DNA of 64,000 bases from Rhizophagus irregularis. Lineage: Eukaryota. Location: contig NC_089431.1 in the NCBI RefSeq assembly GCF_026210795.1, forward strand, positions 186,001 through 250,000. The letters run 5' to 3'. Positions 1-64,000 of this stretch are shown here, in pieces. A program made the translations under genes and the position numbers. The notes under the pieces are model-generated. The model saw only the letters and a list, made by a program, of their open reading frames with translations. It was not told where the DNA came from and did no database searches. Within the stretch, counting starts at the first letter, position 1; every line of letters begins with the position of its first letter.

Positions 1-3000
1 AATAATTTTATACAATCTAAACAAAGTTCTGATAAAGCGAAGATAGTATTTTTGATATGTTTTGTAATTAATATGATTAAAATTATTTATATAAAAAGAA
101 ATTAAAGTATTTATTTATATGCATGGTCATAAACAATGTATCTTATTACATTTCAATATTAAAAAATTATGATAACCCATAATTTTTAAAAACCTTTGCA
201 TATTCTTAATACAAGTAACAGTCGATATTTCGAAAGTTATATACTATCCAAAATATCAAAAAAAAAGAAAAGAAAAGAAAAGAAAAAGAAAGACAATCCA
301 GAAAATTTATGAGTACTTTAACGTTGATATTTTAAAAGCTTAATTACTTAATCAGAAGATAGACTATAAAAAACTGGTAATCTAAGCCTAGAAGATTTTT
401 AAGAATAACTTTAAAACTGAACAAAATCGATAGGAAGTTCCATTTTTATTTTTTTAGATAATAAATCTTTCTGTAACAGAGCGATCCTATGATATATATG
501 ATCACAATCATACATTATCTTATATTTCCAATGATGATAAGCGTTCAATAAGAGTTTAAAATTAATTAGTTCAAAAAAAGTTGGAACTAAAGAATTTAAA
601 AATTTTCATTTGTTCTAATATTAATTTTATGGCTGATTTTAAACCCACATTTGAAAAGTGACGTCACTACTCACTAATAAAAAAATTTACTGACTATCTT
701 TCGGATTTTTCGGATTCCTAAAAAATTTTGAACAACCTTCTAACTTTTCCTAAAAAAGTTATTTACAATGAATCACATGATATTCTACAGGTTATATAAG
801 TGAGATCATCATTTTTCTCACATTTTGATTTCTTGTAATAAATTGACGATAAACCCATCCTCGCGAAACTTGAAGAATATACTTTATTTGTATTTTTATT
901 ATCATCGTTTGCGAAATAACAATTACTTTTCATTCGAATCATTTCACCACTTTTGCTTTGTATTAAGCATAATAAAGGTATCAGGTAACTTTTAATTTTT
1001 ATTTATTTTTTTTAACCCTAAATTTTCTTTTTTTTTCTGAATTTCGTTTATTAACTACTAACGCTAATATATAAAAAATAAATTATTCCCCTAATATTAT
1101 TGTTTTTTTTAACATAGTCCGGATATTCAAAACTTTACGATATCAAAAAAAAGAAACGAAAAAATTTAACGAATATTATATTAATATCATCGTTAGTTAA
1201 TACTACTTAGAGGATGTAAAGATTACATTGGATATTGATACGCTATACTGTACTGTACATATTTATAACAGCGATAGGATTTTTATATTGTGGAAATTAT
1301 AATTGAAATGATCTTTCCGGTTATCTTCAACAATAAGAAAGTGGTTATTTAAGAGCAAAACTTCAAGAAGTCATCCAATCATATTTACTAATTTGTGTAA
1401 ATGAAAAAAAAGTGACTTGTAAGGTGCAGTAATTGATCATTTTTCTTAATTTTTGTACTTCAATATCTCCACCAAATAAATGAAGATTGCGTTTTTAAAC
1501 CCGGTCAAATATAGGTTCCTCAGAGGCCATACGCTGAAAATATAGCCTGGCCTCTTTCCGGGACTATTCAGCTCACACCATTGTCTCCCATTGTTAAAGA
1601 ATTGGTGGTACGTTACTATAGCCCCATGAGAGCTTGTCGTCATCCTGTGATTTATATATTAGACGTATTTTTTGACGCGTATCCAAGTTATACTATGGCT
1701 GAAATCATTTTTTTTTTTTTGATCGATCGATTAGTCAGGATTAGCGTTAATATATACTATAAGTAAGTCATATTAAAAAATGAGAAAAAAAATTTTTTTC
1801 TGTTTTTAATCTTTCTTAATCTCTTCTTTCTTTTTTTTCTTATTAGCTTATACAACTCCAATAAAATAATCAAAGAATGAACATACAAATAAAAGTAATA
1901 ATAAAAGTCCACAAAATAGATATATAGTAGATATAATAGATTTTTTATTATTGATATCGCCAATATCAACATTATTTCCATTCGCATGGATAACAGGACA
2001 TTATGTAGATATCAATGATTTAGATAAAGCGAATTCAATTCAGAATACATAATTTAATTTGGGTAATATGGGTGATTAATAATTTTGATTTATAATTAGT
2101 ATAAATTATTTTTATTATAATATGGAATCACATTAGTAAAGCATTAAAACTTAAAGAAACTGTTCGTAATACTTCTGATATGCAACGGAATATTTCAACT
2201 TTAAAGACGTGCCGCAATTTATGTAAGTGAATACACGTTAATTTTAAGTAATATCGTACTAAAAAGAAAATTTTTTTATTTTTATTTTTTAACGGAAATA
2301 CAAAATTTCATTACTTCTTTCTTCCTGGTTGTGTTTGGCAATTTCCTCATTAGTAATAATTATGGCAGTATTTTTAATAATGTCATTCATTAATAGGTAT
2401 TTCACGTATCACGTACATTATTTAATTATAATATGACGTAATCGTATGGATTTTACAATACCAATATTACAAAATTTGATTCAATTTTGCAAGCAAGTTA
2501 CTTATCATGCTATTATATTAACTTACTTATATCAACAATAATAACAATTGATAATCATTATTTTATTTTAGAGCAATAAAATCGAAAACAAAACACTTAA
2601 ACACATCAATGACGAGTAGATTTACACTAGTGAATGCATCAAGAAAAGACGATAAAAGAAGAATGGATATGATGATGAATCTTTGATGGGAGGAGGTGGT
2701 GGTGGCACGTTAACAACTACTTCTATATTGACGTTATTCTTTGTTTCTTCAACTCCACCTGTAACAAACACAATGGCAGCAACAAATACCAATAATATTG
2801 AGGAACGAATACTAGTATTAATGGTAATGATTCTTCAAGTAATTTAGGTGTAAGAAGAATTTCAGGTCATATTAAACATCAAAAATCATTTGAAAGTTCA
2901 ATGGGATTAATTGCTGAAGAAAATTCTGATGGATCACATCGAACAATTATGACAAAAAGAAATCATAGTAGTGTGAGTGTAAGTAGAGAAGCATTTGATG

Positions 3001-3135
3001 CAACTTCTACTACAATAGTAACTACCTCAACCACACATACTCTAGTACTACAGTATCAACTACTACTACTGTAATGAGTCCTATAGCAGCAGCAGCCGCT
3101 AAAGCTTCTTGGAATAAACCTGATATTAATTGATC
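1..3135 (+). repeat. Segmental-duplication copy A (paralogous to ~55640-58915 and ~63368-63800)
   Basis: Collinear similarity by eye: 1-445 vs 63368-63797 (aaagttctgataaagcgaagatagtatttt; tttaagaataacttt). ~770-3135 vs ~55640-58915 (aatcacatgat; tagataaagcgaattcaa; catcaatgacgagtagattt; ttcttcaactccacc; tggaataaacctgatattaa). Confidence 0.8.
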
Positions 3136-3257
3136 ATTTGAGTGCTGATGAAAGAAAAAGATTATCGGATTCAATGGAAAAACGTGAATGGTTATTTAAA
3201 CGTCCCGTATCACCTCTTCTTAGAATAAAAACTTTATCAAAATTACCCAATTTATAA
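2600..3257 (+). pseudogene. Decayed Ser/Thr-rich gene fragment, product unknown
   Basis: Coding-like stretches in shifting frames (RRISGHIKHQKSFESSMGLIAEENSDGS; ADERKRLSDSMEKREWLFKRPVSPLLRIKTLSKLPNL*), higher GC than flanks, second decayed copy at ~58010-58915. Confidence 0.45.
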
Positions 3258-4348
3258 AAAAAAAATATATTTCTAGATAAAAAACAATTATTTATTTTAA
3301 TTTATATTAATGTACTTATATATATTTATATTATATTATTCTTTTTTTTATTATCTTTTTTTCTTTACTTTTATGGGTGGGAGTTTTGTTTTATCTTCAC
3401 GTTATTATTTTTTCTTTTTTTTGTATTATATATTTTTCGTTGGGTTTGGATTTCTTCGGTTATATACGGTATATGTGTATATACAGTAAATATACATGTA
3501 TTTTATGTTTAATATTGAATCTTTTAATTAAAAAAGAACTTTTTTTTAGATATCATGCAATCCACGATATTTGAAAATAGAAAAAAAATTTTTAAATTCT
3601 CTTAGAGAATATATGTTATCAAATATTAATTTTTCTAAAAATAAAATCACCTCTTTAATTTATGAATGTAATGTTTTGATATTTTTTATAATATTAATTT
3701 ACCAAGAATATATTCATTGAGATTCTATAGAACCTTGTATCAAGTAAAGCATATAATATATAAAATAAATTAATTAATTAAGTCATAAAAATTTAACTTA
3801 GACGCCATAAAATTTTTACTATATTCACGAGCACTTATTATGGAATATTAATTTGGATAATAAATTTAGAATTTGTCATGTAGCAACTCCTGAACTTACG
3901 CTTGTTTGAAAAAAGTAGGTGCATCCTTATGAAAATATAGCTAATGAGTTAGTTACACGGCATTTTCTATGATTCTTCTAGAACATCAGTTCAATCAGAC
4001 CCGGAACTTCCAAGTATTTTCAATTACGAGCATATGTTACTCATGTGATCATTTTGACTGTTTCAAGTGAAATATCTTTGGCTTTTTGCATTTTCAATAC
4101 AGAATTTAAGCAATATTGTGTTTGAATTAATTCTACAATAATTAAATACTATTTATAAGGTACATCAAATTTATAAGCTCTATCTAGAAGTCTGGAAATT
4201 AAGTGTAACAAAATAACGAGTAACGTATCAAAATTAGGTTTATTAAATATAGCCATTACGAGTTGATCTTATTCAAATTGATTGAACTTTTTGTGTGATG
4301 ATCAGTATCTTTATAAATTGCTATATTAAGTTTAATATTATTTCTCTG

Positions 4349-4637
4349 TAGTGTTTGGAATCGAATATATTTGAATATACTCGAGTATTCATTTAAATTT
4401 ATAAAGTGTATTTGAATAATATTCGAATAAGTTAAATTTCCTTTTATAATAATGATTTACATAATTTTTAGCCTGAATTATGATTTTAACTCAGTTAAAT
4501 TTAAGGATTTAATGCTCAATTAGAATTTTAACTATACTATATCTGGCTAAATGAATACTCGAATAACCACTATGCTTATTCGAATACTCGAATATACTCG
4601 AGTTATTCGAATAACTGTTACATGATTCCAAACACTA
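4349..4637. mobile_element. hAT-type MITE upstream of kinase 1
   Basis: 14-bp TIR TAGTGTTTGGAATC / GATTCCAAACACTA; perfect 8-bp TSD TTTCTCTG (4341-4348, 4638-4645); subterminal TCGAATA/TACTCGA motifs. Confidence 0.9.
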
Positions 4638-6581
4638 TTTCTCTGCATATTAATGTAACTGTAGTACAAATTGTGTATATTTATAATCGCGACCAACCCG
4701 TTCGTTTTAACTTTTTTTTTACGTATTATAATTCTAAAATTTAGTTTGATTAAATTACTTGCATATATAAAATTATAATTCTTATAATTCAAACTAATTA
4801 GTATGGAAAATAAGCCAAAGAATTTATGGAAACATGTTGATGGTGATGAATACCAGGTATTATAAATTCACATTTATTATTAATAATTATAGTAATATTG
4901 AATTTTTATAGTTAAAATTGTAATAATTTTTTGTACATTAAAAGCTTCATGTTATGATTTCTACTATTGATTCAACTACTGAATCAGAAGATACAGATGA
5001 AAGAATAGTTTATATGGAAGATTTAGAAAAAAGAAAACAAGTATATGGAATATGTGGAGAATGTAATGAACCTGGTACAGGAGAAAAATGGTGTCAACCT
5101 TGTAATGCTAAAAGATTTAAAGATAACTTTAAAAATTGGACTAGTGGAAATAAAGATATTGATGAGTTTATACAACAATCACAACTTAATGCTGTATATT
5201 GGAATAAATGTCTTGAATGGATACCATATGAAAAATTTCAAGATATTACTTATATTGCAGAAGGTGGTTTTGGTAAAATATATTCAGCTGAATTGCCTGA
5301 AGGATGTATTGATTCTTGGGATATTGAAAATCAAAAATGGTATAGAAAATGTAGTGATAGTGGTAAATATGCATTAAAAAGTTTAAATAATTCTTCTAAT
5401 ATAAGTTCAGATTTTTTAAATGAGGTAATTTGAATTCAGTTTATTTAAATTTAATATTCTTTACATCTATTTATTAGCAACATTTCTTTTTATCAATTAG
5501 ATTAAATCTCATCTTCAGATTCATCTTTTTGATGTTATTACATGTTATGGAATAACTCAAGATCCAAAGACTAAAGAGTGCATGATGGTTTTAAATTACT
5601 TTATTAATGGAAATTTGAGAAATTATTTGAGTAAATCTGAAAAATATATAGATTATGAATTAAAAATTAATAAATTACAGCAAATTGCAAGAGGACTTTC
5701 AGATATTCATATTGCTGGGAAAATTCATAAAGATTTTCATTCAGGGAATTTATTGCATAGTGATTCCTTTATATATATAAGTGATTTAGGAATGTGTCAA
5801 CCAGCAAATAAGCAAACAGTTACTTTACTGAAACTTGCGAAATCGGGACTGTGTAGTAGATATGTAGCCGCTATATATATTATAAAAAAGTAGTAGGCGT
5901 ATCGCTATTTTATGTTTAACGTAGGGTATCCATATGGAGCGAATATAAAAATACTGTGAATAATTTCGAGAGTCCATGTAACAAATACAATGCAAAAATG
6001 TAGTTTATTTAATGTAAATATATTGCAAAAATGTAGTTTATTTAATGTAAATATATTGTTTATTTAAAGTAATATTACAGTTTACTCAAAGTTATAATAC
6101 AGCTTCATTGTATCAACTATCTAAATCTATATTAAATCTATTTTGTATCGATATTAATCTATACTAAAAAAAAGCTAAAAAAATCTTTTTTCTAAAGTTT
6201 CGAATTCCTTTTTTTGAAACTATACTTGGGATTTTGGTTTCCAAGCTGGAGCCAACTTCTCTACAAAAAAAAGGAAATAAATTAAAAAAAACCTCTTTCT
6301 ATAAAGTTTCGAATTCCTTTTTTTTCGAAACTTACCTATCTCATGCAAGCATCTAACTAAGAGTCAATTTCACCAAGATCCGTGTCTGAGCTGCCTAAAA
6401 AAAAAGGAAAAAAAGAAATTAGCAACCGTTTTTAAAAGACGAAATAAAGATGGAATAAGACAAAAAAATAATACTCCCACCAAAGTCCCTCGTCCAAAGA
6501 ATTTAAGAACCGTCTAAAAAAAAAAGAACAGTTAGAAAATGCTTGTCAAAATAAAAATCAAGAAAAAATTGCCAAACTCAC

Positions 6582-7167
6582 CGATCACGATAAACAAAAT
6601 TTTTCTCAGTAAAACTTAATTTCTTTGATAAAAAACACGAAGTAAATCGATTACTATTCCTTTGATATCTTCAATAATTTCATTTCGAGGATCCTTATTA
6701 ACACTAAATCTTCCGTATCTAGTAGCTTTTGAATCCAATGAGACACATACAGCTGCAATACTTGGCCTATTATCACCTCTTCCAGAATGGAAAACGTCAG
6801 CACCAAATATCACTGTCGGTTCTAAAGATACAAAATCAATTTGATCATTGGTTAATATTACATTTTGTCCACCTAATTTTGCGTTCACTTTCAAAAAGAT
6901 GTTTGAACAAATTTGATCGATTCCAATTTTTCTCGCTAATCGTTTGAGTAAAATACATTGAGTTGGAACACCCAATTGCGTGTCCCCAATCCTTTTAATT
7001 TCTCCATATATTGGACCCGTTGATCCCAAAATACATATAATGATATGTAGAAGATAATTTTTGTTAAACAAAGATTTGTGACAAGCAATATTCAACGCCA
7101 TAGTAATTTTGCCTTGAGGATTTGTATACATGACGTAAGGATCATTCGGGATGTCTAAAGACTCAGT
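6582..7167 (-). pseudogene. Argonaute fragment (MID and N-terminal part of PIWI)
   Basis: YGEIKRIGDTQLGVPTQC, NIFLKVNAKLGGQN, PTVIFGADVFH, PSIAAVCVSLD, EIIEDI are eukaryotic AGO MID/PIWI motifs. After the stop at 6616 the sequence continues as RKILF-YRD with a 1-nt frameshift. Bounded by an AG acceptor (7169-7168) and a GTGAGT donor (6581). Confidence 0.93.
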
Positions 7168-7999
7168 CTTTTAAAAAAAGAAAAAATAAAAATGTTAGTA
7201 TACGTTACGTTAAAGAAATATATAGAAATATAAACATTGTCCGATTTCTCACCAAAATCCCATGCGTTTGAAGAGTGAAACGAAAACAAAACTTAAAAAA
7301 GAAAGTTTAATAGTTTAGTACCAAACCAAAGACAACAAAAAAAACCAACAAACAATAGAAAAAACCCACCTTAATTTCCATAAAAGAGACATTGAAACAT
7401 AAAAAAGGAAATACCAAAACCTAAAAAGAAAGATAACACTGAAGGGGTCACCAAAACCTAAAAAGAAGCCAAATCTACAAAAAAAAAGAAAATCAAAAGT
7501 TAATGACGAATACGAAGAAATAAAATGGCAAATCTAAAAGAGAAAAATGAACCTTTAATAGAGTTCGTTAAAATAAAGTAATTTATGAAAAAAAATTACC
7601 TACCAGAAGAATCCCAATGTTAGAAACTGTTCGTTAAAGGAAACGGTGATGGATGCTTCACTGAAGGAAGGTAGTTCAGAGCTGATATGGAAGGTGCGGA
7701 ATTACAGAGACTAATAAAGAAATGCAGAGCAATTGTTAAAAAAAAATCCCGAATGCCAGTTCCTAAAGGAAAAAAAAGGAACGTTAGTGACGTTCCTATA
7801 ACAAAAGGACCATATGGTTAACTTACCCTTTCACGAATTCAAGTCCAGGTGACGATTCCTAAAGTATTTCCGTAAAAAAATAATTTTTTTAATAATTAAA
7901 GACCGAACTTTAGTGGTCCAAAAAGAAACATTAAAGAGTTTCTTAATTAATAAACACATCCGCACACACCGCTCCTCATTTACCTCTATTTCTGATCAT

Positions 8000-9300
8000 C
8001 ACCGTTTCAAAAGAAGAGACGTTCCTAAAGAATAAGAATAAAGTGAGTAAAGAAAAAAATAAATAAAAAAAATGAAAGTAAACGAAAAATATACTAACCT
8101 CCCGTCTATCTTGCATTCTTAGAAATCCACTGAAACTGCCGTTCTGAAAGAAGAGACCGTTCCTAAAGAAATAAAAATAAGGTGAGTAAAGAAAAAAATA
8201 AATAAAAAAAAAAATGAAAGTAAACGAAAAATATACTAACCTTCCTGTCTATCTTGCATTCTTAGAAATCCACTGAAACTGCCATTCCGAAAGAAGAGAT
8301 CATTCCTAAAGAAATAAAAATAAGGTGAGTAAAGAAAAAAATAAACAAAAAAAAATGAAAATAAACGAAAAATATACTAACCTCCCATCTATCTTGCATT
8401 CTTAGAAATCCATCAAAACTGCTATTCCGAAAGAAGAGACCGTTCCTAAAGAAATAAAAATAAGGTGAGTAAAGAAAAAAATAAATAAAAAAAAATGAAA
8501 ATAAATGAAAAATATACTAACCTCCCGTCTATCTTGCATTCTTAGAAATCCACTGAAACTGCCATTCCGGAAGAAGAGATCATTCCTAAAGAAATAAAAA
8601 TAAGGTGAGTAAAGAAAAAAATAAATAAAAAAAAAATGAAAGTAAACGAAAAATATACTAACCTCCCATCTATCTTGCATTCTTAGAAATCCATCAAAAC
8701 TGCTATTTCGAAAGAAGAGACCGTTCCTAAAGAAATAAAAATAAGGTGAGTAAAGAAAAAAATAAATAAAAAAAAATGAAAATAAATGAAAAATATACTA
8801 ACCTCCCGTCTATCTTGCATTCTTAGAAATCCACTGAAACTGCCATTCCGGAAGAAGAGACCGTTCCTAAAGAAATAAAAATAAGGTGAGTAAAGAAAAA
8901 AATAAATAAATAAAAAATGAAAATAAACGAAAAATATACTAACCTTCCGTCTATCTTGCATTCTTAGAAATCCACTGAAACTGCCATTCCGAAAGAAGAG
9001 ACCGTTCCTAAAGAAATAAGAATAAAGTAAATAAAAAAAAGAAAAAATGAAAATCATAAAATAAAAAAAAAGAAAAAATATATATATATAACGAAAAAAT
9101 ATACTAACCTTCCCGTATCTCTTATATTCGTTCCAAAAGAGACAATTCCTAAAGAAATAAATAAAGTAAGCAAAAAAAAATGAAAAAAAAATGAAAAGAA
9201 AAAATGAAATATACTAACCTTCCAGCTTCCGCACCTCTTGCATTCTTAGAAGTCCAAATCACCGTTCTGAAAGAACCCGTTCGGTCTGTTCTTGAAGAAA
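8000..9300 (-). repeat. ~141-bp tandem repeat (about 7 copies plus degenerate ones); each unit is one ~64-nt exon-like block plus one GTTAGT...TTTAG intron-like block on the - strand
   Basis: Unit recurs at ~8097, 8239, 8380, 8520, 8661, 8801, 8942; reverse complement reads GGAG|GTTAGTATATTTTT...TTTCTTTAG|GAACGGTCTC. Confidence 0.85.
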
Positions 9301-9765
9301 CTAAAGAAAAAAAAATTAATTAAAAAAAAGATCAGATAATCAAATCTGATCATCCAATCATTTTTTTTCAAGGAAAAAATTTATTGAAGACCGAATGTTA
9401 AAGATAATGTGATCATCATGTGATTAGCCGCAATTACGTCAGGGTAATTTAATTAGATATTTTCAAAACTTGCAACCGTGAGAAGTATAAAAAAGTTTAT
9501 TTATTAAAATATATATATAGAAGCTTATTTATTAACATATATGGGTTTTATATATTAAAGTTTTAAATTTAAATTATTCGCCTAAATAAACTTAAACATA
9601 TAGACTTTTTCTTATATTAAGTTTAAAAATAAACTTTTATAAACTTTTGTTTCTTGATAATAAAATTAGTAATAAAAAAATAATTTTTTTAAATTTCGTA
9701 ACTAGTACAGTACTTCCAATTTTATAAAAAAAAACATTTTTAAATTATTATTTATTTTTTTTAAA

Positions 9766-10460
9766 ATGACAAGAGTACGAAAAGAACAAAAAACTACCAT
9801 GCAAAATGAAGCAGAAGTCACAAGTAAATATTTTTTATATAAAATTGCAATATAATATGATTATAATTTTTTATTTAGTACTTTTTAATTTAATTAGAAG
9901 GTCGTGAAAAAAATGGCGGTAGACGTGGACGAGGTCGTGGTCGTGGTCGTGATCATAGTAGTGATATACATCAACCAATTGAATCTTCTGTAAGTTCAAC
10001 CCAAGTGCTAAAGACTACTGTGGGTAATGTCTTCAGAGTTCAGACTTTTTTTTAAAAAAAATTAGTGATAATTTCTATTTTAGCAATTTTTTCTCAATTT
10101 CTGATTTGCATTTACTTTAATTGGTGATCGTATCCGGGGTAATAAAAAACAAGTGATTAAATGTGATACTCCGATTCAAGAATATGAAGCTGAAGCCGGT
10201 AATTAATTTTGAAATTTACCATTATTTTATTTTTGTAAATTTCAAATATTGATTTAATGGATCTAAACCAGACCTTAATGTCATTTCTATTTCTGATGAT
10301 GAATTAGGACCAGCATTTGATGATACACTCAATGATTTTAGCATTTCTGGGCCTTTCAAATTAGATTATAGTACAATTATGGATAATTCTGAAAAGATTT
10401 GTGATGATGATCATGAAATAGAAACAGAACGTGACATACGCCCATTTTATATATATTCTT
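9766..10460 (+). pseudogene. Degenerate multi-exon gene fragment with RG repeats and acidic tract, inside the TIR element
   Basis: ATG at 9766, GTAAAT donor at 9824, TTAG acceptor ~9897, then GGRRGRGRGRGRD; further short exon-like blocks (ISISDDELGPAFDD). Confidence 0.35.
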
Positions 10461-13189
10461 TAACCATGTACATTCTTAAAATTTGAAACAATTGTATTTT
10501 ATTCTTGAATGGGTTCCCACCTTGTTATGGTTGTGTCACCAGGGGCGCTATGTCAACGGAAACTTAGTACGTTGATCGCTTAAAAATCCGCGGCAATCCA
10601 ATCATAACAAGAGGAATTAATTTTTATATAAGATATTGTACTATTTGTGTATGTTATAATTAAATTACAATATTTTACAATTATACAATTAATAATTTAT
10701 TATTGATAAAAAAAATTATGTAATCTATTAAAATTTTAATTATTAATAATAAAATGCGTTACTTAATTTTTTTTTTTTTAAAAAAAAATAACTATTGTAC
10801 GATATCCAATAACGAGCATCTTATTATGGTTTGTATACAACTTATCGCTTCTATATAACAGATATGAAGTGAAATGACAGAATCTATAATTACATGTTTT
10901 TTAAAAATAAAAATAATTGTATTTTCAAAAATTAAAAACGTATTTTTCACAATTAAAAAACAAATAAAGTTTCATATTACCTCCATGTAGAAAATATAAA
11001 GTAGTGAGGTAGAAACTGGACAGTCTAGACGAAAAAAATGCCACTAGCGATCGACCATATAATCACGTGATAGTCACATGCTAGAAGCGTTAAAGTTGCT
11101 AAATCAGAGGTTTCAGCAAAGTAAGGAAGAAGGAATTTATGGAGTATTACCATATATGGCACCAGAAGTTTTACGTGGACATCAATATACAAAAGCAGCA
11201 GATATTTACTCATTTGGAATAATAATGAATGAGTTGCTTTCTGAAGAAATTCCTTATGGTGATATTTCTCATGATGAATTTTTAGCTGTTAAAATTTGTA
11301 AAGGACAGAGACCAAAAATTTTTGAAGATGTACCAAAATTACTTGCAGACTTGATTATAAGATGTTGGGATGCTGAAATAGAAAATAGACCAACTGCCAA
11401 AGAATTGTATCAGATATTAAAAAAATGGATGGATGAAACTTGTGATAGTGATGATAGTGATGATAGTGATGATGATGGTGGTGAAGATGGTGAAGATAAT
11501 GAAAATAATGAAGACAGTAAAAGTGATGAAAATAGTCAATATAGTGAAATTTGCTCTCAAATAAAAGTATGTAATGAAATTGGAAGAAAAAAATTTAAAA
11601 GTAGATCAAGCAAAGATAAACCCAAAAATATTCAAACACATTCACAAGCAATTTATACTAGTAGACTTTTAAATTTTAAAAATCTTCCAAAACCAGTAAA
11701 TTCTTCAGATTTATCATCATTTCAATTTAATTCAGGTAATTTAACATTTTTTTTGTTATGAAAACCATTTACATTATTAATTTTATTATTTTTTTTCCAA
11801 TAGATGCTAAGTATGCTATTCAATCAACATTGGCGAATCCAAGCAAGTATTTCTTTTAATTATCGTTACTATGATTATTTATAATTTCTAACGGTCAAAT
11901 ATTATTTTATTTACAGTTTCAGAATGTTTAGATGTTCAATTAAGCGAATTAGGTAAGTTGTTATTTATTTATAGCTTTATTAATATTTCCTATCTGATTT
12001 ATTTATTTATTTATTTTTATAGAACTGAATGAAATTTGTCAAGATGGTGAAAATAATATTGAAAGTTGAAGTCAATGGTTTAGTAATTGAAGAGCGCGTT
12101 CAGTTGGACGGTTGAAGTTAACTTTACTTTTATTTCTATTTTTATATTTTATACCCTGGTTTACTTTGTTTACATATGCAGTACATACATATTGATTGTA
12201 TTTATTTAGAAATTCCGTTTTTATTTAAAATAAACAACTTAAATTCTTTATATTTCAGTTATTTGATTTATTGCTTATTTATACAATATTACTACCTTCC
12301 TTTTCAAGTCTTTTATTAGTCACGCACATTACTCTTTGTTAAGAATCAATTAAACGTCGACTCAAAATTGATCGTTACTATCAATTTTTTTACAAAGAAA
12401 AAAAAATTTTTTTGATGCAAATGAATTATCAGAAAATGTTAATCTGAGCATTAGAAAATGTATGATGCTCAAAGAGGGAGGGAGTACGCAGATCCTAGTC
12501 CAGCCCCAGAATCATGTTATTTCTTTGTTCTCTCAGGCTTTTTACAAATTTCTATACTAATTGTTTTTTCTTGCTAACTACAAGATTCCATTTTCTACAA
12601 ATACGAAATAAACTATGTTTACAAAATCTCCACCAATATAAATCACTCCTACCCACACAGATTATACAGAAATTTTCGATCTTAGCTAATTTCCGCAAAA
12701 GAAGTTTCCCGAGATTGAATAATTTCGAATCTACGGCATAAATCGAAAGATTGGCAACTGATATAAAAAAAGTAATGTAATGTTACTGATTCACATTTAC
12801 CGTTACGTCTCATTTTCAGAATATTCAACCTGCCTTGATGTTTAAGAAATTCGACGCATAATTTTTTTATTACCAGTATGATACTGCGCAAACATTAAGA
12901 ATTCGGTGCTTATATTTTTTGATGTACTGCGTACTGTGCCGCTGCATGTGATGAATAATTTCACTGCGCCTATCATTATACCTATTATATACGTGATCAT
13001 TGTCTCACTCGTGTTGTAATCTACAAGATTAGTAAGATTAGTTATCTTCATTAACGGATTTTAAATTATGATGATTTGATTTCTCAAAATTCTTATTAAT
13101 CACAAAAAGTTTTTTAATTTCCAATATTATGCAGAGATGATTCACCCAATCTCTATTGTGATTTACAATTATGATCCGAGCAATTATAG

Positions 13190-13602
13190 CAGTGTTGCCC
13201 GTTTGGCCGTTTGGTCATGGCCAAAATGGCCAAATTTAAATTTTGGCCAGCCAAAAATCAGCCAAAATATTTATATATTTAAATAAAGTAAATAATAAGA
13301 TTTAATAGCTTTAAAATTTTCTGGTAGTATTTCAATAAAAGGTTTACAATTAAATGACATTTTTAATATATTGTTTGTATTTTAGATGTAAGACAACATA
13401 ATTTTTAACGTTATATTAAGATTATTTGCCAGTTTGGCCATTTTGGCCAATTGGCCATCAGCAAAATCGGCCAAATCGGCCAAAAAAAAATTTGGCTACG
13501 GCCAATTCCAATAGCATTTTGGCCGCTAATTTTGGCCGTTGCCCTTGGCTGATGGCCAACGGCCAAATAAATTAGCTTGGCCGCGGCCAAATGCCAACAC
13601 TG
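13190..13602. mobile_element. hAT-like MITE with TGGCCA subterminal repeats
   Basis: Termini CAGTGTTG / CAACACTG; dense TTGGCC/GGCCAA motifs at both ends around an AT-rich core; TSD imperfect (AATTATAG vs ATATAG). Confidence 0.75.
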
Positions 13603-14099
13603 ATATAGAAGCTACGTATATATTTGTTATATTTATTATCATTTTAAATCTAAGATAAAATAAAAGTAAAATTGTAAAACCTATTCATTTGAATGAAATT
13701 AAGCGATTATGGGTCACGAGACATTTCACATTACCTCAAATTTACTATTGTTTTTTCCCAATCTTCTTTAATCGACTAATTATTTCATAAACAGGTCTTA
13801 AAATAGATGTACATAGTTTGATTAACCCAAATTTGATATAAAGTTATAAACAAGAGGATTTTTATTTTTTTATTTTTATTTTTAAAATCCACGTGAACTA
13901 GACTACAGAAAGATAGACAAGAACAAAAGATAAAACAAAAGTCAAACGCTATCTAATACTAAGCTATAATCAAACCGCCCAAGGACGGCGCCACTCTGGT
14001 ATATAAAACGAAACAAGGGTGGGTCCCAATTACGACACCAATCCCGAAAAAAACCAAATAACAGGCTAAAGGACTAAGTTCTAGGTGGATTATGTGAGT

Positions 14100-17000
14100 C
14101 TAAAAAGGATTGAACTGGCGAAAACTGATCTAAATTAAACAAGAGACTATCTCTATATGACTCCCAAGTACCACTATGTAAAAAATTACAAGTCGTCCAT
14201 CTTATACAAGCGGACACGTCAATATTGACTAGTTGTTTAAAATAAGGAAGAACTTTGTTATGATAGTAACGAGTATATTGGTGGCGGCGTCGAAACGGAA
14301 CTACGAGAGGCGTTTCATCCGCTGGTAAAGGTGGTTGAGGGCGAGAGGGTGTTTTATTCTTTCGATAATTTTCTTCTTTTTGAGCGTGATGTTAAGGCTT
14401 TTTTCCCACTGTTTAAATGAGCGGGAGCGTGATGACCAAGTTAAGGTAGTTAATTCAGAAATAAAATCAGCTACAAATCCAATTAGGAAACGCGAACGTT
14501 CGCTTTGTTTACTGAAGTAGTTATCAAAAAATACTGTGAGATCTCGAGGGATCAAGTGATGTAGTAACAAAATCCACGGTTGTTCACGCGGAATACGGAT
14601 TGGAGTATTAGGATCAGCCTGCCGTGCTGAGTCTAGAATATCTGGAAGTAACTTGAACATATGTGAGTTGTTAATTCTTGATTCTATATCGAACGAGAAA
14701 CTACTGGTGTGTTCGACCTTAATAAGGTCGATTAATTTTTGTTTAAATTTTGTTAAAAGTATGTCGATGGCGCTTCGATGAGCAGGGCATAAGCCTATAT
14801 GTGAATTAGTGTCTTCGTCGAAAGAGCTTTCAGTACAATGGATTCGTCCAAAAGGGTAAAGATCTGGATAATTGCGTTGTAATATATTGCCGGTAGGGTA
14901 ATTGAAAGTAGATTTTTTAATTTTAGACGATTGGATATTTCATAGTTTCGATGATGTAGGTGTATCCGTTGGATTATAATTGATCCAATGTTTGGTATAA
15001 TACCAATCTATATCTCCATGTGTAATTTGATGATTAATAGGAGACAGCGAACTATTATTCACGGCCATATTAAAAATGCGCGACTGAATAGGCGTATTAG
15101 CCCATTTGCGAACATTATGATCAATAATATATAAATGGTTGTAGTTGAATAAAGCCAACGAACTTTGTTGAAAGAATTTGTGATTTATCAATATCAGGTC
15201 TACCGATAGTCGGCCTTCTTTAGCGAGAGCATCAGCTTGATCATTGCCTTTGATGTTACTATGTCCTTTAACTTTAACGAGATGTACCGTTAAGTAGTGA
15301 TGGGAAATTAACCAACTGATCAAATCCCAAATTAAGAAATTATTTTGTTTGAGCCTACGACGTGGACTAATAGTGGGTGAAGTAGTCTTTAATTAAAAAT
15401 ATCTATGCAGTTTTGAGAATCTGTATATATGTGGCAGGTAGCATTAAAGGGTAAAACTAATAAAATTGTTAAAATGGCTAAACTTTCACTCTTAAACGAG
15501 GAAGGAAAAAATATAGATGAACCATTAAAAGATAATTGAGGGATTAATGGGTTGGTTTGTAACCAACCAAAACCAGATTTACTGTTAATTGTACCTATAT
15601 CGGAGACGGAACCGTCTGAATAAAATTCAAAATTAGTAAAAGGTAAAAATTTTTTGGCTATATCAATAAGGGATAATTTGATAGAATCTATACATAAAAG
15701 GGCAGATTGAATGGGTAAAATTAATTGATTAATAATATCATCATTTACAGATGAAGGTGAATTAGCGGACAAGGACGTATGAGTAGGAGTGATAGTATTA
15801 ATATTATGTTGAGCTAAATATATACTATGTGCACTATGTCTAATAAAATGTAATGGTTTAGTACTGACGAAATATTTTTTTAAAAGAAGGTTTGCGTATT
15901 TTTTATGTTCTTGATTTGAGCGATGAAATATATTAAAAACTGATAAACGAATTGTACGAATAGATATTGAACATTTAATACGGACGTCTAGTAAAACTAA
16001 ACTATTATCATTTAAATGACAACCCGTACAAGGAATTAAAATTAAAGGTGATGACCGTAACGGTTGGGATGAGGAATCATTCACTAATAAGGAATTATTA
16101 ATAGGGATATAATGTTCCATGGTACTAATAGAACTATGTGTATCAGTATCTTGTACATATGTTTTTCCAATAACGCAATTTTGTATACTAGCGTTCCAAT
16201 GGTATGTCCATTCATTATGTTTTTTATGACTACCTGATGAGCGTACTGGAATATTTTGTAAACGCGTAGGAATGGAGTAATTATCAGTAAGTGGGTATGT
16301 TAACGTACGGTAATTACTTAAGGTGAAATCATTTTCTAGTAGTTTGAACCACTTTGGTTTAGGTCCTTTGAAGTTGTTGTTATTAAGTCTTTTAACTTCA
16401 TTCCAAGTTAAAAGGTAGTTGCCATCGGGCGAAACTAGTTGATCCAGATACATAATTCGTTTATTACGTAACGATTTATAATCATTTGACGATAAGTCTG
16501 GTAAATAATCCACTATGGGTGTATGTCCACCAATGATACCATAACTAACAGTGAGGTCTAGGTGAATTTGGTATTGTTCTAACAACGCTAGACTTCTTGA
16601 CAAATAGCTGGGTGTCGAAATTTTCCCTATATATTTATTGATATCTTGAGGTATACCCAGGTACCATAGTTCTTGTGTTAATATATCCAATTTTTGTATT
16701 GCTATCGGTCTTAAGGTGTCAGTATTAAATAAAGCCAACAACGAGTTAGTTTGTGACTTAACTAACAAATCCAATAAATTATCGATATGAGGAAACATAT
16801 TATTATAAATAATATTATCCGCCGTATTTAACGGTAGCGAAAAAAATTTTTTGAATAATTTTTTAAGTGGAACCACTAATTTTTGAGCCTGTGTATAATT
16901 TAAAATAGTATGTTGGAAAAGATATTCCAACTTAGGAAATATAACTCTATTAATGATATATATGGCGTGTGAATGTGTGATTTTTTTGTTTCTCATTGTA

Positions 17001-19568
17001 ATCACGTGAGCCATGATGATAGAACGTGCTTTGATTAAGGTTTGGTGATGTCTGTCTAAAGGATTGATATATAAACCTAGAATTCTTGTGCCCTTATATT
17101 TCGGGACGATTTCTACTTCCGTTTGTCGTCCATTGATCGTGAGTTGGATATTTCTGATGTTATCCGTTAATTTTTGATTCGTTAAAATCTTATATTTATC
17201 GATATTCACTTTGATTTTCGCCATGTCATAAAAGGAATGTGCAATGTCTAGTTTCAATTCAAGTTTTTCTAAAGACGGGCTAAACCAAGTGGTGTCGTCA
17301 AGGTAGCCTACTAATGATAACTCATAACTATGAGTTATATCTAAGTGTTTTTGGTATATGTTCTTAATTTTTTTTGTGTCACATTTATACGCTAGGTTTG
17401 ATAGTTTGTTAATGTGGCTGAATAGAGGGTCGTAATAGATATTCCATAGTAGCGGTGAAATAACTTCACCTTGATCTATACCTTGTAAGACCTTGTAAGG
17501 TGCTAAATTACCATTTGGTAGGATGATAGAATTATATCTATTAGAAAATAAATTGATGATAAAAGTTATGATTTTTGACGGAATTTTAATACGTTGTAGC
17601 GCTAGTCGTAATAGCGCTATATCTACTCTATCATAAGCTTTTGATAGGTCTTGAATTGCTATCAATATTGGGTTTTTGAATATTCTTGCATGTTCGATTA
17701 AATGTTGAATTTGAAAAAGTGGTTCTAAGCATGATTGACCTAGAACACCAGCTCTATTATTGAACTGTAAGATATTGTATTTTGCTAGAGTTTCATTTAA
17801 TCTTCGTGAAAAGACTGAAACCATCAGTTTTCTAGGAGTTTCTAAGAGTGTGATTGGACGAGTGTTAGAAAGATTACTATCCCAGTCGTGTGGTTTTGGT
17901 ATAGGGAATAGTAAAGCGTCACGCCATTTTGATGGTATTGTGTCTAAGTGAATACATAAATTAAAAATAAGTGTTAAAAGTTCGAGCACATCTGGATGAA
18001 GATGTTTCAAGTCTTCATAGGTAATTTGTGATGGACCAGGGGCCTTGTTTGAAGGGGAATCTTTAAGGATATGCATTACATCAGTAATCTCTATTTTCTG
18101 TTGGAGTAAGTTCCAGCAATTATTGTCTATGGAATTGTTACTGGGATCATATATATCACTCCACGGCATTGGTAAATCATTAAGAGAGTTATAAATTAAC
18201 GGGTTTTCATGTTTTCCTATATTTTGATAATGTTTGATGGCTTCTTTTTCTATAATTTTTGGATTATTAGTAAATATAGTTTGATCGTTATCGTCTTTAA
18301 AAATGAGCCGATCCAAAGTGATTCGTCTGGGTTTACGCTGTAATATGGAATTGATCATTCTTGTTTGATTGGTAGATAAATCAAAATTTCTTTGATTAAT
18401 GAAATGGTCAATTCTTTCTACTTTCCATTGTGATAATAGGTCGTCCCTTTTTTGTTTTAAATGATTATATAATTTGTAAATTTCACTTTTTTGTGCATAA
18501 AAAATTTCTTTTGTAATATAATGTCTTAAGATTATATCATGATCATTTGATTTGGCGATCTGGTTAATTCGATCACGAATGGTTGTCCAATTTTTAAAAT
18601 AAACATTCCAGATCTCATCTGGAATTAAAGATAAAAGTAGTGAATTGTCTTCTGGTTTTTCTAATTTATTTCTAATATACATGTGTTTAAGATTAAGATA
18701 TTGTTTGATTTTATATATAGAAATCACGTGATTATTAAGTTGTCGTATGTATAACGGGTATAGATGATTAAAAGTCTTGGAATGGACTTTTTTAGTCGGA
18801 ATTATTAAATTTTTGATATGCTGTATACTGTGTTCAAATATATTCCAAGCATGGTCTAAATCTTCTTGTGATGTAATATTTTCAATATCAATATATCGAA
18901 ATCGATTTTTAAAATATGACTTTGATTGAACTTCATAATCATCCCATAAATCTTCATTCATCATGGAGTAATTAGGTTTGTTTTTAATATCATTACAGTG
19001 GTGATTGTTAGATAATTTAGTTGGTTTGAATAGATCGTTTTGTAATAATGTAATGACAGCTTCGTGGTCGCTAGTAAAATGTGAAGGTGGTATTGTTTGT
19101 GTGAACGTGTGGATTGACCCGTTCAAAATGTTATTGTTTCCAAATATGTAATCTATTCTATGTGATATTCTTGTAATTTCTGGGGCGTGATTGATGGCGT
19201 GATATTTCGCCATGTCTTTAAAACCTTTCAATTTAGCGGTTTGAATTATATGATAATTTAGGTTTGTTTTTTCTTTAGGGTAACAATTAAGATCGCCCAT
19301 GATTATGTCATAATTCTTGTAATTATCATCAGAGCAGTTACGTGATCTAAGTAATTGGTCAATAAATTGATTACAATCTCTTTTGATAGGGTTGGTTTGT
19401 TTGTCTCTTCCTGCCGGTAAGTATAGACACATAATATTCAATGTGTGGTTTCGTTTGAATCCTAATTTTATATTTGGGACACGTCCTTTGTGAAATCTAA
19501 TTTCATGTACGTGTTGGTATAAAGTGCTAGTGAGCATAATCCCTACTCCAGATCCTTTGTTGTCACCA
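14100..19568 (-). pseudogene. LINE ORF2, main part: AP-endonuclease C-terminal half, reverse transcriptase, RNase H, C-terminal Cys/His region
   Basis: APE motifs GSGVGIM, MGDLN, RIDYIF, SDHEAV. RT motifs KAPGPS, RPITLLE, DLSKAYD, QGEVISPLLW, YLDD. RNase H motifs FYSDGS, YTDSQ, KVKGHS..GNDQADALAK. Frameshift near 15390, stop at 14940, further disruption in the last few hundred bases. Confidence 0.93.
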
Positions 19569-19682
19569 CACTGGTCGAAATCAAAAAAATCGGACATATG
19601 GAAAATCAGCTAAAAATCAGACCAAAATCGACTGACATTACAAATTGGCACATCTGATTGATGCCAATCGGACAATTTAATG

Positions 19683-20245
19683 AAAATCCAGAAAAAAATC
19701 ATCATATTTGATTGACGGCTGATTGATGCTAGTTGAAATCAAAAAAAAAATCAGACAAATGGCAAATCAACCTAAAATTTGCCCAATATTCAAATATGTA
19801 CTTCCAATTTATGGAAAATTGACAATTCAATAAAAATTCAATAAAAATTCGATAAAAATCCAGAAAAAAATCATTATATTTGATTGACGGCTGATTGATG
19901 CTGGTTGAAATCAAAAAAAAATCAGACAAATGGCAAATCAACCTAAAATTTGCCCAATATTCAAATATGTACTTCCAATTTATGGAAAATTGACAATTCA
20001 ATAAAAATTCAATAAAAATTCAATAAAAATCCAGAAAAAAATCATTATATTTGATTGACGGCTGATTGATGCTGGTTGAAATCAAAAAAAAATCAGACAA
20101 AATGACAAATCAACCTAAAATTTACCCAATATTCAAATATGTACTTCCGATTTATGGAAAATTGATAATTCAATAAAAATTCAATAAAAATTCGATAAAA
20201 ATTCGGCAAAAAATCATTATATTTGATTGACGGCTGATTGATACA
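19683..20245. repeat. Left subterminal tandem repeat of the CACTA element, ~172-bp unit, about 3 copies
   Basis: aaaatccagaaaaaaatcat...ttgattgacggctgattgat recurs at 19683, 19855, 20026 and ~20200. Confidence 0.85.
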
Positions 20246-20375
20246 AAAAAAGTCATCAAAATTAACTTTTGAAAAACATGATTTGTCATTAAAATTCAGA
20301 AATTCGGAAAAATCAACACCAAATTTATAGTCAATTACTCAATTTATTATAAATTTTTGTCTAAAACTTATAAGT

Positions 20376-23300
20376 TTATAATTGGTATTTTCTACTAATT
20401 GGATTTACGGCTAAATACTCTCTTGCATTTTGCCGGTTTGAGATTTGGTAACTTACTGGTACAAATCTACCTAAAATATGATGCACAGGTATTATACAAT
20501 CACGACTTATTGGATAAAATTCGGTATTCCACAACTCAACATTACAAATTTCATCACTGCTGAAATAGTATCGAATATTGGTTGAATTTGCGTGTTTATA
20601 CCAACGAACGTATGCTAGAAAATGTTCGACGGGACCATCTGGAAAGTCTACTACGTGAGTAAAATAATACTGAATTTGACCTGGGTAGGTGTCGACATCT
20701 TCATCATCCGTAATAAATTTCGCTAAGACGTACGAACTTTTTACATGTCTTAACGATAATGATGATCCAAAGACTTCTGAACCAATCCGACACCTTCCGA
20801 ATTGGTTAATTTTGACCCTAATTATTATATCGTTATCTAAACCTTCTACAAGAGGCCTCCAAAATCCAAATGATTCGTAAGTCACATTGTAATATTCGGC
20901 CATTAAATTTAACATTTCACTTGAAAGTAGTATATTATGAGATACCGGCTTAAGAAATTCACCTGGGAAGCCTTCTTTGCCAGAAATCTGTGAATCTTTA
21001 ATATTTTGTGAATTCAGCCAAAATCGATGCATCTCATCTGACGAAAATTCATCAGTAACTGAAAGGAACCCGATAGTACGCTGACTGTTTAGCAATTCAA
21101 GACCTTTTACTTCGATACCTGAACTTATGATATTTTCGATTTGTTTATCAAACATTAATCGACGCATAAGTTCAGACTCAATTTTCCTGTTGCTGTTTGG
21201 TAACGAACCTAAAAGTGCGAAATCAATAAATTATAAGCTAATATTGAAATCGTTAAAATCGTTAAAAAATCGTTAACGGATATTTACCTAAAATACCGTT
21301 CATACGTTCGAAAGAGAAACACCAGAACGCATATAATGGTCCATAATCAAATGAGCAATCACGCAAATGCAGAGAAAGATGAAGATTCGGTGTGATCTTA
21401 TCTCTGCCGTGGTGATTCTCAATGAGCTTGACTATTTCGATAAGACTTCTATGGGCTTCATCCACCAAATTAGATTCTAGAATCCGATTTACCAAAATCG
21501 AACAAACCCTGACAAAATGATTCAGGATTCTTCTATCTACGTCTGAAAGGTGTTCCCAAAGTGATACAGTTGAATAAATTGTAAAGAATATTCGCCACTG
21601 ATCGGCCGTAAAATTGGTGAATCCCTCTCCACTATGAATTTTTCCTGGAATTCGACCTAAATCGGATGGTATCTGAAACTCGTCCATCTTTTTCTGAATT
21701 TTGTTCAAAGAATTTGGTGTCAAAATACCCCCATCAATCCAAATTCGTTTTACTATCCACTTCGCAATGCCCAGAAATAAGCAATGCATTGGATCGACTG
21801 TAATAAATCTAATAGGGTCAAAATATGATAGACGCAACAATTCGGACCATCTAACGCCAGTTTCTTTGACGAAGCGCTTTCTAGCAGCGTCTGAGTTGCA
21901 TCTTCGCCAACCTAGTGCGTTTTGCCGGTACTCATTTGAATCTCGAGCAGAATACCCTACATCATCCATTCCAGCAAAATTATGCTGCCCATTTTCATAA
22001 TTTGCTTTTTTCTCACACCTGTGACATGAAACTAAGGCAGAAACATGACCGCAAATTTTTCTTGCGGCGGGAATGTCACATGATACTAAGATTAAAGCGC
22101 CACGAACTCTCTTTCCATTTTCGCATTCATAAGTACGATTTAGTGTTAACCCAGCCCAGAGTGTTTCCAATTCGTTAACTATTGGTGCTAAATAGTGGTT
22201 CACTTTATGTAGGCTGACCTTCTTTGGCCCAGGTAAAATGCCGAGAGTCAATAAATTTTCACGTCTAAATCGGATATCGCGTGGCAAATTGCATATAGCG
22301 GCGTATATGACACCGATACTATAAATGGTACTATCATATGGCTGAAACCAATCAAGATTCAGCATCAAGCCAAGATGAGAATCGGCCACTTCGCTTCTGA
22401 AAAAATTTGGCGAATCTTCATTGTCCGATTCTTTAAAATTCTTCCACACTTGCCCATCATATATATCGGTCAAAATATTATCAAAATTCGACCGATTAGC
22501 CCAATGTCGGAGAGAATTTTCAAACCCAGGCCGACAAAACATAGTGGCAAGTTGTTGATTGATTCCAGCAAACGGATACATTAAATTAGGTCGTATTATT
22601 GTTTGATTTGTCGATGCGCTAATTTTTTCAGACAATGCCGTATTGCAAAGACGTGATCTGCAAACTGAAGAATTGGGAAATTCTATGTGTTGACATTTCA
22701 TTATAGCAGGATTGTCCTCTTGTTTGAAATCTACCACTTCCTCTTTTTTATACAATTTGTGACATTTCGGACAAGGTACAAAACTATGAAATTGGTCATT
22801 TAATCCAAGCTTCTTTCTTGTTAAGTAAAGCGAATCTGGGAAATCATTAAAATTGTCACTACTGAACTCACACAGGGCCAATTTCATAAATTTTATTAGA
22901 GTCTCAGTAGCTGTCTCTGCGATATTGAATCTTGTTCGAAAGTTCATTATCCAAAGTAAAATCCATAAAAATCGATCATAATTCGATTCTAAATATGGTG
23001 GGTTTTGAAATGGTTCATAACTAGGTGGTGAATAGTCTTCAAAAATTTCAGAAATTCCAGAAATTGGATCATTATCTGATTCACTGCCTATAGACAATGT
23101 ATCACTGTAGATATCTTCCTCTGTAGTATATTCGGATGATGATGAATCTTCTGGATCTTCTGAAATTTCCGGACGATTTGTATACTTTCTTGCACGTTGT
23201 CGAGGTAAGAAGTTAAATTCGACATCTTGATGTTCATCATCAACATCATCTTGATTACTGTTATCTGATTTTTCCGATTCTTGTCTAATAGATTCGTCAA

Positions 23301-23633
23301 TCATTCGTCCAGCTGAAGCGGGTATTGATGTTTCACCTATTTCAAGTTGACGAACTTGAGACGAAATTGTACCTTGCGAATCTTGGTATTCTTGATGTCT
23401 AGAATCGTGAATTTCTTTTGTGCGAGAATCCACCAAGTTGCCATCACAATCAGGACAATTACAAACTACTAGTTTTCTTTTATTACTTGTTGGTCTAGCA
23501 GAAGATACTATTTCTTCGTTTATTATACCAGAAATTGATCTATTTCTTTACGAGTAGAAGATGGCTGATTTGAAGGTGATTCTTCATCATCAAGATCGTC
23601 AAGTATACTAGAGACTGACCTTTTTCTGCTCAT
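20376..23633 (-). pseudogene. CACTA transposase (Transposase_21/Tnp2-like), two exons, frameshift near the 5' end
   Basis: Motifs DIYDGQVW, LNLDWFQP, AICNLP, ILPGP, CDIPAARK, DPMHCLFLG, PNLHLSLHL, DYGPLYAFWCFSFERMNGILG. Intron 21209-21287 (GTAAAT...TTTTAG) joins ILG-SLPNSNRKIE. The ATG at 23633 needs one frameshift near 23550 to reach CNCPDC..VDSRT. Confidence 0.9.
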
Positions 23634-24189
23634 TTGTTTAGTATTTGAATAAGTTTAATGAGTTTGGCAAAATCCAAATTTGTAAAAAGGCCGATTTTTA
23701 TAAAATTTGGAATAACACAAAATTTGTATAATTTGTATGTATAATTAATGTAATCCTGGCTTCTATGATTATTTCAATAATTTTTTAGGATTTAATATTT
23801 TTTTTTCGCAAATTTGGCAATTTTATATAATAAATTTGCGAATTTTCTAATTAATATACTTTTAAAAATTGCAATATGATTTAAGCTTATTTTACAATAA
23901 AAAGCTTATTTTTAAAATAAAAAGCTTATTTTTAATAAAAAGCTTATTTTTAAAATAAAAAGCTTATTTTATTTTAAAATAACTTTTATTTACAAGATAA
24001 TCACTTTATCATCCCTTTATCATTTTCGGATGCCAAACAAACCTTATCAAAAGAAACTGTAAATTTTAGCGAAAGTTGAAAAGTAACAATTTTGTATTAA
24101 TCGAAGTGGTATTGCTATAATAACAATATATTTTCGATTTTACTGCAAATTTCGACAAAGTATAACTTGCCGCATTAAAGTATATCAAA

Positions 24190-25030
24190 TTTTAACGCAG
24201 TAGAACGCTAACAATTTTCGTAATTTTAATTTATTTGTCTTTTTAATTATGATTTATAATTGATTTTTCAATCGAGAAATCAACGCAGAACGCTAACGAT
24301 TTTCTTATTAATTAATTGATTTGTCTTTTTAATTATGATTTATAGTTGATTTTTCAATCGAGAAATCAACGCAGTAGAACGCTAACGATTTTCTTATTAA
24401 TTAATTGATTTGTCTTTTTTAATTATGATTTATAGTTGATTTTCCTCGAGAAATCAACGCAGTAGAACGCTAACGATTTTCGTAATTTTAATTTATTTGT
24501 CTTTTTTAATTATGATTTATAGTTGATTTTTCAATCGAGAAATCAACGCAATAGGACGCTAACGATTTTCTTATTAATTAATTTATTTGATTTTTTAATT
24601 ATGATTTATAGTTGATTTTCCAATCAAGAATTCAACGCAGTAGAACGCTAACGATTTTCTTATTAATTAATTTATTTGATTTTTTAATTATGATTTATAG
24701 TTGATTTTCCTCGAGAAATCAACGCAATAGGACGCTAACGATTTTCTTATTAATTAATTTATTTGATTTTTAAATTATGATTTATAGTTGATTTTTCAAT
24801 CGAGAAATCAACGCAATAGGACGCTAACGATTTTCTTATTAATTAATTTATTTGATTTTTTAATTATGATTTATAGTTGATTTTCCTCGAGAAATCAACG
24901 CAGTAGAACGCTAACGATTTTCGTAATTTTAATTTATTTGTCTTTTTTAATTATGATTTATAGTTGATTTTTCAATCGAGAAATCAACGCAGTAGAACGC
25001 TAACGATTTTCTTATTAATTAATTGATGAT
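24190..25030. repeat. ~88-bp tandem repeat, about 10 copies, between the two divergent CACTA genes
   Basis: aacgca(g/a)tag(a/g)acgctaacgattttc recurs at ~24194, 24282, 24368, 24456, 24545, 24634, 24721, 24810, 24897, 24986. Confidence 0.9.
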
Positions 25031-25053
25031 TTTTAAATTTATAAATAGGACGA

Positions 25054-26162
25054 TGTAAACGGTCGAATATCAAGCACGGAAAGATGATAAAATTCAACCA
25101 CCAAATGTAATTATTAAATATTAAGAACGAACAAATTAATCGTGGATTGGCGTAGATGGATAAATAATTAGCCGAAAAGGATAAACATTTAGGAGGAGTA
25201 ATGATCTACATGATGTAATATTTATTGAATGATTGACAAGGAACCAATAGGATAAATAGAGTCGATCAATTGCGGCTTAGCAATCTTTAACAATAAGAAC
25301 GATAAGAAAGAATAATTATAAGCCACAAAAGATAGATTATAAGCAAAACACATAAAGCGAATTAAAAGAACATATAAAATAATGACAGAAAGATTAAAGA
25401 ACACAAAGTAATGTAAAAGATAATATAAAAAGATAGTATAAAGATGGAACGTAAAAGATAATATATTAAAAAGAACATATATAAAAAGATAGCATATTAA
25501 AAGATAGCATATTAAAAGATAGCGTATTTAAAATATAGATAGTATATTAGAAAGATAGTTCAAAGATAATATGTAAAAAGAACATAAAAGATAGTATATA
25601 GATAGAATAGAAAGTAGCATAAAAATTGTATATATAGAGAGCGGAATTCAAGGTAATTCCTTAGTTCTCATCCACAGAACTCAATAAAAATATAAGTTTT
25701 ATTTTTTAATTATTTGTTAGTAAAGTTTAATGTTAATTAAAGGTAATAGGTTCGCCCTAAACTTTAATTAATGTTTGCTTAATTAATTTTAATTGAATAA
25801 ATGGAAAGTTTAAGATGAATTAAATATACACTTCTGGAAAGTAATAATTCGTAGCGAGAGCTATCGAAGTTTGAAATTAAAGGTAAAAGTGGATATAATT
25901 TGGGAAAAATTTAGAGAAGTTAATTTTATTTTATATCGTTCGACGTTTTATATTACTAACGCTATTTATTTTGTAAACCAAGAATGTTGTATATGTTGTT
26001 GTATATTGTTCGTTGATTATATTGTTTGTTAATTATGTTGTTGATTAATTGTTCGCTCGTTTAATTGTTTGTTCGTTCGTTTATTCGTTCGTTCGACCAT
26101 GGGAATGCCCGTTCGATGTGGCAACTCTGTAATTTGATGACAGAGGGAATTGGGGGATCTCA
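25054..26162 (+). repeat. 5' LTR
   Basis: TGTAAACGGTCG...GGGGATCTCA; near-identical to 35431-36539. Confidence 0.97.
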
Positions 26163-26164
26163 TA

Positions 26165-26177
26165 TGGTGCATGCTCG
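26165..26177 (+). promoter_or_regulatory. Primer-binding site, possibly for tRNA-Gly
   Basis: TGGTGCATGCTCG lies 2 nt after the 5' LTR; TGGTGCATG is complementary to a ...CAUGCACCA tRNA 3' end. tRNA identity is inference. Confidence 0.6.
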
Positions 26178-27795
26178 CAAGAAAGGAAATGATCATCATC
26201 ACATGATTATTATTATAATGAATATGAAAATTTAATTTCGTTAGTAAGTCACTGATAGGTATTATTAATCAATATTTTATTTTTAGAATTTATTTTTAGA
26301 TTTCAGGTTTTGACGAGTTCAAAAGGAACCAATAAATCAACAAGGATTTAATCGAGTTAAAAACCTGAAAAGGTGAAAGATTGGAGTTTGTTGTTGTGCA
26401 AGTAATCACTTAATCGATAGAAAGCACAAGAATATTTCTTTCGGGAATAAAGTACCTGAGAAATTTCATAAGGAGATGGGGAAGTGAAAGATGAATTTTG
26501 AAATAAAGATTAATAATGGGAGAACACCAATGTATTATCTGGGGTTCATCTGTGTGGTATGGGTTACCTCTGAGTTTGAATTTTGGATAAATGCTCGAGA
26601 TTGGAAAATTTTTATTCTTCGACATTAAAGATTATAACGTATGGGTTACGTCAAATCTGGATACCCAGCTCAATAATGCGCAAATTGCTTTGGGGACGGG
26701 GAACGAAAATTGTAAAGACACCTACTATCAAGAAATATTGAATGGATAAAATAGGACAAACCTGTAAACTATCATGCTTTTACCCAATGGGAAAAAGATA
26801 GTGATAAGCCCAGTATAGGTCCACCAATTTGAGGAAAGATAAGTTGGTTTAGATGAGTTTTATGGATAGCTGATGACTTTTGAAACTGGATTTTGGAAGG
26901 TTAGATTCACCCGTTAAGAGACAAGTCGGCCAATGAAGGAGGAAAAATGGATACGTTGTATTGTTACAGGTCCTAGGCTACATTTCAGATGAAGGTTCCT
27001 GGTGTAGTATCCTAGTTCACGCTCTCATTACAATGTTCCGTTAAAAGAAGATAAAATAGAAGGATATTTACACATTAACGAGCCGTATAATGAACATTAC
27101 GCGCAGTATTTAATAATAGAGTAAAATCCGAAAAGAAGGACGTTGATTTAAAAGAAGGACATTTATTTAAAAGAAGAACATTTATTTGAAAAAGAATATT
27201 TATCTGAAAAGGAACATTTATTTGAAAAGAAGGACATTTATCTGAAAAGAACGACATTTTGCGTAATATAGATTAATTTACATAACATAGAATATTTAGT
27301 AAGAAGGATTTATGTGGATGATAAGAAAGATTGAAGATTCGCAAACTTTAAAAGTTATGAAAATTTTGGAGTTTGTGATATGTGAAATTATGAATCTCGG
27401 TGATGGAAGATAAATTTTAGGATGTGATATGTGTAATTATGAATCACGGTGATAGGAGATAAAATTTAGAATGTGATATGTGAGATTATGGATCTTGGTG
27501 ACAAAAGATAAACTTTGTGGCGCAGTAAAAACCTCCGCAGTCTGAGGAGATCATGGACTTAGAATAATTTTTGAAATTTTGAGGCGCAGCAAAAATTAAT
27601 AATAGAATATGGCGTAGCGAATACATAAAACTGAAAGATGGAATCTAAAGATTGAAAGAAGCAATCTATTTAAAGATAAAAGAATGTTTGGAAGATCAAA
27701 AATAGAAATGATAAGAGTGAAATATATATATATAGAGAGAGGAATCCGATTGAGATTCTGGATGGATATTTATAGCAATTTAACTAAAGCATACA

Positions 27796-30700
27796 ATGGA
27801 ATGGTACCATCAATGGGAAAGTGAATATAGAACACATAAGGAGGAACACGAACTAGGAACAGAAGAATTGGACGAATGTTTAAATTGTGAATTGTGTCAT
27901 CTGATAGTAAATGAACCAATAGTATTCAAGAAATTTTGGGACGCATTATTTAAATTTGAAGATGCAATAATAATATATAATGATGTAACAATTAAAGGAT
28001 TATTGGATTTATTAAGTATGGATAATTCAGAAAGAGAAGATACAATACATAAGGGGAAATGTAGAGACATAATGGATAGAATAACGGAATCAATAAGATA
28101 TAGGATACAGCCGAAAATAAAAGAGAAAGGATTACGAACAATCATATTAGTGATTGTGAGGGATTGTATTGAAAGAAATCTGGGGAATGAAGTATTTGAT
28201 AGATTGATTGGAAATCCTGAATTGATAGAACACAAATATATTTTAGAAGATTGGGATGTTGAAAGAAGGTTTGAGAAATTTTGGCAATGGTATAGAATCA
28301 CATCGAAAGAAGTTGGACCATTACGAGTAAAGATGGGAGCAATGAAGACATTTAGGGAATTACTATATGAAGAAGAAGGAATAGCTACGAACGAGGAGAA
28401 AGTAAAGGAATTAATGTCCAATATGGAATACGAGAACATAAATATAGAAAATGTTCATGAATATCACAGGAATATGGTACAAAAGATAATAAGGATATTT
28501 ATAGATACTAGGGGTTTTACAAAAGAACCAGAAGATTCAGAAAGTGAAGATAGTCCGGCAAGTTATGAATTAGAAAATAGTTCTGAGGAAGAATTAGAGA
28601 TAATAATAGGGGACAAATCATGGAAATTTAGTGAATTAAAAAGAAGGACAAGCTCTATAGACGAAGATCAATTGAGATACATTTGGAAGATAGGAATAAA
28701 GTTGATGATAGAAATGGATATATTGGTAACGAAAACATTTATAGATAAAGTTCAGGAGATAGAGGAAATCGACGAAAGGGAAAAAGAATTGAAGATAAGA
28801 GAATGGTTAGAAAAAGAAACAGTAATATGTAAAAGATGCGGTAATAGAAGGTTCGAAATGGACAAAACAGATAATGAATGTGGGGAATGTATTAAAGAAA
28901 TGCAGAAAGATGAACAAGATGAGTTAGCAGAATTAAAAGATGAGATAGAAAAGCTAGGATATGAAATAGATGTATCAGAAATTCAAAGAATGAAGAGTTT
29001 TGGGGTAAATAATCGAATATTAATAACAGAAGAATTTATAATGGAATATATGGGAATAATAGAATTGGAAGATAAAGAATTAAGAAGAGAAATTCATAAG
29101 TGGTTAAATGAGAATACAACTTGGTGCGAAAGGTGCGAAATAAGATGGATGAATAATATGTTTAGATTTGGAGGAACTGTATGCAAAGATTGTGAAGAAG
29201 AAGATGTTGATGAAATTGATGATCGGGTAAAAAGATTGCAGAAGATTTTTGAAGATATCGGAACAATAGTAACTGAAGAAGAATTGTTAAGATTAACCAG
29301 TATGGGATATACAGATGGAGAAATTTTAGATAAAGAATTCATTGAAATCTTTCAAGAAAATAAGAATGAGTCGGAAGAAGAATTGAAGAAAAAGTTAGAT
29401 AAGTTGTTGAAAGAACAAGCAGGAATAATAGATAGTGAAGAAAGTGGTGAAAAGAGTGATAATGAAGAATCAGAAGAAGATAATACAGATGATTCAGAAA
29501 AGACTGGAGAAATATTAAGTCCGGATGAAATATGGGATGAAAATATTGAAAATTTTAATGAAGAAGAATTTGAAGATGAAATTGAAAATGTTATAAATAG
29601 AGGAGATATCGACTTAAGTCAAAACTCAGATACGAATAGTTCATTAAATATTAAAAATTCTGACAACGAAAGTGAATTATCTGATTACAATTTACAAGAT
29701 TTATTTCAAGAAAATATGGCAACCGAGAATCAAGTAAAGAGATTAATAGAGAATGCTTTAGGTTATCCAGCTAATACTTTGAATGCAGCAGTGGGAGCAG
29801 GAGCAAGTTTGATAGATAGGATTGAAAATGCAGGGAATGAAGCAGGAGGAATGGTTAGTGTACCACTCTTTTATAGAAAAGAAGACGAAGATGTTAACGA
29901 TTGGGTTAGACAATTTGAGGTAGCATTTACAGCAGTCGGAAAAGCAGCAGGAGCTAATGGTGTAAGACAAGCGGCATACGCAGCAGCACATTTAAGAGGG
30001 GCAGCATCACAATGGTATAATGAAATGAAAGAAGTAAATGCAGGTAACTTAGTGAATTGGGCGGATGCAGATAATGATAATGATTTAAAGCATAGAATAA
30101 AAAGGAGATTTACTAGAGAGGATGTCAGAAGAAAGAAAATGCAAGAATTAAGAAAAATTTGACAAGGGAAAAATGAAAATGTTGAGGAATACACAGGAAG
30201 ATTTAGACAAATATTAAGGATAGCAACTAGAGAACATGCCTTAGCAGATGATTGTCAAGTAGATTATTATATTGATGGATTGGAACCAGCAATAGGGTAT
30301 CAAATTAGAAGACAGAATCCGGGGAACTTAAATGGGGCAATAGAAATGGCAGAAAGAGAAGAAAGTGCAAGGGACGAATTTTATAGGAAAACAATAGGTT
30401 TACCAGTTAGTACAAAGATAGACATCGGAAGAGATGATAATAGACAAAATATGTTCACAAAACCATTGAACGAAAATTATGAGGATGAATTAGTCAAAGC
30501 GTTTGAGGAAAAGGCAAGAATTAGTAAATTAGAAGGACTGGTATCAAATATAGAGAGAAGATTAAATAACGATAATAATAGGTATCGATCAAATATGGGA
30601 AGGAGATTAAATGATGGTAATAGGAATAGTTATCAATCAAATCAAAAAAGGGTACCGACATGCTATACATGTGGTAGAGTCGGTCATTATTCAGGAGAGT

Positions 30701-31437
30701 GTCTAGAGAAAAGAAGGAATGCGAGAATAAATATGATGGACGAATATGATGATCAAGAAGAATATGATTATGATGGATATGAATATGGGGAACCACAATA
30801 CGGTGAAATGTATTATACACAAGGTCATTACGATGATTATGAAGATAGGGAATTAAATTACCATAATGAATTGTACGCGAAAGATAACTCAGTAAAAACA
30901 AGAAGACAAACAAGAAGGACGAATCCAGTAGTGGGATATAAAAATAATGATGAAGAAGGAAATTTACAAGAAGAATTAAGAGAAGCGGGAAATAGAATGG
31001 ATGATAGAGAAATACTAAGTGGAACAACAACACCAAGATATACGCCCGAAAGGACAGAACAAAATAATGTATACAAAGATAGTCAAAATTGGGATAATCC
31101 AATAGGACCAGAAGATTATAATTATGGTCGTCGACCCATGACAAAAGATGGAAGATTTTATAGACCAATGTTCACAAAAGAAGGCAAAGCATTTTACCCT
31201 GGAATGCGGCAAGATGAATTTGGAAATTGGGTTAGAACAAAGCCACCAGGGACAGGAAAGCCCAGAGAATATGGACCGAGATTAACTGATGGAATACCAC
31301 CTTACAACATTGTGGGAGACGTGAAAAATTGTAGAGCGAATATAACATTTGGACAATTAACAAATGAGAATACTAAGTATCACAAGCAATTGAGAGAAGG
31401 AACATATAGACCAAGAAGTATAAACGAGAAAAATTGA
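27796..31437 (+). pseudogene. gag: Gag with ~640-aa N-terminal extension; one premature TGA at 30160-30162
   Basis: Capsid-like motifs from ~29716 (EDVNDWVRQFE, LRGAASQWY, I*QGKNENVEEY); zinc knuckle CYTCGRVGHYSGEC at 30661-30702; frame stays open after the TGA, which is probably a mutated CGA. Confidence 0.88.
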
Positions 31438-31950
31438 CTACACTCGGTGGGAACTATGAAAAATGAGGAAAAAAGAACTACAGCAATGAGAACGGAATTA
31501 GAAGTTGAAGATCAATTAGTGAATGTAATAATAGATACTGGAGCAGCAGTAAGTGTGATAACAGATAAATTAAGAAGAAGATTGAATATACCTATATTTG
31601 GAAAAAGTAAATTTAGATGTACAATAGCAAATGGGCAAAAGATAGCAGCATTAGGAAAGGCAAATATAACTTTAAGATACAAAGATGAATTAGAGATACT
31701 GAAAGAAGTTGAAGTAATCGATTCAGAAGAAGAGGATCTAATTTTGGGAAATGACATATGGAAGTTGTATAATGCAAAAATAAATTTTGAAGATCATACC
31801 TTAAGAATAGAAGAACAGGGAGAAATAATAACGATTCCAGTAGGATACGAAAGGGAAGTAGCATATGAAAGTGAGGAGAGTGAGGACGATGAAGAATATG
31901 AAAGTAACGATGAAGGAGAAGTATTCAAAATGCACCAGAATTTTAAATAG
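31438..31950 (+). CDS. Retroviral-type aspartic protease, same frame as Gag
   Basis: IIDTGAAVSVI catalytic motif and DLILGND; directly follows the Gag TGA in frame. Confidence 0.9.
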   Translation, partial: LHSVGTMKNEEKRTTAMRTELEVEDQLVNVIIDTGAAVSVITDKLRRRLNIPIFGKSKFRCTIANGQKIAALGKANITLRYKDELEILKEVEVIDSEEEDLILGNDIWKLYNAKINFEDHTLRIEEQGEIITIPVGYEREVAYESEESEDDEEYESNDEGEVFKMHQNFK

Positions 31951-31985
31951 AGAGTCTTGGCTCTGAAGAGAGAGAGACGGAAAAG

Positions 31986-34067
31986 ATGCTTGAACCAAGT
32001 GAAAAATTTATGCAAAAACTAAGTATAGGGGAGGTAGAAGAACCAATTTGGGAAAATATGGTAAAATTACTATTAGAATATCAAGATATTTTGGAATACG
32101 ATGAGGAAATAGAAGGAAGAACAAAAGCAGCGCAACATGAGATAAAAATAAAAGATGGGGTAGAACCAATAAAGCAAAGAAGATATAAAGAAACAGATGA
32201 GAAGGCAAAATTTATAAGCGAAGAAGTAGATAAATTGTTAAGACAGGGAAGGATAAGGAAATCAAAAAGTCCATGGAGTTCACCTGTTACATTAGCAGGA
32301 AAGAAAACAGGAAAATATAGATTTTGCATTGATTACAGGAAGTTAAATAAGATAACTATAATGGATAGTTTTCCTTTACCAAGAATGGATGAATTATTGG
32401 ACAAATATAGAAAAGCAAAATGGTTTTCAAGTATAGATCTAGCGGCAGGATTTAATCAAGTAGAAATGAAAGAAGAAGACAAAGAAAAGACAGCATTTGT
32501 ATGTTTGAAAGGATTATTTGAGTATAATGTAATGCCGTTCGGTTTAACGAATGCACCAGCAACATTTCAAAGATTAATGGATGAAATACTGGAAGAATAC
32601 ATAAACGATTTTGTGGTAGTATATATCGATGATATTATGATATATTCAGAAAATTTAAAAGATCATATGGAACATGTGGAAAAAGTATTAAAGAAGTTAC
32701 GGGAGAATAATTTGATAATAAAATTAAAGAAATGTAGATTTTTGGAAAGAAATATAGAATTTTTAGGACATATAGTAGGAAATGATGGATTAAGGCCAGA
32801 CGATAAAAAGATAGAAAAGATAAAAGAAATGAAGGCACCAACAACAGTGAAAGAAGTAAGATCATTTTTAGGACTTTGTTCATATTACAGAAAATTTGTG
32901 AAGAATTTTTCAAAGATAGTAAGACCAATAAGTGATTTGAGAAAGAAGGGAATACCTTTCATTTGGGGAAGAGAACAACAAGAAGCGTTTGAAAAATTGA
33001 AAGAAAAGTTAATACAATATCCAATATTGCGACATCCAGATTGGAAGAAAGAATTTTTATTAATAACAGATGCATCAGGAAAAGGATTAGGTGCAGTATT
33101 AAGTCAAAAAGATGAAAAGGGAAAAGAAGTAGTAATAGCATATGCAAGTAGAAGTTTATTACCAGCAGAAGAGAATTATCCGATAACAGAATTGGAATGT
33201 TTAGGAATAGTTTGGGGAATTCAACATTTTCATAAATATTTAATCGATAGAAAATTTAAAGTAATAACAGATCACAGTGCATTAAAAGGATTAATGAATG
33301 CAAAGATACCGAAAGGAAAGAGAGCAAGATGGGTAATGGAATTACAACAATATAATTTTGAAGTAATACATAGATCAGGAAAAGAAAACACGAACGCTGA
33401 CGCGTTAAGTAGGTTATTAAAGATAGTAGAAGACCAACCAGAAATAGTAATAATTGATGGAGTAGATGGATTAGGGAAAACAAGTATAGTACAAAATTTA
33501 ATTGAAGAATGGAAAAAGCAAGGATTAAAAGTAAGATTCAACACTTATAAAAGAAGGAGAAAAGATAAAGATGAATTTCACGAATCAAAGATGGAGACGG
33601 AATGGAAATTTAGAAAAGAAGTAGTGGAACAAATAAACAGAAGAATGTTAGAATATGATGAAGATACAGATATAATAATTTTAGACAAATCACCATATTG
33701 TGAATATTATTATCAAAAGACGAAAAGTTTTGACAGAGGGTTGATTACTCCACATGGAAATCATGAGATGAAAAAAGAAATATTCAGATTGAAAGAAACA
33801 ATAGATAAATCAATAGTGATATTTTTAGAAAAAGATGGCGACGTATGTTGGAAAAATTACATTGGAAGAGAAACAAAGAAAACGGAAAAATTATCATATC
33901 CAACATTAAAGAAGGATGAATATTTGGACATGGTTAGAATGTTTGAAGAAAATCAGGGCGTGTACAAAGATACTAAAAGATACAGTCGAGTAAAAGTTAA
34001 AAATGACAATAATAGTTGGAGAAAAGTATTTAAAGAGGTGGAGAAATGGAGAAGAGCACAGGACTAA
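31986..34067 (+). CDS. pol: Reverse transcriptase + RNase H + thymidylate/deoxynucleoside-kinase-like P-loop domain
   Basis: RT motifs SPWSSP, RFCIDYRKLN, MPFGLTNAPATFQ, YIDDI. RNase H motifs TDASGKGLGAVL, ELECLGI, TDHSAL, NADALSR. Then IIDGVDGLGKTS...IIILDKSPYCEYYY. Confidence 0.92.
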   Translation: MLEPSEKFMQKLSIGEVEEPIWENMVKLLLEYQDILEYDEEIEGRTKAAQHEIKIKDGVEPIKQRRYKETDEKAKFISEEVDKLLRQGRIRKSKSPWSSPVTLAGKKTGKYRFCIDYRKLNKITIMDSFPLPRMDELLDKYRKAKWFSSIDLAAGFNQVEMKEEDKEKTAFVCLKGLFEYNVMPFGLTNAPATFQRLMDEILEEYINDFVVVYIDDIMIYSENLKDHMEHVEKVLKKLRENNLIIKLKKCRFLERNIEFLGHIVGNDGLRPDDKKIEKIKEMKAPTTVKEVRSFLGLCSYYRKFVKNFSKIVRPISDLRKKGIPFIWGREQQEAFEKLKEKLIQYPILRHPDWKKEFLLITDASGKGLGAVLSQKDEKGKEVVIAYASRSLLPAEENYPITELECLGIVWGIQHFHKYLIDRKFKVITDHSALKGLMNAKIPKGKRARWVMELQQYNFEVIHRSGKENTNADALSRLLKIVEDQPEIVIIDGVDGLGKTSIVQNLIEEWKKQGLKVRFNTYKRRRKDKDEFHESKMETEWKFRKEVVEQINRRMLEYDEDTDIIILDKSPYCEYYYQKTKSFDRGLITPHGNHEMKKEIFRLKETIDKSIVIFLEKDGDVCWKNYIGRETKKTEKLSYPTLKKDEYLDMVRMFEENQGVYKDTKRYSRVKVKNDNNSWRKVFKEVEKWRRAQD

Positions 34068-34127
34068 AAATATAGAACACATAGCGAAAATAACAAATTT
34101 AGAAGTAGAATCAATTAGGGAAATATT

Positions 34128-35345
34128 ATGGAAGAAAATAATTACAAGAGAATAATTGACAATATCGAAAAGGAGAATAAATATGAATTGAAAGAGGGAA
34201 TTCTATATAGAGTAAAAGGATAAAACAAATTTAGAGTAATTAAGGATTATGAATACGAAGGATTGATGTACGTGATGCATGATAATGAATTATCAGGACA
34301 TTTTGGAGTAGAAGCGACATTAGATAGAATAAAAGAAAGTTATTGGTGGAAAAATATGAAAGAAGATGTAGAAGAATATGTAAAAACATGTTGGAATTGT
34401 CAAATGAGAGGAAAACCAAGAGGAAAGAACGAATTAATGCCGATAAAGATAAATGGACCATTCGAGATGATTGGGATAGATATAGTTGGACCACTAAAAG
34501 AGACAGAAAAGGGAAATAAGTACATTGTAGTAGCAATGGATTATTTTACAAAATGGCCCGAGGCCGCACCACTAAAAGAAGCTACAGCGAAAGAGGTAGT
34601 AGAATTTATCTGGAGGGACATAATTTGTAGACATGGGTGTCCAAAGAAAATAATTAGTGATAGAGGGACTCACTTTAACAATAGAATGATGGAAGAATTG
34701 GTAGAAAGGTGTGGAATAAATCATAGATTAAGTACACCATATAGGCCACAAACAAATGGTTTGGTCGAAAGATTCAATAAAACTTTATGTGAAGGATTAG
34801 CCAAATTAGGAGAAGAAAATTGGGATAAACATATACCATCTGTATTATTTGCATATAGAACAAAGAAGCAATCATCAACAAAGATTAAACCTTTTTATGC
34901 GACATACGGAAGGAGAGCAAAACTACCATTGGATAAAGACGAAAATAAAATAACATTAGCTGACAGAGTAAAAATATTAATTGAAGAGCTACCGGTAATA
35001 AGAAGGAAAATAAAAGAAAATGTGAAAGAAGCTCAAGAGAAACAAAAACAACAACACGACAAAAGGGGAATTAGAAAACCTAAATTTAAAATAGGAGAAA
35101 AAGTATTATTATATGAAGCATGGAGAGAGAAACAATGGTCAGGAAAATTGCAGAACAAATGGAAAGGACCATATTTAATTCACGAAGAATTTGGAAATGG
35201 AGCATATAAACTCAAAGAATTAGACGGAAGAATACTAAAAACACCACAAAATGGAGAATGGTTAAAGAGATTTTATGATCGAAGGGGATTTACACCAAAA
35301 ATAGTAATTAAAGGAAAAGAGGTATTCGATAAGACCCGAGTTTGA
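34128..35345 (+). pseudogene. Integrase (HHCC, DDE, GPY), with an in-frame TAA near 34221
   Basis: H-DNELSG-H...CWNC; GIDIVG; ISDRGTHF; NGLVERFN; WKGPY; same frame as the RT ORF; no chromodomain recognised. Confidence 0.92.
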
Positions 35346-35416
35346 TTCGATTAAAATTATTATGGATAAGACACGAGTTCGATTCTATTAAAGTTATTTG
35401 TGAGGTCACAAATAGC

Positions 35417-35430
35417 GAAGAGGGGGATAA
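35417..35430 (+). promoter_or_regulatory. Polypurine tract
   Basis: GAAGAGGGGGATAA immediately before the 3' LTR. Confidence 0.85.
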
Positions 35431-36539
35431 TGTAAACGGTCGAATATCAAGCACGGAAAGATGATAAAATTCAACCACCAAATGTAATTATTAAATATTA
35501 AGAACGAACAAATTAATCGTGGATTGGCGTAGATGGATAAATAATTAGCCGAAAAGGATAAACATTTAGGAGGAGTAATGATCTACATGATGTAATATTT
35601 ATTGAATGATTGACAAGGAACCAATAGGATAAATAAAGTCGATCAATTGCGGCTTAGCAATCTTTAACAATAAGAACGATAAGAAAGAATAATTATAAGC
35701 CACAAAAGATAGATTATAAGCAAAACACATAAAGCGAATTAAAAGAACATATAAAATAATGACAGAAAGATTAAAGAACACAAAGTAATGTAAAAGATAA
35801 TATAAAAAAATAGTATAAAGATGGAACGTAAAAGATAATATATTAAAAAGAACATATATAAAAAGATAGCATATTAAAAGATAGCATATTAAAAGATAGC
35901 GTATTTAAAATATAGATAGTATATTAGAAAGATAGTTCAAAGATAATATGTAAAAAGAACATAAAAGATAGTATATAGATAGAATAGAAAGTAGCATAAA
36001 AATTGTATATATAGAGAGCGGAATTCAAGGTAATTCCTTAGTTCTCATCCACAGAACTCAATAAAAATATAAGTTTTATTTTTTAATTATTTGTTAGTAA
36101 AGTTTAATGTTAATTAAAGGTAATAGGTTCGCCCTAAACTTTAATTAATGTTTGTTTAATTAATTTTAATTGAATAAATGGAAAGTTTAAGATGAATTAA
36201 ATATACACTTCTGGAAAGTAATAATTCGTAGCGAGAGCTATCGAAGTTTGAAATTAAAGGTAAAAGTGGATATAATTTGGGGAAAATTTAGAGAAGTTAA
36301 TTTTATTTTATATCGTTCGACATTTTATATTACTAACGCTATTTATTTTGTAAACCAAGAATGTTGTATATGTTGTTGTATATTGTTCGTTGATTATATT
36401 GTTTGTTAATTATGTTGTTGATTAATTGTTCGCTCGTTTAATTGTTCGTTCGTTCGTTTATTCATTCGTTCGACCATGGGAATGCCCGTTCGATGTGGCA
36501 ACTCTGTAATTTGATGACAGAGGGAATTGGGGGATCTCA
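35431..36539 (+). repeat. 3' LTR
   Basis: Matches the 5' LTR with about 7 substitutions seen by eye. Confidence 0.97.
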
Positions 36540-36598
36540 ACGATATGACGATATTGAACCCGCTTCGATTTTTTAAACGAATATTGAGTGAATATAAA

Positions 36599-38998
36599 AT
36601 GTCAAATAATAGCAATAATAAAAAAAACAATAAAAAAAATAACAAACAAAAGCAACAGAGGTTTCAAGAAGAAACACCTGACGAAGGATCTAATCGTCAA
36701 CGGGGAAGAACGGAAGAAGAAAGTAATCCGAATGAGACGAGTGACAAGACCAATAAGTCGACTAGCAAATCGTCACCCACCAAGTCAAACAAACAAAAGC
36801 AGCAAAGGTTTCAAGAAGAAACACCTGACGAAGGATCTAATCGTCAACGGGGAAGAACGGAAGAAGAAAGTAATCCGAATGAGACGAGTGACAAAACCAA
36901 TAAGTCGACTAGCAAATCGTCACCCACCAAGTCAAACAAACAAAAGCAGCAAAGGTTTCAAGAAGAAACACCGAGCGAAGGATCTAATCGTCAACGGGAA
37001 AGAGCGGAAGAAGAAAGTGATCCGAATAAGACGAGTGACAAAACCAATAAGTCGACTAGCAAATCGTCACTCACCAAGTCAAACAAATAAAAGCAGCAAA
37101 GGTTTCAAGAAGAAACACCTGACGAAGGATCTAATCGTCAACGGGGAAGAACAGAAGAAGAAAGTAATCCGAATGAGACGATTGACAAAACCAATAAGTC
37201 GACTAGCAAATCGTCACCCATCAAGTCGATCCTCAAATCTGCAAAGTCGACTAAGCCGACTCAAGAAGAGTCTGACGATGAGGTTATAGAAATTGAACCG
37301 CCAAATATTCCTAAAGGTAATTGAATTTTGGAAAATTGCTGATTGACATGTACGATAATTAATAATTTTTATAGATCAACAAGAGATGTTATCGGAAATG
37401 AAAAAATGATATGGGAATATTCGAATTCCACAAAAATTCGTATTAGTGGTTAAAGACGATCAAGGTAATGAAAGGATGATCGATGACGACGATACTGATT
37501 TAGAAGCAGGTACGATTTTGACTTCATTCATATAAATTCAGAATTATTCGTAAAAAAATATTACTATTAATAAAATTCTTTATTTAGAAAATCTAAAATT
37601 AAAGAAACAAATTGAAGAAGTACAAGTAGAGAATGCAAAGCTTCAACGCAAAAATAACCGATTATTCGACGAAAATCGTTTTTTGACTCGAATAAACGAG
37701 GCCTTTGCAGACGAGAATGACGATTTACGTGAAAGCTTAAACAGGTATTCGAGAATCCGTCTGCCTAAAGCCATTCATAGGCAGACGGATCTCGAACAGC
37801 CGGCAAAACGTCAAAAAAGAATTAAGACAAAAAAGTCCGAGCGATACGAAGAAGAATCGGAGGAAGAACGGTCTGGTTCTAACAATAATGATGAGTACGA
37901 CGAAAAAGAAGCTAGGGTATATTAATTTTATTTGTCTGATTCAGTTATTTAAAATTGCAGTATTGAGTAATTAAGTACCGGTTATCATTATTTGATTGTT
38001 ATATTTAGGCTGAAATGAAGTCTATTTTGAAAACCATCGATGAAACTCGAGGACTAGATTACAATAAAACGTTCAATAGCGCGAAAAATCTCAAGATTTG
38101 TCGTAAGCTAGTCCCTGAATTGCGTTCAGCCCTTGCTCCATGTTTTCCCGCTTCGAATAAGCAACTTACAAAATGGTTGGGTTGTCTCCACAAGTCTCGT
38201 CGTTCTCATCAAAGATTAATGGATAGGGGAAAAGCCGATGAAAATAAACACCGGGTGCACTCAAACAATCGAGTACACGACGTTAGTAATGATTTATAAT
38301 TATTATGCTAAATTTTATTCCGATTATGTATTGAATTTTATTCAAATTATAACGTATTTTAGAAGAAAATCCGCCGAATTAAGGCGGCAAAGAGATTATA
38401 TAGTTTTGACGATGAACGGATAACAAAATATGATAAGCGTAGATTACTAAAGATGTTATCCAATCGCTTATTTCATTCTCCAGAAATAAGCGAGACAGAC
38501 GAAGAAGACCCAACAAAGTCCATAATCGCTATTTACGACTATTCGTGGAGATCTGATGAGGTTAGAACTTCTGAATCTTGATTTTTCAGACGAATCGCTG
38601 GATTTAATTTTTATATTTTATTGTTTCTTCAGCTTAAAAATTTGCTACGAAATGTACTCGATGTACACTCGTCAAATAAGTCGAAATTAATACGCGAACG
38701 TAGATACAATGACGAGGTACAAAAATACGACCGACCACATCCGTCGAATGCTCCCGAATGGTCTTATATCGTACAACAACAAGATTTAATATTCGATACT
38801 GATATCGATCAGGGTTTAATCACTGAATATGATGAAGAAGAAGAAGAAGTTAGTAGAGGGACAACACCAGCAACTGGCAACACCACCGAAAATGATGAAG
38901 ACCATAACAAGGAAGCAGAAGAAAAACCATCAAAATCAACGGTCGGCGACAATCATAATAATTCAGATTCTGATTTACATATGGACGACGCGCAATGA
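36599..38998 (+). pseudogene. CACTA accessory gene (multi-exon, divergent from the transposase) with four 49-aa repeats and premature stops
   Basis: ATG at 36599; 147-nt repeat x4 (36641-~37226) with CAA>TAA at 37088; GT-AG introns; coiled-coil exon; HSPEISETDEE...YSWRSDELKNLL resembles motifs in CMC accessory proteins; acidic tail. Confidence 0.65.
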
Positions 38999-39159
38999 AC
39001 GAATCTGAATTAATTTGGTAGAAAACTTTCTTTTTTTTGTCAAAAATCTATATATATATGTAATTAATATTCCAAATTATTAGTATTAGAATTTTCCATA
39101 ATTCAAAATAAATTTGTCTTAATTCAGAAAAAAATTAATTACAATTCGAAATAAATTTA

Positions 39160-39800
39160 CTGCAAATTTACCGCAATTCAGAATAAAATTTACTGCAAAT
39201 ATACCATAATTCAGAATAAAATTTACTGCAATTCAGACGCAATTCAGAATAAAATTAACCGCAATTCATTAAATTTTTACCGCAATTCAGAATAAATTTA
39301 CCGCAATTCAGAATAAAATTTACCGCAATTCAGAATAAAATTTACCGCAATTCAGAATAGAAAATTTACTGCAATTCAGATTAAAATTTACCGCAATTCA
39401 GATTAAAATTTATCGCAATTCAGAATAAATTTACCGCAATTCAGAATAAAATTTACCGCAATTCAGAATAGAAAATTTACTGCAATTCAGATTAAAATTT
39501 ACTGCAATTCAGATTAAAATTTACTGCAATTCAGATTAAAATTTACTGCAATTCAGAATAAAATTTACCACAATTCAGAATAGAAAATTTACCGCAATTC
39601 AGAATAGAAAATTTACTGCAATTCAGAATAGAAAATTTACTGCAATTCAGATTAAAATTTACTGCAATTCAGATTAAAATTTACTGCAATTCAGATTAAA
39701 ATTTACTGCAATTCAGATTAAAATTTACTGCAATTCAGATTAAAATTTATCGCAATTTATCAAAATTTATCATAATTCAGAATAAATTCACTGCAATTCG
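39160..39800. repeat. Right subterminal ~21-bp tandem array of the CACTA element
   Basis: aaaatttac(c/t)gcaattcaga(a/t)t repeated more than 20 times. Confidence 0.92.
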
Positions 39801-40002
39801 GTAAATTTATGAATATATTTTTTTAAACAATTCGGATCAAAAATACTAAGCAATTCAGATACAATTTGGATATTCTGATCGGCGTCGATCGGCCTGCCAA
39901 TCGGAACTTTGCCTAAATTAATAAATCGGCCATCTTTATCACCAAATTCGGCCTAAAATCGGACATCCGATTTCTAGCCGATTTGGACTATTTCGACCAG
40001 TG

Positions 40003-40436
40003 CCATTAGCGTCTAAAATTATATAAATGGCTAAATTTTTGTTAGTTGGGTGGGGAAATCTATCTATAAGTTTGTTAGTTTCATGTTTAAAACAGTATTG
40101 TGTTTCTGTTATACCTAGGATGTTGAAATTATGAGTGACGAAATAGTTGATTAAATCTGGTAATTTTGATTTGTAACCGCCTTGTATATTAATTGTACCT
40201 ATTTTCAGGTAATCTATGAAATATTGGTTATCAGTATTAACAACATGTAAATTAGTAAGATGTTCCTCATTAGGAATGTCGTTAATGTTGAAAGTATAAT
40301 CTATGGGATTTGAACCGTTATTATTTTTTTGATTTTTTTGTTTTTCTGAATTTTTTTGTGTTTTTTTAAGATTTTTTAAGGAAGAAGAAGGTTGGTTTTT
40401 GACGCCAACTGAGGTATATAAATTGGTGTATTCCAT
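40003..40436 (-). pseudogene. LINE ORF2 N-terminus (start of AP endonuclease)
   Basis: LKIGTINIQG and ILGITETQ APE motifs; joins 19568 in frame after CACTA removal. Confidence 0.9.
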
Positions 40437-40603
40437 TAAGTAAAAAAAATTTTTAATTGAAAATGTGTAAAATATTTAAAACATTATAATCAAAAAGGAT
40501 AAACCGTAGATGAGTCCGAATATATTAGAATAAGGAGGATTTTAAGTTATTAACGGGTGCTGTTAAAACTTGAAATAAGGTTCAATGGATTATAGGATCT
40601 GAC

Positions 40604-43463
40604 TAAACATGGGTATCGAAACCTCCAGAAGCATTTCCGAAAGTTTCGGGTTTTGGTATATACGAATCGAAACTTGACCCGAAACCTAAACTCTCACCGA
40701 ATCCCAAAACCATTTCCGATATCCGAAACATATCCCGATTTTCCAATTTTTCAAATTTTCTATAATATATAAATTGATCAGTTGATCACTAGACAGATTA
40801 CTGATAATCTCTTTTTCCTTCGTGTTTATTAACTTCGTACTCTGTCTTCGTTTTATAACTACAAGTCTACAACTCTCTAAGAATGTCTGATAATGGTGAT
40901 AATAGTGCACCTTCAACTTCAAAAAAAATAAAGTCCACCAATTCTGGTGGACGTCCAAAAAACCTATTTGGAGATTTTTTGAACAAGGGGATGAAGTAGA
41001 TAAGGGACATTATGCTGCAACGTGTTCAGCTTGTGGCCAAACTTTTCGACCTGGAAAGACTGCAATAATGGAAAAACATATAATTAATTGTTCAAAGGTG
41101 GACCATTCAATTCGTGAAGCTGTCATGTATATGGTAGAAACGCGTGAAATACCTTCCTTTAATCCTACAAATCCTAAACGAAAAATCACACAAGTTGAGA
41201 ATGATCAAACAACTTTGAATAATTTTTATGAAAACTCAGAATTAAGTAAAGAACGGAAGGAAGCTATTGATACAGTTCTTATCAAAGCTTTTGTATGCTG
41301 TGGTTTGCCATGGCATCTAATTGAACACCCGTTTATCATTGAACTGCTCAAGCAACTACGGCCAAATTATATTCCACCAGATCGGAAAACAATTGTTGAT
41401 ACTTTATTAACACAGGAAATTTTGCGAGTTAGTGTAAAATGTTATAAGTTACTTGATGCTGAAGATAATTTAACATTAGGTAAATTATTTATTGTAAATA
41501 TATTTTTAATTAAAGTTTGTATTAATAAAACTTTGTTATATTCTTTATAATAAGCTTTAGATGGATGGACGAGTCCATCAGGCAAATCCCTTTGGAATTT
41601 CGTCATTCATCTTAGTAATGGGAGAGATCTTCTTTGGAAGATTGGAGATTTTTCTGGCGAAAGTCATACAGCTGAATTTCTTGTACAACAAATACAATTA
41701 GTTCTTGATGATATTGGTGTTCAGAAATTCGCTGGTATTGTTATAGATGCTGGATCAAATGTACATTCTGCACGAAATTTAATATCTGAAAAATTCCCAC
41801 ACATTATTAATGTCCGATGTATAGCCCATGCATTAAACTTAATCACGAAAGATTTAATAAAACATGAATTTGCAAAACGAATAATTCAATGGTGTACAGT
41901 AATTGTTACCTATTTTAAAAAATCTCATAGACCCAAAGAATTACTAAATTTAAAAATCTTAGAAAAAAAAATAGGAGGTGGAGGATTAAAAACTTACTTG
42001 GATACACGATGGACAACAGTTTATGAAATGTTAGAATCAATTTCTCGATTAGAAATTTGTCTTAAAGAAGTTATTAATGAAAATCCTAACGTTATTACAA
42101 GTGAAGCTGTTAAAACAATTATTAATCGAAAAAGAGGATTTTTTAATGATGTTTCTGATTTGGCCAATATTATGAAACCTATTAAGGAAGCTATTCTTAC
42201 TCTTGAAAGTAATAAAGCAACACTGGCTGATTGTTATTTCTCCTTGGCATATCTTGGTCAATCAATTAATAAAATACCTGAAGATGATCACATGATTTTT
42301 CGTCAACATGCAATAAAGATTTTTAACGAACGCTTTATATTATATGACTTTGATGAATACCTTTTAGCATATTATATTCATCCTGGATATAAAGGTGTGA
42401 AACTTGACAATTGACATATAAAATTTTAAATTTATCTGATATAATATATAATACAAATTTTTTTTAAAAATTAATAGGTATTGGCGTAAAGGATGTACAT
42501 TATCGAAGAATTCAAAGTGCAGCTGCACACATTTGGCAACAAATGTTAAAAATTCCTGATATCGCTGCTCACCTTAGAGAATATAAACATTCCAAAAAAC
42601 AATCTGCAGAAACGCTTTTGTCACAAATTGGTGAATTTCATCTCCAAGCGAACCCATACAAATTACCATATGATTCTCAAACAAACACCCCTCTTAGTTG
42701 GTGGAGAATGTGTAAACCTACCCCCCTTATATACAATTACTTGCAAAAAAATTATTTTCTATTGCTCCTCATGCAGCTAACTGTGAGCGAGTTTGGTCAA
42801 TTTGTGGATGGATGACTGGAAAAAGGAGGACACGATTATCAGTAGAAAATTTAGAGGCTATGTCAAAAATCCACTCGTATTACATTACCAATAGTAAATC
42901 TGAATTAACTAATTATGGTAAAGATCGAACAACTGATGAAATTTGTGCCACTTTAAACAATGCTCGTCGTCATATTGAAGAATATGAAATTGAAGAATAT
43001 GATGAGAAGCAAATGGAAGAAATGATCATGGCACGTTCATCTGATGATGATGATGAACAAATTCCGCTTCAAGAATTAGAGATTTCAAAAGTACTTGATT
43101 TGGAATTAATGTTTGGAAATAAACTAGCGATGAATAAACAATTGGAAATTGATGATGAGCTTAATAAGTTTATTCAAGAATTGGATAAGGAAGAAGATTT
43201 TGATCCAGATTCATTAGTTCAAAATTTTGTTAATAATTAGTTAATTTGTATTTTGATTAATATAATTGATACTTGATAATAATGTAATGAAATTAATATA
43301 ATAAACTTATAAAACAATAAAATAATTTTTGATATATTTCGGTATATAAGTTTCGGAATCGGGATTCGGGATTCAGAAAAATAAATGCATTTCCGAAACT
43401 ATGTTTCGTATATATCGAAACCTAAAGAGTTTCGGGAGGTTTCGGTTTCGATACCCATGTTTA
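40604..43463 (+). mobile_element. hAT DNA transposon inserted near the end of LINE ORF1
   Basis: 20-bp TIR TAAACATGGGTATCGAAACC / GGTTTCGATACCCATGTTTA; 8-bp TSD GATCTGAC (40596-40603, 43464-43471); CCGAAA/TTTCGG subterminal motifs. Confidence 0.96.
40883..43240 (+). pseudogene. hAT transposase (BED finger, DUF659-like region, dimerization region), 3 exons, 2 homopolymer frameshifts
   Basis: IWRFF..CSAC..MEKH..C; LALDGWTS; RCIAHALNL; DTRWTT; PLSWW; AANCERVWS. Introns ~41480-41554 and ~42395-42477; frameshifts in the A-run at ~40960 and the C-run at ~42722. Confidence 0.88.
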
Positions 43464-45844
43464 GATCTGACTGTGAAGTTGTTATCATGGGGTGGTATAT
43501 TCTCGTGTCGTGTGATGATGTCTTTGAAGACAGCTCCATCCGACATAATGGATTCTTCTGGAACATCTGTATCTTCTTCGGTGGCGGGGCAGGTTTCACT
43601 CTCTTCCGCCGATGTTCTTGATTGTTTATTGCCTCTCAGGTTATATTTTAATTTTGTGGCCTCATAAGAGGTCTTTTCGTAGGGCGTGTTTCTCTTTGAT
43701 GGTTTATGGGGACGCGGTGGAAGTGATGAAGAGGCTGATGCTATTTCTTTTTGGCTCAATAAGGTGATATTAGTGGAGAGTTGTTTAATGATTGTGTCGT
43801 ATTTCTCGAGTCTTGCTGTTACTTCTATAAGTGAGGAGTCGAGAACGTTGTAATTTTGTTGTAAATGTGATAGTTTTTTATCCGTATTTAAGTTAGCGTC
43901 TTCTAGTGATTTGATGGTTTGTAGGAGGGTTTGGACTTGTTTTTCGAGTTAAGTGATTCTTTTGCTTGAGGAATCATCTTGTGGATTGTAATGAATGTTT
44001 GGGTGAGGGATAGTGTGTTTGTTATTGTTATTGTGATTATCGTCAGTATCAGGGTGATTAGAATTGCGCTGGAGTCTATTATGGCGAGGATATAGTAAAC
44101 TACCAGAGCGTGGAGTTGTGTTTTGATCTGTAGATTGTGGTCGTGTATAGTCATTATGTGGGGACTTTGATTGTTGATTTTTTTTGTTGGAGTTGAGAGT
44201 AATGATATGGTTGTATCTATTCTTATGTGTTTCGTTAATTGTGATTTTTTCTTCTTTTCGGTCAATAAATCTTTTATTAAAGAATTTTCGGTTATTGTTA
44301 TCTGTTCTGAAATTTTTGTCATCACATGCGTTAGTAGCGTGTAGCGGTGATCCGCAGATGTTGCATGTTTTACCAGCCAAATGTCCTGGCATGGTATAAA
44401 TTTTGTGTCCTTCGAAATCTAGGGATGCTCCACCTGTCGCATCCTCTGGATAGTTGTCTGGAGAGACGTAAACGTATGCGTTTTTCATGGTTGACGATTT
44501 AGTGGTTTGTGTGAAGGTACAGGTGCGTCCATAAATATGTTTAATAAGAGGGTTTAAATCCATATGGGTCGTATTAAGTGGTAGTCCAGTAATTTTATAA
44601 TATTTGCTGGTGCGCTTTTTGAATTCTGCGTCATTTTGGTTTCCTGGAAGAATTCTTATCACGAAATTTTCTATTTCTAGGCACCAGTAATTTTCTTTCA
44701 TGAAGTAGTCATATGCTGATTTTTTGTCAAATTGTACAATAAGTTGTTTGTATGCAGGTTTAATTAAAAAAAGGCGTCCATGATTATTTCGGTTAGGTAT
44801 TTTTCTTGGGGGTTTTTTGATTTCTTTGTGATCAATGACATTGCTATTGGTTTTGAGCGCGAGGTGTTTGATAAGCATGGATGTGTCATAATTGTATGGT
44901 ATATCCATAATTTTAATGACAGCCTGATCCATAGTTGAAAGTTTTCTTTCGATTAAAACATTAATTGCAGTGTTGGTAAGTTCGTAAATTTTAATGGGTT
45001 TAAGGTTTTCTGGACTGTTCTCAATGTATTGATTGAGTGAGTCACGTGTTTTAAAGAAAATAGTGAAATATCTATAAGTGGAGGTTGTGTTGACTTCAAA
45101 TTTGTAAGCATTGCTGTCATTTAAAAATGACGTTTTTAGTAGGTTGATGATTTCGTTGTTTGTGAGATTGGGTTTAAAACTGTCTCTAGGAATAAATCCT
45201 TTGTGTGCTTTGTAACTGACTTGTGTTGTATTGTTGAAAATATCATTGAGCACGGTGATTTCTATACTTTTTGGGGGATTTGTTTGTGTGGCTGTTTGTA
45301 CTTCAGGAGATTTTCCTTTATTTGTATTGATTTCTTTGGGATCTTCATCCATAAAAGTCAAATTTTCAGTGATTGGTGTTTGCGTGTGAATATCATTTTC
45401 TTGTGAGTCACGTGATGTAATTTCAAGTTCGCTATGCGAGAGAATATGGGTGGGAGAGGTAGACGATGCCTCTTCCATAGTCATGTCCGTTATAGTATTG
45501 TTGGCAGCACAAATAGGACTTGGAGATTGACTGGGGGTCATATTGTTTCGTTTGTTAGGAGACGAGTATGTGAGATATATGTCTTCGTCGTTAGTAACTG
45601 GGCGGTAAGATTTTTCTAAATTTTTTAAAAATTTTTTTGAAAATTTTTTTCCTATAGCAAAACTCATATGATAATGTTCCGAGGAGAACGTAGAGACCAA
45701 AATTGGTGAAAAAATCGACACTTGTCTATAAAGAAATGTGTTTTTAGTGAAAAATTTCTTCTGTGAATTTTTGGTATTTAACGATCGTCGGAAAGAGTTT
45801 TTTATTTTTTTTTCAAACAAGAGGATTTTTCTAATATTGTTCAT
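43464..45844 (-). pseudogene. LINE ORF1 (gag-like, CCHC knuckle, coiled coil); premature stop at 43949, last codons at 40603-40550
   Basis: CNICGSPLHATNAC (CX2CX4HX4C); frame stays open past the TAA into LEKQVQTLLQTIKSLE; hAT removal gives NFTVRSYNPLNLISSFNSTR*. Confidence 0.82.
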
Positions 45845-47229
45845 CCAATCTCTTACGATCTTTGATTATCACGAGAAATATTGTGTAGGTCCTGATATAC
45901 GAGTCCCTAATATAAAAGCGCGATCATAATAACGCATTTGGTAAGCAAAACTGACATTGTGAATAGTCAAAAAAAAAAATTTTTTAAACAAAATTTTGTA
46001 AAACACTATAAAGAGAAATCTAAGTCAAAAGTCAATGCTTTGTAAGAGTTAATGAAATGATGAATATTAATTGTTTTTTTTTTAGTGTCGTGCAATCCCC
46101 GAAAGGACACCCACCTCATTTCGAATGATCCCTCCAACTTAAACTAAACCGCAGTAAAACTTATCTAATGTTTGATCAGTATTTACACCCATTTCAGATA
46201 TTACACCAATTACGACTAGTGGAAAATTATGGAAATTACTTAAAACTTTATCGTACGATCTTACAACCACTATTACGGCGGCCAACACTACAAACAAATC
46301 ATATTCTAAGGAAATTGCATACCAAAATGATTAGTTTAGAATTTATTAATTTATTTAAATTTCCTTATCATATTTGTTTTTATGTTAAAAATTACACTTA
46401 ATTTAAAGTAACTATTTTTCCTTTAATTTAATCGTATTTAAAACCACCAACGAATCATGTTAAAAGTTTTTAAATGCAATTAATTAATAAAAAAAATGCT
46501 CCCTTCATAATTCCAGCTAAAAGGTCTACCTTTTTGCTGAAACCTTATCTTTTTGAGTATCCGCCATTAAAGAATTATGCAACGGTTTATCGATTATTTA
46601 AACCCTTCTAGATTAAATCTAATCAAATATCATAAAATGTTTATTACACATAATTATTGACTTTACGTAATGATCATATTGGTTTCATTCGTTAAGCATT
46701 TGCGACTAGTAGCAATGCGGATTACTATAATAAAAATAGTCATAAGCGGCAGTAAAGATAATAATTATATAATCAAAATTAATAAAGTTTTGAATTTCAC
46801 TTTATTTTAACTTACTCAAATCTCTGTTTCCGCCATATAAAAGTTTTTAAGTAGAGACTTATAAACGAATAAATCAAAACCAATTTACCATTTCGTCAAA
46901 ATATTTTTCCCATTATTTTGTGCAATATATTTCACGTGAATACTGCGCATTGGAGATTAATTATATTCTGATCGTCCAAAAAATCTGCTACTGCGGATAC
47001 GATTGCAGTTTCTGTTTCATGAAAGAAAACATCGGGGAATTTTTTAGAGATCATTTAAATCGATGATCAACGAATTACGATAATTATCTGTGGTTAAATG
47101 CAGACAATTTACTATATTGATAATTATCAATAATAATCTCAAAATTAAATAAGTTAAATGTAGACAATTTGCAATATTGATAATTATCGTAATTAATTAT
47201 CATGTTAATTAACGACATTGATAATTATC

Positions 47230-47627
47230 AGGACTGGGAAAACTTATAATAAAGGTCACCGGACAATAGTAAAATGATGGTTTTGCCCAAATTAATAAAA
47301 ATTTTTCTTAAGTAATTAAACTAAAAATCTAACAAATCATACAGAAATGTCTGAAAAATAAAATGAATCATAAATTATTCTTTTAATATCAATATTAACT
47401 GAGATCATTGAATTTTCTGAAAAAAATTTTATAATAACGCGAACCACTTTTAAATATATAAAAATCTAAATTGAGTGTATAAATCATGCATTTAACTCTA
47501 AACTTAAACAGATAAGTTTAATCCACACATTTTGGCTTCATTAAAAATTGTATATATAAAAAATTCAATGGATTTTACTAGTGTGCCGGGTACTACAGTG
47601 ACCTCCATTATAGGTTTTCCCGGTCCT
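47230..47627. mobile_element. MITE with 8-bp TSD nested in the left arm of the 47030-50194 element
   Basis: Imperfect ~30-bp TIR AGGACTGGGAAAACTTATAATAAAGGTCAC / GTGACCTCCATTATAGGTTTTCCCGGTCCT; TSD TAATTATC (47222-47229, 47628-47635). Confidence 0.82.
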
Positions 47628-48354
47628 TAATTATCATCATGAGATAAAATTTCGATAAAGTGATAATTATCGATATTCATCCCGTAAAAAATTTCCCCCA
47701 AAAAATTAAAATATGATTGTCAAGATCTTAGACTAGAATCGAACTAGCCAAAGCATAGACATGCTTTCCACCAGGATAAGATTTTAAAAAAATTCTGTTT
47801 GCTTAATCTTTTAAACACATAGGAGAAAGAAGAGAAACAGAAAAAGAAGAGAAACACCTTAAAATATGGAAGAACTCTAGAGCTATGACCTCAAACACCA
47901 ATCGGCAAACTCAGAGGGATGCTATGGCTGACCAGCCGGAAGACAGGGGCATATACTATGGGTTTATCACGTTTCCAATAAACCAAGGTCGTCTACAGTC
48001 ACATTATGTATATTATACTATACAATGGTCTAGAAAGTTCAACCATCTTCATTATACTGGTGACCAGATGTAAAACCTAGACATCACCAGAAATAATGGG
48101 CGTTTTTACTAATAAAACTGCAAAACAAACTCCTTTTGTACGAGAGAGATACCTCGTTACGCGTGACGACCAGATGTAAAACCTAGACATCGTCAGGAAA
48201 TGGGCGTTTTTACTAATAAAACTGCAAAACAAACTCTTTTTGTACGAGAGAGATACCTCGTTATAAAAAAAATATCTACTGTATATAAGACGTCATTATA
48301 AAACAACGTTATAAAAAAACGTCATTATAAAACGTTGTAAAAACGTCATTATAA

Positions 48355-48790
48355 GAAAAAAAGAGAGAGAGATTAAAAAACGAGAGAGATATTATAAAAA
48401 AACGAGAGAGATATTATAAAAAAACGAGAGAGATATTATAAAAAAACGAGAGAGATATTATAAAAAAACGAGAGAGATATTATAAAAAAACGAGAGAGAT
48501 ATTATAAAAAAACGAGAGAGATATTATAAAAAAACGAGAGAGATATTATAAAAAAACGAGAGAGATATTATAAAAAAACGAGAGAGATATTATAAAAAAA
48601 CGAGAGAGATATTATAAAAAAACGAGAGAGATATTATAAAGAAAATACGAGAGAGATATTAAAAAACGCGAGAGATATTATGAAAAAAATGCGAGAGAGA
48701 TGTTATAAAAAAAACGAGAAAGATATTATAAAGAGAGAGATATTATAGAGAGATATTATAAAAAAAAAATGAGAGATATCTCGTTATAAA
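48355..48790. repeat. 22-bp minisatellite AAAAAAACGAGAGAGATATTAT, preceded by a ~106-bp direct duplication (48062-48265)
   Basis: About 12 perfect copies plus degenerate flanks; gaccagatgtaaaacctagacatc at 48062 and 48168. Confidence 0.92.
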
Positions 48791-49239
48791 AAAAAAAATT
48801 CCAAAATGTGGTTTATTTATAGAAAAAAATAATCAGTGGGTATACACAAAATTACGTAACTATTACAAAAAGTTATTCAAAATATGAGTAACTCAGAGAT
48901 GTATCGCGCAATTTATCAATATCAGTGACTAATAATATATTGATCTAGACCTAGCACTTTTAAACGGAGATGTCTCAATAAATAATTATAGGAGTAAAAT
49001 CAGTACACATATTCGATATACCGATATTCGATATACCGATTATCTCTAGAAACCGCTTCTATCTTTACTTCGTATAATTCTTTACAATTTAATCAGTAAA
49101 AATTAATGAACTCCAGCCAACTCTTTGAATAGGAGCAAGTCTATGGCCTACCATTCTAAAATATCATACGAATTACTGCACGTTTTTTATCTTTTTTTGT
49201 AAAAAAGGGATACGTGTACGTCGAAACGGTAAATTTCGA

Positions 49240-49800
49240 ACAGTAAGTTTCGCGTTGCAAAACTTTGAATATTTTTTTATTATTGTTTTTAAGAAACGCA
49301 TTTAGTTTCGGTAAGTTTCGCAACTATTTTAGTTGCGAAACTTTATATTTTGGTTTTTATTAATAGAAACGTTTTTAACGTTTCGTTTATTATTTTTTTT
49401 TACAGGTATCGATTATAAACGTTAGAGTTTTAAAACGAGTAAGTTTCGTTACAAAACTTATGAAACTTACCCTTTTCTTTTGTTTTTTAAATGAAACACG
49501 TATTTACGTTTCTTTTTTTTTATAATTTTTTTGTAGGTCTCAGATCGATCTTGAGATTAGAAACGGTAAGTTTCTTTGCGAAATTTACCGTTTCTTTTTT
49601 GTTTTTTTTTTAATGTAAACGTTTATTAACGTTTATTCTTCTATTTTGTAGGCTCCATGATTTTAGGGTTCAGATACTAGAGATGAGTAAGTTTCACAAC
49701 TTTTATTGCGAAACTTACGTTTTTTATTTAAAACATTATTTAACGTTTTTTTATTTCTTATTTGTAGGCTTCAGATGTTTGAATTTGGAATATTGAAGAC
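49240..49800 (+). other. Array of intron-like units with hairpin-forming 5' splice sites separated by 29-35-nt unique micro-exons
   Basis: Putative introns 49311-49405, 49439-49536, 49566-49651, 49687-49767; each starts GTAAGTTTC and contains GAAA(C/T)TT(AC) within ~35 nt; each ends in a T-tract plus YAG. Confidence 0.7.
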
Positions 49801-50591
49801 GAAACCTGAACTAATTTTTTTTTTATTTCATTAGGAATTGTTTATTTTTTCTTAGAGTCTAAGTTTGTAGGACTCTGGAGTTTCGGAAATGGAAAAACAT
49901 CAGAGTAATTAATTTAAATAATGTATTTATTAATTATTATTGAATAAATAACTAATTAATCTAACAATATTTAACAAATGAATAATTTAACGTTATCTAA
50001 CAATAAAGTAACATAACACTATTTAACAATAAATAATTTAACGATTTTTTTGACTATAATAATTATCGTAATTTAACGATACTGATAATTATTGTCAATA
50101 TAACCTAATTTATCCACATCAGTATATCTTGACGAGTCCGATATATATCAGTGACATTTTCATCGATATATATCCCTTAAAAAATTTCCCGATGAATATA
50201 TGATTTTTTTTAACCCGCCTCGAAAATAATTTTAGATGGATCAATTAAAGTCTTAAATAACTTTAAAATAAAAAAAATTTTTTTTATTTATGATAAAAAC
50301 TTATTTAGATAAAAAAAAAAGTTAATAATAAATATAAAAATATATAACTTATAAATATAAAGAATCAATTTTAAGCTTTCTTAATGATTAATAGACAAGC
50401 TAACCTAAGATTTTTTTATCATAATTTTTTATCATGATATCAGAATGACATTTGTCAAGCATTCACCATAAAAATTTCCACTAAAGATATAAAAAAAGTA
50501 AATAAAAATATGAACTAAAGTTAAATAAAAAATTATAAATATTATCTTTTTAAATAATATTCTGATTATTTCCGAAAAAAACTATTATAAT

Positions 50592-52501
50592 TTAGGTCTC
50601 ATCATTCAAATTATCTTCTTGAATAATTTCATTGAGATCTATTATTAGAAATATTAATTAAATAAAATTAGGCGAATTAAACGAGAAACTCTTAATAAAA
50701 TAATAAATCACTACAAATAAATTATTTTACCTGATTCGCTAAGTTGAACATCTAAGCATTCTGAAACTATAAAATAAATAATAAAATAATGTTAAAATAA
50801 AAATATGAATTTATAATACAAACAGTATTAATCATTATACTTACTTAGATTTGTTGATATTGATGGGACATCGTCTATTATTAAAAAAATATTGGATATT
50901 GTTAAAACTTGAATAAGATTTTTTCATAATTAAAATTGAAGATTCACCTGAATTAACTTGGAAAGATGTTAAATCTGATGAGTTTATAGGTTCTGGAAGA
51001 TTTTTAAAACTTAAAAGTCTACTGGTATAGATTGCTTGAGGATGAGTTTTAATACTTTCAGACTTATTTTCATTTGATCTGCTTTTAAATTTTTTTTCTC
51101 TAATTTTTTTATATTCATTCATCTGAGAATAAATTTCATCATCATCGTATTGTGTTTCATTCCATTTATTTAATATTTGATACAATTCTTTAGCAGATGG
51201 TCTATTTTCTGCTTTAGCATCCCAACATTTCATAATTAAATCTACAAGAAATTTTGGAATATGTTCAGAAATTTTTGGTCTAAGTCCTTTACATATTTTA
51301 ATAGCTAAAATATGATCATGAGAAATATCATTAAAAGGAATTTCTTCAGAAAGGTACTCATTCATAATTATTCCAAATGAATAAATATCAGCTGCTTTTG
51401 TATATTGATATCCACGTAAAACTTCTGGTGCCATATAAGGTAATACTCCATAAACTCCTATTTTTTCTGATTTCTCTTCATTATTTGCTGGTTGACACAT
51501 TCCTAAATCACTTATATACATACCCCCACCGTGCAATATATTACCTGAATGAAAGTCTTTATGGACTTTTCCAGCATTATGGATATCTAACAGTCCATTT
51601 GCAATATTTGATAATCTATAAAGTTTTATATTATCATCATATTCATTTAAATAGAAATTTCTTAAATTTCCATTTTTACAATAATGTAAAACCATCATAT
51701 AAACTTTGGTATTTGGATCTTGAGTTATTCCATAGCAGTAAATAACACTTCGAATATAAATCTGAAGATAAGATTTGATCTAATAATTAAAATTTTTTTT
51801 AAAAAAACAAATTTTAATAAAAATTATAATGTCGATTTAAATATAACATGATAAATTAATTTTTTATTTAGTTACCTCATCTAAAAAACCAGTACTGATT
51901 TCAGAAGAATTATCCAAACTTTTTAATGCAACTTTTCGACCTATGCCTCGCTTCCATTTTTGATTTTCAATGTCCCAACGAACAATGCGTCCATTAGGCC
52001 ATTCGGCTGAATAAATTTTACCAAAGCCTCCTCTGGTAATATAAGTGACATTTTGTAATTTTTCAAAAGGTATCCATTCAAGACATTTTGTACAATGTAC
52101 AGCATTAAGTTGTGAATGTTGTATAAATTCATCAATGTCTTTATTTCCACTAGTCCAATTTTTAAAATTTTCTTCAAATCTTTTTGCATTACAAGATTGA
52201 CACCAATTTTCTCCTGTGCCAGGTTCATTACATTCTCCACATATACCATATACTTCTTTTCTTTTTTCTATATCGTCCATATAAATTACTCTATCATCAA
52301 TCTCTTCTGATTTAGTGGCAGAATTAATAGAAGAAACAGTAACATGATTCTAAATAAATGATTAAAATATATTTTATTTATTATTTAAATCATAATATTT
52401 AAATTATAAAGTGAAATTGCATTTACCTGATATTTATCCCAATCAAAAGTTTTCCATAAATTTCTTGGTTTTTCTTTGGATGTTTTATTCAAAATTTCCA
52501 T
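50592..52501 (-). CDS. Multi-exon TKL-like protein kinase, apparently intact paralog of kinase 1
   Basis: Exons 52501-52427, 52349-51876, 51779-50948, then three small exons to TAA at 50594-50592. Motifs GGFGKIY, VALK, HKDFHSGNIL, SDLG, YMAPE, DIYSFG, HPQAIYTSRLL; intron positions match kinase 1. Confidence 0.93.
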
Positions 52502-55500
52502 ATTAGTATTTCTTGACTTTTTTTTGAATATCTTTTTTAACGATTCTATACTTGTCAATTACGAAATAAATGTGTTAATTACAGTAATTTTAGTTATATG
52601 CGTAGTACTGTTATTTACTTTATAATAAATGAAAATTATTAAAACAAATTTAGTGAACGTAAAGTTATTTTATAGAGCTAAATGTATACAAAAATATGCA
52701 CAACATGTATCATGCACATCCTGAGGCTACAATCCATACCAATCAGATTCAACAATTTTGTCAGCCGCACATTTTTATTGTCATTACCTAATTGAGACAT
52801 CGTGAAACCTAATCATCAAAATATTGTATTACAAGATTCATGTTGATTCAATTTTTTTTTTTTTACATTTTACAAATTGAAGTATATATGGTAGCTGGTA
52901 TTATATAAAAGTTATTAGTAGATGATATATATATATTTCATATTAAAAAATTATTAAGTGTACCAATATTTATAATCATAAAATTAACTTTTTGTTTTCG
53001 ATACACTTTCAATTGTAATATGTAATGGGTTTATAATTATTTTAAACTTCAATTTAAAAGAAATAAAATAATTAATAAAATATAAATCACCAGATTATTG
53101 CGGATACAATTGTTATTGCTATTTCACGAAAAAAAACAAGAGTCTGAAAATTTGAAAAACAAATAAACAATTTATTAAGGTGACCGCCATACAAAGAAAG
53201 AGATTTTTTCGTTTAATACTTCAATTTAAAAAATAAGAAACATAAAAAAATAAATTGAATCGATTATAAGAAAGAAATTAACTTTACATATTTTTAAATT
53301 TAACCGCAAAAAAATTTGAATGGAGGAAATCATGAACATAATTTTAGAAAGTGACCCTGTCAAAGTAAAATTATTGCCAAAAGTTTTTTAAATGTATTTC
53401 ATTAATGCGGTACGAAATCATCTACATAAAATATCATAATACTTAAATATTTATTTTACAATTAACCGGATTTTTATCTTATAAAGATTTCGCAAACGAA
53501 TATTCATGCGTTGGAAAGATATTGTTGCGGCTTATTTGTATTTGTTATATTAACATTTCATAGTTCGTATTGTACAGTATTAGCATATCATTGTTGAATT
53601 TTAGTAATCTTTGTTCGTTCAAAGTTTAAATAAACATAGTAAAATTCAGAAATTTATAATGATTGAGAGTTATTAATGACAATTTATTCTTCTGCTGAGT
53701 ACATAATTTGTAAGATAACCATTTTTCACCATTTAATAATCTATCTGATAGTAAGTACTTGAAGAAAGCAACGCAATACTCCGATCGTTAGCCCCGTTAA
53801 CGGATTGGAATAATGAAATATAACAACAGTAAATAGCTGCAGAATATAATAATGTTTCATTATTAAATTTAAAAATATTAATATTTAAGAAAATTAATCA
53901 ATGAAATTTGCTTATTCCAAAATTTTTTTTCTTAAAATCAAAAATTATCAAAGTAAAATTATATGATTCTAATTGTTAAAATTGTGAATCATATGAGAAA
54001 TGTAAAAACCCTATATGGGATTCTGAAGAATATAATGTCAATCTTTAACTCTGTCATTTTTATTTTTGGTATCTTAAATTCTTTTCTTCTCTTCGTATCA
54101 ATAATTTAGTTTTGTATTCTAAAATAATTATCGTAATTCTAAAGGATTTTAATGCTTTTAAAGACACACTAATTTACCGTCGAATGTACTATACGTCTAT
54201 ACCTAGGAACAGTATGGATGAATCCGATTTTAACTTGTTTAGAATTAGAGTAGTACTCAAAGAACATTGATTGATGATTTGATCGAGTAAAAACTTGGCT
54301 TGATCGAACAAAATTCGATCACTTTAACTAATCAATGTAATCGATCATGTGATTAATCAACTCGATTTATAAAAATTTTTAAATTATTGGAATTTTATAT
54401 TTTTAATAAGAGAAACTCGTTAACTATTTCATTTTTTTTTATGTATATGTATATTTTTTTATAATTGAAATATTTTATATTAATTTATTTATTATAGAGT
54501 AACAAAACCTGTCGGAAATGGAAACATATAGTACATTTAAAGGAATTGGACTAATTTTAAGTAAAATACATGAAGCACGTAAGTAAATTAATTATTCTCA
54601 TATTTTATCTTCAACATATTTATTAAGGAATGACTAAGATTTATTTTTTTAAAAAAAATTTAGTCATTTCATCTTGTTTACAAAGATGAGTAGAAATGAA
54701 AAAATACAAATAATTAAAATTTTGCCAATAGTCTATAAATATGAAAAATTATAGATATTAGGACCTAATGATAAAATTGGTTATGATTAATCAAGATATT
54801 TATATAAAATTTCATAATAATGAAGTAGCGATAGAAAAATTTAAGTCCCATATTAGAGATCTCTAAAGAAGAATATACTGTAAAATTATGATTCTTATAG
54901 TAGAACTTAAATACAGTATATACCATAATGAAACGTAATTTTCGAAATTTATTATTACCTATTGAATGTTTAACCTTTTAAATATAATTCTTACTTTAAC
55001 AATAATAATGTTTAAATCCAATTTATTTAATTATATCGTGAATATTTATCAGCTTCATGCATCCGAATAAATATTTTTGTTTTGTTCATATTATATAAAA
55101 AAGTTTCTAAAATAACAAGAGAAATATGTTAAAGTACTTATATACACCAAATCTATTTGATATCATTTTAATTAATTCTATTTAGTATTTTTACTTTGTC
55201 TAAATTAAAGATCACGAAGTACTGATATAAAATTTTATTTTATAAATATTCTTAAAATAACATGACTCAAGGAGTCAAATATAAAAAAAAGCATAAATAA
55301 ATGAAAAGAAAATTATGTTAATAGAGATAACTTTTATATGTTCTTTAATTATTTAAAGGGTCAAATCATTTTAAGATCTACTGTATAAGAAAGTATAAGA
55401 AAATAAACAAGTCAGGCAAATCAGGTACATGAAATCCTTCAAAAAAAATGTATGTTTAATACAATGATAATTGACTTTAATGATATTGTTAATATTACGT

Positions 55501-55639
55501 ACGATTAAAACTCATAATTTCAAAGCTTTATAAGGAATCCGAAAGTCGAAAGATACATTTTTTTTTTAAAAAAAAAATAATTTTTGCCAAAATGCCAAAA
55601 TTGATTCTCACCTTTCCCAAAAAAGAAAGTTAGTTTAGC

Positions 55640-58600
55640 AATAAATCACATGATAATCTAACAGTATAAATAAGCGAATCATTCATGTTTCTCTCACGAT
55701 TTGATTTCTTTGTAAATAACGATAAACTCAATCGATGTAATAATGGTTAAAATAATTTCGTAATATTAAGTTTATACATTTTATCTTTTTTCTTATACCC
55801 TAACTTTCTTTTTTTTTCTCTGAATTTTGAATTAATTCATTATTTAATTTAAATAAATTACTCCCATAAAGAAATTTTTGTTTAATAGCGATGGTCCTTT
55901 TATAGATCGACTATATCCGAAGTAATATCATATTTAATATAATCATCATTATCATCAGTAAATAATCATTTATCGAAGATAAATGTAATCTTAGTAAGAT
56001 GTGTTTGCGATTATTGAATAAATTAATGGATTCGAAGAAGAAAATTTGTTAAGAACATTACATTGAATACTAGTACCATATTGTATAATAATTATAATGA
56101 TAACGATTATTATAGAAATTATATATTGAAAATAATCCTTTAACAACAGAGTTTATTTAAGAAATCTCAAAGAAGTCATTCATACCACTACAATCATATT
56201 TAATTTATGTAAGTAAAAAAAAAACCATTGGAAAGTGTGGAAGTGTGGAAGTGTCGTAAAGGATCAGCAACTAATTCTTGATTTTATGTAGTTCACGTGA
56301 TTCATATATTAAATTGTCGCGCATCCAAATTATACTATGGCAGAAAGTGAGTGAGATCAATTCAATATATGTATATATATATATTAAAAAAGAAAAAATT
56401 TTTTTTTTTGATCGATCAAGATTTAAATAGATAATTAACCATTGGATTGGATTTAGCGTTAAAATATGAGAAAATTTTTTTTTTTTTCGGTTTTAATCTC
56501 TTCGAAATCTCTTTTCATTAGTTATACAACTCCAACGAAAGAATCAAAGAATGAACTAACAAGTAATAGTAATAATAAAAGTACTATAATAGATAATAGG
56601 TTTTTATGTAGACATTAATGATTTAGATAAAGCGAATTCAACTCGTAGAATGGGATCCGTCCAAAATCGCGAAATCCAGAATCCCGACACCACATAATCC
56701 CGATCTACAAAATCGCGAAACTACAAAATCCCGACTTGGACAAAATATCGACTAGTTCAAAATCCCGAAATATAAAATCTTGACGGTTCAAAATCTTGAC
56801 AGATTAGATACTATTAATAATTTGTTTCAATCTGTCTTTTGCAAAATAATTTAATAGAATATTTAGAATATTTATATTATTTATATATATTATTGAGTAA
56901 AAATTATTTGGAAATCTTTTATTCTTTAGACATTAAAATAAGTAAATTGCGCAAAATATTGTATATCATTTATTTTATTTATTAATTGTTGTAATTTATA
57001 AAAGAACTAGATAAAAGAACTAGATTTTTGTAAATTTACTTATAATGTAAGACTTATAATGTAAGATTATGGGCAATGCCACGAAGATACTCCATCACTG
57101 AACGGTTTTCTTTATTACTGATGATCGTCATGATTCTTTTTTCTCTGTCAATTAAAATAAATATTTATAATTACGCATAAATCAAATTTGTCAAATAATA
57201 ATATGCAACGCGCAATTTGTTAATCAGAATGATTACATAACCATAAAAAAATTTTCATATGAATTTTCAATATGCTATGTTACTAAGCAAGCTAGAACAG
57301 AACATGGAATATTAACTAATTTGTATGTACATTAAATGATTTACACAATATACTTTAAATAATCAATTATGCAATTTTATTGATTTATTTGTTCTTTAAC
57401 TATAATAGTAAATATATGTTTGTACAATTGTAACAATTCTATTAATTACAATCTATAAAATTTTTATTGTATTAGACGATTTTGTATTTCGGGATTTTGA
57501 ACTAGTCGATATTTTGTCCTAGTCGGGATTTTGTAGTTTCGCGATTTTGTAGATCGGGATTATGTTGTATCGGTCTTTTGTTTGTCGGTCTTTTGACCCA
57601 TAACCCGTAGAATACACTGTCTCCACTTTAAGACGTTCTACAATTTATGTAAGCGAATATACGTATTAAAAAAAATTTTTTTTAAATTTTTTTTTTAACG
57701 AAAATTTCAAAATTTCATTATTCTTTCTTTCTAGTTGCGTTTGACAATTTCTTCATTAGTAATTGTTATGACAGTATTTTTAGTAATGTTATTCACTTAT
57801 AGATATTTTCACTTATCACATATACTGTATTATTCAATTATAATATGATCGTATGGAATTTTACAACACCAAAGTTACAAAATTTAGTTAAATTTTTTTT
57901 CATGTACAACTAAGTTATTTATCACGCTGTTATATTAACTCACTCATATCAACAATAAAACGAACAATTATTTACTAGAGCGATAACCCGAAATCAAAAA
58001 CACTCAAATGCATCAATGACGAGTAGATTTGCACTAGCGAATGCGGCGATGATGGATGATTTTCACGTGATGATGAATCTTTGATAGGAGATCACGTTAA
58101 CAACTACTTCGACCCATTAACGTCACTATTTGTTTCTTCAACTCCACCAGTAACAAACACAACATAAACACGAACACAACTGCAATGACATCAACAAATA
58201 CAAATAATAATGATTATTTAATCATTCTAATTCAAATTGATTGAATGAAGCTGCTGAATTCAATGACAAATGATATTTTACAAAATAAGTCTAGTATTGA
58301 AATAAAAATTGTATGAAGTGTATAAAAAGTTAAATTCAAGATCTTTATCAAGAACTGGTTCACAAATTTTAACACCTATTAATATTGGTCAAATACTGAG
58401 GAGAGTAATTCAATGTATCCATCCTTTTTAACGCCAAAAAATGATTATTATGATAGAAGTTCATTTAAGAAATCTGTATTCATATTTTCGGATGAACAAA
58501 CTAGTGATAAAATTGTTTTAAATAGTATTTTTTTAGTAAAGTTAGTAATGGTAAACGAATTACGGAATAAGTAAAAGTAGCAGTAGTATAAGAATAAGTG

Positions 58601-58915
58601 TTGGAACAAATACTAATATTAATGGTAATGACTCTTCAAGTAATTTAGGTATAAAAAGAATTTCACGATATATTAAACATCAAAAATAATCCCGAAAGTT
58701 CAATGGGATTAATTTCTGAAGAAAATTTTGATGGATCACATATGACAAAAAGAAATTATAGTAATGCGAGTGTAGGTAGAGACGTTTCTGATACAACTTC
58801 TACTACCATAGTAATTACTTCAAACACATATACTGCTAGTATTATAATATCGCTACTACTATTGTAATAAGTCCATAGTTAAAGCCTTCTTGGAATAAAC
58901 CTGATATTAATGACC
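55640..58915 (+). repeat. Segmental-duplication copy B (of ~770-3135), containing a MITE
   Basis: Collinear matches to copy A; similarity stops abruptly at 58916. Confidence 0.8.
56652..57605. mobile_element. Long-TIR MITE (MULE-like)
   Basis: Long inverted arms (cataatcccgatctacaaaatcgcgaaactacaaaatcccgact vs agtcgggattttgtagtttcgcgattttgtagatcgggattatg); direct repeat CGTAGAAT at 56644-56651 and 57606-57613; empty paralogous site near 2040. Confidence 0.85.
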
Positions 58916-60930
58916 ACTTTGCAAAAACCTCGCATTTTTTATTCAACATTATAATATGCTAAATTTGGCAAAATTAGCCATATTAGGCGCTATTAAAAGT
59001 ATATTAAATAAATGTTTCATAGAAAATTGAAAATATAGGTCTATACTAGGTCGTATCGAAGGACTACAATTGGCTGATGATAGTTTTTCGGTAGATTGGT
59101 ACTATTCACTAAAATATTTATATTGCTTTTATAATGCCATCACAATGCTATTACAGGAAAAAATAATAAATTAAATCTTATTTAGCAAAAATTAATGCTA
59201 ATAATAGACTATTAAAATCTCTTTTTATTATTATTTTTTTTTTTAATGTATTAATAAATAGAATTTCTTTTTCGTTTTATGGGAATCCATACAGTAAATC
59301 CGCAAATCAATTTTTTTTAGGTCAATATTTAAGCGCATTACATGCAATCGTTTAAAAATTAATTTTATAAACACTTGCTATAATTATTTGCCCTATCAGC
59401 TAATTTAACATGAAAATATTTAAATCTACATCAATTTGATATACAATTACGTTGACTTGCTGGTGAAATGAATGATTGAAAGGTAAAGTGATCAAGATTT
59501 TTTAATTTTTAATAAAACACGGTATAAGAATTAGCCAGAGGTCAGTTTTTTTGAGATTGTCGAATGAATGTGAAAATAATTTTTTATCATATGCATTAAA
59601 AGTTGGAAAATGATTTTACATTTTCATCCATTATAAATTGGGATCAATTAGCCAATGTTGTCGAAGTTTGATCCATATTGATATTAATTGATCCTTAAAT
59701 TAGCAATATGATTATTATCCAATTTTTACATTTTTGTAGAACCTGTTTCAAATTCTTATATTCAGTTTATAAATGTTTCTTATCCAATGGTACCTCACCC
59801 CCGGAGGCGAAGTGGGCATTATGGTGAATTTATGAAATACCCCAAAATTTGTCCGTCATGTCCAAATTAAATAAAAATATTCGACAGTATAAATAAACTT
59901 TTTAATTTAATTAGTCTAAATTAGTTTAAATCAGTTTAAATCAGTTTGAATCAGCTTAAACAATACAAAACATTTCTTTCTTGTAATTAAACTTTTTTTT
60001 TATTCTTTGATTTTTTTCTTATAATGATAAAAGTGACATCATCCTTTTTAACCAGAAATCTTATTAATTATTCTCAATTTCAAATAAGAGCACCTAAAAA
60101 AAAAATACACATTATGATCAAAGTATCTAAAGATAACTATCAAATGATTATAATTAACAAGATGATCAAAAAATGAAAAATAATGTTTTGGGACGAAAAA
60201 TTATCAAGATGATTATGATTTCGAGAAAGCAAACAATGATTTTTTTGAGCGAGAAAATAATGATTTTAATGATTTTAGAATGAGAAAATGGTGATTTTGA
60301 AGATCTTATTCAAAAGTTAACGAATTATGTTTTGATTTACAAAACTCAAGAACTACCATAAAACATTATCATCATTAATGGAAACATGAAGTCATAAAAT
60401 ACCAAACTCTTACTACCAAAGAAATAACACAAGTTTATTTTGAACGTCTTAGAATATTGCAAAATCCTATTATCGATATTTGGAGCCAGGAGTTGGAGCC
60501 AGGAGTTTACGATAAATATGTGAAGAATTTTGGCAAGGAGATCCGATTACGGAATATCGAAGTTAATCATAGTGTTTGCGGAAAATTGGTAATGCCGGCC
60601 AGTATCAGCAGTCACGTGACTCCTCATTTGAATTTTTTTTAAGACTATTGTTTTTTGCTATATACCTATATACCAATGTATAATAATGGACAACGGATTA
60701 TCTGACAGATTAATCCGGATTTATCTGTGATGGATGATGCATCCAGAAAATTATTCGTTATCTGGGTTTGGATCAGATGAGATCGTAATCTACGTAATAT
60801 GGATGTCCAATCATGTTATGCAAAGAGATTTAACAATTATTTTCTTTTGATACTATTTTTAATAGTAGTCACTTGATTCTAATATTACTCATATACAACA
60901 AGGTACAGAATTAAGGTCGTGGATGTTATA

Positions 60931-62942
60931 AATGTACCAAACAACACTCAACCATTAAACAAATAGCTTTAATAGATTTTAATTTACGAACTTCTCGTCC
61001 CTCACCTTCCAATATTAACTTAGAAGACCCTATACTTTACCGTTCACAATTACAACAATCTATTGATTTAAATCATGTTAATTTTCTTAATAGAAATTTA
61101 ATTATACAATTAGTTAATCCAAATTTATTACACATTCCTTTATTAAATTTATCCCTTAAACTTAAATCTTATACTAACCTAGAATTTTATACAGATGGAT
61201 CGCTCGTTAGAGAAGATGACATACCAACTATGGGTTATGGTTGGATATTTTCCTCCGATTTAACTACAAATATCACACTCAGGAGCGAGTAGAGAATGGG
61301 CTAGCTCAACGAAAGCAGAATTATTAGCAATTATAACAGCGCTCATTGTATGCCCACCAAACAGCACGATAACAATATATACTGATTCAAATAATTGTAT
61401 TAACACGTTCAACAACTTACAATCCCCAAAACTTACCGTTCGACGTTTCCAAAAAATTAATAATTGTACCTTGTGGAACACACTCAAACATATAATTTCA
61501 ACACTCAAATTATCTGTATCCTTAATTAAAGTAAAAGCTCACTCAGGAGACGTGTTAAACGACGCTGCCGATACTCTAGCGAAAGAAGGATCATTTTCGA
61601 CCAATTACTTACAATTCAATATACAACACATTAAAACACAAATATGTCACCTCAACTTTAATGAAGAAATTATTATAGATCGAAATATACGTAAATCTAT
61701 AAAAAGGATTATCAATTTTCAATATTTTGAACGACATTTAGCACATCAAAATTTATTCAAAATTAAACAATATGCCCTAAACAATAACATTGATTGGGAA
61801 TATTCCCAATTATGGTTCAAATATAACTCCTTCTCCAAACCAACTAGTGAACAATACTCCAAACATATCAGCTGGAGGATCAAATGCTCTAGCAACAACT
61901 TACCAACGCTTGACATCCTCAACAGAAATTATCCAGATCTCATAAATGGACATGAGACTTGCTTCTTATGTTCGACTGATAAAGAATCGAACGAACACTT
62001 ATGGAACTGTCCACAAGTTCTAACTATTATTACACCAATTCTTATCGAACATTACAACAAATTTAAAACCCTCATCACCTCAGAATCCAATTCGGTATAT
62101 GCACTATACTCGGACTCCATAACGCGCAACTCCATTTTTAAATGAACAACAAAACCGCCTCAACAAATCATGGACATACCAGATTTACATTGTCTCCTCA
62201 TGAACTTTGTCCCGATTTCTCTTACATATCCTTTTAAAGCTGCTAAAATCAGCAAAGAAACGACGAAAAAAATTTTATTAAAGTTCTTATTTGACCTACA
62301 TAAAGACATATATGAACACATCTGGAAACTCAGAGCTAATATATGGAAAGAATTTAAAAAAGCACACAACATTACAAAAAAATCCTTTACTGACTATAGA
62401 CGCAACCATACCCGAGATTCAACTAATAGACAACAAAATATTCACCATAATAATAATATTAACCATTCTTATGGATATCATTGTCCACTAAATGACTCCC
62501 GACGCCATATTGAAAATAATAATTTATGGATTTACTTAACTTCATCAAATTTTTTACATAACCTACCTTGGTTATCATCTCTTAACGAAGATCTATCAAG
62601 ATTCCACTCCAACATTTTCAATAATATTTTTTTATTTCACATATAAGCCCGACGGGCATTTATTATCACTACTTCTAACCGCTACTGATTTTTATTAATT
62701 TTAAATAGATTTTTTCTTTTTCTTTTTTTAGATTTTCCTTGGTTATTCTTTCTTCCTTTTATCTTTATCAGTAGCGTAGTTTTACTGTTAGAGTAGGTCC
62801 GCCCGGAGGGTGAGGTCCTGTTGACGGGATATATAACCACAGCACCCTTAATAGTTTAGTCTTCCGCTCTTTGTAGTTGTTGCTACTATTTTGTACTAGT
62901 CATTGGTTATTCCTCTCTGAAATAAAATAAAATAAAATAAAA
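60931..62942 (+). mobile_element. 5'-truncated LINE (RNase H + C-terminal CCHC region), a second family
   Basis: 19-bp TSD TAAGGTCGTGGATGTTATA (60912-60930, 62943-62961); (AAAAT)n tail; FYTDGS, AELLAI, YTDSN, KVKAHSG..NDAADTLAKEG, CFLC..ESNEHLWNC; frameshift near 61280 and stop at 62145. Confidence 0.93.
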
Positions 62943-63367
62943 TAAGGTCGTGGATGTTATATGATGCTAAGTATTTTAGTTAAAAAATAGAAAAAGAGTT
63001 TTATGTTATACTATTTTTTTTTTGAATTTTATTATGAAAGTAATTAACTGAAAATGTTTATTATATATTTGAATTTTAAAAAATATGATATTAATATTTA
63101 AATTAAGTATCATTCCAGATTTAGCAAAGAAAAAGATTTTGTTCAATTATTATACTCTAAAGTGATCAAAGGATATTATAAAATGCATTTTACAACTAAT
63201 GTCCTTAGAACTTATTAATTATCCACTGAATCGATACTGTTATACATATGCAAAGTATGTAATTACAATAATATTTTAATCACGCGTCATATATTTTTAA
63301 CTTGAAAAATTCATTCATTACCTATTAAATTTACAAAGAACCGAAACGTCCAACAGTATTTTTTCAA

Positions 63368-63800
63368 ATAATTTTATACAGTCTAAAACAAAGTTCTGAT
63401 AAAGCGAAGATAGTATTTTCGATATGTTTTGTAATTAATATGAGAAATTAAAGTATTTATTTATAAGCATGGTCATATCAATGCATCTTATTACATTTCA
63501 ATATTAATTATGATAACCCATAAATTTTAAAACCTTTGCATATCAGTATAGTTTAAATACAAGTAATAGTTGATATTTCGAAAATTATATCCAAAATATC
63601 AAAAGAAAAAGGAAAGAAAAAGAAAAGAAATCCGAAGGAAATCCGGAAAATTTATGAGTACCTTTAACGTTGATATTTTTAAAAGCTTAATTACTGAATC
63701 AGAAGAAAATAGATTATAAAAAACTGGTAATATAAACCTAGAAGATTTTTAAGAATAACTTTAAGACTAAACCAAATCGATAGGTAGTTCCATTTTCCCT
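63368..63800 (+). repeat. Segmental-duplication copy C (of 1-445)
   Basis: Collinear similarity to the start of the window. Confidence 0.8.
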
Positions 63801-64000
63801 ATATAAAAAATTCTGGAAAAAACTCCAATAAATGATCCGAAGAAACTAAGGCACGTGATCATTTTTCTGAAAATTTTTATGCCCTATAATAAAAAATATT
63901 GTCCAAACACTGTTCGGTTTTTTGTTCGGCCAATCGACCCCGTTCCGAACATTTACTTGACATTTATTGGACATTCATCATGATATTGTACGTTTTTTAT

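What the first reader, a model, noticed from the sequence alone, without database searches (positions are those of the whole stretch)
5823..11121. TIR element carrying a captured Argonaute MID-PIWI fragment has knocked out a kinase
Seen: a 5299-bp element with 12-bp TIRs and a TA duplication splits a kinase exon precisely. It holds a ~586-nt AGO piece (6582-7167, - strand) with GADV, the EII glutamate-finger region and a frameshifted YRD, but no PAZ and no PIWI C-terminus. The piece is bounded by AG and GT splice sites. Known: Pack-type elements capture host gene fragments, and AM fungi have expanded AGO families. Inference: a mobile AGO fragment could inflate AGO counts, or could generate TE-derived small RNAs that target the host's own AGO mRNAs, acting as an anti-silencing decoy.
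Basis: partly seen in the sequence, partly recalled or inferred. Interest (0 to 1): 0.78.

Follow-up and report, generated by a model that had tools for sequence, protein, structure and literature searches.

The report
Transposon carrying a spliced Argonaute fragment
In a mycorrhizal fungus, a 5.3-kb insertion that is likely a transposon has split a kinase gene and carries a broken, multi-copy piece of the host's gene-silencing gene Argonaute that is spliced into RNA; this likely explains some of the fungus's puzzling "PIWI-only" genes, and whether it dampens silencing is untested.

Summary
The insertion 5823-11121 has 12-bp inverted ends (11/12 match) and TA on both sides; removing it restores an open kinase frame. 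The AGO piece is 89% identical to one full-length Rhizophagus irregularis Argonaute. It is a family, not a one-off: 24 of 40 short related proteins carry this element's own non-AGO leader, five loci lie on five contigs of one accession series, and at 8 of 26 loci the element's second gene has a neighbouring accession. RNA contigs from two studies splice the AGO exon to the element's micro-exons. The piece lacks PAZ, most of MID and two catalytic residues, and its copies show no protein-level selection. So it inflates AGO counts and probably accounts for some published "PIWI-only peptides". The anti-silencing idea has a Drosophila precedent but no support here: a published small-RNA table lists neither the likely copies nor the parent. 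Superfamily unresolved; not a Pack-MULE. Verdict: real Pack-type Argonaute capture in a fungus, most likely a transcribed passenger.

The parts
4803..5822 (+). 5' half of a tyrosine-kinase-like host gene (three exons), cut at the insertion
   Evidence: ORFs 4942-5433 and 5501-5893; frame continues into 11124 onward once the element is removed
5821..5822 (+). left copy of the TA target duplication
   Evidence: sequence
5823..11121 (.). 5299-bp insertion, inferred non-autonomous TIR DNA transposon; no transposase ORF found
5823..5834 (+). left 12-bp terminal inverted repeat
   Evidence: 11 of 12 match to the right end
6092..9310 (-). element's multi-exon spliced transcript (17 modelled exons; outer limits approximate); strand inferred from splice signals
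   Evidence: AG/GT edges; RNA contigs of runs X15 and X16 cover exons and skip introns
6092..6513 (-). three downstream non-AGO exons (6481-6513, 6336-6394, 6092-6260); source of the shared C-terminal tail of many short PIWI models
   Evidence: X16 record 6092-6260
6582..7167 (-). captured Argonaute exon: parent residues about 475-664 (end of MID, first half of PIWI); stop at 6616-6618, 1-nt deletion before YRD, one codon missing
   Evidence: X15 contigs begin or end at 6582 and 7167 with 0-1 differences
7253..7762 (-). three upstream non-AGO exons (7253-7291, 7370-7474, 7604-7762); give the shared leader peptide of the short PIWI models and an in-frame ATG for a 200-aa ORF
8010..9082 (-). tandem array of 7.6 units of 140 bp, each a 64-nt exon plus an intron
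   Evidence: RNA pieces of 63-64 nt fit the minus-strand exons within 1-3 nt
9766..10486 (+). divergent element gene, truncated (about 145 aa) form of a 400-460 aa orphan protein whose missing C-terminal part is weakly homeodomain-like
11110..11121 (-). right 12-bp terminal inverted repeat
   Evidence: a related end followed by TA in L003
11122..11123 (+). right copy of the TA target duplication
   Evidence: sequence
11124..11740 (+). 3' half of the kinase gene (this exon; further small exons follow)
   Evidence: Pfam PK_Tyr_Ser-Thr positions 168-257, E 6e-18

Best explanation
The 5.3-kb insertion is likely a non-autonomous cut-and-paste transposon that captured part of one host Argonaute gene once, has been copied to several loci, and splices the piece into its own transcript as a likely functionless passenger. 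Steps: (1) shown: it sits between two TA dinucleotides inside a kinase exon and breaks that gene; (2) inferred: an ancestor took up DNA of the R. irregularis AGO represented by P0042/P0074 (parent residues about 475 to at least 753), with one shared 5' breakpoint; (3) inferred from gene models: the unit of AGO piece, micro-exon leader and divergent orphan gene was copied to 5 or more loci per genome, and sub-lineages lost 3' parts, the window's copy ending at YRD; (4) shown for the family, not for this locus: the piece is spliced into the element's minus-strand transcript; (5) inferred: its coding sequence decays neutrally, so the annotated PIWI-only proteins are transposon cargo and not RNAi factors; (6) inferred: movement depends on an unidentified TA-targeting transposase in trans.
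For: Junctions and restored frame; CpG step at both ends. One parent at 89% identity, with orthologues at 83, 81 and 74%. 24 of 40 short proteins at 70% identity or more to the parent carry the element's non-AGO leader; 8 more start at the first Met inside the exon. Five GBC/GET accessions on five contigs of different length, and five CAB44 accessions likewise. The divergent gene lies 1-8 accession numbers from the PIWI model at 8 of 26 accession-defined loci. Window plus 15 copies fall on one branch (96/91) nested among R. irregularis parent alleles, together with one short-read parent model. Spliced RNA contigs in 2 of 2 RNA runs laid, from two studies. Changes in copies hit 16 of 55 conserved and 25 of 82 variable sites; in orthologues 5 of 55 and 33 of 82; Fisher p=0.016 on distinct changes; 4 silent and 11 replacing among the 15 listed DNA variants in the exon. 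A related right end followed by TA and another flank in L003.
Against: At 18 of 26 loci no neighbouring divergent gene was found (only 10 of 13 clusters were opened and only proteins over 133 aa searched). No transposase partner was identified. An ATG in frame with the AGO exon is kept in most models, by two different routes, and likely copies are expressed at 31-78 FPKM against 6-22 for the parent (link by length only), which a passenger does not require. The selection test is on proteins, uses gene models, and the DNA variants are the 40 best-supported rows of about 400. RNA contigs cannot show strand or locus of origin.
Confidence: 0.72

Rival explanations
1. RNA-level anti-silencing or camouflage: element transcripts are turned into small RNAs that also match the parental AGO and lower it, or the likeness to a needed host gene tempers silencing of the element; the capture then helps the element spread.
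For: Precedent: Drosophila telomeric LINEs captured piwi, aub and nxf2 pieces in 8 of 9 capture events, with piRNAs on the host gene when identity is about 90% (PMC13534243); maize capture cross-talk (bioRxiv 10.1101/777037 abstract). Here the cargo is a silencing gene, 89% identical in protein, transcribed, and the parent is among the weaker expressed AGOs in spores, 6 FPKM.
Against: None of JGI ids 1479276, 1489847, 1848686, 1883614 or the parent 1668119 occurs in the table of 2131 small-RNA loci, while 3 of 4 highly expressed full AGOs tested do (threshold 10 reads per million, 0 mismatches). The piece is in sense orientation in a spliced transcript, so antisense RNA would need an RdRP. No faster change of the parent in the captured region: 3 changes in 279 sites against 3 in 476 (little power). 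One capture only, in a genome with 40 AGO-like genes, so an AGO can be caught by chance; about 25 full AGOs would buffer loss of one.
Confidence: 0.16
2. The copies encode functional small PIWI-domain peptides (a decoy or a new peptide class, as PMC6399891 proposed for its expressed piwi-only genes).
For: A 200-aa ORF with an in-frame ATG exists in the modelled transcript; the 5'-phosphate-pocket motifs and the first two catalytic positions are kept (residue roles recalled from human AGO2); high mRNA levels of the likely copies.
Against: No protein-level constraint; stops, frameshifts and different 3' ends among copies; half domains only; 22 ATGs upstream of the exon and three exon junctions after the stop; all 10 AGO proteins in a published spore proteome are 814 aa or longer.
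Confidence: 0.05
3. The AGO piece is an ordinary pseudogene spread by segmental duplication or by another element (for example a MULE), and the 12-bp ends are incidental.
For: The TIR is short and imperfect, and such pairs are common by chance. One gene model joins the divergent gene to a full MULE transposase five accessions from a PIWI model (GBC44097), and PMC8647823 reports MULEs next to AGO genes.
Against: The ends coincide with the kinase break to the base, with a 2-bp duplication only; a MULE fusion was seen in 1 of the divergent-gene models read; the L003 end is also followed by TA.
Confidence: 0.07

Closest known systems
Drosophila telomeric retrotransposons carrying piwi, aub or nxf2 fragments (PMC13534243: abstract, passages and first part of the gene-capture section read; PMC7785250: search listing only)
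   Same: A transposon carries a fragment of a host silencing gene, there too of Argonaute-family genes, at high identity.
   Different: Those are LINEs with 140-235-bp pieces, repeated independent captures, piRNAs on the host gene and faster host evolution. Here: a TIR DNA element in a fungus, a 570-nt or longer piece spliced as an exon, one capture, no small-RNA or acceleration signal found.
Pack-MULEs and other Pack-type elements (maize capture conflict, bioRxiv 10.1101/777037: abstract only; general features recalled)
   Same: Non-autonomous TIR element with a captured host fragment spliced into a chimeric transcript.
   Different: 2-bp TA duplication and 12-bp TIR, not the long TIRs and 8-11-bp duplication of MULEs (recalled); fungal host.
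MULE-linked AGO genes of R. irregularis (PMC8647823: section 7, passages, supplement table S4 searched; figure 4B not visible)
   Same: Proposes transposon-driven multiplication of AGO genes in this species, by analogy with Pack-MULEs.
   Different: Based on proximity to MULEs, with no element ends, capture breakpoint or cargo transcript in the text I read; whether its five MULE-adjacent AGOs include these copies cannot be told without the figure.
The seven piwi-only AGO-like genes of R. irregularis (PMC6399891: section 5, passages, supplementary files 2 and 4)
   Same: Short expressed piwi-only models with no R. clarus counterpart; two listed lengths (182, 150) equal P0101 and P0073 plus one, the same offset as for the parent (839 against 838).
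   Different: That paper suggested a new class of functional peptides; the present evidence makes at least two of them likely transposon cargo. The id link is by length only.
Fungal TA-duplicating DNA transposons: PHISTA, ESTA, Plavaka (PMC12730594: sections 14 and 16, passages) and Tc1/mariner (recalled)
   Same: 2-bp or TA target duplication; some carry accessory genes.
   Different: Termini here are CT..AG, not TGT..ACA, CATCA..TGATG or CA..TG; no transposase is present to place it.

Membership tests
Non-autonomous TIR DNA transposon with captured gene fragment (Pack-type) | terminal inverted repeats at the insertion edges | tested here: met
   11 of 12 bases, flush with the kinase break
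Non-autonomous TIR DNA transposon with captured gene fragment (Pack-type) | target site duplication | tested here: met
   TA on both sides, one TA in the restored frame; TA also after the related end in L003
Non-autonomous TIR DNA transposon with captured gene fragment (Pack-type) | internal fragment of an identifiable host gene | tested here: met
   89% to P0042, residues about 475-664
Non-autonomous TIR DNA transposon with captured gene fragment (Pack-type) | internal unit present at several loci | tested here: met
   shared leader in 24 of 40 short proteins; paired genes at 8 of 26 loci
Non-autonomous TIR DNA transposon with captured gene fragment (Pack-type) | same termini and duplication at the other loci of the genome | not testable with these tools
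   no genome held
Pack-MULE | long TIRs and 8-11-bp duplication (recalled) | tested here: not met
   12-bp TIR, similarity ends there; 2-bp duplication
Plavaka / EnSpm (CMCT) | termini TGT..ACA, CATCA..TGATG or CAC..GTG | tested here: not met
   termini CT..AG against PMC12730594
PHIS group (PHISTA) or Tc1/mariner | TA duplication | tested here: met
   PHISTA definition; Tc1/mariner recalled
PHIS group (PHISTA) or Tc1/mariner | diagnostic DDE transposase in an autonomous partner | not testable with these tools
   no transposase ORF in the element; no genome to search
PHIS group (PHISTA) or Tc1/mariner | accessory helix-turn-helix DNA-binding gene (PHIS-like) | tested here: inconclusive
   full-length relative P0117: best match homeo-prospero Z 7.8, rmsd 3.6, 131 aligned, then homeodomains at Z about 4; weak for a helical model
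Argonaute protein | N, PAZ, complete MID and PIWI domains | tested here: not met
   only Piwi 1-142 of 302 against six domains in the parent
Argonaute protein | catalytic D-E-D-H tetrad (recalled) | tested here: not met
   GADV and the glutamate region in frame, YRDG and the C-terminal His motif absent
Argonaute protein | purifying selection on the coding sequence | tested here: not met
   conserved and variable sites hit equally, 16/55 and 25/82
TART-type anti-silencing capture | captured piece comes from a silencing-pathway gene | tested here: met
TART-type anti-silencing capture | element-derived antisense small RNAs that map to the host gene | tested here: inconclusive
   absent from a published locus table, but ids are linked by length and no raw small-RNA reads were laid
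TART-type anti-silencing capture | [quoted passage not shown] | tested here: inconclusive
   3 of 279 against 3 of 476 sites, protein level only

The most novel reading that the evidence does not exclude
A fungal DNA transposon has captured and amplified a piece of a slicer-competent host Argonaute and out-transcribes the parent gene, so that small RNAs made against the element also strike the host's silencing machinery: a counter-defence convergent with Drosophila telomeric retrotransposons, in another kingdom and another class of element.
Probability: 0.16. Interest if true: 0.85.

Novelty: new variant of a known kind. Interest (0 to 1): 0.56.

Why it matters
The Argonaute expansion of arbuscular mycorrhizal fungi is a much-cited oddity, and its short PIWI-only members have been proposed as a new peptide class. 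This locus gives element ends, a parent gene, a breakpoint and a spliced transcript that explain a set of them as transposon cargo, so AGO counts and expression values need correcting, and short-read models of the parent appear contaminated by copy sequence. It also provides a defined test system in a fungus for whether capturing a silencing gene helps a transposon. I found no paper describing such a capture in fungi in 8 full-text searches; subscription journals are mostly not covered.

Tried and rejected
No own genome, so no direct copy count. No second copy of the element in the window. TIR pattern scan: metagenomes 3 hits, of which L001 and L002 (57% and 45% GC, no alignment to the window, not followed by TA) are chance and dropped; viral contigs 0. 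Contig depths (X11: about 245 for unique kinase pieces, 730-850 for three element pieces; X5: 167 against 393) hint at a few identical copies but are no copy number. Empty allele: one X16 RNA contig runs from 5822 into sequence matching the right flank at 29 of 30 shown letters, but the kinase family is very large, so it may be a paralogue. A plus-strand reading of the 140-bp units as exons was rejected because RNA pieces fit the minus-strand exons. Helentron: rejected because the inverted repeats are flush with both ends (criteria recalled). CpG richness as a sign of escape from silencing: rejected, other elements in the window have 0.7-1.14. Divergent gene: no Pfam family in the full-length relatives or, apart from one hAT dimerisation hit, above cut-off in 34 of 149 new representatives scanned; Foldseek no match at E 0.001; Atlas hits are unnamed basidiomycete clusters at 0.95 and DUF6698/DUF6532 at 0.89-0.90, leads only. 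GBC accessions of the copies were not found in the supplements of PMC8647823 (7 of 8 files searched). Three look-ups of earlier findings returned nothing. Tree rows: 16 copies and 13 full-length or orthologous rows over parent residues 475-625; shorter copies were left out.
Full report
Observation. The insertion is real. TA stands at 5821-5822 and 11122-11123, the first and last 12 bases of 5823-11121 are inverted repeats at 11 of 12 positions, and removing the element with one TA leaves a single open kinase frame. The 3' half matches Pfam PK_Tyr_Ser-Thr 168-257. An 11/12 match at a boundary fixed beforehand by the kinase break has a chance near 1e-5, although 234 such TA-flanked pairs occur somewhere in the window, so the repeat counts only together with the break. 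CpG observed/expected jumps from 0.00 and 0.08 in the kinase halves to 1.15 inside. The AGO piece, 6582-7167 on the minus strand, is 586 nt between AG and GT and covers Pfam Piwi 1-142 of 302, human AGO2 511-655 by sequence. A stop at 6616-6618 comes before the 1-nt deletion that shifts YRD.

Anatomy. The element holds two divergent genes and no transposase ORF. On the minus strand runs a chain of small exons: all 17 that I modelled by hand follow AG, and 15 of 16 internal ends are followed by GT, the last after a one-base shift. Among them is a tandem array of 7.6 units of 140 bp, each a 64-nt exon with an intron. The AGO piece is one exon of this chain. On the plus strand, 9766-10486 encodes a truncated form of a 400-460 aa orphan protein from a family of 197 clusters at 50% identity. 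Its full-length form folds with a confident helical C-terminal part whose best match is the homeo-prospero domain at Z 7.8, weak for a helical model; a DNA-binding accessory role is a lead only, and the window's copy lacks that part.

Parent and copies. The best full-length relatives are R. irregularis proteins at 89% identity, with orthologues in R. clarus (83%), Glomus cerebriforme (81%) and Funneliformis (74%); the parent has all six AGO domains. Among near-length hits, the named ones at 77% identity or more are R. irregularis models or metagenome calls. Of 40 proteins under 400 aa with at least 70% identity to the parent, 24 carry a non-AGO leader that translates from this element's exons at 7253-7291 and 7370-7474, and many share a tail from 6336-6513; 8 more begin at the first Met inside the exon; 3 that extend upstream into AGO sequence are fragments of orthologues. 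All leader-bearing models switch to AGO sequence at the same point, near parent residue 475, while 3' ends vary from about 529 to 753, which points to one capture of a longer piece and later losses (inference). Five GBC/GET accessions lie on five contigs of different length, and five CAB44 accessions likewise. At 8 of 26 accession-defined loci the divergent gene is 1-8 accession numbers away; the 18 misses are uninformative because only 10 of 13 clusters were opened and only proteins over 133 aa were searched, and several assemblies are of one strain. In a tree, the window and 15 copies share a 96/91 branch nested among R. irregularis parent alleles; P0081, a 683-aa short-read model, falls inside it, and P0082, P0077 and P0078 also carry copy-type residues, which I read as assembly chimeras, gene conversion not excluded.

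Recurrence of the ends. No genome is held. A degenerate end pattern gave 3 metagenome hits; only L003 aligns (78% over 97 nt to the right end) and it is followed by TA and a different flank. This shows a related element elsewhere, not the same ends at the other AGO-bearing loci.

Transcription. Of 24 listed runs, 20 hold part of the stretch; I laid 4 on 4700-9700. In RNA run X15 one contig starts at 6582 with 0 differences over 262 nt and 61 further letters, and another joins 7080-7167 to 7370-7475 with 39 letters between, the length of the micro-exon. In X16, from another study, one 949-nt contig holds 6592-7170, 7368-7474 and 7604-7761, with 12 differences in the AGO part, so a sibling copy. 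Contigs give neither strand nor locus; near-identical siblings exist (P0002, P0010, P0101). One X16 contig runs from 5822 into sequence matching the right flank at 29 of 30 letters: the uninterrupted form exists, as allele or paralogue. In PMC6399891 (supplementary file 2) piwi-only genes of listed length 182, 150 and 165 have 71/78, 53/44 and 31/34 FPKM in spores/roots against 6/22 for the parent, id 1668119 (P0075); the first two lengths fit P0101 and P0073, a link by length only, and reads of several copies may be pooled.

Function of the piece. As protein it is unlikely to work. It keeps the phosphate-pocket motifs and the first two catalytic positions but lacks PAZ, most of the Pfam MID region, YRDG and the final His (residue roles recalled). 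Changes in 24 copies plus the window hit 16 of 55 conserved and 25 of 82 variable sites, whereas three orthologues hit 5 of 55 and 33 of 82 (p=0.016 on distinct changes); 11 of 15 listed DNA variants replace a residue. The modelled transcript has 22 ATGs before the exon and three junctions after the stop. All 10 AGO proteins in a published spore proteome are 814 aa or longer (PMC8647823 table S4). As RNA it could act on the parent in principle, since identity is high, but the likely copies and the parent are absent from 2131 published small-RNA loci while 3 of 4 highly expressed full AGOs tested are present, and the parent shows no faster change in the captured region (3 of 279 against 3 of 476 sites, little power). 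I therefore favour a transcribed passenger (0.72) over RNA-level anti-silencing (0.16), functional peptides (0.05) and non-TIR spread (0.07).

Comparison. It works like a Pack-type element but fails the Pack-MULE test (2-bp duplication, 12-bp TIR; MULE features recalled) and the termini of Plavaka and EnSpm (PMC12730594); TA fits PHISTA, ESTA or Tc1/mariner, which cannot be decided without a transposase. One model fuses the divergent gene to a MULE transposase near a PIWI model, which may overlap with the MULE-adjacent AGOs of PMC8647823 (figure not visible). The closest functional precedent is the repeated capture of piwi, aub and nxf2 by Drosophila telomeric LINEs (PMC13534243). Eight full-text searches turned up no report of an Argonaute fragment inside a fungal transposon or of this origin for the piwi-only genes; the library lacks most subscription journals.

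Verdict. Observation confirmed; interpretation partly supported. A new variant of a known kind: an amplified, spliced Argonaute capture by a TA-duplicating fungal element that gives a concrete origin for part of a known annotation puzzle and makes the anti-silencing question testable with existing small-RNA and methylation data. Interest 0.56.

Noticed in passing
window 31947-34067 (+), inside an LTR element of about 25053-36539: A Gypsy-type element with LTRs 99.4% identical over 1110 nt has, after RT and RNase H, a C-terminal P-loop domain resembling thymidylate kinase (Pfam E 3e-4, residues 503-664, below the curated cut-off) in the same open frame; a nucleotide kinase fused to pol would be unusual.
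   Followed up: partly
window 8010-9082: Tandem amplification of a whole exon-plus-intron unit (140 bp, 64-nt exon, alternating two types); the reverse complement also mimics splice signals, but RNA uses the minus-strand exons.
   Followed up: partly
proteins P0081, P0082, P0077, P0078: Short-read models of the parent AGO carry residues typical of the transposon copies, unlike models on long contigs: likely misassembly, possibly gene conversion.
   Followed up: partly
protein P0106 (GBC44097): Gene model joining the element's divergent gene to a complete FAR1-MULE transposase, five accessions from a PIWI-piece model: probably a MULE in or next to one copy.
   Followed up: partly
L003:192-1060: The flank of the related element end shows the same pattern of many tiny minus-strand exons and A-rich introns as this element, suggesting a wider class of such transcripts (by eye).
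   Followed up: no
window 14074-19609, 20376-23547, 40606-43461, 43373-45865, 60915-62646: Other elements: LINE with RT, EnSpm-type Transposase_21 with long subterminal arrays, hAT-like element (DUF659) with inverted ends, two further LINE-like pieces.
   Followed up: no
window 50841-52349 (-): A second kinase of the same family, uninterrupted at the matching position; both kinases are CpG-poor relative to the transposons.
   Followed up: partly
window about 56660-57600: MITE-like element with long inverted arms made of short repeats.
   Followed up: no
window 36518-37289 (+): ORFs built of four 147-bp repeats just after the LTR element, no Pfam match.
   Followed up: no
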